A stretch of 64,000 nucleotides of DNA from an uncultured Methanomassiliicoccus sp. (GTDB lineage Archaea; Thermoplasmatota; Thermoplasmata; Methanomassiliicoccales; Methanomassiliicoccaceae). Numbering within the stretch: the first letter of the stretch is position 1; every line of letters begins with the position of its first letter. Location: NCBI GenBank assembly GCA_905202485.1, contig CAJKRY010000001.1, positions 92,456 through 156,455 on the forward strand, in the 5' to 3' direction. The notes beneath the pieces were generated by a model. That model had not been told where the DNA came from. It did no database searches and worked only from the letters and a program-made list of their open reading frames with translations. The position numbers and the translations under genes were made by a program. Below, piece after piece: positions 1-64,000 of the stretch.

Positions 1-2
1 AA

Positions 3-557
3 ATGTCCTGTGCCAGAAGCGATGCCTATGAAAGGGCAAAATCGTCCAAGCAGTCTGCTTCGATTGTCCGGTCCAAACTGATAATGATTTATATTGACCT
101 TGTGGTAATCGCAGCTATTGAGATTGCATTCTATTTCATATCTCCGTATATCTACGAAAACCTTGATCCTCTGCTTCCTGGAACCATCCACATAGCCAAC
201 TCAATCTCAATGATTGCCAACTTCTTGATACTGCTTCCACCAATAATCAACTTAGTTCACAATTTGAAGTTGATAGACGAAATAATGGTAGAAGGAGGCA
301 AGAAGCAGCGTCATCAGGCAGAATGCTATGACTCTAGCATATATGAGAAATTCATGAAGCTGAGCAGCATCCTGCTGATACTCACCATCGATTTCCTTGT
401 GTTGCTGATTATACCGAATCCGCTCCTGCTCTGGGAACAGATTGCTGTGATACTCATATGCTTCATTGTTTTCGTAGCTTTACTGATCAGAGGGCTTCCA
501 AGAGGAAGATATGCCGCGGCCAATGAAAAGATCTCAAGTAAGATCAAAAAGAAGTGA
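3..557 (+). CDS. hypothetical polytopic membrane protein (may be 5'-truncated by window edge)
   Basis: ORF from window edge; several hydrophobic helical stretches (IDLVVIAAIEIAFYF, LILTIDFLVLLIIPNPLLL, ILICFIVFVALLI); no recognisable catalytic motif. Confidence 0.4.
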   Translation: MSCARSDAYERAKSSKQSASIVRSKLIMIYIDLVVIAAIEIAFYFISPYIYENLDPLLPGTIHIANSISMIANFLILLPPIINLVHNLKLIDEIMVEGGKKQRHQAECYDSSIYEKFMKLSSILLILTIDFLVLLIIPNPLLLWEQIAVILICFIVFVALLIRGLPRGRYAAANEKISSKIKKK

Positions 558-2018
558 TTACTTGAGGCTTAATTCCTTTTCTGTTATGTCTAAAATCGTC
601 TTCTGGGACTGCAGCCTGGCGCTCTGTTTATCGTTGGAATCAATGATGAACCACGGAGCATGTGGCTGAGAAGTCCTCGCAATCATTTCATCAATTGCTG
701 CGGTGTAATCATCCCATTTTTCTCTTGCCAGCCAGTCATCGTTAGAGATTTTCCAGTTCTTCAAAGGATTATCTACGCGTTCAATGAATCTCTGCAGCTG
801 CTCTTCTTTTGTAATCTCCAGCCACATCTTGATCAGAATAGTATTGTCATCAACCATTGACTTTTCAAACTCATTTATTTCTCGGTATGCTCTGCGCCAA
901 TCCTGTTCGGGTGTGATCTTATCTACTCTTTCTACGAGAACTCTCCCATACCATGAACGGTCAAATATCGAAATATGGCCCTTTTCAGGCAGCCCAAGAT
1001 AGAATCTCCAAAGATAGTGGTGAGAGATTTCCACATCGTTGGGAGCGCCCGTTGGCACAACCTGATATGTTCTGGGATTAAGGGACTGAGTTATTCTAAG
1101 AATGTTTCCTCCTTTTCCAGCCGCATCTCTTCCCTCAAAGACCAATACCAAAGGTCTCCTCTGGCGGTACAGTTCCATCTGGATTTTTTTCAGCCTCTGC
1201 TGATACTTTTCCAGTTTAGAATGGTAGGTATCAGAGCTTAACTTCGGATATGCCGGCGTGCTCTGAATTGCGGGATACTCCATCTTACAGTATCCGCCGT
1301 CTGATGCCACACCATTCAGATCCAATGCAGATTCCATACGGTTTGCTACAGTCTTGAGAACTTTCAGAGTTGCAAATTCCTCATCGGCAGATTCGACAAT
1401 CGTCCACGGGGCCAGTGGAGTCTCGGTGGCGGTGATCATTTTGTCGATGATCGGCACATACTGCTTCTGCCTCTTTATCAGTTCCAGATCATCTTTCACC
1501 AGCCCGCAGACTTCTTCGTCTGTGGGGCTCCTGTCTGCATCTTGAACATGCAGGAAGAGCTTAATTATCACGACACCGCTGTCAGCAAGCTGCCGTTCGA
1601 ATGTGTTTATTTCCTTCACATCTTTGATGATGATGCTTTCCATCCCCGCATCCATAGACCTGGCGGCCGATGAGGAATACCAGGAACGGTCAAAAATTGT
1701 TATTCTGCCTTTAGCTGGCGTCTTTATCCAGAATCTCCAGAGAAAAGAATGCTTGGATTCTTCCGGGCTTGACGGTCCGATATTGTAATAATCAAACCCG
1801 CGGGGATCCAACGGAACGAGAAGCTGGTTAATCACTTTAGCCATCAGAGCCGGTTCCCAGCCCTCAAAAAGGATTATCACAGGAATCTGAGCCCTTCTGA
1901 GTCTGCGCTGCAGCTCTCCGAGCTGAGTTCTGAGGTCCGGGAGCTGTTTCGCAAACTCTCCTTTTTTAAGTTTCTTGGTTAGGTCTAGGTTCTGAAGCAT
2001 TGTATAAGACGAGTGCAC
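558..2018 (-). CDS. ppk2: two-domain polyphosphate kinase 2 (PPK2; polyphosphate:AMP phosphotransferase-like architecture)
   Basis: Two tandem PPK2 domains, each with a Walker A-like P-loop and the PPK2 lid motif: VIILFEGWEPALMAKV...FDRSWY and LVLVFEGRDAAGKGG...FDRSWYGRV. 486 aa is typical of two-domain PPK2/PAP. Confidence 0.85.
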   Translation of the reverse strand: MHSSYTMLQNLDLTKKLKKGEFAKQLPDLRTQLGELQRRLRRAQIPVIILFEGWEPALMAKVINQLLVPLDPRGFDYYNIGPSSPEESKHSFLWRFWIKTPAKGRITIFDRSWYSSSAARSMDAGMESIIIKDVKEINTFERQLADSGVVIIKLFLHVQDADRSPTDEEVCGLVKDDLELIKRQKQYVPIIDKMITATETPLAPWTIVESADEEFATLKVLKTVANRMESALDLNGVASDGGYCKMEYPAIQSTPAYPKLSSDTYHSKLEKYQQRLKKIQMELYRQRRPLVLVFEGRDAAGKGGNILRITQSLNPRTYQVVPTGAPNDVEISHHYLWRFYLGLPEKGHISIFDRSWYGRVLVERVDKITPEQDWRRAYREINEFEKSMVDDNTILIKMWLEITKEEQLQRFIERVDNPLKNWKISNDDWLAREKWDDYTAAIDEMIARTSQPHAPWFIIDSNDKQSARLQSQKTILDITEKELSLK

Positions 2019-2209
2019 TCTTTACTAATATTAATGTCTGAAGAATAATGAACTACTGCATTTGTATGGCCGCGGGTGCGCACATGTAGTCCATTTAATA
2101 CTGCTGCACTAAAATCACATCACTGGACAATTAAATTTTCTGAGATCATATACAGCCTAAAACAGATTATAATAATGGTAGCGCATTACCTTTACGTTCA
2201 AGGGTTCGA

Positions 2210-2785
2210 ATGAAATGGATAGCTATTGAGGGCACTGACGGTTCCGGCAAAAATACAATCGCAGAGTGGATTAAAGAGTTGTACGCCTCAAAAGGCAGCA
2301 GTGTAGAAATTTTCATTCACCCGTCTGAAAGATTTGCAGGAAAATGCATGAAATCCTGCCTGCAGGGAAATGGTGTAAAATACCATCTTTCCGTGTTTTT
2401 CTTTATCTTGGATCTTTTGACTTCTTTATCAAAAATCAAAAGATGCCAAGCAGACGTTGTGATTTTTATTAGATATGCCATGAGTGCAGCATACCTGCCT
2501 CCTAAACTGGTAAAGCCCTGCTACAAATTCCTGACAAACCTGTTCCCAACACCGGATGAACTGCTGTTTGTAGACATTGACCCGAAGACCGCCATGAACC
2601 GAATTCATATGAGAAATGAAGAATGGGAGATGTTCGAAACAGAAGAAAGCATTTCAGACATTAGAAAAAAGATGATATCTATATCTGAAGGCTGGGATGT
2701 TGTCAATAACAGTCTGGATTTAGAAACAACATACAGGCAGCTGGAAAAATTGGTAGATGCCTGGAATTTCAAGAAGATTTGTTGA
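2210..2785 (+). CDS. thymidylate kinase-like P-loop nucleotide kinase
   Basis: N-terminal IAIEGTDGSGKNT matches the Tmk P-loop (xIxxEGxDGxGKxT); VIFIRYAMSAAY aligns with the Tmk DRY-containing motif but with D->I; 191 aa. Confidence 0.55.
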   Translation: MKWIAIEGTDGSGKNTIAEWIKELYASKGSSVEIFIHPSERFAGKCMKSCLQGNGVKYHLSVFFFILDLLTSLSKIKRCQADVVIFIRYAMSAAYLPPKLVKPCYKFLTNLFPTPDELLFVDIDPKTAMNRIHMRNEEWEMFETEESISDIRKKMISISEGWDVVNNSLDLETTYRQLEKLVDAWNFKKIC

Positions 2786-2821
2786 AGCAATAGATAACCT
2801 TTTTAGCAACCCTAGCGCTTG

Positions 2822-3772
2822 ATGGTTCTGATGAATACTAAAAAGCCTGTAGTTGATATTAAAATCGGCGGGGCAATGACTGTTAACAACCTCATAACCC
2901 AGATGAGCAATTGCGGAGGATTCACAGCAAAAAAACTGTCTGATGCTGTGGACATCACTGAAAAAATGCTTAAGAAGAAGGACTGCACAGTTTTCCTTTC
3001 TTTCCCTGCCTGCATAATGGCCACCGGAACAAGGGGAGTAATTATTGAATTGGTAAAGCGCGGTCTTGTTGATGTAATCATTACTACCTGCGGAACACTA
3101 GACCATGATCTGGCTAGAACATGGAAAAAATACTACCATGGTGAGTTTATCATGGATGACGCCAAACTGTATGACGAGGGAATCAACAGACTGGGAAATG
3201 TCCTGGTTCCTAACTCAAGCTACGGACTCATTCTTGAAAAGAAAATGCAGCCGATGCTGAAAAAGATCCTCAAAGACCGCAATTCAATCTCCACCAGAGA
3301 ACTGATAGATCAGGTGGGTGCAATGGTCAACGATGAGAGTTCATTGTTATACTGGTGCCACAAAAACAATGTGCCGATATTCGTGCCTGGAATCACAGAC
3401 GGATCATTCGGAAGCCAGGTATGGATGTACTGGCAAGAACACCGCGATCTTCACATTAATCTCTTCCAGGATGAGCAGGATCTCATGGATATGGTATTTG
3501 ATGCTAAAGAATCCGGAGCCATCATGATCGGTGGAGGGATTTCAAAGCACCACACTATCTGGTGGAACCAGTTCAGAGGAGGACTTGACCACGCTGTGTA
3601 TCTTACTACTGCTGAAGAGTACGATGGATCACTCTCAGGAGCTAGAGTAAGAGAAGCTGTTTCATGGGGAAAAGTCAAAGCTGCAGCAGATTACATGACT
3701 GTGGAAGGAGATGCTACAATCACTCTTCCGATTATAATTTCTGCAGTTCTGGAAAGAATGGATTCTGAATAA
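2822..3772 (+). CDS. dys: deoxyhypusine synthase
   Basis: Full-length similarity to DHS family (NAD-binding region GGAMTVNNL..., TTCGTLDHDL, GGGISKHH); ATG at 2822 follows TTG at 2819. Confidence 0.85.
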   Translation: MVLMNTKKPVVDIKIGGAMTVNNLITQMSNCGGFTAKKLSDAVDITEKMLKKKDCTVFLSFPACIMATGTRGVIIELVKRGLVDVIITTCGTLDHDLARTWKKYYHGEFIMDDAKLYDEGINRLGNVLVPNSSYGLILEKKMQPMLKKILKDRNSISTRELIDQVGAMVNDESSLLYWCHKNNVPIFVPGITDGSFGSQVWMYWQEHRDLHINLFQDEQDLMDMVFDAKESGAIMIGGGISKHHTIWWNQFRGGLDHAVYLTTAEEYDGSLSGARVREAVSWGKVKAAADYMTVEGDATITLPIIISAVLERMDSE

Positions 3773-3788
3773 ATCCTTCCTTCAAACC

Positions 3789-3795
3789 TTTTTTT
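3789..3795 (+). terminator. oligo-T tract downstream of dys (archaeal-style terminator candidate)
   Basis: cctttttttaaa: run of 7 T about 17 nt after the dys stop. Confidence 0.3.
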
Positions 3796-3834
3796 AAATT
3801 CCCTTAAATAGGCTGTACTCTCATAATTCACAGA

Positions 3835-5235
3835 GTGGATAGATTAATCGTTATCTCCAACAGAGAACCCTATGTCCATGAGTATAATGGAGAGCGTATA
3901 GACTGTTCAGTCCCCACTGGAGGAGTTGTTGCTGCCATAGATCCTGTGATGCAGGCTGCAAAGGGTACCTGGATTGCCTGGGGAAGCGGAGATGCCGACA
4001 AAGACTGCAGCGATTCTAAAGGGTGCGTCAGAGTTCCTCCGGAAGATCCTAAATACACTCTCCGCAGGATCTGGCTGACTCAGAAGGAAGTCAACGATTA
4101 TTACCTGGGATTCAGCAACAGAGTAATCTGGCCCGTGTGCCACTTATTCCAGGAAAATGCCCAGTTTAAAAAGAATTACTGGGAGACTTACAAAAGCGTG
4201 AATATGAAATTTGCCGATGCTGCAGCAGAAGAGCTGGAGAAAGGTGGCAGAGTATTCATTCAAGATGTGCATTTTTCATTAGTTCCAGACATGCTGAGGA
4301 ATAAAGTGCCAGAGGCTGCCATAGCATTGTTCTGGCACATTCCCTTTCCAGCAGCAGAGACGTTTTCCTGCATACCGTGGAGAAGCGATCTTTTAAAGGG
4401 ACTGCTGAGCGCAGATATGCTCGGATTCCATACCAAAGCTCATGCAGATAATTTCATTGCAACTGTATGCAGAGAGTTTCCTCAGGCTGAAGTAAATGAT
4501 AATGTAATCAACTATAACGGCAGAAAAACAAAGGTTGCAGCAATCCCGATTGGAATTGATTATGAAACATATGCTAAAAATGGCAGCATGCAGAGCATTA
4601 TAAAGGGAGCTGAGGCAACAAGAAAGTCAATCAATGCCGAGCGCATAATTTTAGGAGTAGACAGACTAGACTACACTAAAGGAATTTTAAACAGATTTTT
4701 AGCATTCGAACGATACCTGGAAGCGAGTCCAAGAGCAAGAGAAAAGGTATCATTCATACAGGTAGCTTCTCCTACCAGGGTTAACATCAATGAATACAGA
4801 GAGATGAAAAGAAAAGTGGAGGAGAGCGTAGGCAGAATCAACGGCAGATTCCAAACTCCGTCATGGACCCCTATCATATATATCAACAGAAAAGTCGACG
4901 AGGACAAACTGCTGATGCTCTATAGAATAGCCGACGTTGCCATGGTTACACCAGTCATTGATGGAATGAATCTCGTAGCCAAAGAGTACGTAGCAGTAAA
5001 TGAAAGAGGAGTGCTCATTCTCAGTGAATTTGCAGGAGCCAGTGAGGGGATGAAAGATGCGATAGTAGTAAATCCATACGATATTGAGTCAATGGCAAAA
5101 GCAATCCAGAAAGCTTTAAGGATGAAACAGAAAGAGAAAACAAACCACTGCAGCAAACTCAGGAAGGAAGTTAAAGATCATGACATCTTCTGGTGGCTGG
5201 ATGAATTCTTCAGACAATGGGAGTCTGATTACTGA
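3835..5235 (+). CDS. otsA: alpha,alpha-trehalose-phosphate synthase (GT20)
   Basis: Characteristic OtsA N-terminus (RLIVISNREPY..., GGVVAAIDPVM, YYLGFSNRVIWPVCH) and GT-B C-terminal half; 466 aa. Confidence 0.85.
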   Translation: MDRLIVISNREPYVHEYNGERIDCSVPTGGVVAAIDPVMQAAKGTWIAWGSGDADKDCSDSKGCVRVPPEDPKYTLRRIWLTQKEVNDYYLGFSNRVIWPVCHLFQENAQFKKNYWETYKSVNMKFADAAAEELEKGGRVFIQDVHFSLVPDMLRNKVPEAAIALFWHIPFPAAETFSCIPWRSDLLKGLLSADMLGFHTKAHADNFIATVCREFPQAEVNDNVINYNGRKTKVAAIPIGIDYETYAKNGSMQSIIKGAEATRKSINAERIILGVDRLDYTKGILNRFLAFERYLEASPRAREKVSFIQVASPTRVNINEYREMKRKVEESVGRINGRFQTPSWTPIIYINRKVDEDKLLMLYRIADVAMVTPVIDGMNLVAKEYVAVNERGVLILSEFAGASEGMKDAIVVNPYDIESMAKAIQKALRMKQKEKTNHCSKLRKEVKDHDIFWWLDEFFRQWESDY

Positions 5236-5938
5236 ACTCAATGTTCTGGCAAAATCACCCCGGCTTCTTTTGATGCTGGATTTTGACGGCACGATTTCTC
5301 CCATAGTGCCGACGCCCGAAGAGGCAGAGATAGACAAAGAAATAGAAATGATTCTAATTGAGCTGGAAAAACTTCCTTCAACGGATATCTGGATTGTCAG
5401 CGGCAGAAGCTTAGACGATCTGAAAAACAGAGTCCCTTTTAAAAATCTGATCGGCAGCCACGGCATGGAATGTCCTTTTTCTGAAGGAAAAATAGACTGC
5501 GGCAATCTGCCAGAAGTGAAGAAAAATATTGAATGCTTATTAAAAAATTATAATGGAATTCATATTGAAGAAAAAGCCTATTCGGTGAGTGTGCATTACA
5601 GAAATGCAGATGCTGAAGATGAAGAAAGCATTAGAAATATTGTCAGAAAGAACTCTGGTGGCTTTGCCACAATTGAGGGGAAAAAAGTCATAGAGCTGAG
5701 AGCAAAGGGAAGAGACAAAGGGAATGTCTGCCGAATGCTCCTTGATCATACAATGTGTGAGTCATCGATATACATAGGTGATGACACCACGGATGAAGAT
5801 GCTTTCAGAGCTTTAAAGGAAAAGTCTGTGACCATAAAAATAGGCGATGGAAAAACCGATGCAAGATTTAGACTGAAAAACATAGATGATTTGAAATTAA
5901 TTTTAAAGAAACTGCTTGAGGATCGATCGCTACCTTAA
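5180..5938 (+). CDS. otsB: trehalose-6-phosphate phosphatase (HAD family)
   Basis: HAD motif I LLMLDFDGTISP near the N-terminus and HAD motif IV GDDTTDEDAF; start ambiguous (5180, 5201 or 5273); overlaps otsA 3' end in another frame. Confidence 0.75.
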   Translation: MTSSGGWMNSSDNGSLITELNVLAKSPRLLLMLDFDGTISPIVPTPEEAEIDKEIEMILIELEKLPSTDIWIVSGRSLDDLKNRVPFKNLIGSHGMECPFSEGKIDCGNLPEVKKNIECLLKNYNGIHIEEKAYSVSVHYRNADAEDEESIRNIVRKNSGGFATIEGKKVIELRAKGRDKGNVCRMLLDHTMCESSIYIGDDTTDEDAFRALKEKSVTIKIGDGKTDARFRLKNIDDLKLILKKLLEDRSLP

Positions 5939-5946
5939 TATGATGC

Positions 5947-7338
5947 TTGCTGGAGATTAATTACTGCTTCATGAAATTCAGCGGCCAGAATTCCAAAAAG
6001 AAATTTAAGATTCCACCTTTGGCTTACGCGGCAGCGGCAGTAGCAGCCATTGGTGGAATATTGTTTGGATTTGACACAGGGATCATTTCTGGAGCGATAC
6101 TCTTTGTGCAGCAGGATTTTTCTCTGACTCTCTCTGAAAGATCCTGGGCCGTATCCATGGTTCTGGTCGGAGCCATAATCGGATCAGCTTCCGGAGGATA
6201 TTTATCAGACAAGCTGGGAAGAAGAAAATCGATAATCAGTTCTGCTGTTTTGGTAATTATAGGGACAGCAGTAATCGCTGCATCATCTGATATTTATCTC
6301 TTCTTTGCCGGGCGGTTTATTATTGGAACAGGCATAGGCATTGCTTCTTTCATAAGTCCCATGTATATTTCTGAAGTAGCGCCTAAACGCATCAGAGGCG
6401 CCATGGTGTCCCTCACACAGCTTATGGTCACTATTGGAATACTTGTAGCCTACTTAGTCTCCCTATACTTCTCTCCGTCTGGAAACTGGAAAGCTATGTT
6501 TCTGGCTGCTGTCATCCCTGCCGCTGCTCTTTTGATTGGGATGGTTGTCCTTCCATCCAGTCCCAGATGGCTGGTTTTTAAAGGAAAGGTAGACAGTGCA
6601 AAACATGTAGCTGAAGAATTTTCATATGATAAGGAAAAGGCTGATGAAGCAATTCATCAGATGGAAGTAGAAAATGAAGAACAGAAAAATACCAAAATCA
6701 ATGAATTATGGTCTCCTGCGATTCGGCGTTTAGCTGTAATCGGCATAATGCTGGCAATACTGCAGCAGGCTACAGGTATCAATACAGTCATCTACTTCGC
6801 TCCTACCATTTTCGAGTTTGCAGGTTATGCTGATGCTACAGCTTCAATAGCCGCCAGCGTCGGAGTCGGCATAGTAAATGTAATTTTAACAATAATATCA
6901 ATATTCCTTGTAGACAGAATCGGAAGACGTCCATTATTGTTGATAAGTTTGAGCGGAATGATTTTGTCTCTTCTTGGGTTGAGCGTAGTATTCACTATTG
7001 GCGCTGCGTCACTTGGCGTTTATACAGCCGTGTTTTTAATGGCGTACATTGCTTCATTTGCCATAGGCCTCGGACCGATATTTTGGCTGCTCATAGCAGA
7101 GATATATCCGCTCAGAGTAAGGGGCAAAGCGATGAGTGTGGCTACAGTAGCTAACTGGGCTTCTAATTTCATAATTTCATTGACATTTCTAGGACTTGTA
7201 GGACTGCTGGGAACCAATGGGGTGTTTTTCATATATGCTGTCGTGGGCATATTCTCACTCATTTTTGTCTGGAGGTTTATACCCGAAACAAAAGGTCTTT
7301 CATTAGAAGAAATCGCTGAAAGTGACCAGACAAAATAA
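5947..7338 (+). CDS. MFS sugar porter family transporter
   Basis: 12-TM profile; sugar-porter signatures GRRKSII, PSSPRWLV (PESPRWL-like), GIGPIFWLLIAEIYPLRVRGKAMS; start 5947 or 5971. Confidence 0.8.
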   Translation: MLEINYCFMKFSGQNSKKKFKIPPLAYAAAAVAAIGGILFGFDTGIISGAILFVQQDFSLTLSERSWAVSMVLVGAIIGSASGGYLSDKLGRRKSIISSAVLVIIGTAVIAASSDIYLFFAGRFIIGTGIGIASFISPMYISEVAPKRIRGAMVSLTQLMVTIGILVAYLVSLYFSPSGNWKAMFLAAVIPAAALLIGMVVLPSSPRWLVFKGKVDSAKHVAEEFSYDKEKADEAIHQMEVENEEQKNTKINELWSPAIRRLAVIGIMLAILQQATGINTVIYFAPTIFEFAGYADATASIAASVGVGIVNVILTIISIFLVDRIGRRPLLLISLSGMILSLLGLSVVFTIGAASLGVYTAVFLMAYIASFAIGLGPIFWLLIAEIYPLRVRGKAMSVATVANWASNFIISLTFLGLVGLLGTNGVFFIYAVVGIFSLIFVWRFIPETKGLSLEEIAESDQTK

Positions 7339-7931
7339 ATGACTGATGTATATGTTTCATTGAGTATGAAAGTGCGTGTAAATCAGTATAATAAAATTCT
7401 AATTTTGAATGTGCAGGAGTATTCTCATCAAAAATGAAAGTAGAATTTATAGTGAACAAGAAGTTTATGACACGAAACGATTATTGATTGATAAGTATGA
7501 GTGGATTGTACGAAGGTTAAGTAAGTCTTTAAATGACCGTTTGTTCAAACTAACTATCATCTTAAAATTCAATCGTTACAGCATATATTATAGAACGCAA
7601 GATTATTTGAGTGCAGAATCGTTAATTATCTAAGAGTATAATTTTTATTTATCATATGTATTATTAATTCTTACCAGACATTAAGGTATCATTAAATGTA
7701 GAATGTACTCGTTCATATTTTGACACTGTAGACTCATAATGAGGTTTGGATCAAGTCTGCATCTTACATTGTATGTCTTGCATCACTGATGGTTACCTCA
7801 TGAGATGTGAATTAAACAATAACCTAGTTCATCATATTATTGAGAATATGTTGATTGAAGTATGCAGAGCGGCGATCCGCATACTTTAAGTACTCTTAGT
7901 TCCGTGAATTCTTATCCTTGGGGAGATATAT

Positions 7932-8492
7932 TTGTCACAAGTTTCCAAGGATATTATAGAAATAAGATTTCACGGCAGGGGAGGCCAGGGAGCTGTCATA
8001 GCTTCAGAAATTCTTGCAAAAGCTGCAATCAAAGAAGGCATGTATGCCTCAGCCTTTCCAAGTTTTGGTGTTGAAAGAAGAGGAGCACCGGTTTCAGCGT
8101 TCTGCAGAATCTCCAGTAAGCCAATACGAACTCATGCTAGCATATATGAGCCTGATTATGTAATAGTTCTTGACCAGGGTCTGATAAAATTAACAAACGT
8201 CCTTCAGGGAATGAAATCAGACGGCACTGCAATAGTAAATACTTCAAAAAGCGCTGAAGAGTTAGGTCTGCCGGACAGCACTGTAACGTTTGACGCCACT
8301 TCGGCAGCTTTAAAATTCGGGCTCGGCAGTCAGACTTCCCCCATTGTAAATACAGCAATCCTGGGAGCATTTGCCAAGGTCTGTGACGTCGTGCCCATGG
8401 ATTCCATAGTGAAGTGCATAAGAGAGTCTGTACCGGCTAAAAGAGAAGAAAATGCTGCTGCTGCAGAATTTGCATATGGAGTGGTAGCATGA
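7932..8492 (+). CDS. porG: pyruvate:ferredoxin oxidoreductase gamma subunit
   Basis: [46 protein letters not shown] typical of PorG; first gene of a porGDAB-ordered operon. Confidence 0.85.
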
Positions 8493-8758
8493 ACTTCCAG
8501 GACCTGCCCAGTATGCCAGTGGCAAACCAGAGCACCGAAAAAATAACAACCGGAGACTGGAGAACAATCAGACCTGTTTTAAATAAAGACTTATGCGACA
8601 GATGCTACCAGTGTTGGACATTCTGCCCTGATGTCAGTGTCATCGTTGAAGAAGAAGGATCATTTCCCAAGGTAGATCTGAACCACTGCAAAGGCTGCGG
8701 CATCTGCTCTATTGAATGCTCCAAACAGGCAATCACCATGGTGAGGGAAGATCTATGA
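8489..8758 (+). CDS. porD: pyruvate:ferredoxin oxidoreductase delta subunit (2x[4Fe-4S] ferredoxin)
   Basis: Two CxxCxxCxxxCP motifs (CDRCYQCWTFCP; CKGCGICSIECS); 4-nt overlaps with porG and porA. Confidence 0.85.
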   Translation: MNFQDLPSMPVANQSTEKITTGDWRTIRPVLNKDLCDRCYQCWTFCPDVSVIVEEEGSFPKVDLNHCKGCGICSIECSKQAITMVREDL

Positions 8759-9912
8759 TTGAGGCTTCAACTGGAAACTATGCAGCAGCTCAGGCAGCAA
8801 AGCTGGCTAAAGCAGACGTAGTAGCTGTATATCCAATCACACCTCAGACGACAATCTCAGAATATGTCGCCTCGATGGTTCAGAAAGGAGAAATGAATGC
8901 TGAATTTCTGCTGATGGAAAGCGAGCACTCTGCAATGTCGGCATTAATAGGCGCGTCAACCATAGGAGCAAGAACATTCACAGCCACATCATCCCACGGT
9001 TTGGCATTAATGCACGAAATGCTGATGTGGGCAGTCGGAGCAAGAACACCAATCGTAATGCCCGTAGCAGCCAGAGCAATCGGGGGGCCGTGGAACATAT
9101 GGGGGGATCATCAGGATGCTATTTCAGAAAGAGACACGGGCTGGCTGCAGTTCTTCTGCGAAAACAACCAGGAAGTTTTAGACACCATTCTCATGGCTTA
9201 CAGAATTGCAGAAGACAGAAAGGTAATGCTACCTGCCATGGTTGTAGAAGACGGCTTTGTTCTTTCACATACTGTAGAAAGAATTGACATTCCAGACCAG
9301 GAAGAAGTAGACGCATATCTTCCAAAATACAGTCCGGAATTCTTTGCTGACACAGAAAACCCGATGAGATTCGGCGGATTGGTCACTCCGGACTTGTGGA
9401 CTGAATTCAGGTATCGCATAGCAGAGTCTCATGAAGCCTCAAGAGAAAAACTAAAAGCAGCTGAAAAAGACTTTGAGAAAGTGTTCGGAAGAAGCTACGG
9501 CAGCCCTGTAGAAACATACCGTTGTGAAGATGCAGATGCCGTGCTGATAGCCGCTGGCGCAGTAGCCGGAACAGCGAAAGAAGTAGCAGACCAGCTCAGA
9601 GAAGAAGGGAAGAAAGTTGGAGTAGCAAGAATACGCGTATTTAGACCGTTTCCCTCTGAAGAGATAAGAAAGCTTGTTTCCTCCGTGCCGTCCGTAGGAG
9701 TTCTGGATAAAAGTTATACTTTCGGAGACGGAGGAGCTATGTTTAATGAGGTCAGGTCTGCAGCCGGAACTCTAGAAATAGGAAGTTACATCGCTGGACT
9801 CGGCGGAAGAGACGTGCCTCCAAAAGTGCTGATTAAAATTTTTAATAATATTTTAGAGAAAAACAGAGGAACCGTCTGGGCGGACCTCAAAGGAGGAGAT
9901 TTTGATGACTGA
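8755..9912 (+). CDS. porA: pyruvate:ferredoxin oxidoreductase alpha subunit
   Basis: ATG at 8755 overlaps porD stop (ATGA); MIEASTGNYAAAQAAKLAKADVVAVYPITPQT is a canonical PorA N-terminus. Confidence 0.85.
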   Translation: MIEASTGNYAAAQAAKLAKADVVAVYPITPQTTISEYVASMVQKGEMNAEFLLMESEHSAMSALIGASTIGARTFTATSSHGLALMHEMLMWAVGARTPIVMPVAARAIGGPWNIWGDHQDAISERDTGWLQFFCENNQEVLDTILMAYRIAEDRKVMLPAMVVEDGFVLSHTVERIDIPDQEEVDAYLPKYSPEFFADTENPMRFGGLVTPDLWTEFRYRIAESHEASREKLKAAEKDFEKVFGRSYGSPVETYRCEDADAVLIAAGAVAGTAKEVADQLREEGKKVGVARIRVFRPFPSEEIRKLVSSVPSVGVLDKSYTFGDGGAMFNEVRSAAGTLEIGSYIAGLGGRDVPPKVLIKIFNNILEKNRGTVWADLKGGDFDD

Positions 9913-10783
9913 GTTTCAATTCCCGCTACCTAAAGAAGAATATATGTACCCTGGACATTCCGCATGCCCTGGCTGCGGAGAACCGATTTCTATGAGAATG
10001 CTGCTTAAGGCTTTGGGACCAAATACGATTATGAATGTCCCAGCGGGCTGCTGCGCGGTAATCCCTGGAGTCTGGCCTACATATTCATTAAAAATACCGC
10101 TGGTAGACCACGCTTTTGAATGCACCGGAGCAGTATCTTCAGGAATAAGAGCAGCTTTGGATCACTTCGGAAAAGATGACGTGACTGTAGTAGGATGGGC
10201 GGGAGACGGAGGCACGGCAGACATCGGCCTGCAGTCCCTTTCAGGCGCAGTGGACAGAGGCACCGACATGCTGTATGTGATGTATGATAATGAAGCATAC
10301 ATGAATACAGGAAATCAATGCAGCTCTGCCACCCCGTGCGGAGCTAACACTACTACAACACCAGGCGGAAAAAACCATCAAAGAACAAAGAAAGACGTTA
10401 TGAAGATGATGATCGCCAACGGCATAGTGTACGGCGCATCCCTCAATCCTGCGTTTCCTGAAGATTTTATAGAGAAAGTCGTAACAGCCAAAGGCATCAA
10501 GGGTCCTAAGTTCCTGCACATACTTTCACCGTGCCCTTCAGGCTGGAAATTTGACCCTCGAAATACTATAAAAATTGCAAGGCTTGCCACTGAAACAGGA
10601 GTGTTTCCTCTTTACGAATATCGCAACAGAGAGACAATTTTTACCAAAGACCTTAAAAATAGGAAGCCGCTTGAAGAGTATCTCCGCCTCCAGGGACGTT
10701 TCAAACATTTGTCTCAGGCCGATGTGGAAGGAATGCAAAGAATTCTTGATGAAAGCATTCAGAAACTTCTGAAGGAGGAGTAG
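9905..10783 (+). CDS. porB: pyruvate:ferredoxin oxidoreductase beta subunit (TPP-binding)
   Basis: PGHSACPGCGEP and GWAGDGGTADIGLQSL (TPP/Mg motif GDG); start overlaps porA stop. Confidence 0.85.
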   Translation: MTEFQFPLPKEEYMYPGHSACPGCGEPISMRMLLKALGPNTIMNVPAGCCAVIPGVWPTYSLKIPLVDHAFECTGAVSSGIRAALDHFGKDDVTVVGWAGDGGTADIGLQSLSGAVDRGTDMLYVMYDNEAYMNTGNQCSSATPCGANTTTTPGGKNHQRTKKDVMKMMIANGIVYGASLNPAFPEDFIEKVVTAKGIKGPKFLHILSPCPSGWKFDPRNTIKIARLATETGVFPLYEYRNRETIFTKDLKNRKPLEEYLRLQGRFKHLSQADVEGMQRILDESIQKLLKEE

Positions 10784-10794
10784 AGGGTGACTGG

Positions 10795-12609
10795 TTGGAA
10801 AAACTGCTTGCGGACAGCGGGAGAATCCTCCTGCTCGGTAATGAAGCTATAGCACGGGGATTAATTGAAGCCGGATGCGGGGTAGCTGCCACATATCCAG
10901 GGACTCCTTCCTCTGAAATAGGAGGAGTTCTGGATGACGTAGCTGACAAAGTTGGCATGTATTTTGAATATTCTGTCAACGAAATTGTGGCAATGGAAGT
11001 GGCGGCTGCAGCCGCAGTCTCCGGAGTACGATCATTTGCTTTCATGAAGCATGTAGGGCTGAATGTAGCAGCTGATGCTTTCATGACTCTGTCTTATGTA
11101 GGAGTAAGAGCCGGCATGGTTATTCTGACTGCAGATGATCCGTCAATCCATTCATCACAGAGTGAGCAGGACAACAGATATTACGCAAAATTTGGCTTAG
11201 TGCCGATGCTGGAACCTACTACTCCTGCTGAATGTAAAGACATGATCATTGAAGCTTTCGAGCTCTCAGAGAAGCTGCACAGCCCTGTGCTGGTCAGAAC
11301 TACCACAAGAGTAAATCATGCCAGAGGTGCAGTCAGTCTCAGTAAGCCAAGAAAAATAGAAAGGAAGGGAGTATTCGAAAAAGATCCTGCCCACCTTGTA
11401 ACAGTACCGGCAAATGCCAGAAGAGACAGGATCGACCAGCTTGAAAGGATCGGAAAAGCACAGAAACTGTCGGAAATTTCTCCTTTGAATTATATTACTG
11501 GCAGTGGATCTGATGGGATCATTACCAGTGGCGTGTCGTATACCTACGCGGCTGAATACATTGAAGATGCTGAAATCCTCAAACTCGGATTCAGCTACCC
11601 GCTTCCAGAAGAAAAAATCAAAAAGTTCCTGCAGAACAAGAGTAGAGTAGTTGTCATTGAAGAGCTGGAGCCGGTCATTGAAGACGAAGTCAGAAGAATA
11701 GCTCAGCAGAACAGCATAAAAACAGAGATCATCGGTAAAAGAACAGGCCATCTGCCGAGAGCTTATGAGTATTCTCCAGACACCCTGAACGCTCTGTCCA
11801 GCATATTGAAAATCAAAAAAGAAGCCCAGCCGCTTTCATCTGAGATTAAGCTTCCTTCAAGGCCCCCGGTCCTCTGTGCAGGCTGCCCCCACCGTTCCAC
11901 CTTTTATGCTACAAAAAAAGCAGTGGGAAAAGAAGGCGCTATTTACTGTACAGATATAGGTTGCTACACATTGGGAGTTCAGCCACCGATGAACTGTGCT
12001 GATATCACCCTCTGCATGGGCTCATCTATAGGAACTGCAGGAGGATTCTCAGAAGCTGCAGACAAAAGGGCTGTGGCATTCATCGGAGACTCGACATTCT
12101 TCCACGGCGGAATACCCGGGCTGATTAATGCAGGCTACAATAAACACAACAACCTGGTGCTTGTAATCTTAGACAACAGAACCACTGCCATGACCGGACA
12201 CCAGCCCAACCCTGGAACCGGCAGAGATTACGGCGGAATAGAGAGCCCTCCCCTGAAGATCGAACCACTGGTAAGAGCATGCGGAATTGAATTTGTCAAG
12301 ACTGTTAACCCTTATGATCTTGCAGCTACAGAAGAAGCTGTCAAAGAAGCTCTGGAATTTAACGGTCCAGCAGTGATTGTAAGTGAGCATGCCTGCCCTC
12401 TGCTGAGAAAGAAAGAGGGAAAACTGGAAAAGAAACTGTATGAAGTCAACAGGGAAAAATGCATCAACTGCAAAATATGCCTAAGCAAATTTTCGTGCCC
12501 TGCATTAAGCGTCGATGACGGAAAACCCCTGATTGACAAAACTTCCTGCATAGGCTGCGGAGGATGTGCCCAGGTTTGTCCTCAAAATGCAATAGAGGTG
12601 AAACAATGA
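10795..12609 (+). CDS. iorA: indolepyruvate:ferredoxin oxidoreductase alpha subunit (with C-terminal 2x[4Fe-4S] domain)
   Basis: LLLGNEAIARGLIEAGCGVAATYPGTPSSEI N-terminus, TPP motif GDSTFFHGG, C-terminal CINCKICLSKFSCP...CIGCGGCAQVCP; TTG start preceded by gaaggagg. Confidence 0.85.
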   Translation: MEKLLADSGRILLLGNEAIARGLIEAGCGVAATYPGTPSSEIGGVLDDVADKVGMYFEYSVNEIVAMEVAAAAAVSGVRSFAFMKHVGLNVAADAFMTLSYVGVRAGMVILTADDPSIHSSQSEQDNRYYAKFGLVPMLEPTTPAECKDMIIEAFELSEKLHSPVLVRTTTRVNHARGAVSLSKPRKIERKGVFEKDPAHLVTVPANARRDRIDQLERIGKAQKLSEISPLNYITGSGSDGIITSGVSYTYAAEYIEDAEILKLGFSYPLPEEKIKKFLQNKSRVVVIEELEPVIEDEVRRIAQQNSIKTEIIGKRTGHLPRAYEYSPDTLNALSSILKIKKEAQPLSSEIKLPSRPPVLCAGCPHRSTFYATKKAVGKEGAIYCTDIGCYTLGVQPPMNCADITLCMGSSIGTAGGFSEAADKRAVAFIGDSTFFHGGIPGLINAGYNKHNNLVLVILDNRTTAMTGHQPNPGTGRDYGGIESPPLKIEPLVRACGIEFVKTVNPYDLAATEEAVKEALEFNGPAVIVSEHACPLLRKKEGKLEKKLYEVNREKCINCKICLSKFSCPALSVDDGKPLIDKTSCIGCGGCAQVCPQNAIEVKQ

Positions 12610-13214
12610 AATACGGAATTCAGCTGGTAGGCGTAGGAGGACAGGGAGTGCTTCTGGCCTCGACTGTATTAGGCAGCGCTGCTGTCTCGGAAGGCATGGA
12701 TGCCGCCATGTCTGAAGTCCACGGAATGGCTCAGAGAGGAGGAAGCGTCCAGTGTACCGTACGTATCGGCCAGGGCGTGCTAAGTCCTCTGCTGGCTCAG
12801 GGAGAGGCCAACGTTCTTCTTGGTTTCGAGCCTGCTGAAACCTGCAGAAATCTGATCTATGCCAATAAAGACACGTATGTCATTACAAACACTGTTCCTG
12901 TAGTGCCTGTTACCGTCTCCTCCGGCATGGAAGAATATCCTGCCGTGGATGACATTATCAAAGCAGTAAAGGACAGCGGAGTATCCAGACTGATAGCGAT
13001 TGATGCTGTCAACATGGCCCAAGAAGCAGGGAATGCCATCGCTGCAAACTCTGTCTTGATAGGCGCCATGTCTGCAGTGCCTGGATTTCCCCTTTCTAAA
13101 GAAAAAATGCTTAGCATACTTTTAGAAAGAGTGCCGGCAAAAGCTAAGGATGTTAACCAGAAAGCATTCGAAATGGGGTATGAGGCAGCGTTTAAATGCC
13201 TCTCGCCTCAATAA
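12606..13214 (+). CDS. iorB: indolepyruvate:ferredoxin oxidoreductase beta subunit
   Basis: MKYGIQLVGVGGQGVLLAS... typical IorB; ATG at 12606 overlaps iorA stop (ATGA). Confidence 0.8.
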   Translation: MKYGIQLVGVGGQGVLLASTVLGSAAVSEGMDAAMSEVHGMAQRGGSVQCTVRIGQGVLSPLLAQGEANVLLGFEPAETCRNLIYANKDTYVITNTVPVVPVTVSSGMEEYPAVDDIIKAVKDSGVSRLIAIDAVNMAQEAGNAIAANSVLIGAMSAVPGFPLSKEKMLSILLERVPAKAKDVNQKAFEMGYEAAFKCLSPQ

Positions 13215-13824
13215 TTAATCTTTTTAGATTGGCAGCTGCTGCGGACACATCTTCCCGCGATACTACCGCTGAGATAACAGCGACTCCGTCAGCACCAGCC
13301 GATATCACTTCTTTTATGTTGTTTTCATTGATTCCGCCTATTGCAAGGACTGGAACTGAAACTGTCCGTTTCATTTTTCTAAGCTCTGCAATACCTTTGC
13401 CATGGCCGGCGTCATCTTTTGAAGATGTATCAAAAATAGGACTGAGAGCAACGTAGTCTGCTCCGTCCCTCTCAGCTTTCAAAGCTTCTTCCGCCGTGCC
13501 TGCTGAAACCCCGATTATAAAGTCTGAAGGGACAAATTTTCTGAGAGCTGCTACTGGGATATCAACCTGTCCGACATGAACTCCTTCAGCCTTTGCTGCA
13601 AGTGCTACATCTACTCTGTCATTGACAATAAAAATAACATCATGCTGTCTGCAGATTTTTGATATTTCGAGGGCTGTTTCATACAGCTGTCTGGTCTCCA
13701 TGTATTTATCTCTGAGTTGTATAACATCAGCGCCTCCTTCCACTGCTAATCTCGCTAACTCAATATGGCTCTTGCCTTTGGAAATAGCTTCATCAGTCAG
13801 GACGTAAAGCGAATAATCTCTCAT
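13192..13824 (-). CDS. thiE: thiamine-phosphate synthase
   Basis: YVLTDEAISKGKSHIELARLAVEGGADVIQLRDK and downstream ThiE TIM-barrel motifs; 3' end overlaps iorB 3' end convergently by about 23 nt. Confidence 0.85.
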   Translation of the reverse strand: MRDYSLYVLTDEAISKGKSHIELARLAVEGGADVIQLRDKYMETRQLYETALEISKICRQHDVIFIVNDRVDVALAAKAEGVHVGQVDIPVAALRKFVPSDFIIGVSAGTAEEALKAERDGADYVALSPIFDTSSKDDAGHGKGIAELRKMKRTVSVPVLAIGGINENNIKEVISAGADGVAVISAVVSREDVSAAAANLKRLIIEARGI

Positions 13825-14642
13825 ATTCTCTCTACCTTTGCTTCAGCAGCTAGATCTTCCGGGGTCAGAGCCGCAACTTTGTCAAAGAGTTTTGTCCTGA
13901 AAGAATAAGGACCGTATGATTTATCAGCAGCTGCTCTTTCGCCGGCGATACCGAATGCCGCCGCTGCCGCCACTGAGGCTGTAAGCATATCGGAAGCTAC
14001 GGCACTGAATGACCCAGTTATGGATGAAAGCATGCAGCCGGTTCCAGAAACTTTATCCATCCATTCATGTCCATTTGATACTGCATAGGAGGTTATGCCG
14101 TCTGTAGCTATGTCTTCTTTTCCTGTTGCCACCACAACAGCACCTGTTTCCCTTGCTAGAGATTTGCATACAGAGATTAAATCATCTGCAGCGTCGCATG
14201 AGTCTACGCCTTTAACAATTCCGCCGGCTCCAGCCAGGACTGAAATTTCACCCGCATTGCCTTTAATTACCGACGGACTGATCTTTTCAATCAGAGTCTG
14301 TGCAGTTTTGGTTCTATAGGATGTAGCTCCAGCTCCAACAGGATCTAGAATTATCGGGATATCTTTTTCACGGGCAACTCTGCCTGCAAGAAGCATAGAC
14401 TCTACCGTTCTGCTGTTCAGAGTCCCGATGTTAAGCACTAGAGCTCCGGCGATTGAAGTCATTTCTTCCATCTCTTCAATTGCATCAGCCATTACCGGAG
14501 AAGCTCCTATGCACAGTGTAATGTTAGCGCAGTCATTCACAGTAACATAGTTCGTGATATGGTGAATTAGAGGGCGGCTTTCTCTAAGTGTGGCAAAAAG
14601 TCCCTTTAAACTGCTGTTGTCCATGTTAATCGCTCTCAGCAA
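13821..14642 (-). CDS. thiM: hydroxyethylthiazole kinase
   Basis: PLIHHITNYVTVNDCANITLCIGASPVMA typical ThiM; 4-nt overlap with thiE. Confidence 0.85.
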   Translation of the reverse strand: MLRAINMDNSSLKGLFATLRESRPLIHHITNYVTVNDCANITLCIGASPVMADAIEEMEEMTSIAGALVLNIGTLNSRTVESMLLAGRVAREKDIPIILDPVGAGATSYRTKTAQTLIEKISPSVIKGNAGEISVLAGAGGIVKGVDSCDAADDLISVCKSLARETGAVVVATGKEDIATDGITSYAVSNGHEWMDKVSGTGCMLSSITGSFSAVASDMLTASVAAAAAFGIAGERAAADKSYGPYSFRTKLFDKVAALTPEDLAAEAKVERI

Positions 14643-14739
14643 TGCAGAAGGTAAATATCATATTTACCCAAAAGAGAACAAAACAAGAAAGTAGTAAAAA
14701 TTCAGGATGTGAATCCTGAATGATAGTAGTTAAACCCAA

Positions 14740-15105
14740 TCAAGCTGGTGAGATACCAGTTATCTTGATTGTGATTGGATCTTTATCGATATGCACTGTA
14801 TATATGTATTTAGAACCGTCAAGTTGAGGTTCTAGAGGAACATTGCTGTCATCAACATATACTTTGGGAGTGCCTGCATATCCATCATCAACAGTTATGG
14901 CAAAGGTATAATCACTATCAACATGTACCTTTTCCACAGACCCATTTATGATATTTTCATCAGCATCTGTTATAGTGCAGCCTTCAGTACCCTCAAAGGT
15001 AATGCTGTCTTTTATGTTGTCTGCCCCAGCAACCGCTACAGCGCCTAAAACCACGATGGGGATAAGGATGACTACTAAAACTAGGAGTACATCTTTTTTC
15101 TTCAT
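14740..15105 (-). CDS. small secreted/membrane-anchored protein of unknown function
   Basis: Likely start at MKKKDVLLVLVVILIPIVVLGAVAVAG (signal/anchor helix) followed by soluble beta-rich region; upstream part of the track ORF (to 15180) is probably not translated. Confidence 0.4.
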   Translation of the reverse strand: MKKKDVLLVLVVILIPIVVLGAVAVAGADNIKDSITFEGTEGCTITDADENIINGSVEKVHVDSDYTFAITVDDGYAGTPKVYVDDSNVPLEPQLDGSKYIYTVHIDKDPITIKITGISPA

Positions 15106-15297
15106 TGGGATGGCGATATATGGACAGAATATATAACAGTAATGGAAAAGAAATAGAAAATTGCTCAGTTCAGTAATCAATAGTTAATTGCCAAAATGCC
15201 TTTTTCAAAGATTTCGTAGTACCTCTTTAAATACTTAATGGTGCATAAGCTGATTTACACATGCTTCGGTATGTGTAGAACACAATAGGTAATTTAA

Positions 15298-15474
15298 ATG
15301 TACGAGAGAAGAGGCGGATATAGGCGCGACGAGCCCCGTGAAATGCATACAGCAACATGCTCTGACTGTGGAGCAGAAACCCAGGTTCCCTTTAAACCGA
15401 CCGAGGGAAGGCCGGTATATTGCAGGGAGTGCTTCCAAAAGCACAGGCCACCGCGCAACGATAGGAGATATTAA
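15298..15474 (+). CDS. 58-aa CxxC...CxxC zinc-ribbon protein (zf-trcl-like; not in the ORF track)
   Basis: ATG 15298 to TAA 15472-15474 encodes MYERRGGYRRDEPREMHTATCSDCGAETQVPFKPTEGRPVYCRECFQKHRPPRNDRRY. The CxxCG-x4-VPFKP-x4-RPVYCxxCF arrangement is a recognisable small zinc-ribbon pattern; lies antisense to the low-complexity track ORF 15235..15492. Confidence 0.5.
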   Translation: MYERRGGYRRDEPREMHTATCSDCGAETQVPFKPTEGRPVYCRECFQKHRPPRNDRRY

Positions 15475-15627
15475 ACGTCTCTTAATCCTCAAACCCTTTC
15501 TTTAAACTTCTTAATGGTTTCGCTGAGTTTCGGATATTAATTTGATAGGATGCAAACCAATTTTTTTATAAATCTGATTATGTCTAAGATCCCAAGCTTT
15601 ATGTTTTTTAAATCATTGTACCCGCTG

Positions 15628-15918
15628 ATGGATAAAACGATAAGTTTTTGCGGCACCATCTGTTCTGATTGTGAATATTACCAGAATGAGTGTAAAGGTT
15701 GTAGTGGTGTAGATGGCAGACCGTTCTGGATTCAATATGTAGAACAAGACACATGCAAAATTTATGATTGCTGTGCAAATAAGAAAAAGGTTGCCTACTG
15801 CGGAAAGTGCAATGAACTGCCTTGTGATTATTATTTTGACACTGTTGATCCAAACATTACAGAAGAACAGCGTAGAGAATGTTTGAAAAAGCAGATTGAA
15901 ACGCTGAAATCATTGTAA
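15628..15918 (+). CDS. DUF3795-like cysteine-rich protein
   Basis: Start at MDKTISF; Cys pattern CGTICSDCEYY...CKGC...CKIYDCCANKKK...CGKCNELPCDYY matches DUF3795 family arrangement. Confidence 0.55.
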   Translation: MDKTISFCGTICSDCEYYQNECKGCSGVDGRPFWIQYVEQDTCKIYDCCANKKKVAYCGKCNELPCDYYFDTVDPNITEEQRRECLKKQIETLKSL

Positions 15919-16325
15919 AGTATCACCTATGCATAAATCATATGATTCTCTGATAAAGCCCATGAGATTAGAATCAATTTCAGAGTCATCGCTTATAATC
16001 GTATGGTGAGTCTATCTGCCCGGATACAGTTCCACTGCCTGAACGATACGTAACGAGTCTGAACAATACGGCAGGAAAAATGAGACAAGCGTGTAAGTAT
16101 CCGAGCGGTTCTTTGTTTTATGTATTTGAACCCATACAAAGACAAAATTACGCTTGTCCGAAAAAAGCAATCTGAGTTTTTGAATTTTTATACTAACTGC
16201 CGAATTCAATACATATCAATCCACTTAGTTTTATATACAATGGTAATGCCTGCGGTATCCTGCTGAAAAATGATATTGCAGCATTATCCATAGCATACCA
16301 TCGTTATATTCTTACCAATTAAAGT

Positions 16326-16694
16326 TTAATTGCCGTGGTCTTCAACAATCTGGATTTCAATTCCATCAGGATCTTTTACAAATACACAGTATGTATCTTT
16401 CCCCAGTGTCAAAGGTCCTCTCAATATTTCTACACCATTTGATTTTAATTTCTGGATCATTGATTCAAGATTATCAACCATGAATCCAATGCTTATTTTT
16501 TGATTATTATATTGAATGTTATCTCCAGAAATTAATTCAATTTCTGCACCATTATCATCTCCGTTGAAAAAAGCAATAGTGTGTTCAGGTGCCGGGCTGA
16601 ATGTTCTTTCTAATTTCAATCCTAAAACATTTCCATAAAACTTTTTAGACTGTTCCATGTCATTTACATGTATTGTACACCAGCATACTCTCAT
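16326..16694 (-). CDS. VOC/glyoxalase-family protein
   Basis: MRVCWCTIHVNDMEQSKKFYGNVLGLKLE...; paired betaalphabetabetabeta modules typical of glyoxalase I/bleomycin-resistance fold; about 122 aa. Confidence 0.7.
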   Translation of the reverse strand: MRVCWCTIHVNDMEQSKKFYGNVLGLKLERTFSPAPEHTIAFFNGDDNGAEIELISGDNIQYNNQKISIGFMVDNLESMIQKLKSNGVEILRGPLTLGKDTYCVFVKDPDGIEIQIVEDHGN

Positions 16695-16815
16695 GTTAAC
16701 ATCTCCCAATATGATTAAGTGTATGATATGTTGCGGTTATTAATCTTTTTAATCAGAAATGATACATATAAAACTATTATCTATATTAATTAAAAATATG
16801 TTTCCTGAGAGATTA

Positions 16816-17382
16816 TTACTCCTCAGAAATATACTTAATAAACTTTGCTGGATTTCCACCCACAACCGTATCTGCAGGAACATCTTTTGTAACTACTGAA
16901 CCAGCGGCTACAACTGCATTTTTTCCTATGGTGACGCCTGGCAGAATTATAGCACAGGCACCTATCCATGCGCTATCACAAACTCTGATAGGCTTGGAAA
17001 TCGTTGACCGCCTTTCGTCTGGATTGAACGAGTGGTTGGTAGTGATTAAATTTACATTCGGACCGAGCAGCACATGGTCTTCCAGAATTATGCCGCCGCG
17101 GTCTATGAATGTACATGCAGTATTGATGAAAACATCTTTACCCAAACGGATATTTTTGCCAAAGTCCGTATAAAAAGGCTGGCATATAACAGTTGTTTTA
17201 TCCACAGCAGCCCCGGTCAGCTTGGAGAACAGTTGTCTGATTTCATCTTCAGTATGGTAAATTGTGTTTATCTCAGCAACGATACGCTGAGCTTCCTGGA
17301 TTAGTCTGTAGATCTTAGGATATTCTGGATCATAAATTGATATTGTCTCTCCAGCCCTGTCTCTGTCAAATATATCAGACAT
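16816..17382 (-). CDS. hexapeptide-repeat sugar O-acetyltransferase (maltose/galactoside acetyltransferase-like)
   Basis: N-terminal Mac domain then left-handed beta-helix hexapeptides ([31 protein letters not shown]); start at MSDIF. Confidence 0.75.
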
Positions 17383-17538
17383 CTGCAGGACTAAATTCAC
17401 AATAACTATAGATTGGTTTGTATACAGCAATCATACAAATGCAAAAGTATCATCCACAAAAATATAAAGATTCATAATCCAACTAAATATGGAGTAGTAA
17501 TTAGACTAAGGTATATAGGGAAGTGTACAATAACACAT

Positions 17539-18780
17539 ATGATAACAATGGATTCTGGAAAAAAGATCCTAATAGTCGTTATGGATGGACTTGGAGATCG
17601 AGCTGTGAAGGAGCTGGATTATAAGACGCCTCTTCAATATGCAAACACACCAAATCTTGACTGGTTCGCTAAAAACGGATCTACTGGGATTATGGATACA
17701 ATAGGACCCGGCATAAGGCCCGGATCTGATACTTCTCACTTGGCCATATTAGGATACGATCCTTTCGAAGTATATACTGGTCGCGGCCCGTTCGAGGCTG
17801 CCGGTGTAGGACTTGTCGGACAGAGCGGAGATGTAGCATTCAGATGCAATTTTGCTACAGTAGACAGCAGCATGAATGTAACAGACCGCAGAGCCGGGCG
17901 TATCAAAGAACCAGATACAACTGAACTTGTGAAAGCCTTGAAAGATTTGAAAATCGGCGATGTTGAATGCATTGTAAAAGAGGCTACAGAGCACCGTGCC
18001 GTACTCCTTCTGCGCGGAGAAGGTTTGAGTCCTTATGTTACAGATGCTGACCCCCATGGTCTTGCAAAAGTAGGAATTTCCAGAGCCATGCAAGAAGGTG
18101 CAGAGAAAACAGCCAGAGTAGTAAATGAGTTCGTAAAGAAATCATATGAAATTCTCAATAACCACCCAGTGAACATTAAAAGAAAAATGGAAGGCAAGCT
18201 TCCTGCCAACATCCTCCTGCCGAGAGGAGCGGGAATGTTCCCTGACATTGAACCATTTGAAAAGAAATACGGCATGACTGGATCATGTGTTGCCGGCGTA
18301 TCTTTAATAAGGGGAATAGGCAGAATCTGCGGACTTGAAATTATTGAGCCGTCCCTCTGCACAGGCGGTCTTTCCACCAACATGGAAGCAAAAGCAAAAG
18401 CAGCCCTTGCAGAGTTGGAAAAGAAAGACTTTGTTCTGATGAATGTCAAAGCCTCCGACATCAGTTCACACGACGGAGACGCCATGAAGAAAGTCGAAGT
18501 CGTTGAACGCCTTGACAAGATGGCTGGATATATCAAAGAGAATCTTCCTGCCGGTGCTATAGTAGTGTTTACAGCAGATCACTGTACACCTGTAGAAAGA
18601 TTGGATCATTCAGGAGACCCAGTACCACTGTGTATCTACTCAGAAAACAGCCTGAAAGATGATGCTACAGAATTCAATGAAGTATCCTGCACCCGCGGCT
18701 GTTTAGGAAGAGTGCTGGGAAAGAATCTGATGTCTATTCTCATAGACAAAGCAGACCGCTCAGAGAAATTCGGGGCATAA
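17539..18780 (+). CDS. apgM: 2,3-bisphosphoglycerate-independent phosphoglycerate mutase, archaeal type
   Basis: KKILIVVMDGLGDR...NTPNLDWFAKNGSTGIMDT...GSDTSHLAILGYDP and C-terminal TADHCTP motif of archaeal iPGM; start 17539 or 17548. Confidence 0.85.
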   Translation: MITMDSGKKILIVVMDGLGDRAVKELDYKTPLQYANTPNLDWFAKNGSTGIMDTIGPGIRPGSDTSHLAILGYDPFEVYTGRGPFEAAGVGLVGQSGDVAFRCNFATVDSSMNVTDRRAGRIKEPDTTELVKALKDLKIGDVECIVKEATEHRAVLLLRGEGLSPYVTDADPHGLAKVGISRAMQEGAEKTARVVNEFVKKSYEILNNHPVNIKRKMEGKLPANILLPRGAGMFPDIEPFEKKYGMTGSCVAGVSLIRGIGRICGLEIIEPSLCTGGLSTNMEAKAKAALAELEKKDFVLMNVKASDISSHDGDAMKKVEVVERLDKMAGYIKENLPAGAIVVFTADHCTPVERLDHSGDPVPLCIYSENSLKDDATEFNEVSCTRGCLGRVLGKNLMSILIDKADRSEKFGA

Positions 18781-18783
18781 ATA

Positions 18784-20700
18784 TCAGGCCTTCAAACCGC
18801 GGAGATAATGCCCCGCGGTTATCGAGCCGCATTTCTTTTTTAATTTATCTTTAGCATCAAGATCCCTTTGTTTGAATGCCTTAGCAACGGCTGCTGCCAG
18901 CTCAGGTTGCCTATACCTCATGTCCAGACCGTATGAATCAATGCCCATGGTATCGATCTCATCAAGGAAATCAAGTAGGAATAAATCTGAAGAATTCATG
19001 ATGTGAGCCCATCCATATGGATCTCTAACGACCGGGAATCTCTTGCCTAAACCGTCAATTAAAGTTCCAGTTCTCAGGCTGGGATCCTTAGTAACCATCG
19101 CCTCAACTCTGCCGAAAACCATGACTTCCAGCTTCCCTTTGTAATGAGATGTGAGATTTTTTAAATCTTCTCTGGAGAGTTCAACTGAAACTGTGTACTG
19201 ATAGAGGTCAGGAATAGTATATGAATTGAAGAAATTCATGAAATATGATCCGTACATTCTGTGACCGATAAAGTGATATGCCTGTCCCGGAGAGTTTACC
19301 ATCACCGGTCCAGAAGCATCTGGAATTACCGGCGTAACACGGGGAAGCACGGTCACCATTTCAACGTCTCCGCACAAATCCCTGGCTTCTTCTGTATTAG
19401 GCGCGTCATAATATATGCGGTCGGAAAAAGGTAGAACGGCTTTCAGAGATTTTATATCAGATACGTAACAAGAGAGTTTGCATTCTTTTTTTCTTCTGTT
19501 TGCTACATTATTAGGTATGTCAGCCCATCTTCTTCTTGCAGTTGTATAGCGGACATCCATCGAGATCAGTTTCTCAATCTCGTTGAACTCCCTGTCTTTA
19601 GTTTTATATGCGTCGTATTCTCCCATTTCAAGACGGAACGGAGAAGTGAATTTTGAAATGCCGTTTCTAAAGTCAACTGACCTCACCTCAAATCCGCCGA
19701 CCTTGTCAGTTCCGCGATAAAACGTAATCCCGTCACCTGGTTTCAGCTTGTCTGAGTTTACAGACACATTTCTGCCTTCAACTGAAGCTTTTCCCAGCGG
19801 AAGCCCCCTAGATTCTGCATAAGCTTTCTGCATAACTTTGTCAGTTTTCAGATACCCCTCTGAAAATCCGCGGTTGAAAGCAGTCATCAGAAGCTCAGCA
19901 TCGCGCTCGTCATAAAGCGGATATTCTCCTCTTGCGGCCCTGTCTGCAGCCGTTTTATATAATTTTGTTGCTAAATATACATAAACCGGAGACCTGAGCC
20001 TTCCTTCAATTTTTACCGACCCGACGCCGGCCTCAATAAGATCTGGAAGAGAATCAGCACAGAACAAGTCAGCAGTTGAAAGCATGAAACTTGTTTCTTT
20101 TCCCATTGTATACTGCTTCCTGCAGGGCTGGGCGCACATTCCCCTGTTGCCTGACCTTCCTCCTATGACTGAAGAAAAAAGGCACTGTCCTGAAAAAGCG
20201 TAGCATAAGGCGCCATGGACAAAAACTTCCAGACCGATTGAAGTCTCTTTCCTCAGAGCTTTTATTTCTTCCAGTGAAAGCTCCCGAGAAAGGATTGCCC
20301 GTTCAAAGCCTATCTTTTCAGCCCATAGCAGATCATCTTTGGAATGAAGACCCATCTGCGTAGAGGCATGCAGAGGTATTGACAGTTCTTTTTTTACCAG
20401 TGAAGCGAGGCCTCTGTCCTGTACGATGACTGCATCTGCCCCGATTGAGTCTAAGAAAGAAACGAAAGAGAATGCCTCCTTCATCTCAGAATCCTTGATC
20501 AACGTATTCACGGTAACATACACTTTCATGTTGTTTTCATGCGCAGTCTTGACTGTAAAATCTAACTCTCCATCGGAAAAGTTAGCCGCAGAGCTTCTGG
20601 CACCAAATGCTTTGCCTCCCAGATATACGGCGTCTGCGCCTGCTTTCAACGCTGCTGCAAATGCTTCCTTCGAACCTGCCGGAGCTAATACTTCAACCAT
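18784..20700 (-). CDS. peptidase U32 family protein with long C-terminal extension
   Basis: MVEVLAPAGSKEAFAAALKAGADAVYLGG...NMKVYVTVNTLIKDSE and GMCAQPCR (U32 signature region); 638 aa. Confidence 0.8.
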   Translation of the reverse strand: MVEVLAPAGSKEAFAAALKAGADAVYLGGKAFGARSSAANFSDGELDFTVKTAHENNMKVYVTVNTLIKDSEMKEAFSFVSFLDSIGADAVIVQDRGLASLVKKELSIPLHASTQMGLHSKDDLLWAEKIGFERAILSRELSLEEIKALRKETSIGLEVFVHGALCYAFSGQCLFSSVIGGRSGNRGMCAQPCRKQYTMGKETSFMLSTADLFCADSLPDLIEAGVGSVKIEGRLRSPVYVYLATKLYKTAADRAARGEYPLYDERDAELLMTAFNRGFSEGYLKTDKVMQKAYAESRGLPLGKASVEGRNVSVNSDKLKPGDGITFYRGTDKVGGFEVRSVDFRNGISKFTSPFRLEMGEYDAYKTKDREFNEIEKLISMDVRYTTARRRWADIPNNVANRRKKECKLSCYVSDIKSLKAVLPFSDRIYYDAPNTEEARDLCGDVEMVTVLPRVTPVIPDASGPVMVNSPGQAYHFIGHRMYGSYFMNFFNSYTIPDLYQYTVSVELSREDLKNLTSHYKGKLEVMVFGRVEAMVTKDPSLRTGTLIDGLGKRFPVVRDPYGWAHIMNSSDLFLLDFLDEIDTMGIDSYGLDMRYRQPELAAAVAKAFKQRDLDAKDKLKKKCGSITAGHYLRGLKA

Positions 20701-20862
20701 TTAATTCACATCCACATAGCTTTCCAGACAGTCTGTGTCAGAGAATCCGGCAGGACAGCCACTGTATATGCATTCCCTTTCTGAATGACCGCAGCAGTAT
20801 GCTGAGCATCCCGCAGTCAGATAAGCTTTCATTGATTTTTCACTTTCAAGGGAATGATCCAT
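20701..20862 (-). CDS. 53-aa cysteine-rich small protein translationally coupled to the U32 peptidase gene (not in ORF track)
   Basis: Minus-strand ATG (20860-20862) to TAA (20701-20703) encodes MDHSLESEKSMKAYLTAGCSAYCCGHSERECIYSGCPAGFSDTDCLESYVDVN (7 Cys); its stop codon abuts the U32 ATG (…GTG AAT TAA ATG GTT…). Confidence 0.35.
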   Translation of the reverse strand: MDHSLESEKSMKAYLTAGCSAYCCGHSERECIYSGCPAGFSDTDCLESYVDVN

Positions 20863-21102
20863 AATCAGATGTAAGATTCAATAGATTATCAAGGTAGCGA
20901 TTGCCTGCATCCTGCTTTATTTTTCTGATAAGACAAAAGTGTAAAAACTAAAATTCGTTGCGAATGAAGGTTCATTAATGAGTCATATGAAACAATTTTG
21001 CATTAATCAACAGATTAAGGAAGGAAAATTCTATAAATGTTTATTATTTCGGTTAGTTGCATTCAGCAGAGTTTTCTCTGCTGTTTCGTTGCAAACGGTG
21101 AA

Positions 21103-21276
21103 ATGATGAAAGTATGCTACGACCTTTGCCTTCATTGCGGAGCTTGTGCTGGCAGCTGTCCTGTCAACGCAATATATCTTAACGACTACATTCTAGAATT
21201 TAGTGCAGAGTGCACAAACTGCAGAAGATGCATTAAAATCTGCCCGGTGGGAGCTTTGTCGGAGGCATCTGAATGA
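21103..21276 (+). CDS. 2x[4Fe-4S] ferredoxin
   Basis: CLHCGACAGSCP and CTNCRRCIKICP clusters; about 57 aa from MMKVCYD; stop overlaps the next gene's ATG (ATGA). Confidence 0.7.
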   Translation: MMKVCYDLCLHCGACAGSCPVNAIYLNDYILEFSAECTNCRRCIKICPVGALSEASE

Positions 21277-22445
21277 AGTATACCTGCGATGTCGTAGTGG
21301 TCGGTGCCGGCCCTGGAGGAAGTATGGCCGCAAAACATGCTGCCTTAGGCGGCCTGGATACCATTTTGATAGAGAAGAAGGCTGAGGTAGGGGCGCCGCT
21401 AAGATGCGCAGAAGGCGTCTCAAGAAGAAGACTAATAGAGGTAGGAATAGAACCAGACCCGAAATGGATTTCACAAGAGATTCTCGGTTCAATAATGCGC
21501 TCCCCTGCCGGACATACCTTGAAAGTCATAGAGGCCCACGGAGATCATGGCGTAGGATATGTTTTAGAAAGGCACCTGTTTGACAAGGCCGCAGCAGAAC
21601 AAGCTGTCCATGCTGGTGCCAGAATAATGATGAGAACTGGCTGCACCGGCGTAATTAAAGATACTGATGGAAAACTTATCGGAATCCGCGCAAGGAGCAT
21701 GGGTGCTGACATAGAAATATATGCCAAATGCATAGTCGCTGCAGACGGGTTTGAATCTCAGACAGCCAGATGGGCCGGTGTTGATACTTCTGTATCTCCC
21801 GGTGACATAGACACCTGTATCCAATACAGGATGGTCAATGTAGACATAGAGCAGGAGTTTTGTGAGTTTCTTGTAGGTTCGGCTGCTCCGGGCGGCTATG
21901 TATGGATATTTCCCAAAGGAAAGGGAATTGCCAATGTAGGCCTGGGAATACAAGGCAGCAAGTGTAAAGAAAAAGCAGATCCCAAGTACTATCTGGATAA
22001 GTATATAGAAAAAGACGAGCGCCTAAGAAACGGCCAGATTTTAGAGATCGCGGGAGGCGCTGTATCTACTTCTGCAGGTCTTGAATGCTCAGTGGCAGAT
22101 AATCTGGTAATTGTAGGAGATGCTGCAAGAGTAATCAATCCCCTGACAGGCGGAGGGATATATCATGCCTGCATGACCGGCAAACTGGCTGGGGAAATCA
22201 TCTCCAAATGCGCTGAAAACAATAACTTCTCAAAAGAATCCCTAATGGAATATGATACAGCCTGGAGAACTAAAATCTATTCAGAGCTGGAGAGAAACTG
22301 GAGAATAAAAGAAAAGTATGTAGAAATGTCAGATGATCTGCTTGACGAATTCATACTGGCAATTTCTGATTATGATCTGAAACAGATCAGAGTGGACGAT
22401 CTGCTTGAAGCTGCAAAAGAAAAGTTCCCGCAGATTCTGAATTAA
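21273..22445 (+). CDS. geranylgeranyl reductase (digeranylgeranylglycerophospholipid reductase, FAD-dependent)
   Basis: VVVGAGPGGSMAAKHAA (FAD Rossmann), RCAEG and GDAAR-type motifs (IVGDAARVINPLTGGGI) typical of archaeal GGR. Confidence 0.85.
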   Translation: MKYTCDVVVVGAGPGGSMAAKHAALGGLDTILIEKKAEVGAPLRCAEGVSRRRLIEVGIEPDPKWISQEILGSIMRSPAGHTLKVIEAHGDHGVGYVLERHLFDKAAAEQAVHAGARIMMRTGCTGVIKDTDGKLIGIRARSMGADIEIYAKCIVAADGFESQTARWAGVDTSVSPGDIDTCIQYRMVNVDIEQEFCEFLVGSAAPGGYVWIFPKGKGIANVGLGIQGSKCKEKADPKYYLDKYIEKDERLRNGQILEIAGGAVSTSAGLECSVADNLVIVGDAARVINPLTGGGIYHACMTGKLAGEIISKCAENNNFSKESLMEYDTAWRTKIYSELERNWRIKEKYVEMSDDLLDEFILAISDYDLKQIRVDDLLEAAKEKFPQILN

Positions 22446-23254
22446 ACAGCTCCAAAAACAAAGGCGATTGCAGTCATGAACATGGAGACAATTACCAGAG
22501 TTTCGAACTTATCCAGGTTTTTGAAAACGGAATAGGCTGCAATGGCAATAAATATGTCAGCAAGGACAATGATGCAGTAAAAATAGCTGACACCGCCCTG
22601 CAGCAGCGGATAGATGCTTACCACAATGGCAGCTGCAAAGAATAATGCCGCTAAGACAGCAGCATTTCTATTTCCTATTTTCATAGGAAGCGTTATCCTG
22701 CCTACATCACCGTCCATATCCTTTATATCCAACCCGATTTCCCTTCCCAACGATATCAGAATGATCATTACTGCAATTGCGTAACAGGCTTCTGCATTTC
22801 CCACTACAGCTCCCCCGAGAAGGAAGACCATGCCTGTGAGAACGCCGATAGTTATATTTCCTATGAATCCGCGCTGTTTCAATAATAATTCATAAATAAT
22901 AATAAACAGGCATGCTGCGATCACGATCGCAGTCGAAGTATAGTTCGGCAGCAAAAATGATATAATGATCGCAAATACCAGCGCTGCCATTCCGATGTAC
23001 AGAGCCGTGTCGGCTACCATGCGTCCGGAAGGTATCGGCCTCCCCGGATGCGCCAGTTTATCAACTTCCCGGTCGACGTAATCATTTATCGAGTTTCCAC
23101 CGATGACAAAAGCCAGCACTACAGGAACAGCTATCAGCAGATCATTGAGGTAGATATTCAGTTCTGAACCTGCTGCAATAAAGGCGGCGGCGATGAGAAA
23201 CACGACTCCCATCAGCAGAACTACGGGTCTGAATAACTGCAGATATTTGTTCAC
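22442..23254 (-). CDS. UbiA-family prenyltransferase, probable digeranylgeranylglyceryl phosphate (DGGGP) synthase
   Basis: 7-9 TM helices, aspartate-rich motif NDYVDREVDK, 270 aa; adjacent to GGR. Confidence 0.75.
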   Translation of the reverse strand: MNKYLQLFRPVVLLMGVVFLIAAAFIAAGSELNIYLNDLLIAVPVVLAFVIGGNSINDYVDREVDKLAHPGRPIPSGRMVADTALYIGMAALVFAIIISFLLPNYTSTAIVIAACLFIIIYELLLKQRGFIGNITIGVLTGMVFLLGGAVVGNAEACYAIAVMIILISLGREIGLDIKDMDGDVGRITLPMKIGNRNAAVLAALFFAAAIVVSIYPLLQGGVSYFYCIIVLADIFIAIAAYSVFKNLDKFETLVIVSMFMTAIAFVFGAV

Positions 23255-23257
23255 GCC

Positions 23258-23869
23258 ATGCTAAGAGCATTTTTACACTTAAATTATCTGAAGAAGAGAG
23301 GTATAAAATACTACGGCAGAGGTGGGCTTACTGTGTCCAAGGCCTTTGACTATGTCAAAAGAACTAAAAAGACGCTCGCAGTCATATTCATTATCTGGCT
23401 TGCCCTGATATTCATAGCTCCTTTAACTCTGCCTTCTGGAAGCGTCGAAGAACTGGCTGGTTCAGTAGGCAATATGGACAATATGGATGTCATTTCGGAA
23501 ATGAATCCTCTGGCAGCAGTGATGTATGCTCTGGGAGATATTAACTGTCATCAGATGGCCAGCAACAGTATTTTTATAAATGGCAATGAAATGCCCTTCT
23601 GCATAAGAGATACTGGCATATTCATTGGCTTGGCGGTAGGTTCTCTAATCTCACTCTTCCTCGCCCCGAAATTCAGATGGACCGCTCTGATAATTCTGAT
23701 TCTTCCGATCTTGTTAGACGGAGGAGCGCAGATGATATCGGATTATGTATCATTTAATGAACTCCGGTTAGTTACTGGAATTCTTTGCGGAATCGGTGTT
23801 ACCTATTTCTTAGGATATCTAGCAGAAAATGCAGTTAAAAAAGTGAGGGAGCAGGCACAAAAGTCCTGA
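23258..23869 (+). CDS. DUF2085-like membrane protein
   Basis: TM helices with DINCHQMASNS...MPFCIRDTG motifs resembling DUF2085 (CHQ/C-R-D); true start uncertain (possibly internal GTG). Confidence 0.5.
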   Translation: MLRAFLHLNYLKKRGIKYYGRGGLTVSKAFDYVKRTKKTLAVIFIIWLALIFIAPLTLPSGSVEELAGSVGNMDNMDVISEMNPLAAVMYALGDINCHQMASNSIFINGNEMPFCIRDTGIFIGLAVGSLISLFLAPKFRWTALIILILPILLDGGAQMISDYVSFNELRLVTGILCGIGVTYFLGYLAENAVKKVREQAQKS

Positions 23870-24466
23870 CGCGAGGCCGCTCTAGTATCTATTTTGGAGC
23901 ACACAGTTTTAATGTGGTGCGTAAGAGAGCGGGCTTATATCGCTACTCCCTCAATAATCATTAAAACATACATGGATTTGAAACCTTCCCCTTTAGTGAC
24001 AAAATGGTAGATAAATAATGTCCAGTTAGACCTAAACATATAAGAACATGGACGCTTTTGCAAGAGGTTACCATTTCTTAAAAAAATCATAGATTATTCT
24101 GACATCTGTAATATATAATATTTCTAATTTAAAAATACCTCAATTGTTTTGAGATTTGTTTAACTGGTTTTTGAAATGTTTGATATCGTCAAAAAATTAC
24201 ACATTTTCTGAAATATAGAGCATATGGTTTTTTTATACTAAGTTAACGACTTGCATTGTTTATTAAGTTAACAATCCATTTGAGTCTATTCTAGATTTTT
24301 GGAATTATGAGCAGGGAGTTTGCATTCTCGTCAGCAAATGATAATTTAACTATCCAGAGTTTTGGAAAGCATCGTTTAATCTAGACAAGTTATAAATACA
24401 GCGCCTTCATTTCAAAGAATTAGCGAGAAAAACATTATCTTTTAACCGCTTTTGAGGTTGATCGCT

Positions 24467-25132
24467 ATGGCAGATGATAATAAATTAAAGACTGGGACAA
24501 CTACGCTGGGTATTGTGTATAGCGACGGTGTGGTCATGGCTACAGAGCACCGTGCTACAATGAATAACGTCATTGCTCACAAAGACGTTAGAAAACTCTT
24601 CAAGATAGATGACAATCTTGGATTGACTGTTGCCGGTTTAGTTGGAGATGCCCAGGTTCTCACCCGTTATGTTAAAGCAGAAATTGAACTTTACAAACTT
24701 AAGCGTGGGGCGCCTATGTCAGTCAATGCTGCCAGCACACTTCTTGCAAACCTCATGAGAAACGGCGGCGGATCATACGGTTTCTACTACGTAGGACTCA
24801 TTATGGGCGGCATAGACAAGACAGGAGGACATCTGTTCTCGCTTGACTCTGCAGGCGGCCTTATTGAGGATTATTTCATTTCTGTAGGATCAGGTTCACC
24901 ATATGCATATGGTGTCTTAGAAGACAATTACAAACCAAACATGTCTGAAGATGAAGCCGTCAATACTGCAATCAGAGCTTTAAATGCTGCAATGCGTCGT
25001 GACTCTGCTAGCGGAGACGGATATGCAGTAGCAGTCATCAATAAAGACGGTTTCCGCGAACTATCTGCAGAAGAGTCCCTTAAACGGGCTGAAGACATGA
25101 ATCTCATGGTAGGCTTCGCTAAACACTACTAA
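24467..25132 (+). CDS. psmB: proteasome subunit beta (with propeptide)
   Basis: Propeptide MADDNKLK then mature N-terminus TTTLGIVYSDGVVMATEHRAT...; GSG..YA motifs; ATG 24467 preferred over upstream TTG. Confidence 0.9.
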   Translation: MADDNKLKTGTTTLGIVYSDGVVMATEHRATMNNVIAHKDVRKLFKIDDNLGLTVAGLVGDAQVLTRYVKAEIELYKLKRGAPMSVNAASTLLANLMRNGGGSYGFYYVGLIMGGIDKTGGHLFSLDSAGGLIEDYFISVGSGSPYAYGVLEDNYKPNMSEDEAVNTAIRALNAAMRRDSASGDGYAVAVINKDGFRELSAEESLKRAEDMNLMVGFAKHY

Positions 25133-25178
25133 TTTCAAACTTCTTTTTTTAATTTAATTTATTCAGCTGGAATAGTTT

Positions 25179-27086
25179 ATGAGTACAGAGAGAATTTTAG
25201 AAGAAGCTAGAGAGCAAATCAGCAAAATAGTTCCGGAAGGAGTTAACATCTCTGGCATTGAATACGAAGGTCCTTTAGTTGTAGTTTACACAAGGGACAT
25301 GGACACATTCGCATCCAATAATGATATAGTAAAGCAGCTTGCCCAGGCATTGAGGAGAAGAGTCGCTATCAGACCAGACCCTTCCATGCTGGCAGATCCC
25401 GAGGAAGTCGAAAGACGTATAAGAGAAATTATTCCAGATGAAGCTGAGATTACTGACATTTATTTTGATGATGATATCGGAGAAGTCATGATTGAGGCTA
25501 TCTCCCCAGGTCTCGTTATTGGAAAGCACGGGAGCATTCTTAATGAGATTAAAAAAGAAGTGGGATGGGCTCCTAAAGTCGTGAGAGCGCCACCTCTGCC
25601 GTCAAAAACAGTTTCTGACATCAGAAGTTATCTGCGCCAGATTTCAGACGACAGGAAAGTATTCCTGAAGAAAGTAGGAAGACGTCTGGCAAGACAGAGA
25701 CTTGAAGGTGAGACCTGGCTGCGCATGACTGCTCTCGGAGGTTTCAGAGAAGTAGGAAGAAGTGCCACACTGCTTTCTACAAGAGAGTCTAAAATTCTTA
25801 TCGACTGCGGAATTGATCCGGGAAAAGACGGCGGTACACCTTACTTCAACGCACCCGAGCTTCAGCCGCTCGATACTCTGGATGCCGTGGTAATAACTCA
25901 TGCTCACATGGATCACTGCGCGCTTCTGCCTGTTTTGTATAAATACGGATATGACGGGCCTGTTTACTGCACTCCGCCTACCAGAGACTTAATGTCACTG
26001 ATGCAGCTGGACGGCATAAAGGTGTCATTCGGGGAAGGCAAGAAAGCTCCGTATGAGTCGTCTCATGTAAGAGAAGTCGTGGCCCACTGCATTCCATTGA
26101 AATACGGAGAAACTACTGACATTGCACCAGATATCAGGCTTACATTCCAAAATGCCGGACATATTCTAGGTTCAGCAGTATGCCACTTCCATGTCGGCGA
26201 CGGACTGCATAACATTGCCTTTACCGGCGATATGAAATTTGAAAAGACCTGGCTGTTCAATGCCACAGCTAACCGCTTCCCGAGACTGGAGACATTGGTT
26301 ATTGAGTCCACATACGGAGGACACAGAGACTTCCAGCCCTCAAGGGCTGATGCTGTTAATACACTCAACGAAATCTGCGACAGAGTGCTCAAAAGAAACG
26401 GCAAAATCCTTGTTCCTGTGTTTGCCGTCGGACGTTCTCAGGAAGTTATGCTGGTTCTTGAAGAATTAATGCGCACCGGCAAGCTGCCTAATGTTCCTAT
26501 CTATCTCGACGGAATGATCTGGGAAGCTACAGCCATACACACAGCATACCCAGAATATCTGAACTCACAGCTGAGAACACAGATATTCCAGATGGGAGAG
26601 AATCCATTTTTGTCTCCCCTGTTCAAACGTGTTGAAACTCAAGATATGAGAGAAAGAATCTGCCACGACACCGAACCGTGCATAGTGCTATCCACCAGCG
26701 GTATGATGAACGGCGGCCCAGTCATGGAGTATCTGAAAGCTTGGGCTGATAACCCAGATAACTGCCTCATATTCGTAGGATATCAGGCTGAAGGAACTCT
26801 CGGAAGCAGGATTCTTAAAGGCCAGACAGATCTGCAGATTCCTGAAAGAGGCAAAATGATCAATCTGAAAATGCGCATGGATATCGAAGTTGCTGAAGGT
26901 TTCTCCGGTCACTCAGACCGCAAACAGCTGATGTCATATATTGCATCTTTAGATCCCAAGCCCAACAAGATCATTATTGGACATGGCGATGAACATAAAT
27001 GTTCAGATCTGGCTTCTTCAATATACAAGAAATTCAATATTGAAACAAGAGCGCCTATGAATCTGGAAACAATAAGAATGCGCTGA
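25179..27086 (+). CDS. aCPSF1/FttA (KH-KH-metallo-beta-lactamase-beta-CASP transcription termination/RNA-processing nuclease)
   Basis: Two N-terminal KH domains, MBL motif ITHAHMDHCALLP, beta-CASP region; 635 aa. Confidence 0.9.
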   Translation: MSTERILEEAREQISKIVPEGVNISGIEYEGPLVVVYTRDMDTFASNNDIVKQLAQALRRRVAIRPDPSMLADPEEVERRIREIIPDEAEITDIYFDDDIGEVMIEAISPGLVIGKHGSILNEIKKEVGWAPKVVRAPPLPSKTVSDIRSYLRQISDDRKVFLKKVGRRLARQRLEGETWLRMTALGGFREVGRSATLLSTRESKILIDCGIDPGKDGGTPYFNAPELQPLDTLDAVVITHAHMDHCALLPVLYKYGYDGPVYCTPPTRDLMSLMQLDGIKVSFGEGKKAPYESSHVREVVAHCIPLKYGETTDIAPDIRLTFQNAGHILGSAVCHFHVGDGLHNIAFTGDMKFEKTWLFNATANRFPRLETLVIESTYGGHRDFQPSRADAVNTLNEICDRVLKRNGKILVPVFAVGRSQEVMLVLEELMRTGKLPNVPIYLDGMIWEATAIHTAYPEYLNSQLRTQIFQMGENPFLSPLFKRVETQDMRERICHDTEPCIVLSTSGMMNGGPVMEYLKAWADNPDNCLIFVGYQAEGTLGSRILKGQTDLQIPERGKMINLKMRMDIEVAEGFSGHSDRKQLMSYIASLDPKPNKIIIGHGDEHKCSDLASSIYKKFNIETRAPMNLETIRMR

Positions 27087-27093
27087 TCAGCGC
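27080..27093. terminator. perfect 14-bp palindrome GCGCTGATCAGCGC spanning the aCPSF1 stop, followed by T-rich tract
   Basis: Self-complementary sequence read directly; downstream gttcaaacttttcattt. Confidence 0.3.
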
Positions 27094-27126
27094 GTTCAAA
27101 CTTTTCATTTAATATTCTAAAAAGAA

Positions 27127-28056
27127 TTACTCCAGTCCAGGAATTTTGACTGGAGAGTTTTTATCCCCCAGCAGACAGACTCTACTGTCCGGTCTTTCTC
27201 TAAGAAGCTCCATGCCTAAACGTGATGCAATCCTCTTGCCGAACTCAGCCACAGATGCAGGAGATGGCATATTGTCGATAGTCATGCGCCGGCGGGAATC
27301 TCCTACGAAAACATATCCTTTCGGTTCTATGAACAAAGGATCAGCGAGTTCATCCAGTTTGGCGTACTCATCTTCCCACCCCACATTCCATCCCTGCACA
27401 AGCGTGTGACGGATCACAGTCCTTGTGTTAAGAGACGGAAACAGTTCTAAAGTTTTCATCAGCCTCTCCCAGCCGTCGGGGATTCTGGGAACACAGATTC
27501 TTTTATAGACCTCTTCGTTCGGCGCTGCAACAGTCACATACAGCTGAGTCGGCAGAGGATCCAGATTTTCAAGTATTTCCGGCGTAGTGCCGTTTGTAAC
27601 AAGAAATGTAGTCATTCCTCTTCTTTTACAGAGTTCTATGAAATCCCCCAACATCGGATAGAGTGTTGGTTCGCCTGAAAGGGAGATTGCCACCTGCTTC
27701 GGCTCTCTTGCCTCCAGCCACATCTCTTTGCTGCAGCGTTCGTCTCCTCCGAAGCCGGATACCAGTTTTTTCTGCTGTTCCAGGCAGTGTTCCAAAATAT
27801 CTTCAGGCTCCTTCCAGGTGATGTTTTCAGAATCAAAGCCCTGCACTCTCCAGCAGAACAGGCAGTTATGGGTGCACATATTGACTACGGGCGTCATCTG
27901 CAGACACCTGTGAGACTTGATACCGTAGAATTCCTGTTTATAGCAGGGTCTGTCATGAAGAAGACTCTGCTTCACCCAGTGGCATAACTTCACGGCTGCA
28001 TGGTCGCCGTGGAGTTTGTACTGCTGTTTTTTGAGGGTTTCTGTAACATCACTCAT
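27127..28056 (-). CDS. taw1: tRNA 4-demethylwyosine synthase (radical SAM, TYW1/Taw1)
   Basis: Near end-to-end similarity to archaeal Taw1: HGDHAAVKLCHWVKQSL, CYKQEFYGIKSHRC, radical SAM CTHNCLFCWR, AISLSGEPTLYP. Confidence 0.85.
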   Translation of the reverse strand: MSDVTETLKKQQYKLHGDHAAVKLCHWVKQSLLHDRPCYKQEFYGIKSHRCLQMTPVVNMCTHNCLFCWRVQGFDSENITWKEPEDILEHCLEQQKKLVSGFGGDERCSKEMWLEAREPKQVAISLSGEPTLYPMLGDFIELCKRRGMTTFLVTNGTTPEILENLDPLPTQLYVTVAAPNEEVYKRICVPRIPDGWERLMKTLELFPSLNTRTVIRHTLVQGWNVGWEDEYAKLDELADPLFIEPKGYVFVGDSRRRMTIDNMPSPASVAEFGKRIASRLGMELLRERPDSRVCLLGDKNSPVKIPGLE

Positions 28057-28065
28057 ATCTAAGCC

Positions 28066-29460
28066 TCAGAACAGGGTGCTCTGATTCACGGGGGCAGCCT
28101 TTTTCTTTTCTTTTTGTTTTGCAGGGGCCTTCTTCTCTTTTGCAGATTTTTCATCATCGGGATTCATGGCTTTCATAATCTTCTTGACTGATGCCGAGTC
28201 TATCTTTTCCCCTAAGATATAGGCAATCTCCTCCTGCTCCAGTTCCAGATCCAAAGATGTTTTGAGTGCAAAGTCCGGATCGCTTACATAGATTTTTGAA
28301 AAGTAAGGCAAAATGTCCTGCCTTGTCTGTTTTGCAGACATGTGTACTGCTTCCCCAAGTTTACTGCATATGCTGGCCTGCACAGCCCTTGTGCCTTTTG
28401 ACCTGGACATCTTCATCAGGTACTGAGGGAAATTATACCTCAGAAATCCATGCATTTCTCGGCTCTTAGCAGAGCATACTCCGTAAGATAAGAAGTCGCC
28501 TGCATAGGACCAGAATCCAAAATACTGCCTGCGGTATACCCTTCCCAGATATTTATCGGCTGTCGCTACAGCCTTCATTCCTCTATACATATCCAGATGG
28601 TCGCGGTAGGCAACTGGCAGATTCTCTTCAATCCAGAGCAGTTTGGTCTCCGGAGGCTCGTCCACCTCTGCCAGAGACCGTCTTGCCCGGTCTGCATCTT
28701 TGGATTTGAAGATGTCATCCATGACATTATACATTGTCTTCTCTACTTCTCTGTACGAAACAGAGGTAGCATCAATGTCTTTGACTTCCTCTTTACCCAT
28801 TGAAACTGCCTGAAGATCCCTTACTGCAGATCTCATATCGCCGTTAGCATTGTCTGCAAGAAGCTCTAAAGCCCTGTCAGTAATGGCAATTCCCCGATCT
28901 TTGGCAATTTTTCTCAGAACACCTCTTATTGTAACAGACTTAATCTGTGCAAATTTGATCTGCTCTGTATCGTTTTTAAGAGCTGCACTTTTTCTGGAAA
29001 GAGCATACCAGTCGTTTACAATCAGAATAACCGGCTGTTTGGTTGTTTTAACAACTTCCACCAGTGCAGGCACTCCGCCTCTGTCTTCCTTACCACTGAG
29101 GTTGTCTGCTTCATCAAGGATTATGAGCTTGAGATTGCCGTCTAATGTTGAACGAAATTCCCCCGAGTCTGTGAATGTCTGTCCGAGAGCACCACGCAGA
29201 GCAACGCTCTTTACGGCATCAGCATTACGCTGATCAGAAGCGTTCATCTCCACTGTGTCCCAGCCGTATTCCTTAGCCAATGCTAATGCAGCGCTGGTTT
29301 TTCCCACTCCGGGAGTGCCTATTAAAACTGCAGCCTTTTTTACCGGCTTTCCTGCAGCCCAGGCATCCGCCCACAGCCTTAATGACGCTACAGCCTTCGG
29401 ATTTCCTACAACCTCATCAAGATTATTAGGCCTGTAGAGTTCAGTCCAATCGTCACTCAC
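28066..29460 (-). CDS. rfcL: replication factor C large subunit
   Basis: AAA+ Walker A LIGTPGVGKTSAALALAKEYGWDTVEMNASDQR, DEAD-like ILDEADNL, lysine-rich C-terminal tail typical of archaeal RFC-L. Confidence 0.85.
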   Translation of the reverse strand: MSDDWTELYRPNNLDEVVGNPKAVASLRLWADAWAAGKPVKKAAVLIGTPGVGKTSAALALAKEYGWDTVEMNASDQRNADAVKSVALRGALGQTFTDSGEFRSTLDGNLKLIILDEADNLSGKEDRGGVPALVEVVKTTKQPVILIVNDWYALSRKSAALKNDTEQIKFAQIKSVTIRGVLRKIAKDRGIAITDRALELLADNANGDMRSAVRDLQAVSMGKEEVKDIDATSVSYREVEKTMYNVMDDIFKSKDADRARRSLAEVDEPPETKLLWIEENLPVAYRDHLDMYRGMKAVATADKYLGRVYRRQYFGFWSYAGDFLSYGVCSAKSREMHGFLRYNFPQYLMKMSRSKGTRAVQASICSKLGEAVHMSAKQTRQDILPYFSKIYVSDPDFALKTSLDLELEQEEIAYILGEKIDSASVKKIMKAMNPDDEKSAKEKKAPAKQKEKKKAAPVNQSTLF

Positions 29461-29545
29461 AAAGGTTAGATGCAGACACAGGATAAATAGAATACTCTCA
29501 CAATTACCGAGTGAGTAGCTTAAAGAAAAATGGAAAAGGTTTGGC

Positions 29546-30949
29546 TCATGCTTGAGCCGTTTCTGGAGTTTTTAATCTGATTGCGATGTAACCGGATACT
29601 ATGATCAGGGTTCCGGTTATGATAGACATATAAACACCGGCACCCATGGATATGGCCGCTAATCTGCCGTATATGTATATCGTTCCGATGTCTGATGCCC
29701 AGATGCCAAAGACAACTGCAAGAACTATTACAGCTGCACCTAAGATCATAGATGTATATCCCAGATCATTCTTCCCATGCCGCATCTGCAGTGCAAATAA
29801 GTAAAGTGCAGCTAAGGAGATAATCACAATTACAAACGGCAAGTAAGTTTGGAATCCGCTGAAATGAGCATTCCACAGATCCAGACCTGTCCAGTTATAT
29901 TCATCTCCATACATGTAAAAGGTGGAATTAATCCAGCCAAACGTAATGGATACTACTCCAACCAGTGATGCCAATGCTCCGACAAATTTAACCAAGTATG
30001 CTTTTTCATACTTGTGAGACGGCTTTTCATCACCGAGCTTATCACGCCTTCTGCTGATGATAGGAAGCAGGAACATCATAATTCCGCAAATTAATGAAAT
30101 GCAGAATCCTATGCCCAAATCTTGAAATGAAGGCTGATTTCTTACGGCATTGAATTCCAACAGTGTAAATGCAATTATCAGCATTCCGCATACAGCAGAC
30201 AAAGTTAATCCAGTCCGGTTTGAAACGAATATGTCAGTAACAAGCGGGACCATGCAAAGCGCAGAAAATAAGGAAACTAGCAGAGGAAGATACTCTTGGA
30301 CATTTCCCCCAAAAATATACACATTGTGTAGAAGCTGTAGACCATCCTCATTGAAACCATGATCCATAGTGAGAGTAGTTGTAAATATAGTCGTTATTCC
30401 AATGACTGCAAAGGCAATGCCAATAAGATTGGAAGTTTTTATTGAATTGCGTTTATAATCTGCATCATGAAATAAACCGCAGAAAAACATGCCCAGTCCA
30501 GAAATCAGGGCCAAATAAACCCCGATTCCAACATTAATTAACTCAAGCGAACCTCTTGAAAAATCCAGATAAATCCATGAATGGCCAAAAATTGCAAGGA
30601 TAATGATAGCTAACCCAAAAATTGATGAGAGGTAAGCAACTTTATTTCTTGGTGCAAATAAACCGTATGCAAAGAGTATCAAGCTTATTGCAGAAAAGAT
30701 CATGATCATTGATGGGAAATATGCCAGAATAGAATAGTCGGATTCAAATTGAGCAATTAATTCCCAGCCGTTCAGATTGCCTAAGCTGTCAACATAATTG
30801 GTATCAACCCAACAGCAAGCTAATGAGATTATACCAATAAGGGCAAAGAGTATGCCGACTGCAGCACACATTATCGGCTTTTTAAATTCTGCATCCTTAC
30901 TCAAACTCAACATAGTGTATGAAATTAGAATACAATGTATAATATTCAC
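29546..30949 (-). CDS. polytopic membrane protein of unknown function
   Basis: 467 aa, about 12 hydrophobic helices, no recognisable transporter signature. Confidence 0.5.
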   Translation of the reverse strand: MNIIHCILISYTMLSLSKDAEFKKPIMCAAVGILFALIGIISLACCWVDTNYVDSLGNLNGWELIAQFESDYSILAYFPSMIMIFSAISLILFAYGLFAPRNKVAYLSSIFGLAIIILAIFGHSWIYLDFSRGSLELINVGIGVYLALISGLGMFFCGLFHDADYKRNSIKTSNLIGIAFAVIGITTIFTTTLTMDHGFNEDGLQLLHNVYIFGGNVQEYLPLLVSLFSALCMVPLVTDIFVSNRTGLTLSAVCGMLIIAFTLLEFNAVRNQPSFQDLGIGFCISLICGIMMFLLPIISRRRDKLGDEKPSHKYEKAYLVKFVGALASLVGVVSITFGWINSTFYMYGDEYNWTGLDLWNAHFSGFQTYLPFVIVIISLAALYLFALQMRHGKNDLGYTSMILGAAVIVLAVVFGIWASDIGTIYIYGRLAAISMGAGVYMSIITGTLIIVSGYIAIRLKTPETAQA

Positions 30950-31091
30950 TTATGAATTCTGAATACATATAATTCTTAAGATTAAAACGTAGAATATGAA
31001 GAAGGATAATAAAGAGATTGTTACAAGAGTAGTGTTTCTATGACTTAGAGGTGATGCGCAAAGTACTAAAAGATTCCCACGCGGTCATCAT

Positions 31092-31114
31092 AATACAAAA
31101 ACAATTTTTGTATT
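31092..31114. promoter_or_regulatory. 10-bp perfect inverted repeat AATACAAAAA-caa-TTTTTGTATT upstream of the LRR gene
   Basis: Read directly; about 90 bp upstream of the 31206 start. Confidence 0.3.
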
Positions 31115-31205
31115 ACAAATAAATATCACAATGACTATTAGGGTTTGATGAGCAGTATCCGATAGTTTTGGTTAGTTAAGGCTCATTATTTACTGGGGGG
31201 TAAAA

Positions 31206-33026
31206 ATGAATAAACAGAGAACAGCCATATTTGTAGTGAGCGTTGCCATGCTGGCATTGGCCATATTCGCTATGCCGAATTTTGAGGACGATTATTCAGA
31301 TGATGTGGTACTCAGCGATGAAGGGGATTCGTACCCCCTGTATGATATCCACAGTGACCTTCACATCTCATACCGCATGAATGAAGATGGCAGCAGTGTT
31401 ACTGTCACGGGGCTGAAACATTCGGATATGACTGACTTAACGATACCAGAAAGTATAAAAACAAAAGACGGAAACTATAAAATCACTGCCATAGGAGATG
31501 ATGCATTCAGTAACATCATGGCTCGTGACCTTAAGAATATAAGAATTGAAGCTCCCAATATTTGCATAGGGAATCTGGCATTCTACAACTGTAACTCTCT
31601 GGAGACTATCTCATTTGCCGGCGGAGTCAGCGAAATAGGAGAACTAGCATTTTTCAACTGCAATTCTTTAAAAGATATTGAGATTAATGGAAATGATCTG
31701 AAAATACACAATTACGCATTCATGAGTTGCTCATCATTGATGTCTCTGAAACTATCAGGCAGTGTCGCTTCAATAGGGCAGTATGTATTCATGGGCTGTA
31801 CGGATCTGCATTCTGTAAACATCACAGGCAGCATAGAGATTATTGACAACAATGCATTTTACAGGTGCAATGGGCTCAAGACTGTAAATCTGCCTGCTGG
31901 GATGAAAAGCATCGGTGACAATGCATTCAAAGAGTGTGGCTCAATTGAGCGTTTTATAATAAATGGAGATAATAAAGTTTCTTTGGGAAACGATGCATTT
32001 TATGATGCTTTTGCCATAGCGGTCATACCTAATGAAAGTCCATATCTGAGAGTGGTGGCGTCATCACGAGCTGAGCTCATTACAAGCGGTATTGAGCATC
32101 CATCGAATAATCATGTACAAGTCTGCGTTGTCATACCTCCAGAAGACACGGTAATTGAAGAACGTGCATTCAGAGATTCCAGATGTGACATTGTAGAAGT
32201 AATAATGCACGACAATATCACAAAGATCGAAATGGAAGCATTCGCTTACACAAGTATATTTAAATTGGATCTTCCAGATTCTCTAACATACATAGGCGAC
32301 AGTGCATTCAAATTGAATGAAATTCACACACTAATTATTCCTGAAAATGTTACATATATCGGAGATTCGGCATTTGATTACTGCACTTATCTTTCATCAG
32401 TGTCGATACCAGAAAGTGTGGAACATATTGGGGCTTCGGCATTCGCACATTCAATATATATGAGAGAAGTTTATTTTTCACATTCAGACATGCTGCCTGA
32501 GATGCCTCACATGAGCATATATGGTGCAAATTCACTATTCTATAACTGCCAAAAAACCACACAGGGAGAAACTCATGAAGGATGGTATCCAACACTTGGC
32601 AATGGCGGTATCAATGTGTATATCAGAAGCGGCGTTAACAATACACAGTCTCTGGATAACCAATTCAACAATTTGAATATCATTGAAGTTAAAGATTATA
32701 TTGTTACATTTGATCCAAACGGCGGAACAATAGATACTATGTTTAAAACTGTAAAAGATGGAGAATGTGTAGTTCCATCTGTACACCCTCCGAGCATACG
32801 GGAAGAATGGGGCGTTTCATACATCTTTAAAGGCTGGTGCTATGGAGATGAACTTTATGATCTTAACACGCCAGTGACTGAAGACATGGTGTTAACTGCT
32901 AGCTGGGAAAGATCTGTGCGCAGCATTTCTGATGATAATAATAACATGATATACTTCCTGATAACGCTTGCAATTATCATCATAGCTGTGATATCAGTTG
33001 CATACATCTACATAAAGAAAAAATAA
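31206..33026 (+). CDS. BspA-like leucine-rich-repeat surface protein with signal peptide and C-terminal TM anchor
   Basis: N-terminal signal (AIFVVSVAMLALAIFA), >12 repeats of the about 23-aa BspA/TpLRR unit (I.D.AF..C..L..I.IP), C-terminal helix LITLAIIIIAVISVAYIYIKKK. Confidence 0.7.
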   Translation: MNKQRTAIFVVSVAMLALAIFAMPNFEDDYSDDVVLSDEGDSYPLYDIHSDLHISYRMNEDGSSVTVTGLKHSDMTDLTIPESIKTKDGNYKITAIGDDAFSNIMARDLKNIRIEAPNICIGNLAFYNCNSLETISFAGGVSEIGELAFFNCNSLKDIEINGNDLKIHNYAFMSCSSLMSLKLSGSVASIGQYVFMGCTDLHSVNITGSIEIIDNNAFYRCNGLKTVNLPAGMKSIGDNAFKECGSIERFIINGDNKVSLGNDAFYDAFAIAVIPNESPYLRVVASSRAELITSGIEHPSNNHVQVCVVIPPEDTVIEERAFRDSRCDIVEVIMHDNITKIEMEAFAYTSIFKLDLPDSLTYIGDSAFKLNEIHTLIIPENVTYIGDSAFDYCTYLSSVSIPESVEHIGASAFAHSIYMREVYFSHSDMLPEMPHMSIYGANSLFYNCQKTTQGETHEGWYPTLGNGGINVYIRSGVNNTQSLDNQFNNLNIIEVKDYIVTFDPNGGTIDTMFKTVKDGECVVPSVHPPSIREEWGVSYIFKGWCYGDELYDLNTPVTEDMVLTASWERSVRSISDDNNNMIYFLITLAIIIIAVISVAYIYIKKK

Positions 33027-33126
33027 GGAGGAGCATTCCTCCGATTTTTTTATATTACAAAATTTCAGATAAACACCGCTAAATGAATTATTAACAAGGG
33101 GTTTATAAGAGTCTTAATATTTTTAG

Positions 33127-33834
33127 ATGAGAAGTTCAATGGAAACTCTTGAGATCTGCGGAATTGAAATAGAAATAGAAAGAAAGAAGATCAAGAATCT
33201 TCACATTTACATTCATCCACCATATGGAAACGTTACTATTTCTGCACCGGTCAGAATGAGTGACGAAACTATCATAAAATTTGTAACTTCAAAGATCCCC
33301 TGGATAGAAAAGCACCAGAGTGCATTTCAAAAGCAGAAATCAAAAATGTGCCGTTATCTAAATGGAGAAGAAATCAACATCTGGGGAAAAAAATACAGCT
33401 TAGCAATTATACATTCAGAAACTAAAACACTTATAGTAAGCGGAAATGATGTCCTTCTGCTGATTGATGAAAACAGTACTTTTGAACAAAGAGAAAAAGT
33501 CATAAATGCATGGCATAAAGATCAATTAGAGCCAGTAATGCTTGAACTTGCAAGAAAATGGGAAGAAATTATAGGCGTAAAGGCAAGTTCGTACATTATC
33601 AGGAACATGCGTACAAGATGGGGAAGCTGCAATACATCCACTAGGAGAATCTGCATCAATTTGCAGCTTGCTAAAAAGTCCCCAGAACTTTTAGAGTATG
33701 TGATAGTCCATGAACTCTGCCATCTGTTGGAAGGCAGCCACAATGAAGTTTTTAAGGCATATATGGACAAGTATCTGCCCAACTGGAGACATTTAAGAAA
33801 AGAACTTAATGAGAAACCAATAGGTACCTTTTAA
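33127..33834 (+). CDS. YgjP/DUF45-family M48-like zinc metallopeptidase
   Basis: RTRWGSCNTSTRRICINLQL...YVIVHELCHLLEGSHN...PNWRHLRKEL matches the YgjP signature (WGSC...HELxHL..xNHs..FW...P.W). Confidence 0.7.
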   Translation: MRSSMETLEICGIEIEIERKKIKNLHIYIHPPYGNVTISAPVRMSDETIIKFVTSKIPWIEKHQSAFQKQKSKMCRYLNGEEINIWGKKYSLAIIHSETKTLIVSGNDVLLLIDENSTFEQREKVINAWHKDQLEPVMLELARKWEEIIGVKASSYIIRNMRTRWGSCNTSTRRICINLQLAKKSPELLEYVIVHELCHLLEGSHNEVFKAYMDKYLPNWRHLRKELNEKPIGTF

Positions 33835-33919
33835 GGTATAGAAGTGTATCACATTGTATCTCTATGAAGTCATATTCCATGTTTAATAAATTTTCATAGA
33901 TGTGATGGGGATGATGTGA

Positions 33920-34525
33920 ATGGAATCTAAAGAAAAAATAACAGCCATGACTGTTATTGGGGTCGTGGCAGTTGTTGCAATATTATGTGCAACAATGGTA
34001 TGGAGTTTGAGTATCGTAAATGAGCATGCTTTCAGTTCAAATGATGATTATATATATTCATATTCTAATGCTCATGTAACTGTAATGGGATCTGAAAAAG
34101 ACGGTGAATTTATTGAATCTGCATTAGATCAATATACAGATAATATAATCATACAAAGTGATTTTGAAAGTATAACTCATCCAACGATTGTATTCATCAC
34201 AGAAGATTACGCATCGCATCAGGAACATGATTATTTAGTAGAAAATATAAGATATCTAATAAATCATGGATGTCCAGTCATTACACTGTTCGAATCTCCA
34301 AATCTTCTTATTGAAGCATCCAATGGAAGTTCCAGCATCGCACAAGATTCTAATGCAAATGGATTGATACAAATAAAAAATGGGGAGCATTTGATCACTA
34401 AATGGTTTAGTGTATCTGGATTCAGTGAAGAAGGCACCATAAAAGAAGGATATATTTATGGTATATACTCCATAGTAATTTATGCAAATCACACAGAGAT
34501 TTCAGAATCTGAGATACAAGAATAA
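33920..34525 (+). CDS. hypothetical exported protein (N-terminal anchor helix)
   Basis: TAMTVIGVVAVVAILCATMVWSL then soluble domain; no recognisable motif. Confidence 0.4.
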   Translation: MESKEKITAMTVIGVVAVVAILCATMVWSLSIVNEHAFSSNDDYIYSYSNAHVTVMGSEKDGEFIESALDQYTDNIIIQSDFESITHPTIVFITEDYASHQEHDYLVENIRYLINHGCPVITLFESPNLLIEASNGSSSIAQDSNANGLIQIKNGEHLITKWFSVSGFSEEGTIKEGYIYGIYSIVIYANHTEISESEIQE

Positions 34526-34679
34526 TCGGCGATGTTATAATAACTTCAGAATGTATGCTTTGCACGATATGAGCTCAATGCTGCCGCAGTGCACTTGAAT
34601 TCATAGCGGAGATGATAGCATATCTTCTAAAAAGTTAACAAATGAGGTCGGAGCTCCAGTAGCTGAGAATGAGCATTCA

Positions 34680-36134
34680 TTGACTGCTGGACCTCGCGGA
34701 CCGGTAATGCTGCAGGATGTCTGGTTGTTAGAGAAACTAGCACACTTCGACAGAGAAGTGATTCCTGAAAGACGCATGCATGCTAAAGGCAGCGGAGCAT
34801 ACGGTACATTCACAGTAACACACGACATTACAAAATATACAAGAGCCAAAGTCTTCGAACCGGGAAAGAAGACTGATGTCTTTGTCCGTTTTTCTACAGT
34901 AGCCGGTGAAAGGGGCGCTGCAGACGCAGAAAGAGATATCAGAGGATTTGCCTGTAAATTCTATACTGAAGAGGGAAACTGGGATCTGGTTGGAAACAAC
35001 ACGCCTACATTCTTCATCAGAGATGTTCATGACTTCCCAGATCTCAACAGGGCTGTGAAGAGAGATCCAAAAACCAACATGCGTTCAGCACAGAATAACT
35101 GGGACTTCTGGACCATGCTCCCTGAGACTTTTCATCAAACTACAATCGTAATGTCCGACCGCGGAATTCCTGCTTCCTACAGGCACATGCATGTATTCGG
35201 TGAGCATACATTCAGCTTCTACAATGCTAAAAACGAACGCGTCTGGTGCAAGTTCCATCTGCGTACTCAGCAGGGAATCAAAAATCTGACAGATGCAGAA
35301 GCTGAAGAGTTAATCGGCAGAGACAGAGAAAGCCACGGTAGAGATCTGTATGAAGCGATTGAACGCGGAGACTACCCGCGCTGGACTATGTATGTGCAGA
35401 CCATGACTGAAGAGCAGGCAAGAAACCACTACGAGAATCCCTTTGATATTACAAAAGTCTGGAGGCATGCTGAATTCCCACTTCAGGAAGTTGGTGTTCT
35501 GGAACTTAATAGAAACCCTGAGAATTACTTTGCAGAGGTAGAGCAGGCTGCATTCACACCTGCACACGTCGTACCCGGCATAGGATTCTCACCGGACAAA
35601 TTCCTGCAGGGCCGTCTTTTCGTCTACGGAGATGCACAGCGTTACAGGTTAGGTGTAAATTACAATCAGATACCTGTTAACCGTGCAAAGTGCGAAGTTC
35701 ATGACTACCACAGGGATGGAATGATGCGTGTTGACGGCAACTACGGAGCCACTCCTTCCTATACACCAAACAGCCTGGGAGAATGGGCCGCTCAGCCGGA
35801 AGTTATGGAGCCGCCGTTAGATCTCAGCGGAGCCATGTATGCATTTGATCCCAAAGATGATCCTACAGACAACTGCTTCCGCCAGGGAGGCGAACTATAT
35901 CGTCTGATGACTGAAGACAAACGTGCTCTTTTGATTGAAAACACTGCACGCAACATTGCACCTGTTACTCCTAACATCAAATACCGCCACGCTGCCCATT
36001 GTTATCTGGCAGACGAAGAGTACGGGAAGCGCATCACAGAAGCAATGGGCATAAACTTCGAAAAAGTCAAAGAGCTTTCAAAGCTGTCCAATGCTGAACT
36101 GATAAAAGCTACCTTAGATCAGAATATACAGTAA
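34680..36134 (+). CDS. katA: monofunctional heme catalase (small-subunit type); annotated from TTG, true start probably further upstream
   Basis: Catalase core motifs RERIPERVVHAKG-like ([18 protein letters not shown]), FDRERIPE, proximal Tyr region RLFSY-like ([12 protein letters not shown]); in-frame upstream [28 protein letters not shown] is clearly catalase N-terminus but has no ATG/GTG/TTG. Confidence 0.85.
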
Positions 36135-36143
36135 ACACTTACT

Positions 36144-36179
36144 CATCAGATGCGTTGTCATCTGATGGTCTCTTTTTTT
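36144..36179 (+). terminator. intrinsic-terminator-like hairpin CATCAGATG-cgttgt-CATCTGATG followed by T7
   Basis: 9-bp perfect stem 36144-36167 and ttttttt 36173-36179, 10 nt after the catalase stop. Confidence 0.45.
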
Positions 36180-36199
36180 AATAAATTTAAACTTAAAAA

Positions 36200-37078
36200 T
36201 CAATCAAAAAGGCTCATCTGTTTTCCGTTAGATTTTTCTTCAAACTGATTCAAGTATTCGAATATCTGATTGTTATCATGAACAATACCATTCTGCTCGC
36301 ATTTCTGATGAAATAAACGCATCAATTCGCTGTTGTTTCGGCTGCTGAGAGAATACTGGCTGCCGAAAGTTTCAATGTATCTTTCTTTCATATGCGGAAA
36401 CAGTTTATCCAGCTGATCGTAAAAGTATTCTCTGTTTCCTTCCCTGAGCGTCAGCCCCATGCCGAAACAGATAACGCCGTATACTTCAGCTTCAATGCAG
36501 TAATCCAATATTCCTGAGATATTTTCATAAGTGTCGTTGATGAATGGTAGAATAGGGCAGAGCCACACCACTGTGGGTATGCCTAAATAACGCAGCTTTT
36601 TCAAGACTTCAAACCGTTCTTTTGTGGTGCTGACGTTCTGTTCTATTTTCCTGCATAAATCTTCATCATAAGTGGTCAGAGTCATCTGCACCACGCATTT
36701 TGTTTTCTTATTTATTCTATCCAATAAATCCACATCTCTCAAAACAAGATTTGATTTTGTTATCAGTGTAAAGCCGAAACCGTAATGATCTGCCAGAGAT
36801 AATGCTTTTCTGACGTAGCCCAATTCTGCCTCAAGAGGAATATATGGGTCAGTCATTGAACCTGTGCCGATCATGCACTTTTTCTTTTTATGCTTGAGTG
36901 CATAATCCAGCAATTCAATTGCATTCTCCTTGACTTCAATGTCTTCAAACTGATGATTCATGTGATAACAGCTGCTTCTTGAGTCACAGTATATGCACCC
37001 GTGCGAACATCCCCTGTAGAGATTCACTCCGTTTTTTGCAGATAAGATCCCCTTAGATTGTACGTAATGCATTAGCAA
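36200..37078 (-). CDS. radical SAM protein, spore-photoproduct-lyase-like/DNA-repair-photolyase family (COG1533-like)
   Basis: CSHGCIYC (Cx3Cx phi C) near N-terminus, 292 aa TIM-barrel-length, no SPASM/other extension. Confidence 0.65.
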   Translation of the reverse strand: MLMHYVQSKGILSAKNGVNLYRGCSHGCIYCDSRSSCYHMNHQFEDIEVKENAIELLDYALKHKKKKCMIGTGSMTDPYIPLEAELGYVRKALSLADHYGFGFTLITKSNLVLRDVDLLDRINKKTKCVVQMTLTTYDEDLCRKIEQNVSTTKERFEVLKKLRYLGIPTVVWLCPILPFINDTYENISGILDYCIEAEVYGVICFGMGLTLREGNREYFYDQLDKLFPHMKERYIETFGSQYSLSSRNNSELMRLFHQKCEQNGIVHDNNQIFEYLNQFEEKSNGKQMSLFD

Positions 37079-37154
37079 TAGACAACAAATTGACGCTTAA
37101 ATAACCTTTCAGACATTGATTTTTAAAATAATAAAAAATAAATTAAAAGATGTG

Positions 37155-38648
37155 TTACATCTTCATTGTTATTTTTTCCCGCTCTTCTTGAGATGCCATA
37201 GCCAACTTTATGACTTTATCGACATCAAGTGACAAAACTTTGGCAACTCTCGTACCGTAGTCTTCATCAACCTTATAGAATAAAGCAGTCTGGCGGTACT
37301 GTAAGCTTTCTTTAGCTCCTCCGAGGTGTCCAGAGACATTTGAAATCAAGTGGTCCTTGTCTTCATCACTTAGAACTCTTGTGTAAAGAGCCCTTGCCTG
37401 AGCAAAATCTACGTCATCTATCGGCACCTGATGACGTTTGGCTTCCTCATTCACCATCGGTGCAGGCGGTGTGTAAGACATGTCTGGAGCAGGAGCATTA
37501 GGAACAGAATTGGGATAATAATTCGGATCAGATCCAGCAATTGCATAGCTCATCGGTCCGTCCCTCTGATAAATATTCATTGCTTTAGGTGCATTGATCT
37601 TTAGCTGCTGGAAGTTTGGACCTAATCTGTAACGCTGAGTATCTGTATATGCAAACATTCTTGACTGCAGCATCCTGTCAGGAGAGGCTCCAATTCCCGG
37701 AACCATGTTGGACGGCGCAAATGCAGACTGCTCTACCTCATCAAAGTAATTATCGGGATTTTTATTGAGAACCAGCTTTCCCAAAGGAATCAGAGGAAAG
37801 TCTCCATGGTACCAGACTTTGGTTGCATCAAAAGGATCAAACTCATATTTCTCAGCCTGTTCAGGAGTCATGATCTGCACATATACAGTCCATGAAGGAT
37901 AGTCTCCTTTTTTGATAGCTTCAAATAAATCAATCGTAGCATGGTCTGCTTCTTTTCCCTTGAGCTCTATTGCCTCGTCTGCCGTAAGCGTCTCATTTCC
38001 CTGATCAGACTTGAAGGTATATTTTATCCAGACGTGTTCATTCTTTTCATTATACCACATGAAGGTATTAGTTCCAAAACCATCCATATGCCTGTAGTTT
38101 TTAGGAGTTCCACGATCTGTAAATAAGATTGTCACCTGATGAACACTTTCAGGAGTTAATGACAGAAAGTCCCAGTACATGTCATAATCGTGGAGATTGT
38201 TTTTAGGATTTCTTTTCTGGCTGTGAATGAAATCAGGAAACTTGATAGCATCCCTTATGAAGAAGACCGGAGTGTTGTTAGCTACAATATCGTAATTTCC
38301 TTCCTCAGTGTAGAACTTCACAGCAAATCCTCTCGGGTCCCTGTCGGCATCTGGACCGCCTCTTTCAGTATTGACAATGGAGAACCTTACAAAAATATCA
38401 GTTTTCTTTCCCACTTCAGAGAGAAAAGCAGCTCTCGTGTACTTGCTCAAGTCATTTGTTACTTCGAAATACCCATGCGCTCCGGTACCTTTTGCATGCA
38501 CAACCCTTTCAGGAATACGCTCCCTATTGAAGTGAGCTAGCTTTTCAGTCAGATGCACATCCTGAATAAGCGTATAACCGCTTGCAGTTATTGATGCCTG
38601 GTCATCATCTACAGGAGAACCACTTGCAGTGGTTAATTTTCCTTTCAT
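37155..38648 (-). CDS. katA: monofunctional heme catalase (second copy)
   Basis: Full N-terminus present (TLIQDVHLTEKLAHFNRERIPERVVHAKGTGAHGYF), distal His/Asn and proximal Tyr regions (RMFAYTDTQRYR); 497 aa. Confidence 0.9.
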   Translation of the reverse strand: MKGKLTTASGSPVDDDQASITASGYTLIQDVHLTEKLAHFNRERIPERVVHAKGTGAHGYFEVTNDLSKYTRAAFLSEVGKKTDIFVRFSIVNTERGGPDADRDPRGFAVKFYTEEGNYDIVANNTPVFFIRDAIKFPDFIHSQKRNPKNNLHDYDMYWDFLSLTPESVHQVTILFTDRGTPKNYRHMDGFGTNTFMWYNEKNEHVWIKYTFKSDQGNETLTADEAIELKGKEADHATIDLFEAIKKGDYPSWTVYVQIMTPEQAEKYEFDPFDATKVWYHGDFPLIPLGKLVLNKNPDNYFDEVEQSAFAPSNMVPGIGASPDRMLQSRMFAYTDTQRYRLGPNFQQLKINAPKAMNIYQRDGPMSYAIAGSDPNYYPNSVPNAPAPDMSYTPPAPMVNEEAKRHQVPIDDVDFAQARALYTRVLSDEDKDHLISNVSGHLGGAKESLQYRQTALFYKVDEDYGTRVAKVLSLDVDKVIKLAMASQEEREKITMKM

Positions 38649-38755
38649 GAAATATCAGTTACAATGCCGAGTATAATCACATTGCTTGAGAAAAAATTAG
38701 TAAAACGGAAGATATCTTCCGCTAAGATCGGATTATATCAAAGACTCCATTGAAT

Positions 38756-39547
38756 TCATGGGGACTGATTGATATAGAACATCTCTGGTTTTTTGTATTC
38801 AGCACAGCTTTTCAAGAACTCCTTGGTAGCAATTTTATAAGTAATGCCGTGAAAAGCCCTTGCATTTCTTGGACAGATGTGTATGCATGCACCGCATGAG
38901 ATACAGGTCTCTTTGTTAGTTTTCTTTGGATTCTCTGCTGAGATTGAGTGTGTGGGGCATATTCTAACACACTTACACAATCCGCTGCACTTGCTGTCTC
39001 CTTTAGGATTCAGGGGCACTTTTCCTGCTGTAATATATGGTATGTTTCCCTTAACTTTAATATGCTTATAGCAGTCGGGAGAAAACTCTGTAAGCAAATG
39101 GCTACAGTTATCCGCAAACTCAGCTATGAGTTTGAGATCATTTTCATCAGGCCTGCCTGCTGCGATCTGAGGGAAGATTGAATGCTGAGCGATGAATGCA
39201 CCGGCGCCGATTACACAAAAGCCCTCCGCTTCCAAGATATCCTTCAGTTCGATTAGCGCATCTTCATAATCACGGTTACCATAGACAACCATGGCAATTG
39301 CAGGCTGCCTGTTGCCTTTTAAGTGATGCAGCATGCCTACACAAAGCTCTGGAATCCTGCCTGCATATGCTGGCATTGCTACAATAAGTACTGAATCATC
39401 TGAAACTTTGATATCCTCAGTCAAAGGTGCTTTCAATAAATTGTATTCTGTAATGTCGTTGCATATTCTGCTAGATGCCGCCTTGATAACTTTTTCTGTA
39501 TTCCCGTTAGGGCTAAAATACACCTGAGTTACTTTATCAAAGCACAT
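38756..39547 (-). CDS. flavodoxin-like domain fused to 2x[4Fe-4S] ferredoxin domain
   Basis: Flavodoxin-like N-terminus (KVTQVYFSPNGNTEKV...LIVAMPAYAG), C-terminal CKCVRICP and CISCGACIHICP clusters; start at MCFDK assumed. Confidence 0.6.
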   Translation of the reverse strand: MCFDKVTQVYFSPNGNTEKVIKAASSRICNDITEYNLLKAPLTEDIKVSDDSVLIVAMPAYAGRIPELCVGMLHHLKGNRQPAIAMVVYGNRDYEDALIELKDILEAEGFCVIGAGAFIAQHSIFPQIAAGRPDENDLKLIAEFADNCSHLLTEFSPDCYKHIKVKGNIPYITAGKVPLNPKGDSKCSGLCKCVRICPTHSISAENPKKTNKETCISCGACIHICPRNARAFHGITYKIATKEFLKSCAEYKKPEMFYINQSP

Positions 39548-39659
39548 ATACTCACCATTTTTTACAAATGCAATAGCTAACTGGTATAAAATCACATGGT
39601 ATCAATAATAATTTTAAGAATAAAAGTAAGACTAGAGATGAGACCGCTCATCCTCAGTC

Positions 39660-41012
39660 TCAGATGGTTCTTCTCTTGAGTTTACCGTCTTTGTCCCGAT
39701 AGTATGCAGTACCATACGGCGCATGCAGCAGAGGAATTATATCAGGATCATAATTGCACAGCGTGTTTAATGAATAGATTCCTGTATTAAGAGGATTGTC
39801 TAAATACTCATCCGGTTCGTCACCTGCAAAAAATCTCCAGCCGCTGTCTGGAATGTCTGGATCTGGATCCTCCCGATACATATATCCTATTTTTTCACCG
39901 TTGACCATTATGCGATCTGTGGCTTTACAGCCTAATGGTTCATACCAGTCCAGCAGTATAGATTGAATCTCTTCGCGTGGAATGGCAAGGTTTTTCTTAG
40001 ATTCAGAAACGCACCGACTTGGTCTGTTGAGATCGACAACATAATCAATGCCATCCAACAAATGCAGCAGCTCCTCTTTATTATGACTCAGTTTATATTC
40101 GATCTCTTCACTGTACAGCGGAACTATCTGATAGAAATTGATGCATTCTCCGTTCGGCATAATACATTTGTCTGCTCCTTCATCAAAGTCAACCATGGTG
40201 CAGACGATCATGCCTGAAAGTTTGGTATTCTCTGCTAAAGGCTCATTGTTTGATACAGTATGTCCCCAGGCTAACCAAGTGTTCTGCTCCCCCGGCAGCC
40301 TGGCCATAACTTTCAGCCATTTTACCGGCCAGAACCACATTTCGTTGCTGCTGTTTAAGGGCCAGTCAGGAGGAAGGCAGATAATGAGTTCTGCCCTGTC
40401 AAAGTTTTCTCCTTCGAGATTTAGCGGCACGGTCATGCGATGGGCGCCCATTCCCATAGTTACCAGCGTGTAATAATTACGTTCCGGAGTAGGCTCAATG
40501 ATTGCTATGTCTACACGAATATCCGGAGATACTATCTCATGAAAAACTCTGTTGAAAGAGCCGATGCGTTTTTCGATGTGCCTCTGAACGACTTTAAGCT
40601 GCTCTTCAGTATAGATCTCCGGGTCAAAATTTTCCTGTTTCAAACCAGCCTCTTCCTGCAGCTTTTCTTTGCATATGCCTATGTAATGCATTACGGCCTC
40701 ATCGCTCTGATCCATTTCCCAGGCCTTCTCAAATTCCTCTCTGGAGCTGTCAAAGTTCTCCAAGTAGAAATATGCGTAACCAAGCATATAATGCCAGAAG
40801 TAATCGTCTTTTCCCTCGTCCTCAATTAAAAGAAGTTGTTCAACAGCCTCATCATATCTCTTTAAATCGTTGAGGGCCCTCGCAAGATGAAAAATCACGT
40901 CGTAATCCATCTCTTCTTCAACCATTAATGAAATTTCATCCAGGATCTTCTGGAACTCCTTTTCCTCATGCCATTTATTTAATTTATAAAGAGTTTCTTT
41001 GTCCATCGTCAT
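39660..41012 (-). CDS. immunity-protein-like: shared helical N-module + SUFU-like domain + Imm33/DUF2185-like C-terminal domain
   Basis: Central region YYTLVTMGMGAHRM...WPVKWLKVMARLPGEQNTWLAWGHTV parallels SUFU motifs (human SUFU: HYISFGLSDLYG...TWPAELMQGLARY...GDHV); C-terminal GWRFFAGDEPDEY... resembles Imm33; N-terminal about 100 aa homologous to two neighbours. Confidence 0.55.
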   Translation of the reverse strand: MTMDKETLYKLNKWHEEKEFQKILDEISLMVEEEMDYDVIFHLARALNDLKRYDEAVEQLLLIEDEGKDDYFWHYMLGYAYFYLENFDSSREEFEKAWEMDQSDEAVMHYIGICKEKLQEEAGLKQENFDPEIYTEEQLKVVQRHIEKRIGSFNRVFHEIVSPDIRVDIAIIEPTPERNYYTLVTMGMGAHRMTVPLNLEGENFDRAELIICLPPDWPLNSSNEMWFWPVKWLKVMARLPGEQNTWLAWGHTVSNNEPLAENTKLSGMIVCTMVDFDEGADKCIMPNGECINFYQIVPLYSEEIEYKLSHNKEELLHLLDGIDYVVDLNRPSRCVSESKKNLAIPREEIQSILLDWYEPLGCKATDRIMVNGEKIGYMYREDPDPDIPDSGWRFFAGDEPDEYLDNPLNTGIYSLNTLCNYDPDIIPLLHAPYGTAYYRDKDGKLKRRTI

Positions 41013-41018
41013 TCCTTC

Positions 41019-42503
41019 TTATCTTAATATATAATCATCTGAAAAATTAAATGATACCATCATGACTGATCCGCTTATCTCAAGGTCATCCCCTTTTTCC
41101 TTTGCATCACAGATCGCACTATAAACTGAACTTATATAGACATAAGATGAAAATGTATCATTCAAGAAAAGATTGCTGCTAAATCCATTTATTAGCGCTT
41201 TTTGAATTACATAATAACTTGCAATCTGCGTTTTATAAACCTCTATACTTTTTCTATTCCTGTAGATCAATATTGATTCAGGAGAATGAAGATATTCAAA
41301 TGCATTTTCAGCACACATTTCCGGAATGAAAAACTGCAGCTCTTCAGCAAGATTTGAATCCTGAAGCTCTTCCGTCAGTTTTTCCAGATAATGCTGGTAA
41401 TCATCGTCAGATGCACATTGCTCAAAGAGTCTGACTGCTTTTACAGTAGCGTCTTCCAGATCTTTCTCGCTGTAAGGGTATTCCACATAAGTCCCCTCAT
41501 CCTGTGTGATGAAGAAAAACTGTTTCTTGGAACTGAACTCATTTGTTTCCCATTTAGAAGCTATTTCTGAAACTATGCTGCTGAGCTCTTCGCTGACAAT
41601 GTTATTAACACGGCATTCTGCTGTAATTTCATCTCCATTTTTAGCAGCATATACTTTGACATATGCAAATTTTTGATTTCCAAGGCGTTTGGCAATTCCG
41701 CTTTTCAACAGACTCCAGAATTCATCAATGTCGCCGCCCTCTGGGTTTTTGCCCATGCCGACAATATCTGATTTGTATGCGTGCCAGCTGTGTTTACTGC
41801 CTGCAAACTCTGTAACTAACGTTTCTGAGTTCTCTCCGGCCTTCATGATTCTGATGCCGTCCAAGACTGAGAATAGAAAACTCCCTTCTGCTAGATTAAT
41901 TGCCTTCTTCGGCGTATCTCCCAAGGCAACCGAGCACTCAAACAGTTCTCTGTCCCATGAACTGCAGTTTAGAGTAAAATACAAAACGGCCATGTTTTCC
42001 GTCAGTTCCCCTACTTCAGAAGAAATGGTTAAATCCCATTCAGGAATGAATATATTGCCTTTTTTGATCAGATTAGTTTCAGCAATCAGCTCATGAAGAC
42101 CTTCAAGAACATACTGCCGGGGGTCATCGGGGGCAGAAGAATCATCTGTACGCTTAAGATAGTAGTTACAGTCTTCCAGAAGTTCTTTGGCATCTTTGTC
42201 ATCAGGATTTAATTCAAGAACACACTCAAACTCTTTTTTAGCTTCCAGATCATTTCCCAAAAAATAATAAGCGTATCCCAGACGGTAATGCCACAAATCG
42301 TCGTCTTTTCCTTCTTCGTTTACAGAAAGCAGAAGTTTAACAGCATTTTCATAGTCTTCTAAATTATTATAAGCTCTTGCCAGTAAGAGAATGAGATCAT
42401 AATTTCTTTCAGATTCTGGAATATCTAGAATAGAGTCCACGATCTTTTGGTGTTCTTCAGATTTATGCCAGCCGTCTAACTGCTCGATGAATTCTGATGA
42501 CAT
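41019..42503 (-). CDS. paralogous N-module protein with unrelated C-terminal domain (function unknown)
   Basis: N-terminus GWHKSEEHQKIVDSI...LARAYNNLEDYENAVKLLLSVNEEGKDDDLWHYRLGYAYYFL aligns with the N-termini of 39660..41012 and 43247..44743; remainder has no recognisable motif. Confidence 0.5.
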   Translation of the reverse strand: MSSEFIEQLDGWHKSEEHQKIVDSILDIPESERNYDLILLLARAYNNLEDYENAVKLLLSVNEEGKDDDLWHYRLGYAYYFLGNDLEAKKEFECVLELNPDDKDAKELLEDCNYYLKRTDDSSAPDDPRQYVLEGLHELIAETNLIKKGNIFIPEWDLTISSEVGELTENMAVLYFTLNCSSWDRELFECSVALGDTPKKAINLAEGSFLFSVLDGIRIMKAGENSETLVTEFAGSKHSWHAYKSDIVGMGKNPEGGDIDEFWSLLKSGIAKRLGNQKFAYVKVYAAKNGDEITAECRVNNIVSEELSSIVSEIASKWETNEFSSKKQFFFITQDEGTYVEYPYSEKDLEDATVKAVRLFEQCASDDDYQHYLEKLTEELQDSNLAEELQFFIPEMCAENAFEYLHSPESILIYRNRKSIEVYKTQIASYYVIQKALINGFSSNLFLNDTFSSYVYISSVYSAICDAKEKGDDLEISGSVMMVSFNFSDDYILR

Positions 42504-42519
42504 TGTAATTTCCTCCTGA

Positions 42520-43245
42520 TCAATAATCCAGCCTTATTGGAACTTTATTCTCTTTAGCAAACAAAACTGCTTTGTAAAATATGCAGTATGCAAATTTAGA
42601 CAAGGCGTCAAAATCAAAAGTATCTTTATCGGCATCAGAAGCTACCTCAGTATTCAACCAGCTGAGAATGGTCTCTTCATCCGCATTCCATCTCATTTTA
42701 TTCATATATTGAAGATCAGATTCCAATTGTTCCACTGTGGACATGTTAGCCTCTTTACCAGTTGGAAATATGTAACTGAATGACATGCATCCCTCAAACG
42801 GAACCCACATTTCAATTCCATTCAGAAACGGATTTGTATATGATTCGTTTATAACAAAAGTCTGCACTACAGGATCATCATTCCAATCACTGGATTTTTC
42901 ATAGAATTTAGGAACTTCTTTTCCAGAATACAGGCATGCACTTAAAATGACTAAAGCACCATAACCATCCCAGCCTGGTTTATCAGTGTAATATTCTTTT
43001 TCATTATTTTCTTCCCAAGACTTAAACAAAATGTCTTTGTCAGACAGCCCGCTTGTCAAAGCCTCCATCCAGAGTTCAACTGAGTGCTGGACTTCTTCAG
43101 CATCTATGTTTTCATTTCTCATTTCACCATTTGGTGTTATGATGTCACAGCGGATGTTATTTTGTTCAGACCACTGTTGGACAGTAGTTTTCCAGTTGCG
43201 GGTGTAATACCTTGTCAATGTACCAGCATATATATCTAGACCCAT
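42520..43245 (-). CDS. hypothetical protein within the immunity-like operon
   Basis: 241 aa, acidic, Trp-rich, no TM or signal; start codon 1 nt from upstream gene stop. Confidence 0.4.
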   Translation of the reverse strand: MGLDIYAGTLTRYYTRNWKTTVQQWSEQNNIRCDIITPNGEMRNENIDAEEVQHSVELWMEALTSGLSDKDILFKSWEENNEKEYYTDKPGWDGYGALVILSACLYSGKEVPKFYEKSSDWNDDPVVQTFVINESYTNPFLNGIEMWVPFEGCMSFSYIFPTGKEANMSTVEQLESDLQYMNKMRWNADEETILSWLNTEVASDADKDTFDFDALSKFAYCIFYKAVLFAKENKVPIRLDY

Positions 43246-43246
43246 T

Positions 43247-44743
43247 TTATAACCTCATTTCAGAACTAAGATTAACTATGTTTCCATCTGGACAAAAATC
43301 GGCTAAATAAAATTCAAATTGATAATTTTTTAACAAACTGTCAATCCTTTTGAAAAATTCAGTCATGTTGTAAATCAGCAGATCTGCATACTCATACATA
43401 CTGCCGCCGGCGCTTCCCAGAGACATTCCGATTTCTCTGCCGCTCCCTTTCTCCCCAAGAACTTCTTTTATCAGATAATCTTCAAAATCATATCTGAGAT
43501 CAAACAGCTTGTCTTCATCCATTTCCATCGGCCATGTGTAGAATAGGTAAACAAGCTTAGCTCCGCAGCTCTCCATATCTGCGTATGTATCTTTTACATC
43601 AGAATGATATTCAGCAACTGAGTTTAAAAGAGATGTTAAACCGCTGAGTATGTCATATCTCAATTTGTCAGTGTCAGCATTTCCAAAGGCATATGCAACA
43701 CGGATGTCGCTGGGATTCTCGATCATTTCTTTTCCCGATGATTTTAGAATGTCGGATATTTTCTCACCCATCTGATCAATGGGAAACATATCATCCGTTG
43801 GAGAACGCAATAATGATACTGTGCTTATATAAAGTCTCAATAGATTTTCACTGAATAATTCTTTCAGCATCTTAGCAAATGTAATGTTTGCTTCACTGTC
43901 TTCAATTGATTGAAAATCTTCTGAATAAAAACACAAGTTAAATTTGTCAGATTCATAATTGAATGATATTTTAATATTTTTTATCGGAAATCCATTGACT
44001 GAAAGGTCAGAATTATAACTATTTAGTTTAGGTGCAGATAAGATAATATTCCATTTATTCTGAATGTTCTTTGGCGCCCTGAAGATAAGATATGGAAGCA
44101 GGTAGTGAAGATGACTGCTGCCTCTTAAAACAAATATGAGTTTGAATCCTTTTTCAATGAAACATTGAATGTTTTTAGTTATTAAATCCGTGCCTTCTGA
44201 AAGAAAAGCTGCGACTTCTGAATTACATGCACCATTTTCAGCAAATTCCGATAATTTTGCTTCATGGTCACAAAACCACTTCCAGAACGAAGATACTCTG
44301 TCAGAGAATTGATTCGACGGAATGAGTTCATGTCTGGAAACAAATCTCTCTGACAATTTTTCTAGATGAAGTTTGACATAATGATGAATATGACAGAATT
44401 CTACAAAGTCTGAAGCATAATCCCCTTCAGGGTTCAATTCAAATGCTTTATCAATCTCTTCATTTACTTTTGTCATCTCGTTTGTAAAATAATACGCCTG
44501 ACCCAGCATGAAATGCCACATATAATCTTCAGCACCTTTATCGCTGACTGAAAGGAGGCAATCTATGGCTTCTCGATACTTGTAAGTGTGCAGATACGCC
44601 TCAGCTAAGAGAGTTACAAGACCATAGTCCAATTTATAATCTGAAATTCTTGTAATCACTCTAACTATGCTGCAATAATCTCCGTTTCTGCGCAGATCAT
44701 CCAAACGTTGACAAAACTCCTGTTTCACCTGAATCAATTTCAT
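43247..44743 (-). CDS. paralogous N-module protein with a third, distinct C-terminal domain
   Basis: N-terminus ...YGLVTLLAEAYLHTYKYREAIDCLLSVSDKGAEDYMWHFMLGQAYYF aligns with the other two; first gene of the 4-gene minus-strand operon. Confidence 0.5.
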   Translation of the reverse strand: MKLIQVKQEFCQRLDDLRRNGDYCSIVRVITRISDYKLDYGLVTLLAEAYLHTYKYREAIDCLLSVSDKGAEDYMWHFMLGQAYYFTNEMTKVNEEIDKAFELNPEGDYASDFVEFCHIHHYVKLHLEKLSERFVSRHELIPSNQFSDRVSSFWKWFCDHEAKLSEFAENGACNSEVAAFLSEGTDLITKNIQCFIEKGFKLIFVLRGSSHLHYLLPYLIFRAPKNIQNKWNIILSAPKLNSYNSDLSVNGFPIKNIKISFNYESDKFNLCFYSEDFQSIEDSEANITFAKMLKELFSENLLRLYISTVSLLRSPTDDMFPIDQMGEKISDILKSSGKEMIENPSDIRVAYAFGNADTDKLRYDILSGLTSLLNSVAEYHSDVKDTYADMESCGAKLVYLFYTWPMEMDEDKLFDLRYDFEDYLIKEVLGEKGSGREIGMSLGSAGGSMYEYADLLIYNMTEFFKRIDSLLKNYQFEFYLADFCPDGNIVNLSSEMRL

Positions 44744-44870
44744 ATCAGGACATTAGTATTTAGAAAATGGTATTCCCTCATGAATATTGAATGCGGATAA
44801 CGTTGCAGAGACAATATTATAACAAAGTATCCAATACCCTGGCAGAAATGCTTTAACGATTAAAACGGGT

Positions 44871-46211
44871 ATGGCCATGCAGAGGGATTTAACAAACGGT
44901 AGTGTTACCAAAACAATGCTGCTATTTGCCTGGCCGATGATTTTAGGCAATCTTCTGCAACAAGTTTACAATGTCGCTGATACCCTGATAGTTGGAAGAT
45001 GCATCGGCCCTGACGCTCTGGCTGCCGTGGGGTCTTCTTTTGCATTAATGGTTTTTCTGACATCTATCATCATAGGACTGTGTATGGGAAGCGGAGTCGT
45101 TTATTCCATATTTTTTGGTGCCAGAGAGAAAGAAAAACTGAAATCCAGTTTCTTCATGTCATTTGTATTCATTGCCGTTGTTACCATTGTAATCCAAATT
45201 GCAACATTGTGCCTGGTTGATCCGATACTCAGCGCACTGCATATTCCGTCTGAAGCATACAGCGCAACTAAAAGCTACCTTACAATAACCCTGTATGGCG
45301 TTATTTTCATTTTTGTATACAATTACTTTACCTCAGTACTGAGAGGCATTGGCAACTCCACAACCCCTCTGATATTTTTAGGAGTGGCAGTAGTTCTGAA
45401 TGTCGCTCTTGATCTGATACTGATAATATCATTCGACATGGGTGTAGAAGGAGCCGCCATTGCAACTGTGATTTCTCAGGCTGTGTCTGCAGCATCTATT
45501 GCCATATACTGCATACTGAAGACCCCTGAATTAAGATTGAAAAGAAAACACCTGAAATTTGAAAAATCGATATTGAATAAGATCGTACAATATTCATCTT
45601 TGACTTGTATACAGCAGTCGATTATGAACTTCGGGATTCTGATGGTTCAAGGGCTGGTCAACAGTTTCGGAGTTTCGGTAATGGCCGCATTTGCAGCCGC
45701 AGTGAAAATCGACTCCTTTGCATACATGCCTGTCCAGGATTTTGGAAATGCATTTTCTACTTACGTAGCACAAAATTACGGAGCTAAGAAATCAGAAAGA
45801 ATACATGAAGGAATAAAATCTGCAATAAAGGTATCTTTAATCTTCTGCATCATCATTTCAGCAATAGTTGTGATATTCGCCAAACCTCTAATGACATTAT
45901 TTGTGAGTCCAGAAGATGTTGAAATTATTGCAATCGGCGTTCAGTACCTCAGAATAGAAGGAGCCTGCTACTGCGGAATAGGCTGCCTCTTCCTTCTTTA
46001 CGGTCTGTACCGCGGAGTAGGAAAACCAGCGATATCTATTGTATTAACTGTTATTTCACTGGGAACCAGAGTACTGCTGGCGTACGTCTTGGCGGCGATG
46101 CCCTCAATCGGCCTGGTAGGAATCTGGTGGGCGATACCGATAGGCTGGGTGTTAGCAGACATCGCTGGAATTATGTACTATATACGAAATAAAAAATTGA
46201 TAACTGTGTAG
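44871..46211 (+). CDS. MATE family efflux transporter
   Basis: 12 TM, LLFAWPMILGNLLQQVYNVADTLIVGR N-terminus typical of MATE/NorM. Confidence 0.85.
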   Translation: MAMQRDLTNGSVTKTMLLFAWPMILGNLLQQVYNVADTLIVGRCIGPDALAAVGSSFALMVFLTSIIIGLCMGSGVVYSIFFGAREKEKLKSSFFMSFVFIAVVTIVIQIATLCLVDPILSALHIPSEAYSATKSYLTITLYGVIFIFVYNYFTSVLRGIGNSTTPLIFLGVAVVLNVALDLILIISFDMGVEGAAIATVISQAVSAASIAIYCILKTPELRLKRKHLKFEKSILNKIVQYSSLTCIQQSIMNFGILMVQGLVNSFGVSVMAAFAAAVKIDSFAYMPVQDFGNAFSTYVAQNYGAKKSERIHEGIKSAIKVSLIFCIIISAIVVIFAKPLMTLFVSPEDVEIIAIGVQYLRIEGACYCGIGCLFLLYGLYRGVGKPAISIVLTVISLGTRVLLAYVLAAMPSIGLVGIWWAIPIGWVLADIAGIMYYIRNKKLITV

Positions 46212-46262
46212 TCTGGTTCATGAAGATAAAAATCAGCTTCATGAACAGACATCTAATAGAGT

Positions 46263-47000
46263 TTAGTCTTCATCACCGTATGCAAGATCAATATCTATGA
46301 ACTGGATTACCAGCTGGCATATTTTTCCGTCTGCATCATATCCAAAGTACACAGGATAAGTGCCGTCCCCAAATCCTGTTTGAAAAATCGGCAGATGGTA
46401 ATTTGTTCCGGGTATTACCCAGTTTATCCAGTCCCCTTCTTTCCGCTGATGCTTCGGGTTTTCAGCATAGCTCTTTGCAAAGATCGCTGCGAAGTAATCA
46501 TCATAGATGTTTTTACCTGGATTGTTCTCAGACCAGGTGTCATAAAATTCACAGAATATATCTCTTATAGCAACATCGCATATACACGCTAAGCCTGCAT
46601 CTACATTGAAACCGAAATATTCATCATCTTCAAGTTCTGAGAGATTTTCATTCCCGATGAGCGCTTCTTCAAAAACCACAGCTTCTTTTTTAGTGAATTG
46701 AACACGTACTGCAGCATATCGTGAACAGTCAGAATCGTCTCCGCAGACTACACAGGCAACGGCATGAAACTCACCAGGAGGCACCTCTGTAAAATATGGT
46801 TCTTCTTCGCAGTCGAGATAGCACAGCGGATCCCTTACCAGGATTATTCCAGTAGGGATGGATACCAGCCCGAAGTCCAGCAGATCTAATTTCTTACCTG
46901 CCATTTCTGACAGGGTAAAGTAGTCATTTAAGGGAGCTGGACATGCTAATTTTTCACGATGTTTGTTAAATGAACTGATCCACTCTGCAGTAGGTTTCAT
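46263..47000 (-). CDS. DUF4241-like protein
   Basis: C-terminal FQTGFGDGTYPVYFGYDADGKICQLVIQFIDID resembles the DUF4241 signature; 245 aa, cytoplasmic. Confidence 0.45.
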   Translation of the reverse strand: MKPTAEWISSFNKHREKLACPAPLNDYFTLSEMAGKKLDLLDFGLVSIPTGIILVRDPLCYLDCEEEPYFTEVPPGEFHAVACVVCGDDSDCSRYAAVRVQFTKKEAVVFEEALIGNENLSELEDDEYFGFNVDAGLACICDVAIRDIFCEFYDTWSENNPGKNIYDDYFAAIFAKSYAENPKHQRKEGDWINWVIPGTNYHLPIFQTGFGDGTYPVYFGYDADGKICQLVIQFIDIDLAYGDED

Positions 47001-47048
47001 TGGTCTCTCAATACTGTGATTCCATTATAGAGTTATCTGCAACATTCA

Positions 47049-47726
47049 TCATGTCGTTTCGTTCAGTTTAAACTTGTTTTTTTCAAATTCAATCAAACCC
47101 TCGTTTCTCAGCTTAGACAACTCATTAGACATGGCGCTTCTGTCTACAGAGAGATAGTCGGCAAGCTGCTGCCTGTTGAAGGGTATTTCAAATTCGGAAC
47201 TGCGGGATTTCTTAGACTGCTCTGAAAGATATGAAAGAAGCTTTTCTCTGATGCTGCGCTTTGAAGTATGCTCTATTCTTTTAGTCAGCACGAGATTTTT
47301 TTCTGCGAGACTCCAGAGCAGGTTACGAATAAGAATCGAATGAAATTCACATGCTGAAGTACAGACATTCATGATTTTATTTACATTAACGAAAAGAATG
47401 TCAGTGCGCTCTGTAGCAATCACACTCACTTCCAATCTTTCGGTGCCTAAACATGCATAAGCTTCAGCAAAAATCTGACCGTTGCTCAGGCTGGTGAGAA
47501 TGTTGTCGTTTCCCCAGAAATCCTCTTTCACAATATGCACATTTCCAGTCAGAACGATGCCGATGTTGTGTACGATGTCACCGCTCCGCAATATAACTGA
47601 ATCCTTCTGGTATCTTTTAACAGTGGCACCCATGCAGTCTAAGATAGATAGAATCTCATCATCATTCATGCTGGAAAATAAAGGAGAATTTCGTATCAAA
47701 TGCAGATATTTCTTCATCATATTCAC
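47049..47726 (-). CDS. Crp/Fnr-family transcriptional regulator (HcpR-like candidate)
   Basis: cNMP-binding beta-barrel region and C-terminal HTH SRQQLADYLSVDRSAMSNELSKLRNEGLI; divergent from ferredoxin-hcp. Confidence 0.8.
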   Translation of the reverse strand: MNMMKKYLHLIRNSPLFSSMNDDEILSILDCMGATVKRYQKDSVILRSGDIVHNIGIVLTGNVHIVKEDFWGNDNILTSLSNGQIFAEAYACLGTERLEVSVIATERTDILFVNVNKIMNVCTSACEFHSILIRNLLWSLAEKNLVLTKRIEHTSKRSIREKLLSYLSEQSKKSRSSEFEIPFNRQQLADYLSVDRSAMSNELSKLRNEGLIEFEKNKFKLNETT

Positions 47727-47730
47727 TTAT

Positions 47731-47744
47731 GTTGTTTTTACAAC
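47731..47744. promoter_or_regulatory. FNR/HcpR-type palindrome GTTGT-N4-ACAAC in the crp/fd-hcp divergent region
   Basis: gttgtttttacaac read directly; perfect 5-bp arms with 4-nt spacer. Confidence 0.35.
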
Positions 47745-47792
47745 GTAATCGTTTTATTTACTATATCACATTTGCTACAATGGTGAAGGAAC

Positions 47793-48476
47793 ATGATGCG
47801 AAAGATAGTGAAGATTAATGAGGAAAAATGCAACGGCTGCGGCATATGTGCAGATGCATGCCATGAAGGTGCCATTCAGATTATAAACAACAAAGCAAAA
47901 TTGATCAAAGATGATTACTGCGACGGCTTGGGAGACTGCCTACCGGGCTGTCCGACTGGGGCCATATCCATTGAAGAAAGAGAAGCTGCAGAGTACGACG
48001 AAAAAGCTGTGAAATCTCATCTGCAGAATAAAGAGAAAAAACTCGGCTGCGGATGTTCTGATGAAAATGTAAAAATTATTGACAATTTAAGCAACGAACG
48101 CTGTCTGAACCAGTGGCCGGTACAGATTAAATTAGTTCCGGTAAACGCCCCATACTTTGAGAATTCGGATCTGCTGATCGCTGCTGACTGCACTGCCTTT
48201 GCATATGCAGATTTTCACAAGGACTTTATCAAAAACTGCATTGCATTAGTAGGCTGTCCCAAACTGGATTCAGTAGATTACAGTGAAAAAATTTCTGAAA
48301 TTATAAAAAATAACAAGATCAACAGCATCAAAGTCGTAAAAATGGAGGTGCCATGTTGTAGCGGTTTAGAGAATGCAGTAAAGAAGGCTCTGCAGAACAG
48401 CGGCAAAAACATTCCTCTGAATGTCGTAACAATATCAATTAAGGGTAAAATAATTAAAAATATTGCAGGTGATTAA
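47793..48476 (+). CDS. 4Fe-4S dicluster domain protein (ferredoxin-like N-terminus plus extra domain)
   Basis: CNGCGICADACHEGAI and CDGLGDCLPGCPTGAI motifs; translationally adjacent to hcp. Confidence 0.6.
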   Translation: MMRKIVKINEEKCNGCGICADACHEGAIQIINNKAKLIKDDYCDGLGDCLPGCPTGAISIEEREAAEYDEKAVKSHLQNKEKKLGCGCSDENVKIIDNLSNERCLNQWPVQIKLVPVNAPYFENSDLLIAADCTAFAYADFHKDFIKNCIALVGCPKLDSVDYSEKISEIIKNNKINSIKVVKMEVPCCSGLENAVKKALQNSGKNIPLNVVTISIKGKIIKNIAGD

Positions 48477-48477
48477 A

Positions 48478-50040
48478 ATGGATACGAAGATGTTCTGTTT
48501 TCAGTGTGAACAAACTGCCGGATGTAAAGGGTGCACTGGCGAAAGCGGAGTATGCGGAAAGCCTTATGCAGTGGCAAATGCACAAGACGAGCTGACACAA
48601 GTGTTGATCAGCCTTTCACAGTCTCTTGATGGAAAAACACCTGATGATGAACAGCGCCGCCTCATGCTTGAAGGACTGTTCAGCACAGTCACTAACGTCA
48701 GCTTTGACGGTGAAAAGGTATCTGCATTAACCAATGAAATTAAATCGCTGTGTTCCTGCAGCAGCTGCGAACATCATGCATTCCAACTATGGACTGAAGA
48801 GGAAGATATCCGCTCTCTCAAATCACTTATTCTATTCGGCCTGAGGGGAATGGCAGCCTATGCACACCATGCGATGATTCTTGGGTATCAGGACAATGAA
48901 GTTTCGGACTTCTTTTTTGAAGGCTTAAGAGCCGTGGGAGATCAGAAAGCAGACATGAGCGGACTGCTGCTTGTTGTAATGGAAGTCGGCAGAATCAACC
49001 TCAAATGCATGGAACTGCTTGATAAAGCCAATACTGAAACGTATGGAAACCCTGTGCCGACAACTGTTTCACTTACTGTAGACAAGGGTCCGTTTATCAT
49101 TGTGACGGGACATGACTTGAAAGATCTGAAGCTTCTTCTTGAACAGACGGAAGGAAAAGGAATTAATATTTACACACACGGAGAAATGCTGCCTGCTCAT
49201 GCATATTCAGAACTTAAGAAATACAGCCATCTCAAAGGCAATTTCGGTACTGCCTGGCAGAATCAGAGAAAAGAATTCTCCGATATTCCGGCACCTATTC
49301 TGTTTACAACGAACTGCCTGATGCCGCCTAAGCAGAACTATGCAGACCGTATATTCACGACAGGAGTCGTGACATTTCCTGGAGCCGTGCACATCAATGA
49401 AAATAAGGATTTTACGCCGGTCATCGAAAAAGCGCTGGAACTCGGAGGTTATGCTAATGATGTAGAGTTCACAGGCATAAACGGCGGTAAAGAAGTCACA
49501 ACTGGTTTTGGACATGCCGCTGTGCTATCAATTGCAGATAGGATTATTGATGCCATCCACAGCGATGCAATCAAACATTTCTTCCTGGTAGCAGGATGCG
49601 ACGGAGCAAAATCTGGACGCAGTTACTACACAGACTTTGTCAAACTGACACCGCCTGACTCCATAGTGCTGACCTTAGCATGCGGCAAATACCGGTTCAA
49701 TGATCTTGATCTAGGCACTATTGCAGGCATCCCCAGACTGTTGGATATGGGACAGTGCAATGATGCATACAGTGCAATACGTGTAGCTGTGGAGCTTGCT
49801 AATGCCCTGGACTGCGGCGTAAACGATCTGCCGCTTTCATTTGTCATTTCCTGGTATGAACAGAAGGCAGTCAGTATTCTGCTGACTCTGCTGTATCTCG
49901 GAATCAAAAACATCCGCCTGGGTCCATCTATTCCGGCATTCATCTCCCCAAACGTTCTGGCATACCTTGTTGAGAACTTTGGCATTGCTCCGACAACTAC
50001 ACCAAAAGAAGATATGAAAGACCTGCTCCGACAGACCTGA
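48478..50040 (+). CDS. hcp: hybrid cluster protein / hydroxylamine reductase
   Basis: N-terminal Cys cluster MFCFQCEQTAGCKGCTGESGVCGK and full-length Hcp/prismane similarity. Confidence 0.9.
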   Translation: MDTKMFCFQCEQTAGCKGCTGESGVCGKPYAVANAQDELTQVLISLSQSLDGKTPDDEQRRLMLEGLFSTVTNVSFDGEKVSALTNEIKSLCSCSSCEHHAFQLWTEEEDIRSLKSLILFGLRGMAAYAHHAMILGYQDNEVSDFFFEGLRAVGDQKADMSGLLLVVMEVGRINLKCMELLDKANTETYGNPVPTTVSLTVDKGPFIIVTGHDLKDLKLLLEQTEGKGINIYTHGEMLPAHAYSELKKYSHLKGNFGTAWQNQRKEFSDIPAPILFTTNCLMPPKQNYADRIFTTGVVTFPGAVHINENKDFTPVIEKALELGGYANDVEFTGINGGKEVTTGFGHAAVLSIADRIIDAIHSDAIKHFFLVAGCDGAKSGRSYYTDFVKLTPPDSIVLTLACGKYRFNDLDLGTIAGIPRLLDMGQCNDAYSAIRVAVELANALDCGVNDLPLSFVISWYEQKAVSILLTLLYLGIKNIRLGPSIPAFISPNVLAYLVENFGIAPTTTPKEDMKDLLRQT

Positions 50041-50157
50041 TAAGTTTCATCTAAGCGCTTCAGAGCTGTCTGGAGCACTTTTTATTTATTTTATATTGAT
50101 ATCCTCAGAGTTACTGATCTCTATATATGCGTCAATAGCATTTCAGATAAGACAGAC

Positions 50158-50781
50158 ATGGAGAAATATGAAAAGTATCTGCACATGCTGGTGGATGAAA
50201 TCCACTCCACAATTTTTGCTACAGTAGACAGCAGCGGAAATCCTGTGACTTGTGCAATAGACATAATGCTAGCAGATGAAGATGGGCTATACTTTCTGAC
50301 CGCCAAAGGAAAAGCATTCTATGAACGCCTTGTAGCTCATCCGATTATATCGCTTACAGGAGTAAAAGGCAAAGACACCATGTCTTCAAAGTCTGTGACA
50401 ATCTGCGGAAAGGTAAAGGAGATTGGAGACGGCCTCCTTTCCGAAATTTTCGCAAAGAATCAGTACATGGCTGATATATATCCTGAAGAAAAAAGCCAGA
50501 AAGCATTGACTGTCTTTCAGATTTATGAAGGTGAGGGGGAGTTCTTTGATCTCAGTGTAAAGCCGATATTCAGAGAAAAGTTTTCATTTGGAAATACTGC
50601 CGTCAAGGAAACAGGATACTTTGTCACAGGAAAATGCGACGGCTGCGGATTATGCGTCGATATCTGTCCTCAGAAATGCATTGATGCATCATGTATTCCA
50701 TTTAGAATTGAAGAGGAACACTGCCTGCATTGCGGCAGATGTGCTGAAGTATGCAACCAGCAGGCCATAGAAAGAAGATGA
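50158..50781 (+). CDS. pyridoxamine-5'-phosphate-oxidase-like FMN-binding split-barrel domain fused to 2x[4Fe-4S] ferredoxin
   Basis: N-terminal PNPOx-like fold (IFATVDSSGNPVTCAIDIM), C-terminal CDGCGLCVDICP and CLHCGRCAEVCN. Confidence 0.6.
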   Translation: MEKYEKYLHMLVDEIHSTIFATVDSSGNPVTCAIDIMLADEDGLYFLTAKGKAFYERLVAHPIISLTGVKGKDTMSSKSVTICGKVKEIGDGLLSEIFAKNQYMADIYPEEKSQKALTVFQIYEGEGEFFDLSVKPIFREKFSFGNTAVKETGYFVTGKCDGCGLCVDICPQKCIDASCIPFRIEEEHCLHCGRCAEVCNQQAIERR

Positions 50782-51554
50782 TAAAAATGAAACAGGAAAA
50801 ACGCCTCCAATGGCTGATTGAATATCTTCTGCAAGAAAATGAAGACTATCGAAAAATACCGTCGTCTGAGTATGAAAGAAAACAGTTGCTGCGGGCCTTG
50901 ATGAATGTAAGGATGCCAAACGGAATTGACGAAAAATTCTTAGAAATACAGGATGAGTATCTCTCAGAAGAACTGTCAAAGAAGACGATTGCTTCATTGA
51001 AGAATATTAGCCCTGTGGATGAGCATATTTACCTCTGGAAAGGAGATATTACCACACTGGAAGTGGATGCCATTGTTAATGCTGCCAACAGCTCGCTTTT
51101 AGGATGCTTCGTTCCCGGGCATGCCTGTATTGATAATGCAATTCATTCTGCAGCAGGAGTGCAACTCAGGCTTGCATGCGATGAAATCATAACGAAGCAG
51201 GGAAAGAAAGAACCCACTGGAACATCTAAGATAACTTTTGCATACAATCTGCCGTGCCGTTATGTCATTCATACGGTCGGACCGATAATTCAAAATGAAG
51301 TCACAAAGAGAGAATGCGATCTGCTCGAATCCTGCTACATGTCGTGTCTGAATCTTGCTGCTGATCATGATGTAAAAAGCATAGCCTTATGCTGTATATC
51401 TACGGGAGAGTTTCATTTCCCCAATGAGCTTGCAGCCGAGATTGCTGTGCACTCTGTGAAAAAATTCCTAAATAATCATAAAATGGACGTAATATTCAAT
51501 GTTTTCAAAGAAGTGGACTATGATATCTACAGACGATTACTCAATACAAATTGA
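50778..51554 (+). CDS. macrodomain protein (MacroD-type ADP-ribosyl hydrolase, SirTM-associated type)
   Basis: GDITTLEVDAIVNAANSSLLG...GACIDNAIHSAAG macrodomain motifs after an about 90-aa helical N-extension; ATG overlaps upstream stop (ATGA). Confidence 0.75.
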   Translation: MIKMKQEKRLQWLIEYLLQENEDYRKIPSSEYERKQLLRALMNVRMPNGIDEKFLEIQDEYLSEELSKKTIASLKNISPVDEHIYLWKGDITTLEVDAIVNAANSSLLGCFVPGHACIDNAIHSAAGVQLRLACDEIITKQGKKEPTGTSKITFAYNLPCRYVIHTVGPIIQNEVTKRECDLLESCYMSCLNLAADHDVKSIALCCISTGEFHFPNELAAEIAVHSVKKFLNNHKMDVIFNVFKEVDYDIYRRLLNTN

Positions 51555-52371
51555 ACGCCTCCAATGCGAGCTTGATTGTGCTGATGCCATATTGGTAGGC
51601 GGCGGTTCAGGCCTGTCTACATCTGCAGGTTTGACATATTCTGGAAAACGATTTGAAGAAAACTTCTCAGATTTCATTTCCAGATACGGTTTCAGAGATA
51701 TGTATTCTGCAGGATTCTATCCATATCAAACGACAGAAGAATACTGGGCATACTGGAGCAGGCATATTTATTTCAACAGATACGACAGGCCTGCCGGACA
51801 GCCATACTTAGATTTATTAAAAATTGTAAAGAAAAAGGATTATTTTGTAATTACAACCAATGTGGATCATCAATTTCAAATCTCCGGATTTGATAAAGAC
51901 AGATTGTTTTACACGCAGGGAGATTATGGACTGTGGCAGTGCTCAAAACCGTGCCATCAGAAGACATATGACAATGAAGCGATTGTACGTCGCATGGTAT
52001 CTGAACAAAAAGACATGAAAATACCTGCAGGACTCATACCATACTGTCCCCTCTGCGGAAGAAAAATGAGCATGAATCTGCGCATTGACAATAACTTTGT
52101 AGAAGATGAAGGCTGGCATTCGGCAACAAAACGCTACTCTCAGTATATACAGAAACATCAAAACAGCCATGTTATGTTTTTAGAGTTGGGAGTAGGAAGC
52201 AATACTCCGGCCATTATCAAATATCCATTCTGGAATATGACACATTCAAACCCAAAAGCAGTTTATGCCTGCATAAATCTGGGTGAAGCATACACAGCTA
52301 AAGAGATCAAAGATCGTTCCATATGCATTAATGAAGACATAGGTAAAGTTCTGAGAGAGATTGTTGCATAA
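51499..52371 (+). CDS. macrodomain-linked sirtuin (SirTM-like, SIR2 family)
   Basis: Rossmann motif ILVGGGSGLSTSAGL (GAGIS-like), TTNVDHQFQ (catalytic His region), Zn ribbon CSKPC...CPLCG; overlaps macro gene 3' end. Confidence 0.65.
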   Translation: MFSKKWTMISTDDYSIQIERLQCELDCADAILVGGGSGLSTSAGLTYSGKRFEENFSDFISRYGFRDMYSAGFYPYQTTEEYWAYWSRHIYFNRYDRPAGQPYLDLLKIVKKKDYFVITTNVDHQFQISGFDKDRLFYTQGDYGLWQCSKPCHQKTYDNEAIVRRMVSEQKDMKIPAGLIPYCPLCGRKMSMNLRIDNNFVEDEGWHSATKRYSQYIQKHQNSHVMFLELGVGSNTPAIIKYPFWNMTHSNPKAVYACINLGEAYTAKEIKDRSICINEDIGKVLREIVA

Positions 52372-52525
52372 GATATTACAAAGATTCAATAGCTTAAAGT
52401 TTGAGCAAACTCTAAGTTTAAATAATATGTGTGATGTCCCTGTAATCAATCGAAGAATTCAGAAAATCAATGAAATGATACTTTCAAAATTACACTGAAG
52501 ACTATACAGATAAGGAGGAGCTAAA

Positions 52526-53665
52526 ATGGAAAAATCAAAAGTTTACTATACTGACCTACGCACAGTTGCATTCGGCAACGGACTGCCTGCTAAACTTAAA
52601 GAATTGATCAAAGCTGCTGGAATTGAGCAGATCGATATGAGAGGCAAGTTTGTTGCTATAAAGATGCACTTCGGTGAACTGGGCAACATCTCATACCTGC
52701 GTCCAAACTATGCTAAAGCTGTTGCTGATTTAGTCAAAGAATTGGGAGGAAGACCATTTCTGACTGACTGTAATACAATGTACCCTGGAAGCCGCAAAAA
52801 TGCTCTGGAGCATCTGGAATGCGCATGGGAAAACGGTTTTACACCTCTATCTACAGGCTGCCCGATCATAATCGGCGACGGTCTGAAAGGCACCGATGAC
52901 ATCTCTGTACCAGTTGTAGACGGAGAATATGTCAAAAACGCCAAGATAGGCCGTGCAATAATGGATGCTGATGTAATCATCAGTCTGACTCATTTTAAAG
53001 GCCATGAAATGACAGGCTTTGGAGGTGCGATTAAAAACTTAGGCATGGGCTGCGGTTCCCGCGCTGGAAAAACAGAACAGCACAGCAACAGTCAGGCATG
53101 CATCGATGAAGAGAAATGCCGCGGGTGCCGCTTATGCCAAAGAGAGTGTGCCAACAACGGCCTGATCTTTGATGAAAAGAAAAAGAAGATGAGCATTGAC
53201 TCTAAAAATTGTGTAGGGTGCGGCCGCTGTCTGGGAGCATGCAACTTTGATGCCATTTCATTTGATAATTCCAGTGCCCTGGAAGAATTGAACTGCCGCA
53301 TGGCTGAGTATACAAAAGCTGTTGTTTACGGCCGTCCGCAGTTCCATGTATCTCTGATTATCGATGTCTCACCTAACTGCGACTGCCACTGCGAGAATGA
53401 TGTACCCATCCTGCCAAACATCGGAATGTTCGCATCGTTTGACCCGTTAGCTCTCGATCAAGCATGTGTCGATGCCTGTCTTGCAGCTCAGCCGTTACCT
53501 AACAGCCAGCTCAGTGACAACATGAAGAAAAAAGACTTTGTTGATCATCATGACCACTTCACCAATTCCACTCCTGAGTCAGAATGGCAGAGCTGCCTGA
53601 ATCATGCTGAAAAGATCGGCCTGGGAAGCAGATCTTATGATCTGATGTTTGTAAAAACAAATTAA
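52526..53665 (+). CDS. DUF362 domain protein with inserted 2x[4Fe-4S] ferredoxin domain
   Basis: DUF362-like N-terminal (VAIKMHFGELGN...FLTDCNTMY) and CRGCRLCQREC / CVGCGRCLGACNFDAI clusters. Confidence 0.6.
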   Translation: MEKSKVYYTDLRTVAFGNGLPAKLKELIKAAGIEQIDMRGKFVAIKMHFGELGNISYLRPNYAKAVADLVKELGGRPFLTDCNTMYPGSRKNALEHLECAWENGFTPLSTGCPIIIGDGLKGTDDISVPVVDGEYVKNAKIGRAIMDADVIISLTHFKGHEMTGFGGAIKNLGMGCGSRAGKTEQHSNSQACIDEEKCRGCRLCQRECANNGLIFDEKKKKMSIDSKNCVGCGRCLGACNFDAISFDNSSALEELNCRMAEYTKAVVYGRPQFHVSLIIDVSPNCDCHCENDVPILPNIGMFASFDPLALDQACVDACLAAQPLPNSQLSDNMKKKDFVDHHDHFTNSTPESEWQSCLNHAEKIGLGSRSYDLMFVKTN

Positions 53666-53675
53666 GTGAAAAACA

Positions 53676-53706
53676 GCCTCCTTTTGGAGGCATTTGATAT
53701 TTTTTA
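53676..53706 (+). terminator. hairpin GCCTCC-tttt-GGAGGC followed by T-rich run
   Basis: Perfect 6-bp stem 53676-53691, then atttgatatttttt; 10 nt after DUF362 stop. Confidence 0.45.
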
Positions 53707-53761
53707 ATTATAATCTAAATTGGAATAACTCTACATTATTCAATTGTTTCTCAAAATCATT

Positions 53762-53820
53762 CTATATCGCATCGTGATATAGTTTATATATCATGACGTG
53801 ATATAGTGTAATGTGATATA
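53762..53820. promoter_or_regulatory. candidate PadR operators: two palindromes with GATAT half-sites plus a third half-site
   Basis: CTATATC-gcatcgt-GATATAG (53762-53782), ATATCA-tgacg-TGATAT (53788-53804), gtgatata (53813-53820), all within 65 bp upstream of padR. Confidence 0.4.
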
Positions 53821-53826
53821 AGAAGA

Positions 53827-54153
53827 GTGAAGGAAATGAATCTGGACAAAGCAATGAAACGATACATTCCAATGAGTGAGACCATGTTCTACATTCTCCT
53901 ATCTCTTCGTGAAGAACGCCATGGATATGGAATAATGCAACATGTTGAAGAACTGACACATGGAAGAATCAAGCTTGGAGCAGGAACCATCTATCAAAGT
54001 CTAAGTAAACTGAACGGAGACGAGCTTATCAGACCAACTGAAGAAGTAGACAGGCAGAAAAAATATGTGATTACTGAGTTAGGAAATCAAATTTTGACAA
54101 AAGAAGCAGACAGAATAAGAGAACTATACAGCGCAGTGGAGGAGTTGCTATGA
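53827..54153 (+). CDS. PadR-family transcriptional regulator
   Basis: Winged HTH YILLSLREERHGYGIMQHVEELTHGRIKLGAGTIYQSLSKL typical of PadR. Confidence 0.75.
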   Translation: MKEMNLDKAMKRYIPMSETMFYILLSLREERHGYGIMQHVEELTHGRIKLGAGTIYQSLSKLNGDELIRPTEEVDRQKKYVITELGNQILTKEADRIRELYSAVEELL

Positions 54154-54689
54154 ATGATAAAAAGACTGAATTGTTTGCTGGATTCAAATATTATGTACCA
54201 GCAGACTTTGAAAAATTCATGGAAAAGAATGCTGCAGAAGGATGGAATGTTGATGAAATTCATCAATGGAGTTCAGTAGCTATGAAGTTTCATAGAACTG
54301 AGCCTAAAAAATATAGATATGTCATAGATCTGAACGCATTTCCCACTGAAGAATATAAAGAAACATACAGACAGTTTGGTTGGGAGTATATGGGCAGAAT
54401 GGCAAGCATGTATGTCTGGAGAAGAGAATATTCAGACGAAAGGCCAGAAGCATTCACAGACTGTCAGAGTGTAAGAAAAAGAAATATGAATGTGTTTTGG
54501 GTAATCACAGCACTAAACATATTTCTGATTGCCTCGATGATCGCCTTGACGGTATTGTACTTTGGAGATTACACTTCAGAAGTTTCAGAAGATCTGGTTG
54601 GCTACTCAATAGCAATGGTTCTTCTGGCAGCTATGACCGCAATAATGCTTTATGTATCCAATGGAATCTATAAAAATAGACAAAGGTGA
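54150..54689 (+). CDS. DUF2812-like PadR-associated membrane protein
   Basis: ATGA overlap with padR; soluble N-domain (AEGWNVDEI) plus two C-terminal TM helices, the usual partner architecture of PadR. Confidence 0.5.
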   Translation: MNDKKTELFAGFKYYVPADFEKFMEKNAAEGWNVDEIHQWSSVAMKFHRTEPKKYRYVIDLNAFPTEEYKETYRQFGWEYMGRMASMYVWRREYSDERPEAFTDCQSVRKRNMNVFWVITALNIFLIASMIALTVLYFGDYTSEVSEDLVGYSIAMVLLAAMTAIMLYVSNGIYKNRQR

Positions 54690-54804
54690 AACTAAGCCCC
54701 TAAAAGGGCATTAATTTATTTATAATCAGAATTATTTAATAAGTATTTGAAACATATATAAGATAATAAAGAAATAACAAGGGGATTTTCTCCCCGTTTT
54801 AAAT

Positions 54805-57800
54805 TTATTTTGAAGGAGTCAGGGCAATGACTACCTTTTCTCCTTCGATGTCCCAATCGACAGAATACTCTCCTGCAGGAGCATCTGAAATAATCAGATC
54901 TGTAGATCTGGTTTCTTTCATGATATGTTCTTTCCATGCCGACACGGCATCTGCAAGAGACCCGGCGTTAATTTCTGCAGAAACAAAACTTTCAACATCA
55001 AGCTTCATGTCTTTACGCATCTGCTGAATACGCCTGATCACTTCTCTTGCATATCCTTCCAGTTTGAGATCTTCATCGAGATTGAAGTCAATGTAGAGGT
55101 CTCCGCGGCTGAACGGCACGGCAATAACATCAGACGGCGGAACATAATTGTAGGAAACCATTTCTTCTGTGATTTCATAGGTTTCTCCGTCAATCTCAAG
55201 CGTGTATGCACCAGCATCTGTTCCAGCTTTGATAGCACGGGCATCGCCTTCCTTGATTGCAGGAATGATCTTTGCCGATGCCTGCTTGTATGTGTGGCCG
55301 ATCGGTTTAGGCACAGGACTCACGACAAGCAGAAGCTCATCCCAATTGTTTGAAGAGTATTCAATCTCTTTCACATTAGCCTGGGAAAGCAGAACTTCTT
55401 CCATCCTTTTGATTAAGCCTTCAACCTCTGGAGCATTTATTCTGACAACGATTCTGCGCAGAGGCCAGCGGAGTTTGACATTGTTCTTCTGCCTCTCTCT
55501 TGTAATGTCTTCCACTAATTCCTGCATCAGTTCCATTGAAGCTTCGAGATTGTCATCAATGAGAGACTTATCAATGGTGGGCCAGTCAGACATATGGATT
55601 GTTTCTTTGCTGCCATCCATTGCCATGTAAATCTCGTCGGTGATATGAGGGCAGAATGGGGACAGCAGTTTCACAACAGCCATCAGCGAGGAATACAGAG
55701 TATTGTAGGCTGCAAGCTTATCTTCATCTGCAGACTCACTCCACATCCTGTCTCTGATCAAACGGACATACCATCTTGAGAGATCTCCAAGAATGAAGTC
55801 TTCCAGTGCACGGCATGCTTTGTGAATGTCGAGAGACTCAAGATTTTCAGTCACAGCCATCTTAAGCTTCTCCGTCCTGGACATTAGCCAGAGATCTTCG
55901 GGACGCAGCGAGTCTTTAGAGACTTTCTGAGTCTGAGGATCAAAGTTGTCTATCGACATATATGTAGAAGCAAAGCTGGCTACATTCCAGAGAATATTCA
56001 GAGTTTTTCTTGCACTCTTAACGCCGTCATGCTGGAAAGACACATCTTCCCAAGGAGATGAAACACGGAGAAGATAGAAACGCAGAGCATCTGCACCATA
56101 TTCTGTGATTACATCGTGAGGCTCCACCACATTTCCGCGGCTCTTTGACATCGGAAGTCCTTTGGCATCAAGCATCCAGCCGTGCATCAGAACTCTCTCA
56201 TAGGGAGCTCTGTCAAAGGCCACGCATGAAGATCCCAGCTGAGAATAGAACCATCCTCTGGTCTGGTCATGCGCTTCGGTGATGAACTTTGCCGGCCACC
56301 ATCTTTCAAACTCTTCGGTCTTGCGGGGCCATCCCAGAGCTGCCCAGGAAGCAACACCGGCATCAAACCAGACATCGAGAACATCCGGAGCACGCTTCAT
56401 CTTACCGCCGCATTCGCAGTCAAACGTTACGTTGTCAATCCAGGGACGGTGAAGATCCATTCCTTCTTCATAGCCTTCAGCGCCTTTGAGATCATCGGCA
56501 GAACCTATGACTTTCATTTTGCCGCAGGAGCATGTCCAGACTGGAATTGGAATACCCCAGTATCTCTGACGGGAAATGCACCAGTCGCGAGCATTCATTG
56601 TCCAGTCATATTCTCTAGAAGAGCCGGCCCATTCCGGAACCCAATCAATCCTGGAAATCTCATCTAACATTTTGTCCTTGACTTCAGTTATCCTCAGGTA
56701 CCATTGATTTGTGTTGCGGTAGATGATAGGAGAACGGCATCTCCAGCAGTGTCCGTAACGATGTTCGATTTTTCCTGAGAAGAACATCAGACCCTTAGAT
56801 TCCAGATTTTCAATGATCAGTGGGTTTGCTTCCTTGACTTTCATTCCGGCATAACGCTCTCCGACTTCTGGAATGAATCTTCCGCCGCCGTCTACTGGAC
56901 AAAACGGAGGTATGCCATATCTCTTACCGATCTCAAAATCGTCAGGACCATGTCCAGGAGCAATATGCACCAGACCAGTCATGTCTTCTTCTACAGTATC
57001 TGAAAGAAGAACCTTGTGAACCCATTCTCCGGTGATTGTTCTCTGAGAGTCTATCTCCTCATAGAGGGGAGGGAGATATTCCATGCCTTCGATGTCTTCC
57101 CCCATATAGGTCTCTAAAATTTCATATCCAGCCCATCCCCCAACTGCTCCTACAGCCTCTATGAGAGATTTCATCATGATGACCGTGTCTTCGGCACCGT
57201 CTTTCTTGAATTTGACTTTAGCATATTCATGATCTGGATGAGCTGCAACTCCCATGTTTGCAGGCAGAGTCCAAGGTGTCGTTGTCCAGATAAGTAAAGA
57301 AACTCCCTTCTCGTTTTTCAGAGGGAACTTCACGTAAATTGAAGGATCTGTCTCATCTGCATATTCGATCTCTGCTTCTGCGAGAGCTGTTTCACATCTC
57401 GGACACCAAGATATGACCCTGTTGTCTGAAGAGAGCAGATTCTTCTCGTGAGCCTTTTTCAAAGTCCACCATGCAGCCTCAATGTATTCAGGAGCAAGAG
57501 TACGGTAAGGTCTGTCCCAGTCCATCCAGATACCTAACTCTTTGAACTGGTCTGTCATCATTTCCTGATGAGACAAAGCAAAATCTTTACACTTTGAGAT
57601 GAAGTTGTCAATACCAAAACTCTCGATTTCTTTCTTGCTTTTAATTCCTATCGACTGCTCGACTTTAACTTCAATAGGCAGCCCGTGCATGTCGAATCCA
57701 GGCTGGTCACGGACGTTGTATCCGCACATCCTTTTATAACGAATAATAGAATCTTTAATCGTCTTGTTCCATGCAGTACCGAGATGGATATACCCAGTGG

Positions 57801-57948
57801 TATATGGAGGACCGTCTACGAAGTAATAGTCCTCGCCCTCGGCACGCATCTGTTTAGTTTTCGCATACGTGTCGTTGTCTTTCCAGAGCGTTTGAATTTT
57901 CTTTTCGAGCTCTGGAGGGTTGTATTCAGCCTGAACCTGCTTTATCAT
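54805..57948 (-). CDS. ileS: isoleucyl-tRNA synthetase
   Basis: HIGH-class motif PYTTGYIHLGTAWNK, KMSKS (LPMSKSRGNVV), CP1 editing domain, 1047 aa. Confidence 0.95.
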   Translation of the reverse strand: MIKQVQAEYNPPELEKKIQTLWKDNDTYAKTKQMRAEGEDYYFVDGPPYTTGYIHLGTAWNKTIKDSIIRYKRMCGYNVRDQPGFDMHGLPIEVKVEQSIGIKSKKEIESFGIDNFISKCKDFALSHQEMMTDQFKELGIWMDWDRPYRTLAPEYIEAAWWTLKKAHEKNLLSSDNRVISWCPRCETALAEAEIEYADETDPSIYVKFPLKNEKGVSLLIWTTTPWTLPANMGVAAHPDHEYAKVKFKKDGAEDTVIMMKSLIEAVGAVGGWAGYEILETYMGEDIEGMEYLPPLYEEIDSQRTITGEWVHKVLLSDTVEEDMTGLVHIAPGHGPDDFEIGKRYGIPPFCPVDGGGRFIPEVGERYAGMKVKEANPLIIENLESKGLMFFSGKIEHRYGHCWRCRSPIIYRNTNQWYLRITEVKDKMLDEISRIDWVPEWAGSSREYDWTMNARDWCISRQRYWGIPIPVWTCSCGKMKVIGSADDLKGAEGYEEGMDLHRPWIDNVTFDCECGGKMKRAPDVLDVWFDAGVASWAALGWPRKTEEFERWWPAKFITEAHDQTRGWFYSQLGSSCVAFDRAPYERVLMHGWMLDAKGLPMSKSRGNVVEPHDVITEYGADALRFYLLRVSSPWEDVSFQHDGVKSARKTLNILWNVASFASTYMSIDNFDPQTQKVSKDSLRPEDLWLMSRTEKLKMAVTENLESLDIHKACRALEDFILGDLSRWYVRLIRDRMWSESADEDKLAAYNTLYSSLMAVVKLLSPFCPHITDEIYMAMDGSKETIHMSDWPTIDKSLIDDNLEASMELMQELVEDITRERQKNNVKLRWPLRRIVVRINAPEVEGLIKRMEEVLLSQANVKEIEYSSNNWDELLLVVSPVPKPIGHTYKQASAKIIPAIKEGDARAIKAGTDAGAYTLEIDGETYEITEEMVSYNYVPPSDVIAVPFSRGDLYIDFNLDEDLKLEGYAREVIRRIQQMRKDMKLDVESFVSAEINAGSLADAVSAWKEHIMKETRSTDLIISDAPAGEYSVDWDIEGEKVVIALTPSK

Positions 57949-58100
57949 CGCCTGTTCACTTCCACCGCGGTAATCCGGTTGTTGTTAATTAAGGATGCGG
58001 TATGCCAGAAATATTACTCTTTCTGTAAGTGAAAATGCCATACAGACTAGAAAGGCAATATGTGTGATCTTTACGTCAATTTAAAAAAATAAAAGATTGA

Positions 58101-59153
58101 TCAGTGCCAATCATCTAAGCTCATCTGAGATTTGGTAGGCACCGGTTTTTTGTAGTCCCCTTTGACCCTCTTTTTATTCTCCAGTTTATTCAATGAGGAT
58201 TCCACACGCTTTCTCGAGAATCCGTGCTCTTCACACATGAATTCTATGATGCGTCCGACATCGGGATGCTTCCACTCTAACGAGTATTCATCAGTAATTG
58301 CCGTGTTGATAAACGCGTCCTGAACTTCATCCAGATTGGGGATGTTTTCTCCGATAGCCTCCAGCACCGCAGATGCTGAGCCATATTGTCTGATTAACTT
58401 CAGACCTTTCTTAGGTCCGATTCCCCTTATTCCCTTGTTGTAATCTGTTCCGATGAGAATGCAAAGAGAGATCAGCTGTTCTCTGTTTTCCAGCCCGTTT
58501 TCTTTCAGAACATTCTCAAGTTCTACTTCTTCAATGAAAATGTCTTTGTATTCTCGGCCACCGGGCATTTTGCGTCTCCCAGTAATGTTAAGATTGCGGA
58601 CAAGCCTCGGCGCTCCGAACAGCAGCGAGTCGAAATCCTGGGAAGAAGCTGCCCAGACGTCGCCTCTCATAGCCATATAAGCTGCCTGCGCTTCTCCTTC
58701 ACAGGGAGCCTGAATGATAGGAAGTCCAAGATATGTAAGAAGTATTCTTGAGCTTTCAACTACCTCATTGCTTATTCTTGTAGACTGAGTGGCTTTCGCT
58801 CTTGCTTTTTCCACATCTCCCTCGTCAATCGCCCTTTTCCATTCGTCATGAGCTTTAGTACGTCTTTCAAATCGCTCTGCCAGAGTCTGCGCTTTGAGTG
58901 CACTGGGTACACCGTCAAAAACATATGCCGGCTTTATACCAGACTGTAAAAAGTTTATATTGCGATACAAAAGTCCTGTGAGGTGGGAAGTTACTCTTCC
59001 GCTTTCATCTTTAAGGGGTGTTCCATCTCGGCCTCGGATTATGCTCAAGAATTGGTATATTGAATTATATGCATCAATTGCAAGCGTTCTACCAGAGAGG
59101 CCGGAAAGTTCCATCTTTTCCGAAGGAACGATGTCAGAGATGTTTACGCCCAT
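58101..59153 (-). CDS. fen: flap endonuclease 1
   Basis: XPG-N/XPG-I motifs (LAIDAYNSIYQFLS..., GEAQAAYMA, DSLLFGAPRLVRNL) and helix-3-turn-helix; 350 aa. Confidence 0.9.
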   Translation of the reverse strand: MGVNISDIVPSEKMELSGLSGRTLAIDAYNSIYQFLSIIRGRDGTPLKDESGRVTSHLTGLLYRNINFLQSGIKPAYVFDGVPSALKAQTLAERFERRTKAHDEWKRAIDEGDVEKARAKATQSTRISNEVVESSRILLTYLGLPIIQAPCEGEAQAAYMAMRGDVWAASSQDFDSLLFGAPRLVRNLNITGRRKMPGGREYKDIFIEEVELENVLKENGLENREQLISLCILIGTDYNKGIRGIGPKKGLKLIRQYGSASAVLEAIGENIPNLDEVQDAFINTAITDEYSLEWKHPDVGRIIEFMCEEHGFSRKRVESSLNKLENKKRVKGDYKKPVPTKSQMSLDDWH

Positions 59154-59244
59154 ATCTCACAGTTAAGCACATAAATAATATAAGCCATTCGTAGAACTTT
59201 AAAAAGTAAGAGGGACTTGGAAGTCCCTGATTGTACTAAAACGA

Positions 59245-59442
59245 TCATTCGTCGTTTTCAGAATATCTTGGAACGTAGAAGATAAGGAATATCGCACCGA
59301 TCCAAACAATGAAGAATACTACGGAACAGATACCAGTTCCTGTAAACAGGGATACTAGTAATAGTATAAGCGGGACTACAAAGGCCACCAGCAAAAGGAA
59401 CCATTTAGTTCCGGCAAACTCGAATTTCATAGCATGCCCCAA
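59245..59442 (-). CDS. small two-helix membrane protein (hypothetical)
   Basis: Two hydrophobic helices (WFLLLVAFVVPLILLLVSLF; VVFFIVWIGAIFLIF); no homology evident. Confidence 0.3.
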   Translation of the reverse strand: MGHAMKFEFAGTKWFLLLVAFVVPLILLLVSLFTGTGICSVVFFIVWIGAIFLIFYVPRYSENDE

Positions 59443-59565
59443 TACACAAATGATTAAAAACTTTGTGAATCAAATCGTATAAATTAATCAAGATTCTTGT
59501 AAAAGTTCAAAGAATTAAAAATTAACTTGAATCGTCCTAAAAGATAAAACACACATTATAATTTC

Positions 59566-59641
59566 TGGCGCCCTGGTCGGGATTTGAACCCGAGTCGAAG
59601 CCTCGACAGGGCTTCATGATAGGCCGCTACACTACCAGGGC
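59566..59641 (-). tRNA. tRNA-Asp (anticodon GTC), CCA encoded
   Basis: Minus-strand sequence GCCCTGGTAGTGTAGCGGCCTATCATGAAGCCCTGTCGAGGCTTCGACTCGGGTTCAAATCCCGACCAGGGCGCCA folds as cloverleaf: 7-bp acceptor GCCCTGG/CCAGGGC, anticodon stem GAAGCC/GGCTTC with loop CTGTCGA, T-arm TCGGG-TTCAAAT-CCCGA; very similar to archaeal tRNA-Asp. Confidence 0.85.
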
Positions 59642-60072
59642 TTGCTTTTTCTCCTCAATAAGTAGGTCATATATATGCATTTCTATCTTTCATTCATCTA
59701 AGCCAAATATCTGGCAGTTATTTATTACATGCACATACATTAAACAATGATACAGATAGATTTTATAATTGAATATACGATTTTCGGAAAAATTTTAGAT
59801 GCATATGATTTCAAATTTAAAATTGTTTAAAATTACTTATACTAGTATCCATTTTTTTATATCATGTAGTTCGTTGTAACTCTTTTGTAAAACGTAACAT
59901 TAGGCTTAAACTAATTTGATTTTACAAACAATTTCAACGGTTATCACCAAAAAGACGTTTGGTATACCGAAAATAAGACTTTTAGAATCAGCTCAAGTTA
60001 TGATTTTATATAACAATATAATATACTATTGTTTAAATAGTAGTTTTTCTTTAGTAAATATGGGAGATTATT

Positions 60073-61506
60073 ATGAGGAAGAGAAAAATTGGTTATGAGT
60101 GGGTTGTGCTTTCTGTTACTACGATCGGAGCTTTGCTTGCTTCGATGCAGTCGTCTGCACTTCTTATAGCTCTTCCTGAATTGATGGGTAGCCTCAATAT
60201 CGATTTTCTCACAATAATGTGGGTAATTCTAGCATATATGCTGATGACCACCGTCATGCTGCCTATAGTAGGCAGGCTGGCAGATATATATGGTAGAAAA
60301 AAATTGTATCTTTCTGGATTTGCAATATTCACGATTGCTTCGCTATTGTGCTGCCTGTCCGTTCCGCAATTAAACGGCTGGGACCTGGTTATATACAGAA
60401 CAATTCAGGGATTAGGTGGATCATTACTGTTAGGTAACAGCACCGCACTAGTGACAGACGCATTTGATTCTCACAAGCTTGGATTAGGCATAGGAATAAA
60501 TCAAGTTGCTGGAGCTGCTGGACTTATATTAGGTCCTGTTGTAGGAGGATTACTGGTTGGATACGGATGGTGGGCAATATTTGCTTTCAACGTCCCTCTC
60601 GGAATAATAGGAACAGTATGGGGCATAAAGAGCCTTAGAGAAACGGTGGTAAAATCTGCTGATAATTCCTTTGACGTTAAAGGATGCATATCGGTATCAG
60701 TGGGACTTACCTTCCTTCTATTAGGAATTACATTACTGGCTTTCCCGATGATCGATATGATCTGGGTATGGCTCATGATAATAGTCGGATCAATTGCCCT
60801 GATCGCATTCATCTACACAGAAATTAAAGTAAAAAAGCCAATGATCAACATGAAACTTTTCAAAAACAGGTCATATGCAGTATCAAACTTTACCAACTTT
60901 ACAACTGGCCTTGCCCGAAGTGCGATTCTGTTTGCATTAATCTGTTATTTCCAGGGACCATACGGGATGGACCCGCTAACTGCTGGTTTGGCTTTGATCC
61001 CATATGGTTTAGGCTTTATGATGATGGGGCCAATAGCTGGACGTTTATCAGACAATTACGGAACCAAGTATGTTGCACTTTCTGGATTAATCCTAATGGT
61101 TGTAGGCCTCCTGTGCTTAACAACTATCGACGAAAAAACCAGCTTCTTGCTGTTGGCTGTATATATGCTAGTGGTAGGCATAGGTTCTGGACTGTTTTCA
61201 TCACCTAATTCAAGTATGATCATGAGAGCTTCACCGCCAGAAGAAAGAGGATCAGCCGCTTCAACAAAAATGATGCTGATGAATGCTGGTGGAATGTTTA
61301 GTTTTACTATTGCATTTCCAGTTCTATTCAATGGCATTGAAGAATACATGGAGCAGATATTCATCGAAGGTGGCGGAGTGCCTCTGGAGATTCTCAGACC
61401 GATTGTGGATAATATCCATGAGACGTTTCTGATATTTTTCATAGTGGCGCTAATCTCTGTTATAATTGGCTTATTCCAAAGAAAGGATGATGACCTAAAA
61501 ACCTGA
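60073..61506 (+). CDS. MFS transporter (DHA2/EmrB-like drug:H+ antiporter family)
   Basis: 14-TM pattern, MFS motif GRLADIYGRKKL, antiporter motif region; 477 aa. Confidence 0.8.
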   Translation: MRKRKIGYEWVVLSVTTIGALLASMQSSALLIALPELMGSLNIDFLTIMWVILAYMLMTTVMLPIVGRLADIYGRKKLYLSGFAIFTIASLLCCLSVPQLNGWDLVIYRTIQGLGGSLLLGNSTALVTDAFDSHKLGLGIGINQVAGAAGLILGPVVGGLLVGYGWWAIFAFNVPLGIIGTVWGIKSLRETVVKSADNSFDVKGCISVSVGLTFLLLGITLLAFPMIDMIWVWLMIIVGSIALIAFIYTEIKVKKPMINMKLFKNRSYAVSNFTNFTTGLARSAILFALICYFQGPYGMDPLTAGLALIPYGLGFMMMGPIAGRLSDNYGTKYVALSGLILMVVGLLCLTTIDEKTSFLLLAVYMLVVGIGSGLFSSPNSSMIMRASPPEERGSAASTKMMLMNAGGMFSFTIAFPVLFNGIEEYMEQIFIEGGGVPLEILRPIVDNIHETFLIFFIVALISVIIGLFQRKDDDLKT

Positions 61507-61586
61507 AAAGAGTAGAGCTCCTGCTCTACTTACTTTTTATACATCTAACTTGATTGAGACTCTACACATCCTTGAGAAGTGATTTT

Positions 61587-62396
61587 ATGGATTCAAAACT
61601 GAAAGTCAGTGATTATATGGTGAGAGATGTTGTCTCTATCCCACCAGACTATACAATTGCCCAGGCAAAAGAGAAAATAATCAGTACAGAATTCCATGGG
61701 CTTCCAGTTTCAAAAGATGGAAAGATTTTAGGATTTGTAACTGCCAAAGAACTTCTGAGAGAGATTGATAATCCTGATAAAAAAGTCAGCGAGATTATCA
61801 AAGACGGCACTGTGACCGTATCTCCTGACATGGATATTGATGATGCATCACGTGTTCTTTTCAGATACGGACTCAGGAATACGCCTGTAGTAGACGAAGA
61901 CGGAACGGCTGTTGGGATGATCTCCAATATGGATATAATCCGTTCTGCTATTGAGAAAGCCACTCCTAATAAAATCAACATGCTGAAGAATTTTCTATCA
62001 CAGCAGCATGATGTTAAAATTGAAGTCAGAAGACGTGTGATCCCGATAGATCAGCTGAGACCTACCCAAAAAGAAGTTTATGCTGATGAACTCCGCGGAA
62101 GGCAGTACGAGATTAAACGCGGACTTGTAGAGCCGTTAATTGTAATCCGTAAAAACGGCTACTATGTCTTAGTTGACGGTCATCACAGAGTACTCGCCGC
62201 CAAAGATATGGGTGTCAAGCAGTTTCAGGCCTTCGTTCTAGAGCCGGAACACGACATTGAATTAGGCATGGAAAAATCAGCTGACGAAATGGGTGTCAAA
62301 ACAATTGATGATATTAAAATAATTGAGGGTAAAAACCACCCTCTGGTAAAAGTTGCAACCCGTCTTTTAACCAATAAAGATGCAGGCTCAGAATGA
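61587..62396 (+). CDS. CBS-pair domain fused to ParB/sulfiredoxin-like nuclease domain
   Basis: Two CBS motifs (DYMVRDVVSI..., TVSPDMDIDDASRVLFRYGLRNTPVVDEDG), then IPIDQLRPTQ...LIVIRKNGYYVLVDGHHRVLAAK (ParB N-domain/Srx signature). Confidence 0.6.
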   Translation: MDSKLKVSDYMVRDVVSIPPDYTIAQAKEKIISTEFHGLPVSKDGKILGFVTAKELLREIDNPDKKVSEIIKDGTVTVSPDMDIDDASRVLFRYGLRNTPVVDEDGTAVGMISNMDIIRSAIEKATPNKINMLKNFLSQQHDVKIEVRRRVIPIDQLRPTQKEVYADELRGRQYEIKRGLVEPLIVIRKNGYYVLVDGHHRVLAAKDMGVKQFQAFVLEPEHDIELGMEKSADEMGVKTIDDIKIIEGKNHPLVKVATRLLTNKDAGSE

Positions 62397-62411
62397 GCCT
62401 GTTTAATTTAT

Positions 62412-64000
62412 TTATTGGCTCAGCTGCTTTCTTATTGATTCCATAATAATCCTTTTTTCTGCTGCAGCTACATAATTTATGGTTTTAACAACAGTGTCTG
62501 GATTAAGTGAAATTGAATCTATTCCGGCACGTACCAGGAATTCACAGAATTCAGGGTACACAGACGGGCCTTGTCCGCATATACTGACCGTAACCCCTTT
62601 CTTGTGAGCTCCGTCAATTATCTGTTTGACAGCTCTCTTCAGGGCTTCATTCCTCTCATCAAAGTATCCCATTTTGCCAAGTACGTCAGAATCTCTGTCC
62701 GCACCCATTACGAGCTGCGTAAGATCGTTGGATCCAATTGAGAATGCATCGCAGTGTTCTGCAAATTCTTCGACCATGAAGACGACCGCCGGAACTTCTG
62801 CCATCAGATAGAGTTTGAAGTCATTGCTGCGGTAAAGTCCAATCTCATTCATCATCTTCTCGATTTCGACGACTTCTTCTATAGTACGTACGAAAGGCAG
62901 CATGACCCATATGTTCTTGAGACCCATTTCATCACGGGCTTTCTTGACGGCTTTGAGTTCAGCCCTGAATGCTTTATTGTAGCTTTCAGACACATATCTG
63001 GAGCAGCCTCTCCATCCGATCATTGGATTGGATTCCTTTGGTTCATAATCGGCTCCGCCTTTCATGTCGTGATACTCATTTGTCTTGAAGTCTGAAGTCC
63101 TGAGAACCACAGGCCTCGGGTAGAAGGCTCTGCCGACAGAGGCAATTCCTTCTGTCAGCTTATTAATGAGTTCTTCTTCCCTCCCATCTTCAATCAGTGA
63201 GCACGGGTGTTCCTGAACGTGAGATGTAAATAAGAACTCACTGCGCATCAGACCTACACCTTGAACTGGAAGTTCAGAATATTCTGCGGCTTTAGTGGGA
63301 ACACCGATGTTAACCATGATCTTTGTGGCTGTTACAGGGACAGCGACTGCGACTGCAGTGGCAGCAGCTGAAGTGGATATAACTTCAACTGATGGGGCTC
63401 CGCCTTCATAAACGATTCCCATCTGACCGTGAACAGTTACTTCCATTCCATCTTTCAGAACTTGAGTAGCTTCTGTAGCACCTACAACACAGGGAATTCC
63501 TAACTCCCTTGCCACAATAGCGGCGTGGCAGGTCATACCGCCTTCATCTGTAACAATGGCAGCTGCTCTGGTCATTGCTGGAACCATATCAGGTGTGGTC
63601 ATCTGAGTTACTAAGACGTCTCCTTTCTTCACCACATCCAAACTCATGTTCTCGTCATAGATCTTTACTTTGCCGCTTGCATTTCCGGGGCTTGCTCCAA
63701 GACCTCTGACAAGGATGGTACGGCCTGATTCTTCAGATTCCTCTGTGGTTTCTTGCTGTTTAGTCTGCTTTGATAAGGTTGTAATCGGCCTAGCCTGAAC
63801 AACATAAACGTGATTGTCTTCTATTGCCCATTCAATATCCATCGGACGGTTGTAGTGCATTTCAATGCGGTTCCCGATATCAGCAACTTCCTCAATCTGA
63901 ACATCTGTTAACTTCTGGGATTTTACCTGATCGCCTGGAATCTCTTCCCTCAGGCATTCTCCGCTCTCTCCCCTGACTAATTTCCAAGTCTGAGTGGAAA
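62412..64000 (-). CDS. ppsA: phosphoenolpyruvate synthase (3' part; gene continues beyond window end)
   Basis: Phosphohistidine domain GGMTCHAAIVARELGIPCVVG and PEP-utilising TIM-barrel C-terminus; frame stays open upstream of 63860 to the window edge (…EEIPGDQVKSQKLTDVQIEEVADIGNRIEMHYNRPMD). Confidence 0.85.
   Translation of the reverse strand, partial: STQTWKLVRGESGECLREEIPGDQVKSQKLTDVQIEEVADIGNRIEMHYNRPMDIEWAIEDNHVYVVQARPITTLSKQTKQQETTEESEESGRTILVRGLGASPGNASGKVKIYDENMSLDVVKKGDVLVTQMTTPDMVPAMTRAAAIVTDEGGMTCHAAIVARELGIPCVVGATEATQVLKDGMEVTVHGQMGIVYEGGAPSVEVISTSAAATAVAVAVPVTATKIMVNIGVPTKAAEYSELPVQGVGLMRSEFLFTSHVQEHPCSLIEDGREEELINKLTEGIASVGRAFYPRPVVLRTSDFKTNEYHDMKGGADYEPKESNPMIGWRGCSRYVSESYNKAFRAELKAVKKARDEMGLKNIWVMLPFVRTIEEVVEIEKMMNEIGLYRSNDFKLYLMAEVPAVVFMVEEFAEHCDAFSIGSNDLTQLVMGADRDSDVLGKMGYFDERNEALKRAVKQIIDGAHKKGVTVSICGQGPSVYPEFCEFLVRAGIDSISLNPDTVVKTINYVAAAEKRIIMESIRKQLSQ

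Follow-up and report, generated by a model that had tools for sequence, protein, structure and literature searches.

How a protein built from bacterial immunity-type domains comes to be encoded by a gut archaeon, and what it might do there, is the question raised by a gene at positions 39660..41012 (minus strand; 450 aa) of a 64-kb stretch of DNA, referred to here as the window. To our knowledge, hardly any antagonism between gut bacteria and gut archaea has been documented. The window had been described, from its letters, as part of an archaeal chromosome, and its gene content agrees with this description: deoxyhypusine synthase (453 bits) and ApgM (546 bits) serve as archaeal host markers, and a proteasome beta subunit, aCPSF1, the RFC large subunit and FEN1 were recognised by eye in the translations. 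The genomes nearest to the window are titled Methanomassiliicoccus, and by these sequence markers the host is an archaeon, a Methanomassiliicoccus.

The closest named non-archaeal homologues of the protein all come from Clostridia, as would be expected if a bacterial fragment had been wrongly fused to archaeal sequence during assembly or binning. However, archaeal hallmarks flank the locus on one contig (on one side the RFC large subunit, at 28-29.5 kb; on the other, at 55-59.6 kb, IleRS, FEN1 and an archaeal-type tRNA-Asp), the same arrangement recurs in separate, independent assemblies (123, 275, 383 and 638 kb), and GC and GC3 of the gene are those of host core genes. A chimeric assembly is effectively refuted by the archaeal flanks, the independent assemblies and the host-like composition, and retains only a negligible probability.

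The 450-aa product was dissected with the list of open reading frames, Pfam profiles, an AlphaFold2 model and Foldseek comparisons. Met3 is an alternative possible start of the frame and yields the 448-aa form called in related contigs. The N-terminal TPR module (40650..41012, minus strand; residues 1-121) is all-helical with eight helices, scores 30.1 bits with TPR_8 and matches TPR design structures in Foldseek at a target-normalised TM-score (TMt) of ~0.8; this segment of ~120 aa had been missed by the sequence-only reading of the window. A SUFU-type domain (40020..40520, minus strand; residues 165-331), termed Imm-SuFu in the nomenclature of Zhang 2012, was recognised by Pfam hmmscan with PF05076, which scored 156.8 bits (cut-off 25; E 6.3e-46) and was matched over positions 3-172 of its 172. 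The C-terminus carries an Imm33 (DUF2185) domain (39672..39929, minus strand; residues 362-447), to which PF09951 was assigned with 117.4 bits (cut-off 25.4; E 2.5e-34), the match spanning positions 1-85 of the 87 in the profile. Both domains had been proposed previously, and the three segments quoted with them are all present in the translation: YYTLVTMGMGAHRM at residues 180-193, WPVKWLKVMARLPGEQNTWLAWGHTV at residues 228-253 and GWRFFAGDEPDEY at residues 391-403. The protein has no signal peptide and its N-terminus is hydrophilic and helical; it is soluble and cytoplasmic, and its three modules are the TPR head, the SUFU-type domain and Imm33.

Homologues of the protein number 896 at E<=1e-5, and an alignment of 58 of them served as input for the AlphaFold2 model, which has a mean pLDDT of 91.8. 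Best matches of the model in the PDB were human SUFU (4blb, 1m1l), Drosophila SUFU (4kma) and the Neisseria gonorrhoeae SUFU homologue 3k5j, the last with a TMt of 0.66; E values of these best matches were about 3e-7 to 1e-6, and Foldseek matched human and fly SUFU with a probability of 1.00 and E values of 2.6e-7 to 2e-6. A PDB search with the sequence of the 450-aa protein retrieved TPR proteins only, and SUFU structures were reached solely via fold comparison. In the family alignment, invariant columns fall within both quoted SUFU segments (T185, G187, G189 and M193 in the first; W228, P229, K234, A237, P240, W246, G250 and H251 in the second). In the Imm33 domain, W392 is invariant in 58 sequences, and residues 361-448 of the model form six short strands (five of at least 3 residues) and short helices; these features fit the mostly-beta Imm33 with a conserved tryptophan described by Zhang 2012. 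Of the SUFU residues listed in the same work (GxS, E, E, DxxR), the subfamily alignment contains an invariant GxG (T185, G187, G189) rather than GxS, as well as E208 and E303, with no clear DxxR; the positions given are those of the subfamily alignment.

The earlier description had also aligned the segments with human SUFU. A simple profile-sequence comparison with a human SUFU fragment yielded no meaningful alignment, and residue-level equivalence to the human motifs would rest on the Pfam and fold matches. The N-terminal domain of animal SUFU has the same fold (Foldseek E ~3e-7, TMt 0.5-0.6 to 1m1l and 6lph, for the predicted model), but identity is just 13-18%, and the archaeal protein lacks the SUFU C-terminal domain and has TPR and Imm33 partner domains instead. 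We know of no Hedgehog pathway in archaea.

The gene had been regarded as an orphan, a view that its surroundings do not sustain. It is the 3'-most of four co-directional genes, all on the minus strand, in the order TPR-unk498, unk241, TPR-DUF6348 and TPR-SUFU-Imm33. The first (43247..44743; 498 aa) encodes the common TPR module together with a C-terminal domain without a family name, here called unk498C, and gave weak TPR matches only in Pfam. The second, unk241 (42520..43245; 241 aa), belongs to no Pfam family; its predicted fold shows weak resemblance to those of a DNA-mimic protein and of a CdiI immunity protein. The third (41019..42503; 494 aa), 6 nt upstream of the SUFU gene, contains DUF6348 (PF19875, E 9.8e-41). 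A homologous N-terminal TPR module is common to three of the four proteins: that of the SUFU protein is 43% identical over 112 aa to that of the 494-aa protein (BLASTP E 3e-24) and 29% identical to that of the 498-aa protein (E 1e-15). Two of the four lack a named immunity domain.

According to the list of open reading frames, the genes of this cassette are separated by 1, 16 and 6 nt, gaps that suggest a single transcription unit starting at 44744..44870, and the four genes are probably co-transcribed. This interval (minus strand), an AT-rich stretch of 127 nt upstream of the first cassette gene and shared with a divergent MATE gene, is judged from its sequence to be the presumed promoter. 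The presumed end of the transcription unit lies in the 64 nt past the SUFU stop codon (39596..39659, minus strand), where a short inverted repeat is followed by T-rich runs. A DUF4241 gene (46263..47000, minus strand; PF14025, E 1.9e-72) is separated from the cassette by the MATE gene in this genome; in related species (loci L081 and L002) it lies directly upstream of the cassette in the same orientation.

The components of the cassette recur together in bacteria. A 2072-aa open reading frame from Holdemania has the domain order Imm68–Imm33–TPR–SUKH–DUF4261–SUFU–DUF7832–DUF4253; it also includes the unk498C domain, and genes for unk241 and DUF4241 adjoin it. The unk498C domain is found within giant multi-domain immunity reading frames at further loci (L080, L068, L066 and others), is fused to TPR-SUFU in Lawsonibacter (L018), where a DUF4241 gene precedes the TPR-SUFU-unk498C fusion, and adjoins the SUFU gene at another archaeal locus (L040). 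In Lawsonibacter faecis, the DUF4241 gene is 64% identical to that of the window and overlaps the TPR-SUFU fusion by 4 nt; DUF4241 neighbours SUFU reading frames in eight further Clostridia loci. A DUF6348 gene lies immediately upstream of the SUFU-Imm33 gene on a Methanomassiliicoccaceae contig from a termite (L017), and tblastn located a DUF6348 match adjoining the SUFU gene on a Bacillota contig, also from a termite (L052). Since every cassette domain and DUF4241 recur beside or inside giant Clostridia multi-immunity proteins, the block resembles a heterogeneous polyimmunity locus and, by sequence comparison, looks like a disassembled version of these giants. It is important to note that SUFU and Imm33 are the named immunity families here, and that DUF6348, unk241 and unk498C are tied to immunity solely by co-occurrence or fusion with such domains.

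Most features of the SUFU gene product have precedents. Gene neighbourhood connects both Imm-SuFu and Imm33 with HNH-fold toxins (Zhang 2012, Biol Direct 7:18, PMC3482391); the two domains are fused to one another and to TPR, with SUFU-Imm33-TPR fusions catalogued in 2012, and are typical of toxin-less polyimmunity loci with one gene orientation (PMC3482391). The protein shares with those polyimmunity proteins the combination of PF05076 and PF09951 in a fusion with TPR repeats, the cytoplasmic character without a signal peptide or an adjacent toxin, and, through its cassette, the neighbouring genes and domains of the giant Clostridia multi-immunity proteins. It differs in that its TPR-headed subfamily has no toxin neighbour in the loci examined and that its host is archaeal: most immunity superfamilies are absent from archaea, the 2012 phyletic lists of Imm-SuFu and Imm33 contain no archaea, and extended polyimmunity loci were reported from four bacterial phyla only (PMC3482391). 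Compared with the heterogeneous polyimmunity loci of these phyla (Bacteroidetes, Firmicutes, Proteobacteria and Actinobacteria), which by description comprise four or more tandem genes for unrelated immunity proteins, the cassette has in common four tight co-directional genes, structurally unrelated immunity-type domains, a polycistronic look and no toxin. In contrast to them, it is small, most of its proteins share a TPR head, two lack a named immunity domain, and its content is fixed in three species and near-identical between strains rather than strain-variable (PMC3482391). These loci also often adjoin a XerC/D-type recombinase, and none was found by the cassette.

Searches for a toxin bear on whether the immunity-type proteins could protect against toxins of the archaeon's own making. 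Cognate toxin genes might reside elsewhere in the Methanomassiliicoccus genome, with the cassette guarding against self or sibling intoxication rather than against bacteria. Classical polymorphic toxin systems do occur in some methanoarchaea, such as Methanosarcina acetivorans (PMC3482391), the immunity families would be identical to those of a toxin-less set, and conservation at genus level would fit a fixed toxin-immunity pair. However, cognate immunity genes normally lie directly downstream of their toxin, according to a source citing Zhang 2012 and Makarova 2019, whereas no toxin was found within ±10 kb in the three species read. The 64-kb window likewise contained no toxin, toxin cassette or secretion gene, as had been claimed earlier, and no toxin was found in the archaeal relatives examined. 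Protection from self or kin is considered improbable. When the 133 neighbours of 20 bacterial TPR-SUFU genes were surveyed by Pfam, neither toxin nor secretion families recurred among the 25 most frequent ones, which indicates that this subfamily has no direct toxin link. The full-text literature searched contained no toxin-neutralisation experiment on a SUFU-type or Imm33 domain and nothing relevant on DUF4241, DUF6348 or YfbM.

The locus had further been likened to an acquired defence island. Its evolutionary behaviour argues for something more settled. The same four genes are syntenic in at least three Methanomassiliicoccus species (L081/L001 and L002 beside the window), and the array is 99.4-99.8% identical in nucleotides to a contig of the same species, reached via the unk241 protein. 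The dN/dS ratios of the array genes, 0.08–0.24, denote purifying selection, and they can be used for the closest pair only because dS is saturated between the window and the 67% species. At the same time, dN is 0.106–0.195 for array genes versus 0.029–0.036 for flanking genes, ~3–7 times as high. No recombinase was found among the reading frames read or scanned around the cassette, nor in the gene calls for L081 and L085, and plasmid, phage and viral-contig searches returned distant single-domain matches only, with no close copy of the cassette genes. PADLOC-DB anti-phage models gave one generic TPR match (24 bits) to one of the five proteins and no match to the other four. Synteny, purifying selection, host-like GC and near-identity between strains together point to an old, fixed acquisition and not to a mobile island.

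The acquired interbacterial defence (AID) clusters of gut Bacteroidales, reportedly described by Ross et al. in Nature in 2019, are said to lie on mobile elements with recombinases, to vary between strains and to have demonstrated cognate T6SS effectors. The cassette resembles them in concept, as a group of orphan immunity genes in a gut microbe that has no matching toxins and presumably gained the genes horizontally from its community. It departs from them in its fixed chromosomal position and uniform presence among strains, with neither a mobile element nor a recombinase found and no demonstrated effectors, and its nearest relatives belong to Clostridia, not Bacteroidales.

A bacterial origin had been suggested. 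The SUFU gene has a Bacillota/Clostridia affinity that is supported by sequence comparison, and the Methanomassiliicoccus sequences form a clade with 100% bootstrap support in a neighbour-joining (NJ) tree. In contrast, the bacterial sister group of this clade receives 10% bootstrap support in NJ trees, so the donor can be named only as Clostridia/Oscillospiraceae-like, and the nearest relatives are not the Bacteroidales that had been put forward as one candidate source. Bacterial relatives reach no more than 53% identity with the SUFU gene and 64% with the DUF4241 gene. Other gut and termite methanogens carry SUFU genes that are non-monophyletic with the Methanomassiliicoccus one.

The stability of the cassette invites a different reading, in which the TPR, SUFU and Imm33 modules sequester or chaperone an endogenous partner, comparable to the animal SUFU–Gli pair, and were borrowed from bacteria for an ordinary cytoplasmic function in housekeeping or regulation. 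Gene content that is stable across species and near-identical between strains would suit such a role, as would the strength of purifying selection (dN/dS 0.08). The bacterial TPR-SUFU genes sit among unrelated housekeeping genes without a toxin, and the same gene is present in both Anaerotruncus colihominis strains. Immunity domains have repeatedly been re-used for other protein-protein interactions (Zhang 2012, PMC3482391), and the Imm33-containing PA2504 was first isolated as an RppH partner in Pseudomonas; the one functional study found on this DUF2314-DUF2185 protein reported no phenotype indicating its function. Nevertheless, the cassette domains co-travel with named immunity domains (Imm68, SUKH, Imm33) in giant proteins of the polyvalent-immunity type, their distribution in prokaryotes is patchy and tracks habitat, including the non-monophyletic gut and termite-gut methanogens, and divergence of the array genes outpaces that of the flanking genes several-fold. 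On balance, a housekeeping or regulatory role is considered unlikely.

The interpretation favoured here, with a probability of roughly 0.6, is that the cassette is a toxin-less set of immunity-type proteins acquired from gut Clostridia and vertically retained. A simple model would have an ancestor of several Methanomassiliicoccus species take the cassette from gut Clostridia, after which it would have been held by vertical descent under purifying selection. The cassette would then constitute a standing set of immunity proteins without toxins, each domain of which might bind and block the catalytic domain of a proteinaceous toxin entering the cytoplasm. Family association would make nucleases of the HNH/EndoVII fold the targets of the SUFU and Imm33 domains, and the TPR head may act as a common scaffold or adaptor. 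The toxins would presumably come from bacterial neighbours or other archaea. A role in shielding the archaeon from toxins is plausible, with immunity read from family membership only.

More generally, the cassette and the unrelated SUFU genes in termite-gut and other methanogens suggest that the protein toxins faced by neighbouring bacteria also confront methanogens. A bolder proposal, possible but doubtful, is that protein toxins injected by bacterial neighbours or rival archaea do strike gut and termite-gut methanogens, and that these have repeatedly captured bacterial immunity cassettes as a means of survival; in that case the TPR-headed four-gene operon would represent the first polyimmunity locus in archaea, with unk241, unk498C, DUF6348 and DUF4241 as new families of immunity proteins. 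If so, captured cassettes of this kind would be direct genomic evidence of a cross-domain toxin-immunity arms race, and the locus could offer a first functional handle on these four families, which are abundant in gut Clostridia. Were the role one of housekeeping, the locus would simply be a further case of a gut archaeon taking over a block of bacterial genes.

Transfer of an immunity gene out of gut bacteria has a parallel in PoNi, which moved from Ruminococcus into anaerobic gut fungi (Rizvi et al. 2020, bioRxiv 10.1101/2020.10.15.341461). That case involves another protein family and a eukaryotic recipient, and identity to the donor exceeds 70% there, above the values for the SUFU and DUF4241 genes here. 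What the present analysis documents, in a human-associated Methanomassiliicoccus, is a cassette for bacterial immunity-type proteins that is conserved, under selection and free of toxin genes. The protein type is already known, and the archaeal cassette adds a further member to it. The expectation that such proteins would be largely undescribed in archaea is overstated at the level of annotation: the RefSeq protein WP_400207795.1, an orthologue in Candidatus Methanomassiliicoccus, is already named Imm33 domain-containing protein.

The gene at 39660..41012 (minus strand; 450 aa in the ORF list) encodes a TPR–SUFU–Imm33 protein, and the three peptide segments cited in the sequence-only reading are all present in its translation. 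Pfam gives strong, full-length matches to SUFU (PF05076, residues 165-331, 156.8 bits, E = 6.3e-46) and Imm33 (PF09951, residues 362-447, 117.4 bits, E = 2.5e-34), which bears out the identities proposed in that reading; an all-helical TPR module (residues 1-121; TPR_8, 30.1 bits) had gone unmentioned. An AlphaFold2 model was computed with 58 homologues as input (mean pLDDT 91.8). When it was compared with the PDB in Foldseek, the top ranks were the SUFU proteins of human and Drosophila and 3k5j, the SUFU homologue of Neisseria gonorrhoeae, with E between about 3e-7 and 1e-6 and, for 3k5j, a target-normalised TM-score of 0.66, confirming the predicted SUFU fold; TPR proteins corresponding to the head of the protein ranked next. 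A PDB sequence search detected the TPR part alone, and profile comparison with a human SUFU fragment yielded nothing informative on the residue-by-residue match to human SUFU proposed in the sequence-only reading. The SUFU/Imm33 family assignment is solid. As had been noted, the protein lacks a signal peptide, since its N-terminus is hydrophilic and helical.

The gene is not the lone orphan it had been taken for, but the last member of a cassette of four consecutive minus-strand genes separated by 1, 16, and 6 nt. The first (43247..44743, 498 aa) encodes a TPR head followed by an unnamed C-terminal domain, here unk498C; the second (42520..43245, 241 aa) a protein without family, unk241; and the third (41019..42503, 494 aa) a TPR head with DUF6348 (E = 1e-40). 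The three larger products share homologous N-terminal heads of ~110 aa; the head of the SUFU protein has 43% identity with the one in the 494-aa product (E = 3e-24) and 29% with the one in the 498-aa product (E = 1e-15). A 127-nt AT-rich spacer lies upstream of the first gene and a short inverted repeat with T-runs downstream of the last, and we infer that the genes are co-transcribed. In the window and in a same-species contig (L085), a divergent MATE efflux gene (44871..46211, plus strand) separates the cassette from a DUF4241 gene on the cassette's strand (46263..47000, E = 2e-72). MATE is missing from three related Methanomassiliicoccus loci (L081, L001, and L002), where DUF4241 runs directly into the four cassette genes as a co-directional row of five; in L081, the SUFU and catalase genes are separated by an insertion that encodes a 461-aa protein, FecCD, and an ABC ATPase. 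Downstream of the cassette, an EFR1-type flavodoxin-ferredoxin gene is a single 279-aa ORF in the window (38756..39595) and is called as two (110 and 159 aa) in L085 (13651..14490, 99.6% identical), which suggests a frameshift or a start-site difference.

The window is archaeal DNA. It encodes deoxyhypusine synthase (453 bits, cut-off 350) and the archaeal-type phosphoglycerate mutase ApgM (546 bits), and its translations, read by eye, include proteasome beta subunit, aCPSF1, RFC large subunit, TYW1, geranylgeranyl reductase, a UbiA-type prenyltransferase, FEN1, and IleRS. It also carries a tRNA-Asp with the T-arm GGTTCAAATCC, which we take to be archaeal-looking. A scan that covered a single genome for each prokaryotic species placed the top two matches of the SUFU protein (80% and 67% identity) on 383-kb and 275-kb contigs of uncultured Methanomassiliicoccus sp., and a 123-kb Logan contig is 98.3% identical to the window across 20.7 kb. 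The base composition of the SUFU gene (GC 0.432, GC3 0.470) is like that of host core genes. A chimeric assembly was ruled out because archaeal core genes flank the SUFU gene on both sides and the arrangement is repeated in independent assemblies.

Counterparts of the cassette were sought by local tblastn of its proteins against 84 loci, and all cassette domains were found fused to or adjoining SUFU domains in gut Clostridia. Genes for unk241 lie directly 3′ of giant SUFU-containing ORFs in four loci (L048, L058, L068, and L080) and in the same locus as such an ORF in three (L062, L064, and L078). The unk498C domain is internal to these giant ORFs, which are 1000-2200 aa long. Lawsonibacter faecis encodes a 694-aa TPR-SUFU-unk498C fusion; its gene and a DUF4241 gene that is 64% identical to the window's share a 4-nt overlap, and eight further loci have DUF4241 as a neighbour. 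In a termite-gut contig of Methanomassiliicoccaceae, the gene immediately upstream of SUFU-Imm33 encodes DUF6348, and in one of Bacillota, also from termite gut, a DUF6348 gene adjoins SUFU (tblastn match). Single ORFs of 1000-2233 aa in many gut Clostridia (L039-L080) combine SUFU, Imm33, Imm68, SUKH, DUF4261, DUF7832, DUF4253, unk498C, and repeated copies of one TPR head, which appears to be a recurring spacer ahead of immunity-type domains. The 2072-aa ORF of Holdemania filiformis (Imm68–Imm33–TPR–SUKH–DUF4261–SUFU–DUF7832–DUF4253) matches the "polyimmunity protein" type of Zhang et al. 2012 (PMC3482391), who also recorded SUFU-Imm33 and TPR fusions and toxin-less, co-directional "polyimmunity loci". 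Because its domains recur with SUFU in such proteins, the archaeal cassette looks like a giant polyimmunity protein divided over four genes.

Homologues of the full TPR-SUFU-Imm33 architecture number 896 (E<=1e-5), and those that carry a name are Clostridia (Anaerotruncus, Eubacteriaceae, and Oscillospiraceae). Methanomassiliicoccus matches (62-90% identity) are followed by Oscillospiraceae or Clostridiales MAGs at 53%. In a neighbour-joining tree of the SUFU-Imm33 region (300 bootstrap replicates), Methanomassiliicoccus sequences form a single clade in 100% of replicates and 0% unite all archaeal sequences in a clade; the sequence from termite Methanomassiliicoccaceae groups with an unnamed metagenomic protein (84%). 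A SUFU-only tree places this termite sequence and a Methanobacteriota sequence among termite-gut bacteria, and apart from both a SUFU-only gene of Methanimicrococcus, which has an S-layer gene and genes for archaeal ribosomal proteins beside it. From these topologies, the archaeal sequences seem to represent two or three separate lineages at least. The bacterial (Bacteroidales or Firmicutes) origin put forward earlier holds insofar as the best non-archaeal matches are Clostridia; because the trees do not resolve the deep branches, the donor can be narrowed no further than Clostridia-like.

The cassette is syntenic in three Methanomassiliicoccus species. Between the window and L081, dN and dN/dS (the ratios being rough because dS is near saturation) are 0.106 and 0.08 for SUFU-Imm33, 0.107 and 0.11 for TPR-DUF6348, 0.132 and 0.19 for unk241, and 0.195 and 0.24 for TPR-unk498, with amino-acid identities to L081 and L002 of 80% and 67%, 82% and 56%, 76% and 53%, and 65% and 34%, respectively. 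The flanking catalase, Crp, and DUF4241 genes give dN 0.029-0.036, dN/dS 0.02-0.06, and identities of 93-95% and 66-87%. The cassette genes are functional, and they diverge faster than the flanking genes. The array is 99.4-99.8% identical in nucleotide sequence to the same-species contig, that is, without strain variability, and searches of plasmids, phages, and viral contigs found no close copy. Together with the synteny, this makes the cassette look unlike a recently acquired, mobile defence island.

Beyond the identity, fold, organisation, origin, and selection of the cassette, which these comparisons establish, the best-supported reading, at a probability of roughly 0.6, is that its products act as immunity proteins against toxins reaching the cytoplasm. 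They would form a standing cytoplasmic set that binds and blocks incoming toxin domains, by family association mainly HNH/EndoVII-fold nucleases, to which Imm-SuFu and Imm33 have been tied (Zhang et al. 2012, PMC3482391). Against it, the locus is fixed, and the 64-kb window, as had been noted, contains no toxin or secretion gene. In Pfam scans of 133 genes around 20 TPR-SUFU genes of bacteria, the 25 commonest families include no recurrent toxin or secretion family and are unrelated housekeeping only. The literature searched contains no toxin-neutralisation experiment for a SUFU or Imm33 domain, and the only functional study found there, of the DUF2314-DUF2185 protein PA2504, reported no function-indicating phenotype. 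A binding or regulatory role outside immunity is a less likely alternative. Immunity to the archaeon's own toxins, whose genes would lie elsewhere in the genome, is improbable.

The domain combination and the concept are already known (Zhang et al. 2012, PMC3482391); according to the same study, most immunity superfamilies are without archaeal members and extended polyimmunity loci are known from four bacterial phyla only. The description of the gene as unusual and largely undescribed in archaea stands in part: RefSeq already names the 67% orthologue of Candidatus Methanomassiliicoccus (WP_400207795.1) "immunity protein Imm33 domain-containing protein", but the literature searched contains no archaeal four-gene TPR-headed polyimmunity-like cassette. 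Nor does it report conservation of the cassette across gut Methanomassiliicoccus species, further methanogens of gut or termites with SUFU genes that are non-monophyletic with this one, or a link of unk241, unk498C, DUF6348, and DUF4241 to the polyimmunity network. Transfer of a PoNi immunity gene from Ruminococcus to gut fungi (Rizvi et al. 2020, bioRxiv 10.1101/2020.10.15.341461) is a close parallel, and the cassette offers a testable lead to bacteria-archaea antagonism in the gut.

The 29-54 kb region looks like a lower-GC accessory block of redox and stress genes. The host is a strictly anaerobic methanogen, and two catalase paralogues (34680..36134, plus; 37155..38648, minus; ~48% identical) lie either side of a radical-SAM gene, close to Hcp/prismane, a Crp-family regulator, ferredoxins, a PNPOx-like protein, and the EFR1-type gene. 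The 606-aa product of 31206..33026 (plus), kept in related species, has BspA-type LRR_5 repeats (231.7 bits), a Listeria-Bacteroides repeat (Flg_new), a signal-sequence-like hydrophobic N-terminal stretch, and a C-terminal membrane anchor; these predicted features mark it as an adhesin-like surface protein of bacterial style, here encoded by an archaeon. Adjoining it and a YgjP/SprT-like metallopeptidase gene, 33920..34525 (plus; GC 0.32, GC3 0.21) encodes a 201-aa product that has a hydrophobic helix at its N-terminus and matches nothing in Pfam. It is ~69% identical to L085 at the nucleotide level, with indels, in surroundings 98-100% identical, and its predicted product is a small membrane or secreted protein, hypervariable at the level of strains.

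A macro-domain gene (50751..51554, plus; 130 bits) overlaps by 56 nt 51499..52371 (plus; 290 aa, no Pfam match), whose product is sirtuin-like by eye with a GGGSG...CxxC motif; the two may be a candidate macro-plus-SIR2-type ADP-ribosylation pair. The stretch 14650..16800 has low GC (0.37-0.40) and short ORFs only, including a 58-aa ORF with a CxxC...CxxC pattern (15298..15474) and a cysteine-rich 122-aa ORF (15550..15918); an RNA family search of it detected none. The gene at 558..2018 (minus) encodes a 486-aa protein in which two PPK2 (polyphosphate kinase 2) domains lie in tandem (413 bits over two stretches). A small PadR-like regulator gene (53827..54153, plus; by eye) overlaps that of a DUF2812 membrane protein (54150..54689, plus; 69.9 bits), a Firmicutes-typical pair that here adjoins the archaeal IleRS gene.

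Follow-up and report, generated by a model that had tools for sequence, protein, structure and literature searches.

Why a gut methanogen should carry, on one strand and almost without spacing, four genes of which three begin alike and end quite differently is the question raised by a locus in a Methanomassiliicoccus archaeon. The DNA analysed is a stretch of 64 kb, referred to here as the window, and the locus within it consists of genes A to D (Table 1). The four minus-strand ORFs are separated by gaps of 1, 16 and 6 nt, just as a sequence-only reading of this DNA had described, and SD-like motifs (GGAGG, GAAGGA) are found in the B-C and C-D spacers. All four genes are probably transcribed as one mRNA. 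The presumed promoter region contains, on reading of the sequence, a TATA-like TTATAATATT; a promoter scan of this region used a bacterial consensus and is uninformative for an archaeal host. The inverted repeat and T-rich tract downstream of gene D received no call from the terminator scan. The impression that the array is richer in AT holds for genes A, B and C, with GC of 0.357, 0.375 and 0.387 against 0.436±0.030 in the other genes of the window, but not for gene D (0.432). The encoded proteins are acidic, with computed pI values of 4.35-4.9, and no hydrophobic segment was found in any of the four.

Table 1. Coordinates of the array and associated features in the window
Feature	Position	Strand	Description
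DUF4241 gene, possible fifth member	46263..47000	-	Pfam DUF4241, E=2e-72
Presumed operon promoter region	44744..44870	.	127 bp, AT-rich, divergent, between gene A and MatE gene
Gene A	43247..44743	-	498 aa; divergent TPR head and alpha/beta A-dom of ~370 aa
TPR head of gene A	44372..44743	-	residues ~1-124
Gene B	42520..43245	-	241 aa; no head; acidic
Gene C	41019..42503	-	494 aa; TPR head 1-118, DUF6348 148-334, 160-aa tail 335-494
Gene D	39660..41012	-	450 aa; TPR head 1-118, SUFU 165-331, Imm33 362-447
SUFU domain of gene D	40020..40520	-	
Imm33 domain of gene D	39672..39929	-	
Possible operon end	39596..39659	-	64-nt spacer 3' of gene D; imperfect inverted repeat, then T-rich tract

The common beginning of A, C and D is a three-TPR domain of about 115 aa, termed here the head. 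BLASTP aligns the heads of C and D at 43% identity over 112 aa (E=3e-24), those of A and C at 34% over 119 aa (E=1e-18) and those of A and D at 29% over 136 aa (E=1e-15), which confirms the N-terminal resemblance of about 100 aa claimed earlier; the motifs quoted for it (LARAYNN, EGKDD..WHY.LGYAYYF, ELNP) are present in the alignment. Past about residue 125, significant BLASTP similarity among the three proteins is absent. TPR_8, whose cutoff is 25.7 bits, is matched by gene C at 32.0 bits and by gene D at 30.1 bits. A family HMM was made for the most part from 165 further heads, nearly all of other organisms, together with the three heads of the window; it assigns 167 bits to C, 139 to D and 116 to A, and detects no further copy in the window. 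The family comprises 882 representatives at E<=1e-10 and is marked by the signature LARAYNN / WHYRLGYAYYY / ELxPxDxDA, with the module at the extreme N-terminus. Among the best 150 of these 882 representatives, 139 contain the full module (N-terminal in 124 of the 139) and 99 carry additional domains. The commonest partners in 79 fused representatives are SUFU (17), SUKH_6/SMI1_KNR4 (7), Imm51 (6), SUKH_5 (5) and Imm33 (3), with DUF4261 (7), DUF5713 (5), DUF6348 (4) and DUF4253 (3) occurring alongside the immunity domains. The earlier view that variable domains are attached to an invariant adaptor, as in the immunity systems of polymorphic toxins, is supported by this predominance of recognised immunity domains.

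The head fold resembles that of peptide-binding three-TPR domains, including Hop TPR1, YrrB and Hsp90-peptide binders. Sequence identity to Hop TPR1/TPR2A, RPAP3, CHIP and B. subtilis YrrB is just 10-20%, and the head differs from such domains in its own signature and in its fixed N-terminal position on immunity domains. The signature polar residues R43, N46, N47 and R74 are all kept in gene C; two of the four remain in gene D and none in gene A, where the substitutions are R43E, N46L, N47H and R74M (family numbering). The loss of signature residues from the A and D heads may mean that the ancestral function of the module has been relaxed in the archaeon.

The regions that follow the heads had been described as unrelated, and hhalign bears this out, with a probability below 1% whichever two of A-dom, B, DUF6348, the C tail, SUFU and Imm33 are compared. 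The one region said to be SUFU/Imm33-like belongs to gene D, which matches Pfam SUFU at E=6e-46 and Imm33 at E=2.5e-34 and is, judged by domain content, a two-domain 'polyimmunity protein'. P0181 (50% identity) has this architecture too, as does a 448-aa protein (43%) of a gut Ruminococcaceae MAG, L045. The C-terminal part of gene C, previously left unassigned, turned out to consist of Pfam DUF6348 (E=1e-40) and a conserved tail, and the same order of head, DUF6348 and tail is found in P0202, P0239, P0287 and a gut Peptococcaceae locus (L046). Residues 125-498 of gene A match no Pfam or NCBIfam family; the AF2 model of the protein has a pLDDT of 84.6 and a pTM of 0.74. Neither A-dom nor DUF6348 could be assigned to a known fold. 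A-dom recurs in about 30 other head-bearing proteins. In some multi-domain proteins (P0174, P0154, P0173, P0168 and a 1105-aa protein of L046) it is joined to SUFU and Imm33, which by association supports the suggestion of new immunity modules among the unassigned domains. The same holds for gene B: some of its hundreds of homologues in Clostridiales adjoin Barstar, Imm51, RtcB, a stand-alone head or a SUFU-DUF7832-DUF4253 protein. The B family is large and has invariant ends (MGLDxYxG..RYY at the N-terminus, ..LDY at the C-terminus), and no Pfam model matches it. Only about 90-108 of the 241 residues of gene B align with YfbM (DUF1877, PDB 1ryl) and with DMP12 (PDB 3w1o), a DNA-mimic protein of Neisseria (PMC3643605), at 7-10% identity, a similarity too weak to assign membership; a relation at the sequence level was not found.

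A search for the distribution and fusion partners of the head, as the sequence-only reading had proposed, showed that the family is large and nearly confined to bacteria (Paenibacillus, gut Clostridia, Bacteroides), with mostly immunity-domain partners. Of the 80 best among 246 genome matches, 78 come from Paenibacillus/Bacillus, gut Clostridia or Bacteroides and two from Methanomassiliicoccus. In the Peptococcaceae locus L046, neighbouring genes together encode the domain set of the array, and [head+A-dom][head+SUFU] pairs occur in Bacteroides. The head of gene C is 52-57% identical to many heads elsewhere, as against 42% to that of D and 34% to that of A. Because each of the three heads is nearer to bacterial heads than to its neighbours in the array, and because each architecture already exists in bacteria, A, C and D are not local duplicates; their description as adjacent paralogues is wrong in the sense of tandem duplication in place. 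These comparisons are best read as indicating an operon of bacterial origin that was acquired horizontally. At least four species (that of the window, M. intestinalis and two further ones) have the array intact and in synteny, and the window and loci L005-L009, which represent four species, show the same four architectures in the same order. Only gene A is strongly divergent: it is the fastest-evolving member, with 33% identity to its positional counterpart in L009.

The surroundings are conserved as well and include two catalases, a hybrid-cluster protein, Crp/Fnr and ferredoxins, so a stress-related role for the array is possible. In two other Methanomassiliicoccus species (L008, L009), the DUF4241 gene immediately precedes A in the same orientation, whereas in the window a MatE gene on the opposite strand sits between them. 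The nearest non-archaeal relatives of the DUF4241 protein are from Fusobacterium and Phocaeicola (56%). The Fusobacterium DUF4241 gene adjoins a Fic/DOC gene. Toxin domains were found neither among about 30 scanned ORFs of the window (>=129 aa, the four array genes included) nor in or beside the operon in the four species.

Loci of this general kind are known from bacteria, and the comparison relies on the polyimmunity criteria of Zhang, de Souza, Anantharaman, Iyer and Aravind (2012, Biol Direct 7:18; PMC3482391). Polyimmunity loci are described there as tandem immunity genes in the same orientation, with small gaps and never interrupted by toxin genes or cassettes, and TPR repeats are listed among the fusion partners of immunity domains. 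The array likewise has tandem same-strand genes and tiny gaps, and contains neither toxin genes nor toxin cassettes; immunity-type domains of unrelated structure adjoin, SUFU and Imm33 share one polypeptide, and its size fits the 2-4 genes typical of loci encoding polyimmunity proteins. Recognised immunity families are present in gene D, while C, A and B are linked to immunity only through the domains with which they are fused or the genes that lie beside them. A-dom and the B family appear to lie outside the published Imm catalogue, and that work does not treat the three-TPR head as a family of its own. Several features set the array apart from the published loci. Its gene content is constant across four species, unlike the strain-variable number and type of genes in polyimmunity loci. 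The genes examined to a distance of about 10 kb on each side include no recombinase, unlike those of many such loci; a XerC/D recombinase accompanies them 'in several cases' and is not obligatory (PMC3482391). The constant content, the lack of a visible recombinase and the head residues lost from A and D all count against the polyimmunity reading. The host, too, is an archaeon, whereas PMC3482391 states that archaea lack most immunity superfamilies and that only four bacterial phyla have extended loci. Polyimmunity loci are a known kind; the archaeal host is new.

On balance, the array is probably a polyimmunity operon, small and heterogeneous, that came from bacteria and became fixed in the chromosome of gut Methanomassiliicoccus, and its proteins most likely neutralise incoming toxins. 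The four soluble, acidic, cytoplasmic proteins would serve as stoichiometric inhibitors, each directed against a different incoming protein toxin. Gene D would neutralise DNase toxins of the HNH/EndoVII fold, a class linked by context to both of its domains (Imm-SuFu and Imm33 are associated with HNH-fold toxins in PMC3482391), although the 'immunity' labels of SUFU and Imm33 rest mainly on comparative genomics. C, A and B would cover other toxins, one protein each, with nucleic-acid-targeting toxins as possible targets of B. The head would act as a family-specific docking module, in which the canonical residues, carried by the A-helices of repeats 2 and 3, probably clamp a short peptide; that peptide might be shared by many toxins or belong to a host hub, so that inhibitor domains would be interchangeable on one adaptor. 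Because no toxin gene accompanies the operon, A-D may be regarded as 'orphan' immunity proteins, which would guard the archaeon from toxins of co-resident bacteria. Toxin binding, the peptide clamp and this ecological role are what we infer from the genes. We know of no demonstration that bacterial polymorphic toxins are delivered into archaea.

Other explanations start from the same data. The array could be a neutral remnant of past horizontal transfer with no present function, as the low GC of A, B and C, a dN/dS of A and B that is relaxed relative to the flanking genes, and the signature residues missing from the A head would suit. Such decay is scarcely credible, since the four ORFs are intact in four species differing at the protein level by up to 45-65%, and dN/dS across the array genes is 0.07-0.26, well below 1 and indicative of purifying selection; intact, syntenic and so constrained, the array genes are functional. 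Purifying selection would also fit TPR-headed proteins recruited after transfer to an endogenous role, for example as adaptors or co-chaperones that sequester archaeal proteins under oxidative or nitrosative stress, in the way that eukaryotes have co-opted SuFu and SUKH domains. SUKH and SuFu are known to have been secondarily adapted to other protein-protein interaction functions (PMC3482391), and the constant content of the array, its stable position among the stress-related genes named above and the divergence of the A and D heads point the same way. Yet the bacterial neighbourhoods are unrelated to one another, so that no conserved functional partner is evident, and four different immunity-type modules together are what an immunity model predicts, not a single housekeeping role; co-option is therefore considered unlikely.

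Immunity might instead be cognate, directed at polymorphic toxins that the archaeon itself encodes at other places in its genome. Some methanoarchaea do carry such systems (PMC3482391), and toxin genes could be distant from the 64 kb covered here. This reading is quite unlikely in view of the absence of toxin domains in or beside the operon in four species, a state that is usual for operons of polyimmunity proteins (PMC3482391) and is repeated in the bacterial loci of the same architectures, where no adjoining toxins were found. It is also very improbable that the proteins are sensors of an antiviral or NTP-dependent conflict system, with the head sensing an invader and the C-terminal domains as effectors, an alternative raised in the sequence-only reading that gained no support. 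TPR arrays do serve as sensors in several defence systems, and weak Pfam TPR-S matches occur in 4 of the 79 fused heads; however, PADLOC-DB 2.0 gave no system-specific match, its sole hit being a weak, generic 'TPR repeats containing protein' for gene D (3e-6), with none for A, B, C or the DUF4241 protein. Domain searches of the array proteins revealed no effector domain, whether NTPase, nuclease, TIR, protease or other; the domains joined to the heads on the C-terminal side are immunity domains of the inhibitor type, and no viral carriers were found.

For the polyimmunity reading, a close parallel lies in the acquired interbacterial defence (AID) clusters, reportedly described by Ross et al. 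in Nature in 2019 as orphan immunity genes of gut Bacteroidales. These are said to be strain-variable and located on mobile elements with integrases, and to encode immunity proteins against T6SS effectors for which protection was shown experimentally. Like them, the array consists of horizontally acquired orphan immunity-type genes without cognate toxins in a gut organism, with presumed protection from the toxins of neighbours; unlike them, it is chromosomal, fixed across species and archaeal. A passage of PMC10470768 mentions the concept of acquired interbacterial defence.

The archaeal host, of which the sequence-only reading had no knowledge, is the most interesting aspect of the locus. This arrangement of immunity proteins is well known in bacteria and seldom seen in archaea. 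A further-reaching possibility, put forward only tentatively and more doubtful than not, is that gut methanogens are truly targeted by their bacterial neighbours' polymorphic toxins, mainly nucleases, and that Methanomassiliicoccus survives by means of a captured battery of orphan immunity proteins, with the head as a universal adaptor recognising some trait common to many toxins and with A-dom and B as new immunity families. If so, archaea would have, in the Methanomassiliicoccus array, their own version of 'acquired interbacterial defence', directed against contact-dependent or secreted toxins.

The array consists of four minus-strand genes, here called A, B, C and D in operon order, and the recovered ORFs bear out the sequence-only reading of a tightly packed set, with spacers of 1, 16 and 6 nt. 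Shine-Dalgarno-like motifs lie in the spacers (GGAGG between B and C, GAAGGA between C and D). Because the spacers measure only 1–16 nt and these motifs are internal, A to D are predicted to share one mRNA. Promoter and terminator scans stayed at chance (21 versus 16.1±3.0 and 4 versus 3.3±1.6, respectively); as both use bacterial consensus sequences that are not applicable to archaea, the operon boundaries are drawn from spacing only.

Proteins A, C and D begin with a common module of about 115 residues, the head, and the shared N-terminus first seen by eye is significant in BLASTP: 43% identity between C and D (E=3e-24), 34% between A and C (E=1e-18) and 29% between A and D (E=1e-15). Pfam classifies the head as TPR, and both C and D exceed the gathering score of TPR_8. 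AlphaFold2, given 14 homologues, modelled A with pLDDT 84.6 and pTM 0.74; in this model, residues 1–133 form seven helices, corresponding to a three-repeat TPR domain and a capping helix, while the rest folds into an alpha/beta domain with two lobes. The downstream domains are mutually unrelated, as had been proposed: nothing aligns past about residue 125, and profiles made from their homologues and compared all against all with hhalign gave less than 1% for every pair. The expected SUFU/Imm33-like part is present in D (Pfam, SUFU E=6e-46 and Imm33 E=2.5e-34). The description of the other C-terminal domains as unassigned holds for A, whose last 370 residues match no Pfam or NCBIfam family, and fails for C, which contains DUF6348 (Pfam, E=1e-40). 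The whole of B also lacks a Pfam or NCBIfam family. All four proteins are acidic (pI 4.35–4.9, net charge -20 to -47), and the absence of hydrophobic segments indicates that they are soluble and cytoplasmic.

Array genes and neighbouring features (window positions; L-numbers denote other loci)
Feature	Position	Strand	Remarks
BspA-type leucine-rich-repeat (LRR_5) protein	31206-33026	+	606 aa, GC 0.393
Catalase gene	34680-36134	+	radical-SAM gene between the two catalases
Catalase gene	37155-38648	-
Gene D	39660..41012	-	450 aa, ORF
Gene C	41019..42503	-	494 aa, ORF
Gene B	42520..43245	-	241 aa, ORF
Gene A	43247..44743	-	498 aa, ORF
MatE efflux gene	44871-46211	+	between DUF4241 and A, also in M. 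intestinalis
DUF4241 gene	46263-47000	-	also L008 4714-5451, L009 4816-5574 (Methanomassiliicoccus), L088 6264-7756
Crp/Fnr regulator gene	47049-47726		near catalases
Hybrid-cluster protein gene	48463-50040		near catalases
Macro-domain protein gene	50751-51554	+	56-nt overlap with next ORF
290-aa ORF without Pfam family	51499-52371	+	overlaps Macro-domain gene

The head belongs to a widespread family. A profile made from the three window heads, searched exhaustively against 1.84 billion cluster representatives, recovered 882 proteins at E<=1e-10, of which 34 reached E<=1e-30. The module is full-length in 139 of the 150 best matches and lies at the extreme N-terminus in 124 of those 139. Among the same 150, 40 are shorter than 200 aa and represent stand-alone heads, 99 are fused to another part and 12 carry more than one head. 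The top-scoring representative (P0151, 356 aa) comprises three tandem heads only; the module can therefore also make up a repeat protein by itself. No head turned up when viral contigs were scanned.

With generic TPR models set aside, a Pfam scan of 79 fused representatives identified SUFU (17), DUF4261 (7), SUKH_6/SMI1_KNR4 (7), Imm51 (6), DUF5713 (5), SUKH_5 (5), DUF6348 (4), Imm33 (3) and DUF4253 (3) as partners. SUFU, SUKH, Imm51 and Imm33 are among the domains that comparative genomics has named the "immunity proteins" of polymorphic toxin systems, and their presence here agrees with the suggested immunity-type organisation of a constant module joined to variable domains. The domain that follows the head in A recurs in about 30 collected head-bearing proteins, and is joined with SUFU and Imm33 in four multi-domain representatives (P0174, P0154, P0173, P0168). 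The architecture of C (head, DUF6348 and a 160-aa tail) is unchanged in three others (P0202, P0239, P0287).

Head-encoding loci are overwhelmingly bacterial. Scanning one genome per GTDB species confirmed 246 loci; 78 of the best 80 are bacterial, mostly from Paenibacillus, plus Bacillus, Cohnella and Priestia, gut Clostridia (Lachnospiraceae, Oscillospiraceae, Butyricicoccus, Allofournierella, Soleaferrea, Peptococcaceae) and Bacteroides, and the other two belong to Methanomassiliicoccus MAG species. The domain set of the window recurs in a gut Peptococcaceae MAG (L046): a head–DUF6348–tail gene, then a 1105-aa protein combining head, A-type domain, head, SUFU and Imm33, and then a stand-alone head. 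Adjoining genes for head plus A-type domain and for a head–SUFU protein occur in four Bacteroides genomes, and a Ruminococcaceae MAG encodes a 448-aa head–SUFU–Imm33 protein. The impression that the array is AT-richer is correct for A, B and C (GC 0.357–0.387 versus 0.436±0.030 for other window genes) and incorrect for D, which is average. Taken together, the bacterial distribution, the mirrored loci, the relatives of B and DUF4241 and the GC content indicate that the Methanomassiliicoccus lineage received the genes by transfer from gut bacteria. Since identity to the best bacterial matches is only 40–50% (B, C and D) or about 30% (A), this transfer is not recent.

The sequence-only reading had treated A, C and D as local paralogues, and their origin by duplication and cassette swapping within the archaeon was considered and rejected. 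The C head is 52–57% identical to heads of other organisms, whose tails are SUFU, the A-type domain or nothing, and only 42% and 34% identical to the D and A heads; the full architectures, moreover, already exist in bacteria. Each of the three genes thus arrived, or had long pre-existed, as a complete architecture. Heads that resemble one another do not share a type of tail, a pattern that speaks for shuffling throughout the wider family.

B represents a separate family with at least 485 homologues, nearly all of 250–260 aa and about 40% identical; those with named hosts are from Clostridiales. Four distinct genomic contexts were viewed. One is an immunity-type array of Imm51, DUF6881, DUF2695, a stand-alone head, DUF7832, RtcB, Barstar, B and DUF4261; another, also of immunity type, runs SUFU-DUF7832-DUF4253, RtcB, B; in the remaining two, B is solitary amid housekeeping genes. 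In two different Clostridiales genomes (L001 6104-8780, L090 4763-6780), B lies directly downstream of an RtcB RNA ligase gene, with Barstar between them in one. This pairing may point to a module directed against RNase toxins. The idea that the invariant C-terminal ..LDY of B is a free tail bound by TPR heads was ruled out: in the AlphaFold2 model it forms a core beta-strand (E237-240) pairing with the N-terminal strand, and many B homologues have no head-bearing neighbours.

Gene A shares 81% identity with a protein whose annotated source is "Candidatus Methanomassiliicoccus intestinalis", and the whole neighbourhood is syntenic with the contigs bearing that protein. Archaeal hallmarks (FttA/aCPSF1, FEN1 and a wyosine radical-SAM enzyme) are likewise encoded in the window, and together these findings identify the host as a human-gut methanogenic archaeon. 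The order DUF4241-A-B-C-D is kept in M. intestinalis (L005–L007) and two more species (L008, L009). Between the window and L009, protein identity is 68% for D, 56% for C, 53% for B and 34% for A, compared with 60–87% for flanking genes. Values of dN/dS, computed against M. intestinalis or L008, are 0.07 for D, 0.08–0.10 for C, 0.20–0.22 for B and 0.18–0.26 for A (flanking genes, 0.02–0.06), so all four genes are maintained by selection that is more relaxed in A and B. The A-type protein of L009 retains a canonical head and is nearer to bacterial A-types (42–44%) than to window A (33–37%). In the window lineage, A would therefore either be an orthologue that evolved at a strongly accelerated rate or have been replaced. 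Relative to M. intestinalis, dS is 0.38–0.54 in A and B (42520-44743) and 0.78 in MatE, and at least 1.6 or saturated in C and D (39660-42503), catalase, Crp and DUF4241. The much lower dS suggests recent recombination or interspecies gene flow across the A-B-MatE segment.

The DUF4241 gene lies on the same strand directly upstream of A in L008 and L009, where MatE is missing from the interval; MatE was therefore inserted or deleted, splitting an ancestral five-gene block. The closest non-archaeal DUF4241 relatives are from Fusobacterium and Phocaeicola (56%), and annotated plasmid contexts of DUF4241 were uninformative. In Fusobacterium vincentii, a Fic/DOC gene precedes the DUF4241 gene by 8 nt. 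DUF4241 may be a fifth, horizontally acquired array member, or an antidote to a Fic-type toxin. The BspA-type LRR_5 protein is of the kind usual among host-associated surface or adhesin-like proteins; its gene, too, was probably acquired horizontally. The Macro-domain gene and its overlapping ORF are kept as a pair in M. intestinalis (L005 2330-3800). In M. intestinalis, the flavodoxin/Fer4 and catalase genes are separated by a block of about 3.4 kb (L005 16183-19504; 454-aa protein, FecCD permease, split ABC ATPase) that is missing from the window (38649-38755).

The best-supported reading is that A to D would act as stoichiometric inhibitors, each directed at a different incoming toxin. Imm-SuFu and Imm33 are tied chiefly to HNH/EndoVII-fold nuclease toxins, namely Tox-HNH, Tox-DHNNK and NGO1392-like (Zhang et al. 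2012, PMC3482391); these attack DNA, so an archaeon would suffer as much as a bacterium. The acidity of the proteins fits, weakly, inhibitors of nucleic-acid-binding toxins. The fold of the head is that of three-TPR domains that bind peptides, and its most conserved polar residues (R43, N46, N47 and R74, each shared by 90% or more of 159 other heads) are Asn and Arg residues lying on the A-helices of the second and third repeats; it may thus serve as a peptide-clamp adaptor, with a feature of toxins, a host hub or self-association as candidate ligand. These residues are all retained in C, partly replaced in D (N47D, R74M) and all replaced in A (R43E, N46L, N47H, R74M). No toxin domain was found among about 30 scanned window ORFs of at least 129 aa, nor next to the bacterial counterparts. 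The alternative of a defence system found no backing, as PADLOC gave no anti-phage system match; neither PADLOC nor NCBIfam returned anything specific for the array proteins.

The main rival to toxin neutralisation is a co-opted stress-related role. Around the array, the two catalases, the hybrid-cluster protein, the Crp/Fnr regulator and the ferredoxins give the impression of an island for oxidative or nitrosative stress, whereas the bacterial neighbourhoods of its relatives do not share this theme. Several ferredoxin-type genes lie near the catalases, and the host is a strict anaerobe. The broader proposal that gut bacteria intoxicate archaea, with the array as an acquired archaeal defence, is considered rather unlikely.

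The array matches the polyimmunity proteins encoded in small, toxin-free polyimmunity loci, and TPR repeats are listed among immunity-domain fusion partners (Zhang et al. 2012, PMC3482391). According to the same study, archaea lack most immunity superfamilies and extended loci are limited to four bacterial phyla. In contrast to those loci, the window array has an archaeal host, its gene content is constant across species, and examination of surrounding genes revealed no recombinase. Two of its modules match no Pfam model and so appear to fall outside the published Imm catalogue. Searches of the available literature found nothing on immunity proteins of Methanomassiliicoccales, and nothing relevant on DUF4241, DUF6348, DUF4261, DUF5713 or DUF4253.

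The analysis delineates a large three-TPR head family, mostly placed before immunity domains, together with two candidate new immunity modules: the A-type domain (about 370 aa, without a Pfam model) and the B family (240–260 aa, abundant in gut Clostridia). D offers a reagent for testing against HNH-type toxins of gut Bacillota and Bacteroidota. To our knowledge, the action of bacterial polymorphic toxins against archaea, and archaeal resistance to them, are essentially unstudied. An intact bacterial-type immunity operon under purifying selection in several gut-methanogen species provides indirect evidence of cross-domain antagonism. Even if the immunity reading is wrong, the locus is still a clear example of genes passing from bacteria to archaea in the gut.

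Follow-up and report, generated by a model that had tools for sequence, protein, structure and literature searches.

GcvH-L is, to our knowledge, the sole known substrate of the class-M sirtuins (SirTM). In the classical, extended operon described in 2015, the associated oxidoreductases are not substrates of ADP-ribosylation (PMC4518038). A second arrangement is the lone pair of a SirTM and a zinc-dependent macrodomain (Zn-Macro), represented by Methanobrevibacter oralis (PDB 8RSI-8RSK), Enterococcus faecalis and Treponema pedis. What these pairs modify, and what they do for the cell, is stated to be unknown (PMC11490716). Ariza et al. (2024) list Methanobrevibacter Zn-Macro/SirTM operons, with a solved structure for the M. 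oralis macrodomain (8RSI), and neither the archaeal MorMacro nor the Zn-Macros from lone pairs can demodify GcvH-L (PMC11490716). Pyridoxamine, ferredoxin and Methanomassiliicoccus are absent from the text and supplement of that paper (PMC11490716).

In the Methanomassiliicoccus window (the whole 64-kb stretch of DNA analysed), ORF calling places three tightly packed + strand ORFs at 50158-52371. The host markers encoded in the window (proteasome beta, aCPSF1, RFC large subunit and FEN1) are archaeal, and the closest named relatives of the host are Ca. Methanomassiliicoccus intestinalis. The features of the locus are as follows:

34680-36134 and 37155-38648: catalases, both about 10-14 kb upstream of hcp
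48463-50040: hcp, with the cassette immediately downstream
50057-50098, + strand: terminator-like element downstream of hcp, a hairpin with an 8-bp stem (50057-50076) and then the T-rich ACTTTTTATT
50120-50129, + strand: candidate archaeal TATA box, TCTATATATG, about 30 nt upstream of the g1 ATG
50158-50781, + strand: g1 (PNPOx-Fer4), 207 aa, split barrel (residues ~1-145) with a C-terminal 2x[4Fe-4S] ferredoxin domain
50778-51554, + strand: g2 (Zn-Macro), 258 aa, predicted protein-ADP-ribose hydrolase (eraser)
51499-52371, + strand: g3 (SirTM), 290 aa, predicted NAD+-dependent protein mono-ADP-ribosyltransferase (writer)

The cassette shares with the lone pair the same two enzymes with all of their defining motifs, a macrodomain gene that comes first and overlaps SirTM, and the absence of GcvH-L and LplA2. 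Like M. oralis, the organism is a methanogenic archaeon that lives in association with a host, but it belongs to another phylum, Thermoplasmatota. Unlike the lone pair, a third gene, coding for the PNPOx-2x[4Fe-4S] protein, is translationally coupled upstream. The writer and eraser chemistry, by homology, is that of the extended operon, as are the presence of flavin-dependent oxidoreductases and the link to oxidative stress. However, a lipoyl carrier and lipoate ligase were not found in the window or, among the matches listed, at 83 related loci, the place of OYE or LLM as redox partner is taken by a flavoprotein that joins a split barrel to a ferredoxin domain, and the bacterial versions of the cassette usually carry divergent HxlR or Rrf2 regulator genes. 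Both domains of the fungal Mfs1 macrodomain-SirTM fusions (8RSN), which are implicated in the oxidative-stress response, are homologous to g2 and g3, but the latter are separate overlapping genes and much closer to the bacterial enzymes. The SirTM/Zn-Macro pair is already known in archaea and no new enzyme class emerges from the cassette; the conserved PNPOx-Fer4 partner appears to be new.

Boundaries of the cassette

The first-pass annotation had proposed an apparent three-gene operon, and the sequence agrees, including the ATGA overlap between g1 and g2 and the g2/g3 overlap, given as about 50 nt, which measures 56 nt, or 35 nt with the second ATG at 51520. The operon had also been placed between hcp and the catalases, which is incorrect, with both catalases upstream of hcp and the operon directly downstream. 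Profile matches identify a Crp-Fer4-Hcp unit directly preceding the cassette, and the hairpin and T-run after hcp, with an analogous hairpin and T-run in the same place at the M. intestinalis loci L004 and L092, are probably the boundary between the two. The element TCTATATATG does not vary between the window, L004 and L092, and lies within the conserved block GTTACTG..TCTATATATG..TTCAGATAAGACA, and this TATA-like block has been kept although the coding dS between the genomes of the three loci is ~1.1-1.4. Its conservation makes it a candidate promoter, and its position would give the g1 transcript a short leader or none. A sigma-70 promoter scan, the model for which is inapplicable to an archaeal host, found 18 promoters against 15.8 expected. 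Because the hairpin, T-run and conserved TATA-like box lie in between, hcp was rejected as an operon member; read-through from hcp into the cassette may occur. The downstream DUF362-Fer4 gene (52526-53665) was rejected as a fourth member, given a 154-nt gap and its own AGGAGG. In bacteria it is not linked to the pair (1/80 loci among the matches listed, on the opposite strand), and its divergence is unlike that of the cassette (94% vs 80% identity between Methanomassiliicoccus genomes).

Predicted functions of the three gene products

The SirTM protein g3 matches SpySirTM of Streptococcus pyogenes (PDB 5A3A) over its full length (residues 6-284; E 6.5e-79; ~50% identity), while the fungal Macro-SirTM fusion 8RSN is matched at E 2e-25. 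SirTM is defined by a Gln where other sirtuins have the catalytic His, and Asn118, Asp120, Arg192 and Gln137 have roles in catalysis (Spy numbering; PMC4518038). In g3, Q140 (YTQGDYG) aligns to Spy Gln137 (IQGEYG), the catalytic-His position of other sirtuins, and the counterparts of Spy N118, D120 and R192 are N121, D123 and R195 (residue numbers in the 5a3a chain carry an offset of +10). All four residues are invariant in alignment A1, as are the four cysteines of the Zn ribbon (C148/C152/C183/C186). The Rossmann motif and Zn ribbon reported from the first reading are present (GGGSGLS at 34; CSKPC and CPLCG), but the stretch TTNVDHQ, then labelled a catalytic-His region, aligns to Spy TTNADN (Asn118/Asp120) and represents the NAD-ribose motif (TTNVD at 119). 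The identity to SpySirTM and the intact catalytic residues suggest that g3 is a protein mono-ADP-ribosyltransferase without deacylase activity.

Database names point in another direction, in that the M. intestinalis orthologue is named 'SIR2 family NAD-dependent protein deacylase' at NCBI and 8RSI was deposited as 'O-acetyl-ADP-ribose deacetylase'. On this basis g3 could be an ordinary NAD-dependent protein deacylase, the product of which is cleared by g2 as an O-acetyl-ADP-ribose deacetylase. This is very improbable, and both motifs and profiles led to its rejection. Gln140 occupies the His site, and 82/84 related SirTM ORFs among the matches listed contain a QG[DE] motif, with His-Gly at that site in none. 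Furthermore, g3 has no match to Pfam SIR2 (PF02146), even at E<=10, and reaches 17 bits on the deacylase model NF001754, below its cutoff of 252. SirTMs are also without deacylase activity, and mutation of the Gln to His kills all activity (PMC4518038). The original SirTM assignment is thus upheld over a deacetylase-clade SIR2 protein with an intact signature.

The macrodomain protein g2 scores 359 bits on the equivalog model NF003163 of NCBIfam (cutoff 272; residues 4-257), and its PDB matches include 8RSI of M. oralis (5e-84), 5KIV/8RSL of S. aureus (~5e-70), 8RSM of S. pyogenes (2e-56) and the macro part of the fungal fusion 8RSN (5e-38). Using the Zn-Macro motif definitions of PMC11490716, the Cx4HxC zinc loop is CFVPGHAC at 110-117 (C110, H115 and C117), replacing the Gly-rich catalytic loop, with NAAN at 101-104 and the Dx3H dyad (DNAIH) at 119-123. 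Among the matches listed, Cx4HxC is found in 77/77 related macro ORFs. The macrodomain, called MacroD-type in the first-pass annotation, is of the SirTM-linked, zinc-dependent kind by these motifs and NF003163. An AF1521-type macrodomain, the alternative then named, is contradicted by the Zn loop and by the AF1521 chains, which match only at E ~4e-8 vs 5e-84 for 8RSI. An N-terminal extension of ~90-100 aa, close to the ~90 aa first estimated, precedes the Pfam Macro domain, which begins at residue 100. This part aligns to 8RSI from residue 4 and to 5KIV from residue 6, and by these alignments is predicted to form a three-helix bundle.

For g1, an FMN split-barrel/2x[4Fe-4S] protein had been proposed, in keeping with its Pfam matches to PNPOx_N (PF01243; 38.5 bits vs cutoff 28.1) and Fer4 (40.9 vs 21.1), and its two CxxCxxCxxxC motifs (C160-C170 and C189-C199), the eight cysteines of which are invariant across 28 homologs. 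PDB 2HHZ is matched at 1.5e-15 by sequence. An AF2 model (pLDDT 94.5) compared using Foldseek gave PNPOx-related, NimA/NimC and GSP26 split barrels as best matches, and the N-terminal 145 residues share the fold of S. suis 2HHZ, NimA/NimC 2IG6 and general stress protein 26 2FHQ/2HQ7 (E 4.5e-11, for 2HHZ, to 1e-7; target-normalised TM-score 0.71-0.79). Unlike these flavoproteins, g1 adds a C-terminal 2x[4Fe-4S] ferredoxin domain, and no solved structure spanning both domains is found among the PDB matches. FMN and cluster binding by this PNPOx-like split barrel and 2x[4Fe-4S] domain are predicted from sequence and model. The g1 family is small, with 69 clusters at E<=1e-30 among 1.84 billion representatives. 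Apparent fusions (P0011, P0256, P0382 and P0415) were rejected as assembly chimeras or duplications, and no genuine g1-Macro or g1-SirTM fusion occurs among the g1 homologs examined. A PNPOx-Fer4-NUDIX fusion (P0397), on a single 1.3-kb contig and with the second cluster motif truncated, is a lead only.

Bacterial relatives and transfer to the archaeon

The loci compared derive from bacterial genomes and Methanomassiliicoccus contigs. Among the matches listed, the closest genomes are 80 species-level genomes, all bacterial and mostly of Clostridia, and the macrodomain gene lies immediately upstream of SirTM in 72/80 of them. A full-length g1 homolog is found upstream on the same strand in 33/80 genomes and abuts the macrodomain gene in 27/80 (3-118 nt between matches), the g1-macro spacing being 3-16 nt in most bacterial loci among the matches listed. 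Likewise among these matches, an HxlR or Rrf2 regulator is encoded at 50/80 bacterial loci, and flavin or NAD(P)H proteins at 52/80. These counts show that the Zn-Macro/SirTM pair recurs, across a large gut-anaerobe clade, in an operon with HxlR/Rrf2, flavin/NAD(P)H proteins and PNPOx-Fer4. The genes before the pair at the 83 loci listed include NAD_binding_10 (26), small PNPOx (12) and a 263-aa protein (11), for which searches of Pfam and the PDB gave no relative. At L096 the pair is near TraG/T4SS, PemK and resolvase genes, and at L097 near Prim-Pol/VapE.

No GcvH-like ORF was found in the 64-kb window (a weak search, with an E. coli GcvH sequence as query), no LplA-like protein among window ORFs of >=150 aa judged by eye, and no GcvH/LplA cluster within -4.5/+3.5 kb of SirTM at the 83 related loci among the matches listed. 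The operon consists of g1, g2 and g3 only, and the earlier statement that GcvH-L and LplA2 are missing from it holds, here and at the related loci. By the absence of GcvH-L/LplA the locus is a lone Macro-SirTM pair, with the extra conserved PNPOx-Fer4 gene setting it apart from the published type. The companion suggestion, that a co-transcribed redox protein indicates a different target, gains support from the conservation of PNPOx-Fer4 with the pair in bacteria.

In a neighbour-joining SirTM tree, built without bootstrap support, the archaeal cassette nests inside a Clostridial clade. Judged from the sequences, the three-gene cassette was acquired by horizontal transfer from gut Clostridia. 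It reached archaea as three genes, with HxlR, Rrf2, NAD_binding_10 and the small PNPOx gene absent there. Bacterial macrodomains outscore MorMacro against g2 (~365 vs 285 bits), which suggests that g2 was acquired separately from the latter. The description of a bacterial/fungal-type module in an archaeon is confirmed as to the module, with a bacterial origin, but not as to novelty, archaeal pairs having already been published; it is a common Clostridial cassette and no archaeal innovation.

Bacterial origin and the missing bacterial regulators would also suit a decaying, non-functional remnant of horizontal transfer, as would the identity of Fer4, hcp, g1, g2 and g3 between two Methanomassiliicoccus genomes (~80%, vs 89-96% for flanking genes). 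However, the three frames are intact with every catalytic and metal-binding motif present, the TATA-like box upstream is conserved, and the locus is syntenic in M. intestinalis, synteny being kept in at least two species and in variants at 88-93% identity. Comparison of the Methanomassiliicoccus genomes gave a cassette dN/dS of 0.08-0.09, with dS similar to that of flanking genes. A remnant is scarcely credible and was rejected on dN/dS, the value of ~0.09 indicating that the cassette is kept functional by purifying selection.

A candidate client for the ADP-ribosylation pair

Tentatively, and with a likelihood we place slightly short of even, the cassette is interpreted as a GcvH-L-independent SirTM/Zn-Macro variant of Clostridial origin that has been kept functional, with g1 as its dedicated client. 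SirTM would spend NAD+ to place a single ADP-ribose on the side chain of a protein, and its removal would fall to the zinc macrodomain, activities predicted from 50-60% identical characterised homologs. As a flavin and 2x[4Fe-4S] electron-transfer protein, g1 would be the client, filling the place of GcvH-L, OYE and LLM in the classical operon. Its ferredoxin-to-flavin electron flow would most likely be switched off or on by ADP-ribosylation, and the switch would serve a redox or electrophile stress response. A stress role is suggested by the HxlR/Rrf2 genes of bacterial operons and, here, by the proximity of hcp; stress regulation at the archaeal locus, which is without HxlR/Rrf2, is conjecture. 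The narrower proposal, that in the absence of GcvH-L the PNPOx-2x[4Fe-4S] protein is directly and reversibly modified by SirTM, thereby gating a ferredoxin-dependent flavin reductase in strict anaerobes (gut Clostridia and, following the transfer, methanogenic archaea), is less likely than not.

It is gene association that points to g1 as a SirTM substrate. Starting from the g1 side, Macro and SirTM come after g1 in 4/4 sampled homologs (58-66% identity). A metagenome scan with a single g1 query gave seven loci, with g1 alongside Macro and SirTM in 4/7, with Macro only in 1/7, and at a contig end in 2/7. Within the g1 subfamily at >= ~50% identity the pair is present at every locus long enough to judge. 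More distant relatives (P0372, P0384, P0443 and P0397; 32-44% identity), on contigs of <2 kb, show no macro similarity downstream on those contigs. The case for g1 as substrate is weakened because, among the matches listed, about half of the bacterial loci are without g1 and no recognisable redox gene lies beside the pair at 19/83 clustered loci. Evidently, a client encoded in the same operon is not needed for the SirTM/Zn-Macro pair to work.

The targets may instead be encoded elsewhere, PNPOx-Fer4 being just a co-regulated stress or detoxification enzyme like OYE/LLM, and neither substrate nor direct partner. This deserves serious weight, even if it is not what we expect. The variable genes before the pair (NAD_binding_10, small PNPOx, the 263-aa protein or none) resemble a modular HxlR/Rrf2 stress operon, g1 is scattered over the SirTM tree with no g1-defined clade, and the oxidoreductases of the classical operon set a precedent as non-substrates (PMC4518038). 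Against this, g1 is translationally coupled to the macrodomain gene, by ATGA here and with the short spacing seen in most bacterial loci among the matches listed, the closer g1 subfamily is always found with the pair where the locus is long enough, g1 was the sole companion of the pair into archaea, and at L029 and L082 it lies directly against SirTM with the macrodomain absent.

The eraser-first, overlapping two-gene layout of the cassette also resembles toxin-antitoxin pairs, and SirTM could be a toxin, either ADP-ribosylating or NAD-consuming, with the macrodomain as antidote (cf. DarT/DarG) and g1 as a passenger in mobile spread. The patchy, transfer-prone distribution, including the jump from bacteria to archaea, and the mobile-element genes adjoining two bacterial copies (L096 and L097) would fit such a toxin-antitoxin-like or defence module. 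It is nevertheless improbable, in that SirTM is 50% identical to a highly substrate-specific, non-toxic enzyme (PMC4518038) and six loci (L029, L048, L056, L073, L081 and L082) keep SirTM without the macrodomain, which would be untenable for a toxin lacking its antidote. The HxlR/Rrf2 and flavoprotein linkage suits a stress regulon, and in Methanomassiliicoccus the cassette is inherited vertically under purifying selection. None of g1-g3 matches the PADLOC defence models at E<=0.01, on which ground a defence system was rejected.

If g1 is indeed the client, it would be the first SirTM target besides GcvH-L, and the cassette the first case in an archaeon of regulatory ADP-ribosylation of proteins in which the client is defined. 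PNPOx-Fer4 offers a concrete candidate client for the pair and the bacterial operon a candidate regulon, with PNPOx-Fer4 and the pair as the minimal unit that entered Methanomassiliicoccus. The locus also documents that a protein-modification switch has crossed in the human gut from the bacterial to the archaeal domain and has been kept under purifying selection beside the nitrosative/oxidative stress gene hcp.

Gene layout and assignment of the three products

The three open reading frames reported in the first-pass annotation are all present between positions 50158 and 52371:

50158-50781, + strand: g1, PNPOx-Fer4 protein, 207 aa
50778-51554, + strand: g2, zinc macrodomain protein (Zn-Macro), 258 aa counted from the ATG overlapping the g1 stop codon
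51499-52371, + strand: g3, class-M sirtuin (SirTM), 290 aa

The start codon of g2 overlaps the stop codon of g1 as ATGA, as described, while the overlap of about 50 nt claimed for g2 and g3 measures 56 nt (35 nt if the second ATG of g3 is used) and has counterparts in related loci, both bacterial and archaeal. The archaeal host is borne out by the proteasome beta subunit, aCPSF1, RFC large subunit, FEN1, geranylgeranyl reductase and deoxyhypusine synthase encoded in the window, and the same DNA is present in contigs from human-gut metagenomes that reach 369 kb in length. Candidatus Methanomassiliicoccus intestinalis is the nearest named relative for all three proteins (~80 % identity), with the IleRS and FEN1 of the window being 96 and 95 % identical, respectively, to those of an M. 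intestinalis MAG.

The FMN split-barrel and two [4Fe-4S] clusters proposed for g1 are supported by Pfam, with PNPOx_N above cutoff and matches to Fer4 families. The split-barrel flavoprotein domain is confidently predicted (AF2 pLDDT 94.5) and is followed C-terminally by the ferredoxin domain, in which all eight cysteines are invariant. The closest structures, which are barrels of the PNPOx-related, NimA/NimC and general-stress-protein-26 types, are uncharacterised, and no solved structure spanning both domains was found in structure searches. The family is small, as a search of 1.84 billion representatives gave 69 clusters at E<=1e-30. One member, P0397 (L100 105-1082, on a single 1.3-kb metagenome contig), has a truncated second cluster motif followed by a NUDIX fusion, which could tie the g1 family to ADP-ribose metabolism or could represent a frameshift or chimera.

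The Pfam Macro domain of g2 starts at residue 100, in keeping with the N-terminal extension of ~90 aa noted previously. The protein scores 359 bits on the NCBIfam equivalog "protein-ADP-ribose hydrolase", above the cutoff of 272, and incorporates all traits defining the Zn-Macro class, namely the Cx4HxC zinc loop, NAAN, Dx3H and the N-terminal extension. Grouping with AF1521-type macrodomains, which had been considered as a counter-indication, is not observed: g2 hits zinc macrodomains from Methanobrevibacter oralis (8RSI; 5e-84), Staphylococcus aureus (5KIV/8RSL; about 5e-70) and Streptococcus pyogenes (8RSM; 2e-56), whereas the AF1521 match reaches just 4e-8.

No Pfam match whatever was obtained for g3. 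Residues 6-284 align with the sequence of the S. pyogenes SirTM crystal structure (5A3A; E 6.5e-79), and a fungal macro-SirTM fusion (8RSN) is matched at 2e-25. The hallmarks of SirTM are Asn118, Gln137, where all other sirtuins have the catalytic His, and Arg192 (Rack et al. 2015, PMC4518038), and these correspond to N121, Q140 and R195 of g3 in the alignment with 5A3A. Together with D123 and the four zinc cysteines, these residues are invariant among the aligned relatives, and a QG[DE] motif occurs in 82/84 SirTM ORFs of the wider set of related loci. The TTNVDHQ stretch had been mislabelled as the catalytic-His region; this stretch forms the Asn/Asp motif for NAD-ribose, while Gln occupies the actual site of the catalytic His, which strengthens the SirTM assignment. 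The protein is thus no deacetylase-clade sirtuin with an intact signature, and a deacylase reading is disfavoured. As Gln replaces the catalytic His, public annotation has probably misnamed the orthologue in M. intestinalis by calling it a "SIR2 family NAD-dependent protein deacylase".

Linkage of the triad in bacterial and metagenome loci

The non-archaeal SirTMs closest to g3 among the matches listed are all bacterial, mostly from gut Clostridia (59-71 % identity). Among the best 80 species-level genome loci, the macrodomain gene lies directly upstream of SirTM in 72/80, a full-length g1 homolog occurs upstream on the same strand in 33/80 (35-64 % identity; median 55 %), and g1 adjoins the macrodomain gene in 27/80, the two matches being 3-118 nt apart. 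When loci were instead sampled through g1, all four homologs on long contigs had HxlR before them and Macro and SirTM after them. Four of seven metagenome loci carry g1, Macro and SirTM, one carries g1 and Macro only, and two are truncated after g1. From these linkage counts, the triad is a common bacterial cassette rather than an archaeal invention, and PNPOx-Fer4 proteins sharing roughly >=50 % identity act as partners dedicated to the Zn-Macro/SirTM pair.

When the ORFs of 83 loci were clustered, five further families recurred: a divergent regulator of the HxlR family in 42 loci, one of the Rrf2 type in 9, an NAD_binding_10 protein in 26, a small PNPOx-like protein in 12 and a 263-aa protein in 11 (L006 6430-7221 and ten others). 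Neither GcvH nor LplA turned up as a cluster among these neighbours. All five recurrent families are absent from the window and the archaeal loci. The 263-aa protein, for which neither a Pfam family nor a PDB relative was found, is encoded directly upstream of the macrodomain gene, the place taken by PNPOx-Fer4 in other loci. Variant layouts are seen in L029, L082, L048, L081, L056 and L073, some having SirTM without an adjacent macrodomain gene and PNPOx-Fer4 or NAD_binding_10 directly upstream, while the macrodomain gene lies downstream of SirTM in L086 and L087. In L096 and L097, cassettes of HxlR, cargo, PNPOx-Fer4, Macro and SirTM stand beside mobile-element genes, encoding a TraG/T4SS coupling protein, PemK toxin and resolvase in the former (L096 1-1132 and 7740-8621) and Prim-Pol/VapE in the latter (L097 1-1533). 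Such neighbours provide a plausible route for transfer to archaea.

Origin, upkeep and surroundings in Methanomassiliicoccus

In a neighbour-joining tree rooted on the S. pyogenes SirTM and built without bootstrap, the Methanomassiliicoccus SirTMs nest, together with that of L005, within a Clostridial clade. Outside Methanomassiliicoccus, the closest triad is that of L005 (SRR9040427 contig, 14.4 kb), whose SirTM is 70-71 % identical. This locus may represent a second archaeal lineage with the cassette, since archaeal-type families adjoin its triad (UvrD-like helicase with MJ0043_C, and DUF7010).

The M. intestinalis locus is fully syntenic, running from Crp, Fer4 and Hcp through g1, g2, g3 and DUF362 on to IleRS and FEN1. 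Between the two genomes, the triad has dS values of 1.1-1.4, similar to those of flanking genes (0.8-2.3), and dN/dS of 0.08-0.09. These values indicate that the triad has been passed on vertically, under purifying selection, ever since the two species diverged. A reading of the cassette as pseudogenes is disfavoured. The products of Fer4, hcp, g1, g2 and g3 share 79-81 % identity (window 47793-52371 vs L004 6243-10852, the M. intestinalis locus), against 89-96 % for the flanks, and evolve ~4x faster (dN/dS 0.08-0.09 vs ~0.02); as dS is alike in both, the lower identity simply reflects quicker protein evolution. A hairpin and T-run lie between hcp and g1, and a TCTATATATG box ~30 nt before the g1 ATG is kept in 3/3 archaeal sequences, which together suggest a candidate archaeal promoter separate for the cassette.

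The region 44871-54689 looks like a bacterial-type island, with the archaeal core genes for RFC-L, aCPSF1 and the proteasome on its upstream side and those for IleRS and FEN1 on its downstream side. It encodes MATE efflux, DUF4241, a Crp/Fnr-like regulator, a Fer4/AF_0155 protein, Hcp, the triad, DUF362-Fer4, PadR and DUF2812. Clostridial relatives of its Fer4 and Crp genes (48-63 % identity) occur near the SirTM loci L034 and L044. The PadR and DUF2812 pair (53827-54689) is intact in the window, but persists in the M. intestinalis MAG only as uncalled remnants (55-68 % identity; L004 12291-12822), adjoining a 449-aa ORF and a glycosyltransferase, both of which the window lacks. The operon had been placed between hcp and catalases; it is not, as both catalases lie 10-14 kb upstream of hcp. 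These monofunctional catalases (34680-36134, +; 37155-38648, -), in a strict anaerobe, flank a radical-SAM gene (36200-37078, -), and the group is adjoined by the gene for a 279-aa protein that has a 2x[4Fe-4S] domain at its C-terminus (38756-39595, -). Four tandem genes follow (39660-44743, -), three of ~450-500 aa, kept in M. intestinalis at 79-84 %; 41019-42503 and 43247-44743 each cross-match the other's counterpart (~35 % identity), and one counterpart has TPR and DUF6348 matches.

Precedents and proposed function

Three genetic contexts are on record, namely the extended operon, the lone pair and the fusion, and Methanobrevibacter operons are listed along with a solved structure of the M. 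oralis macrodomain, which is unable to demodify GcvH-L; the targets of M. oralis-type systems are stated to be unknown (Ariza et al. 2024, PMC11490716). The bacterial-type ADP-ribosylation module recognised initially is real and correctly classified, while its occurrence in an archaeon has precedent in Methanobrevibacter. Neither the text nor the supplement of that paper mentions Methanomassiliicoccus, pyridoxamine or ferredoxin, and a comparative-genomics paper on the Methanomassiliicoccales mentions no sirtuin. Within the literature collection searched, there was no paper combining sirtuin, macrodomain and HxlR, and no relevant paper joining Methanomassiliicoccus with ADP-ribosylation. The conserved PNPOx-Fer4 partner of the pair, the HxlR/Rrf2-type operon architecture and the documented transfer of the cassette from Clostridia to Methanomassiliicoccus appear to be new.

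By analogy with characterised homologs (50-60 % identity), SirTM would mono-ADP-ribosylate a protein using NAD+, and Zn-Macro would take the ADP-ribose off again. A toxin-antitoxin or defence module is a disfavoured reading. The main rival sees in g1 no more than a detoxification enzyme under shared regulation, comparable to OYE and LLM of the classical operon, and it is favoured by the many bacterial loci without g1 or without any cargo gene and by the patchy scatter of g1 on the SirTM tree. On the reading preferred here, gene association points to a client other than GcvH-L, for which the co-inherited PNPOx-Fer4 would be the most parsimonious candidate, with ADP-ribosylation gating its electron transfer. 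The cassette may serve in redox, electrophile or nitrosative stress, because the bacterial operons also encode regulators of the HxlR/Rrf2 kind along with flavin or NAD(P)H proteins, and because hcp stands beside it in the archaeon.
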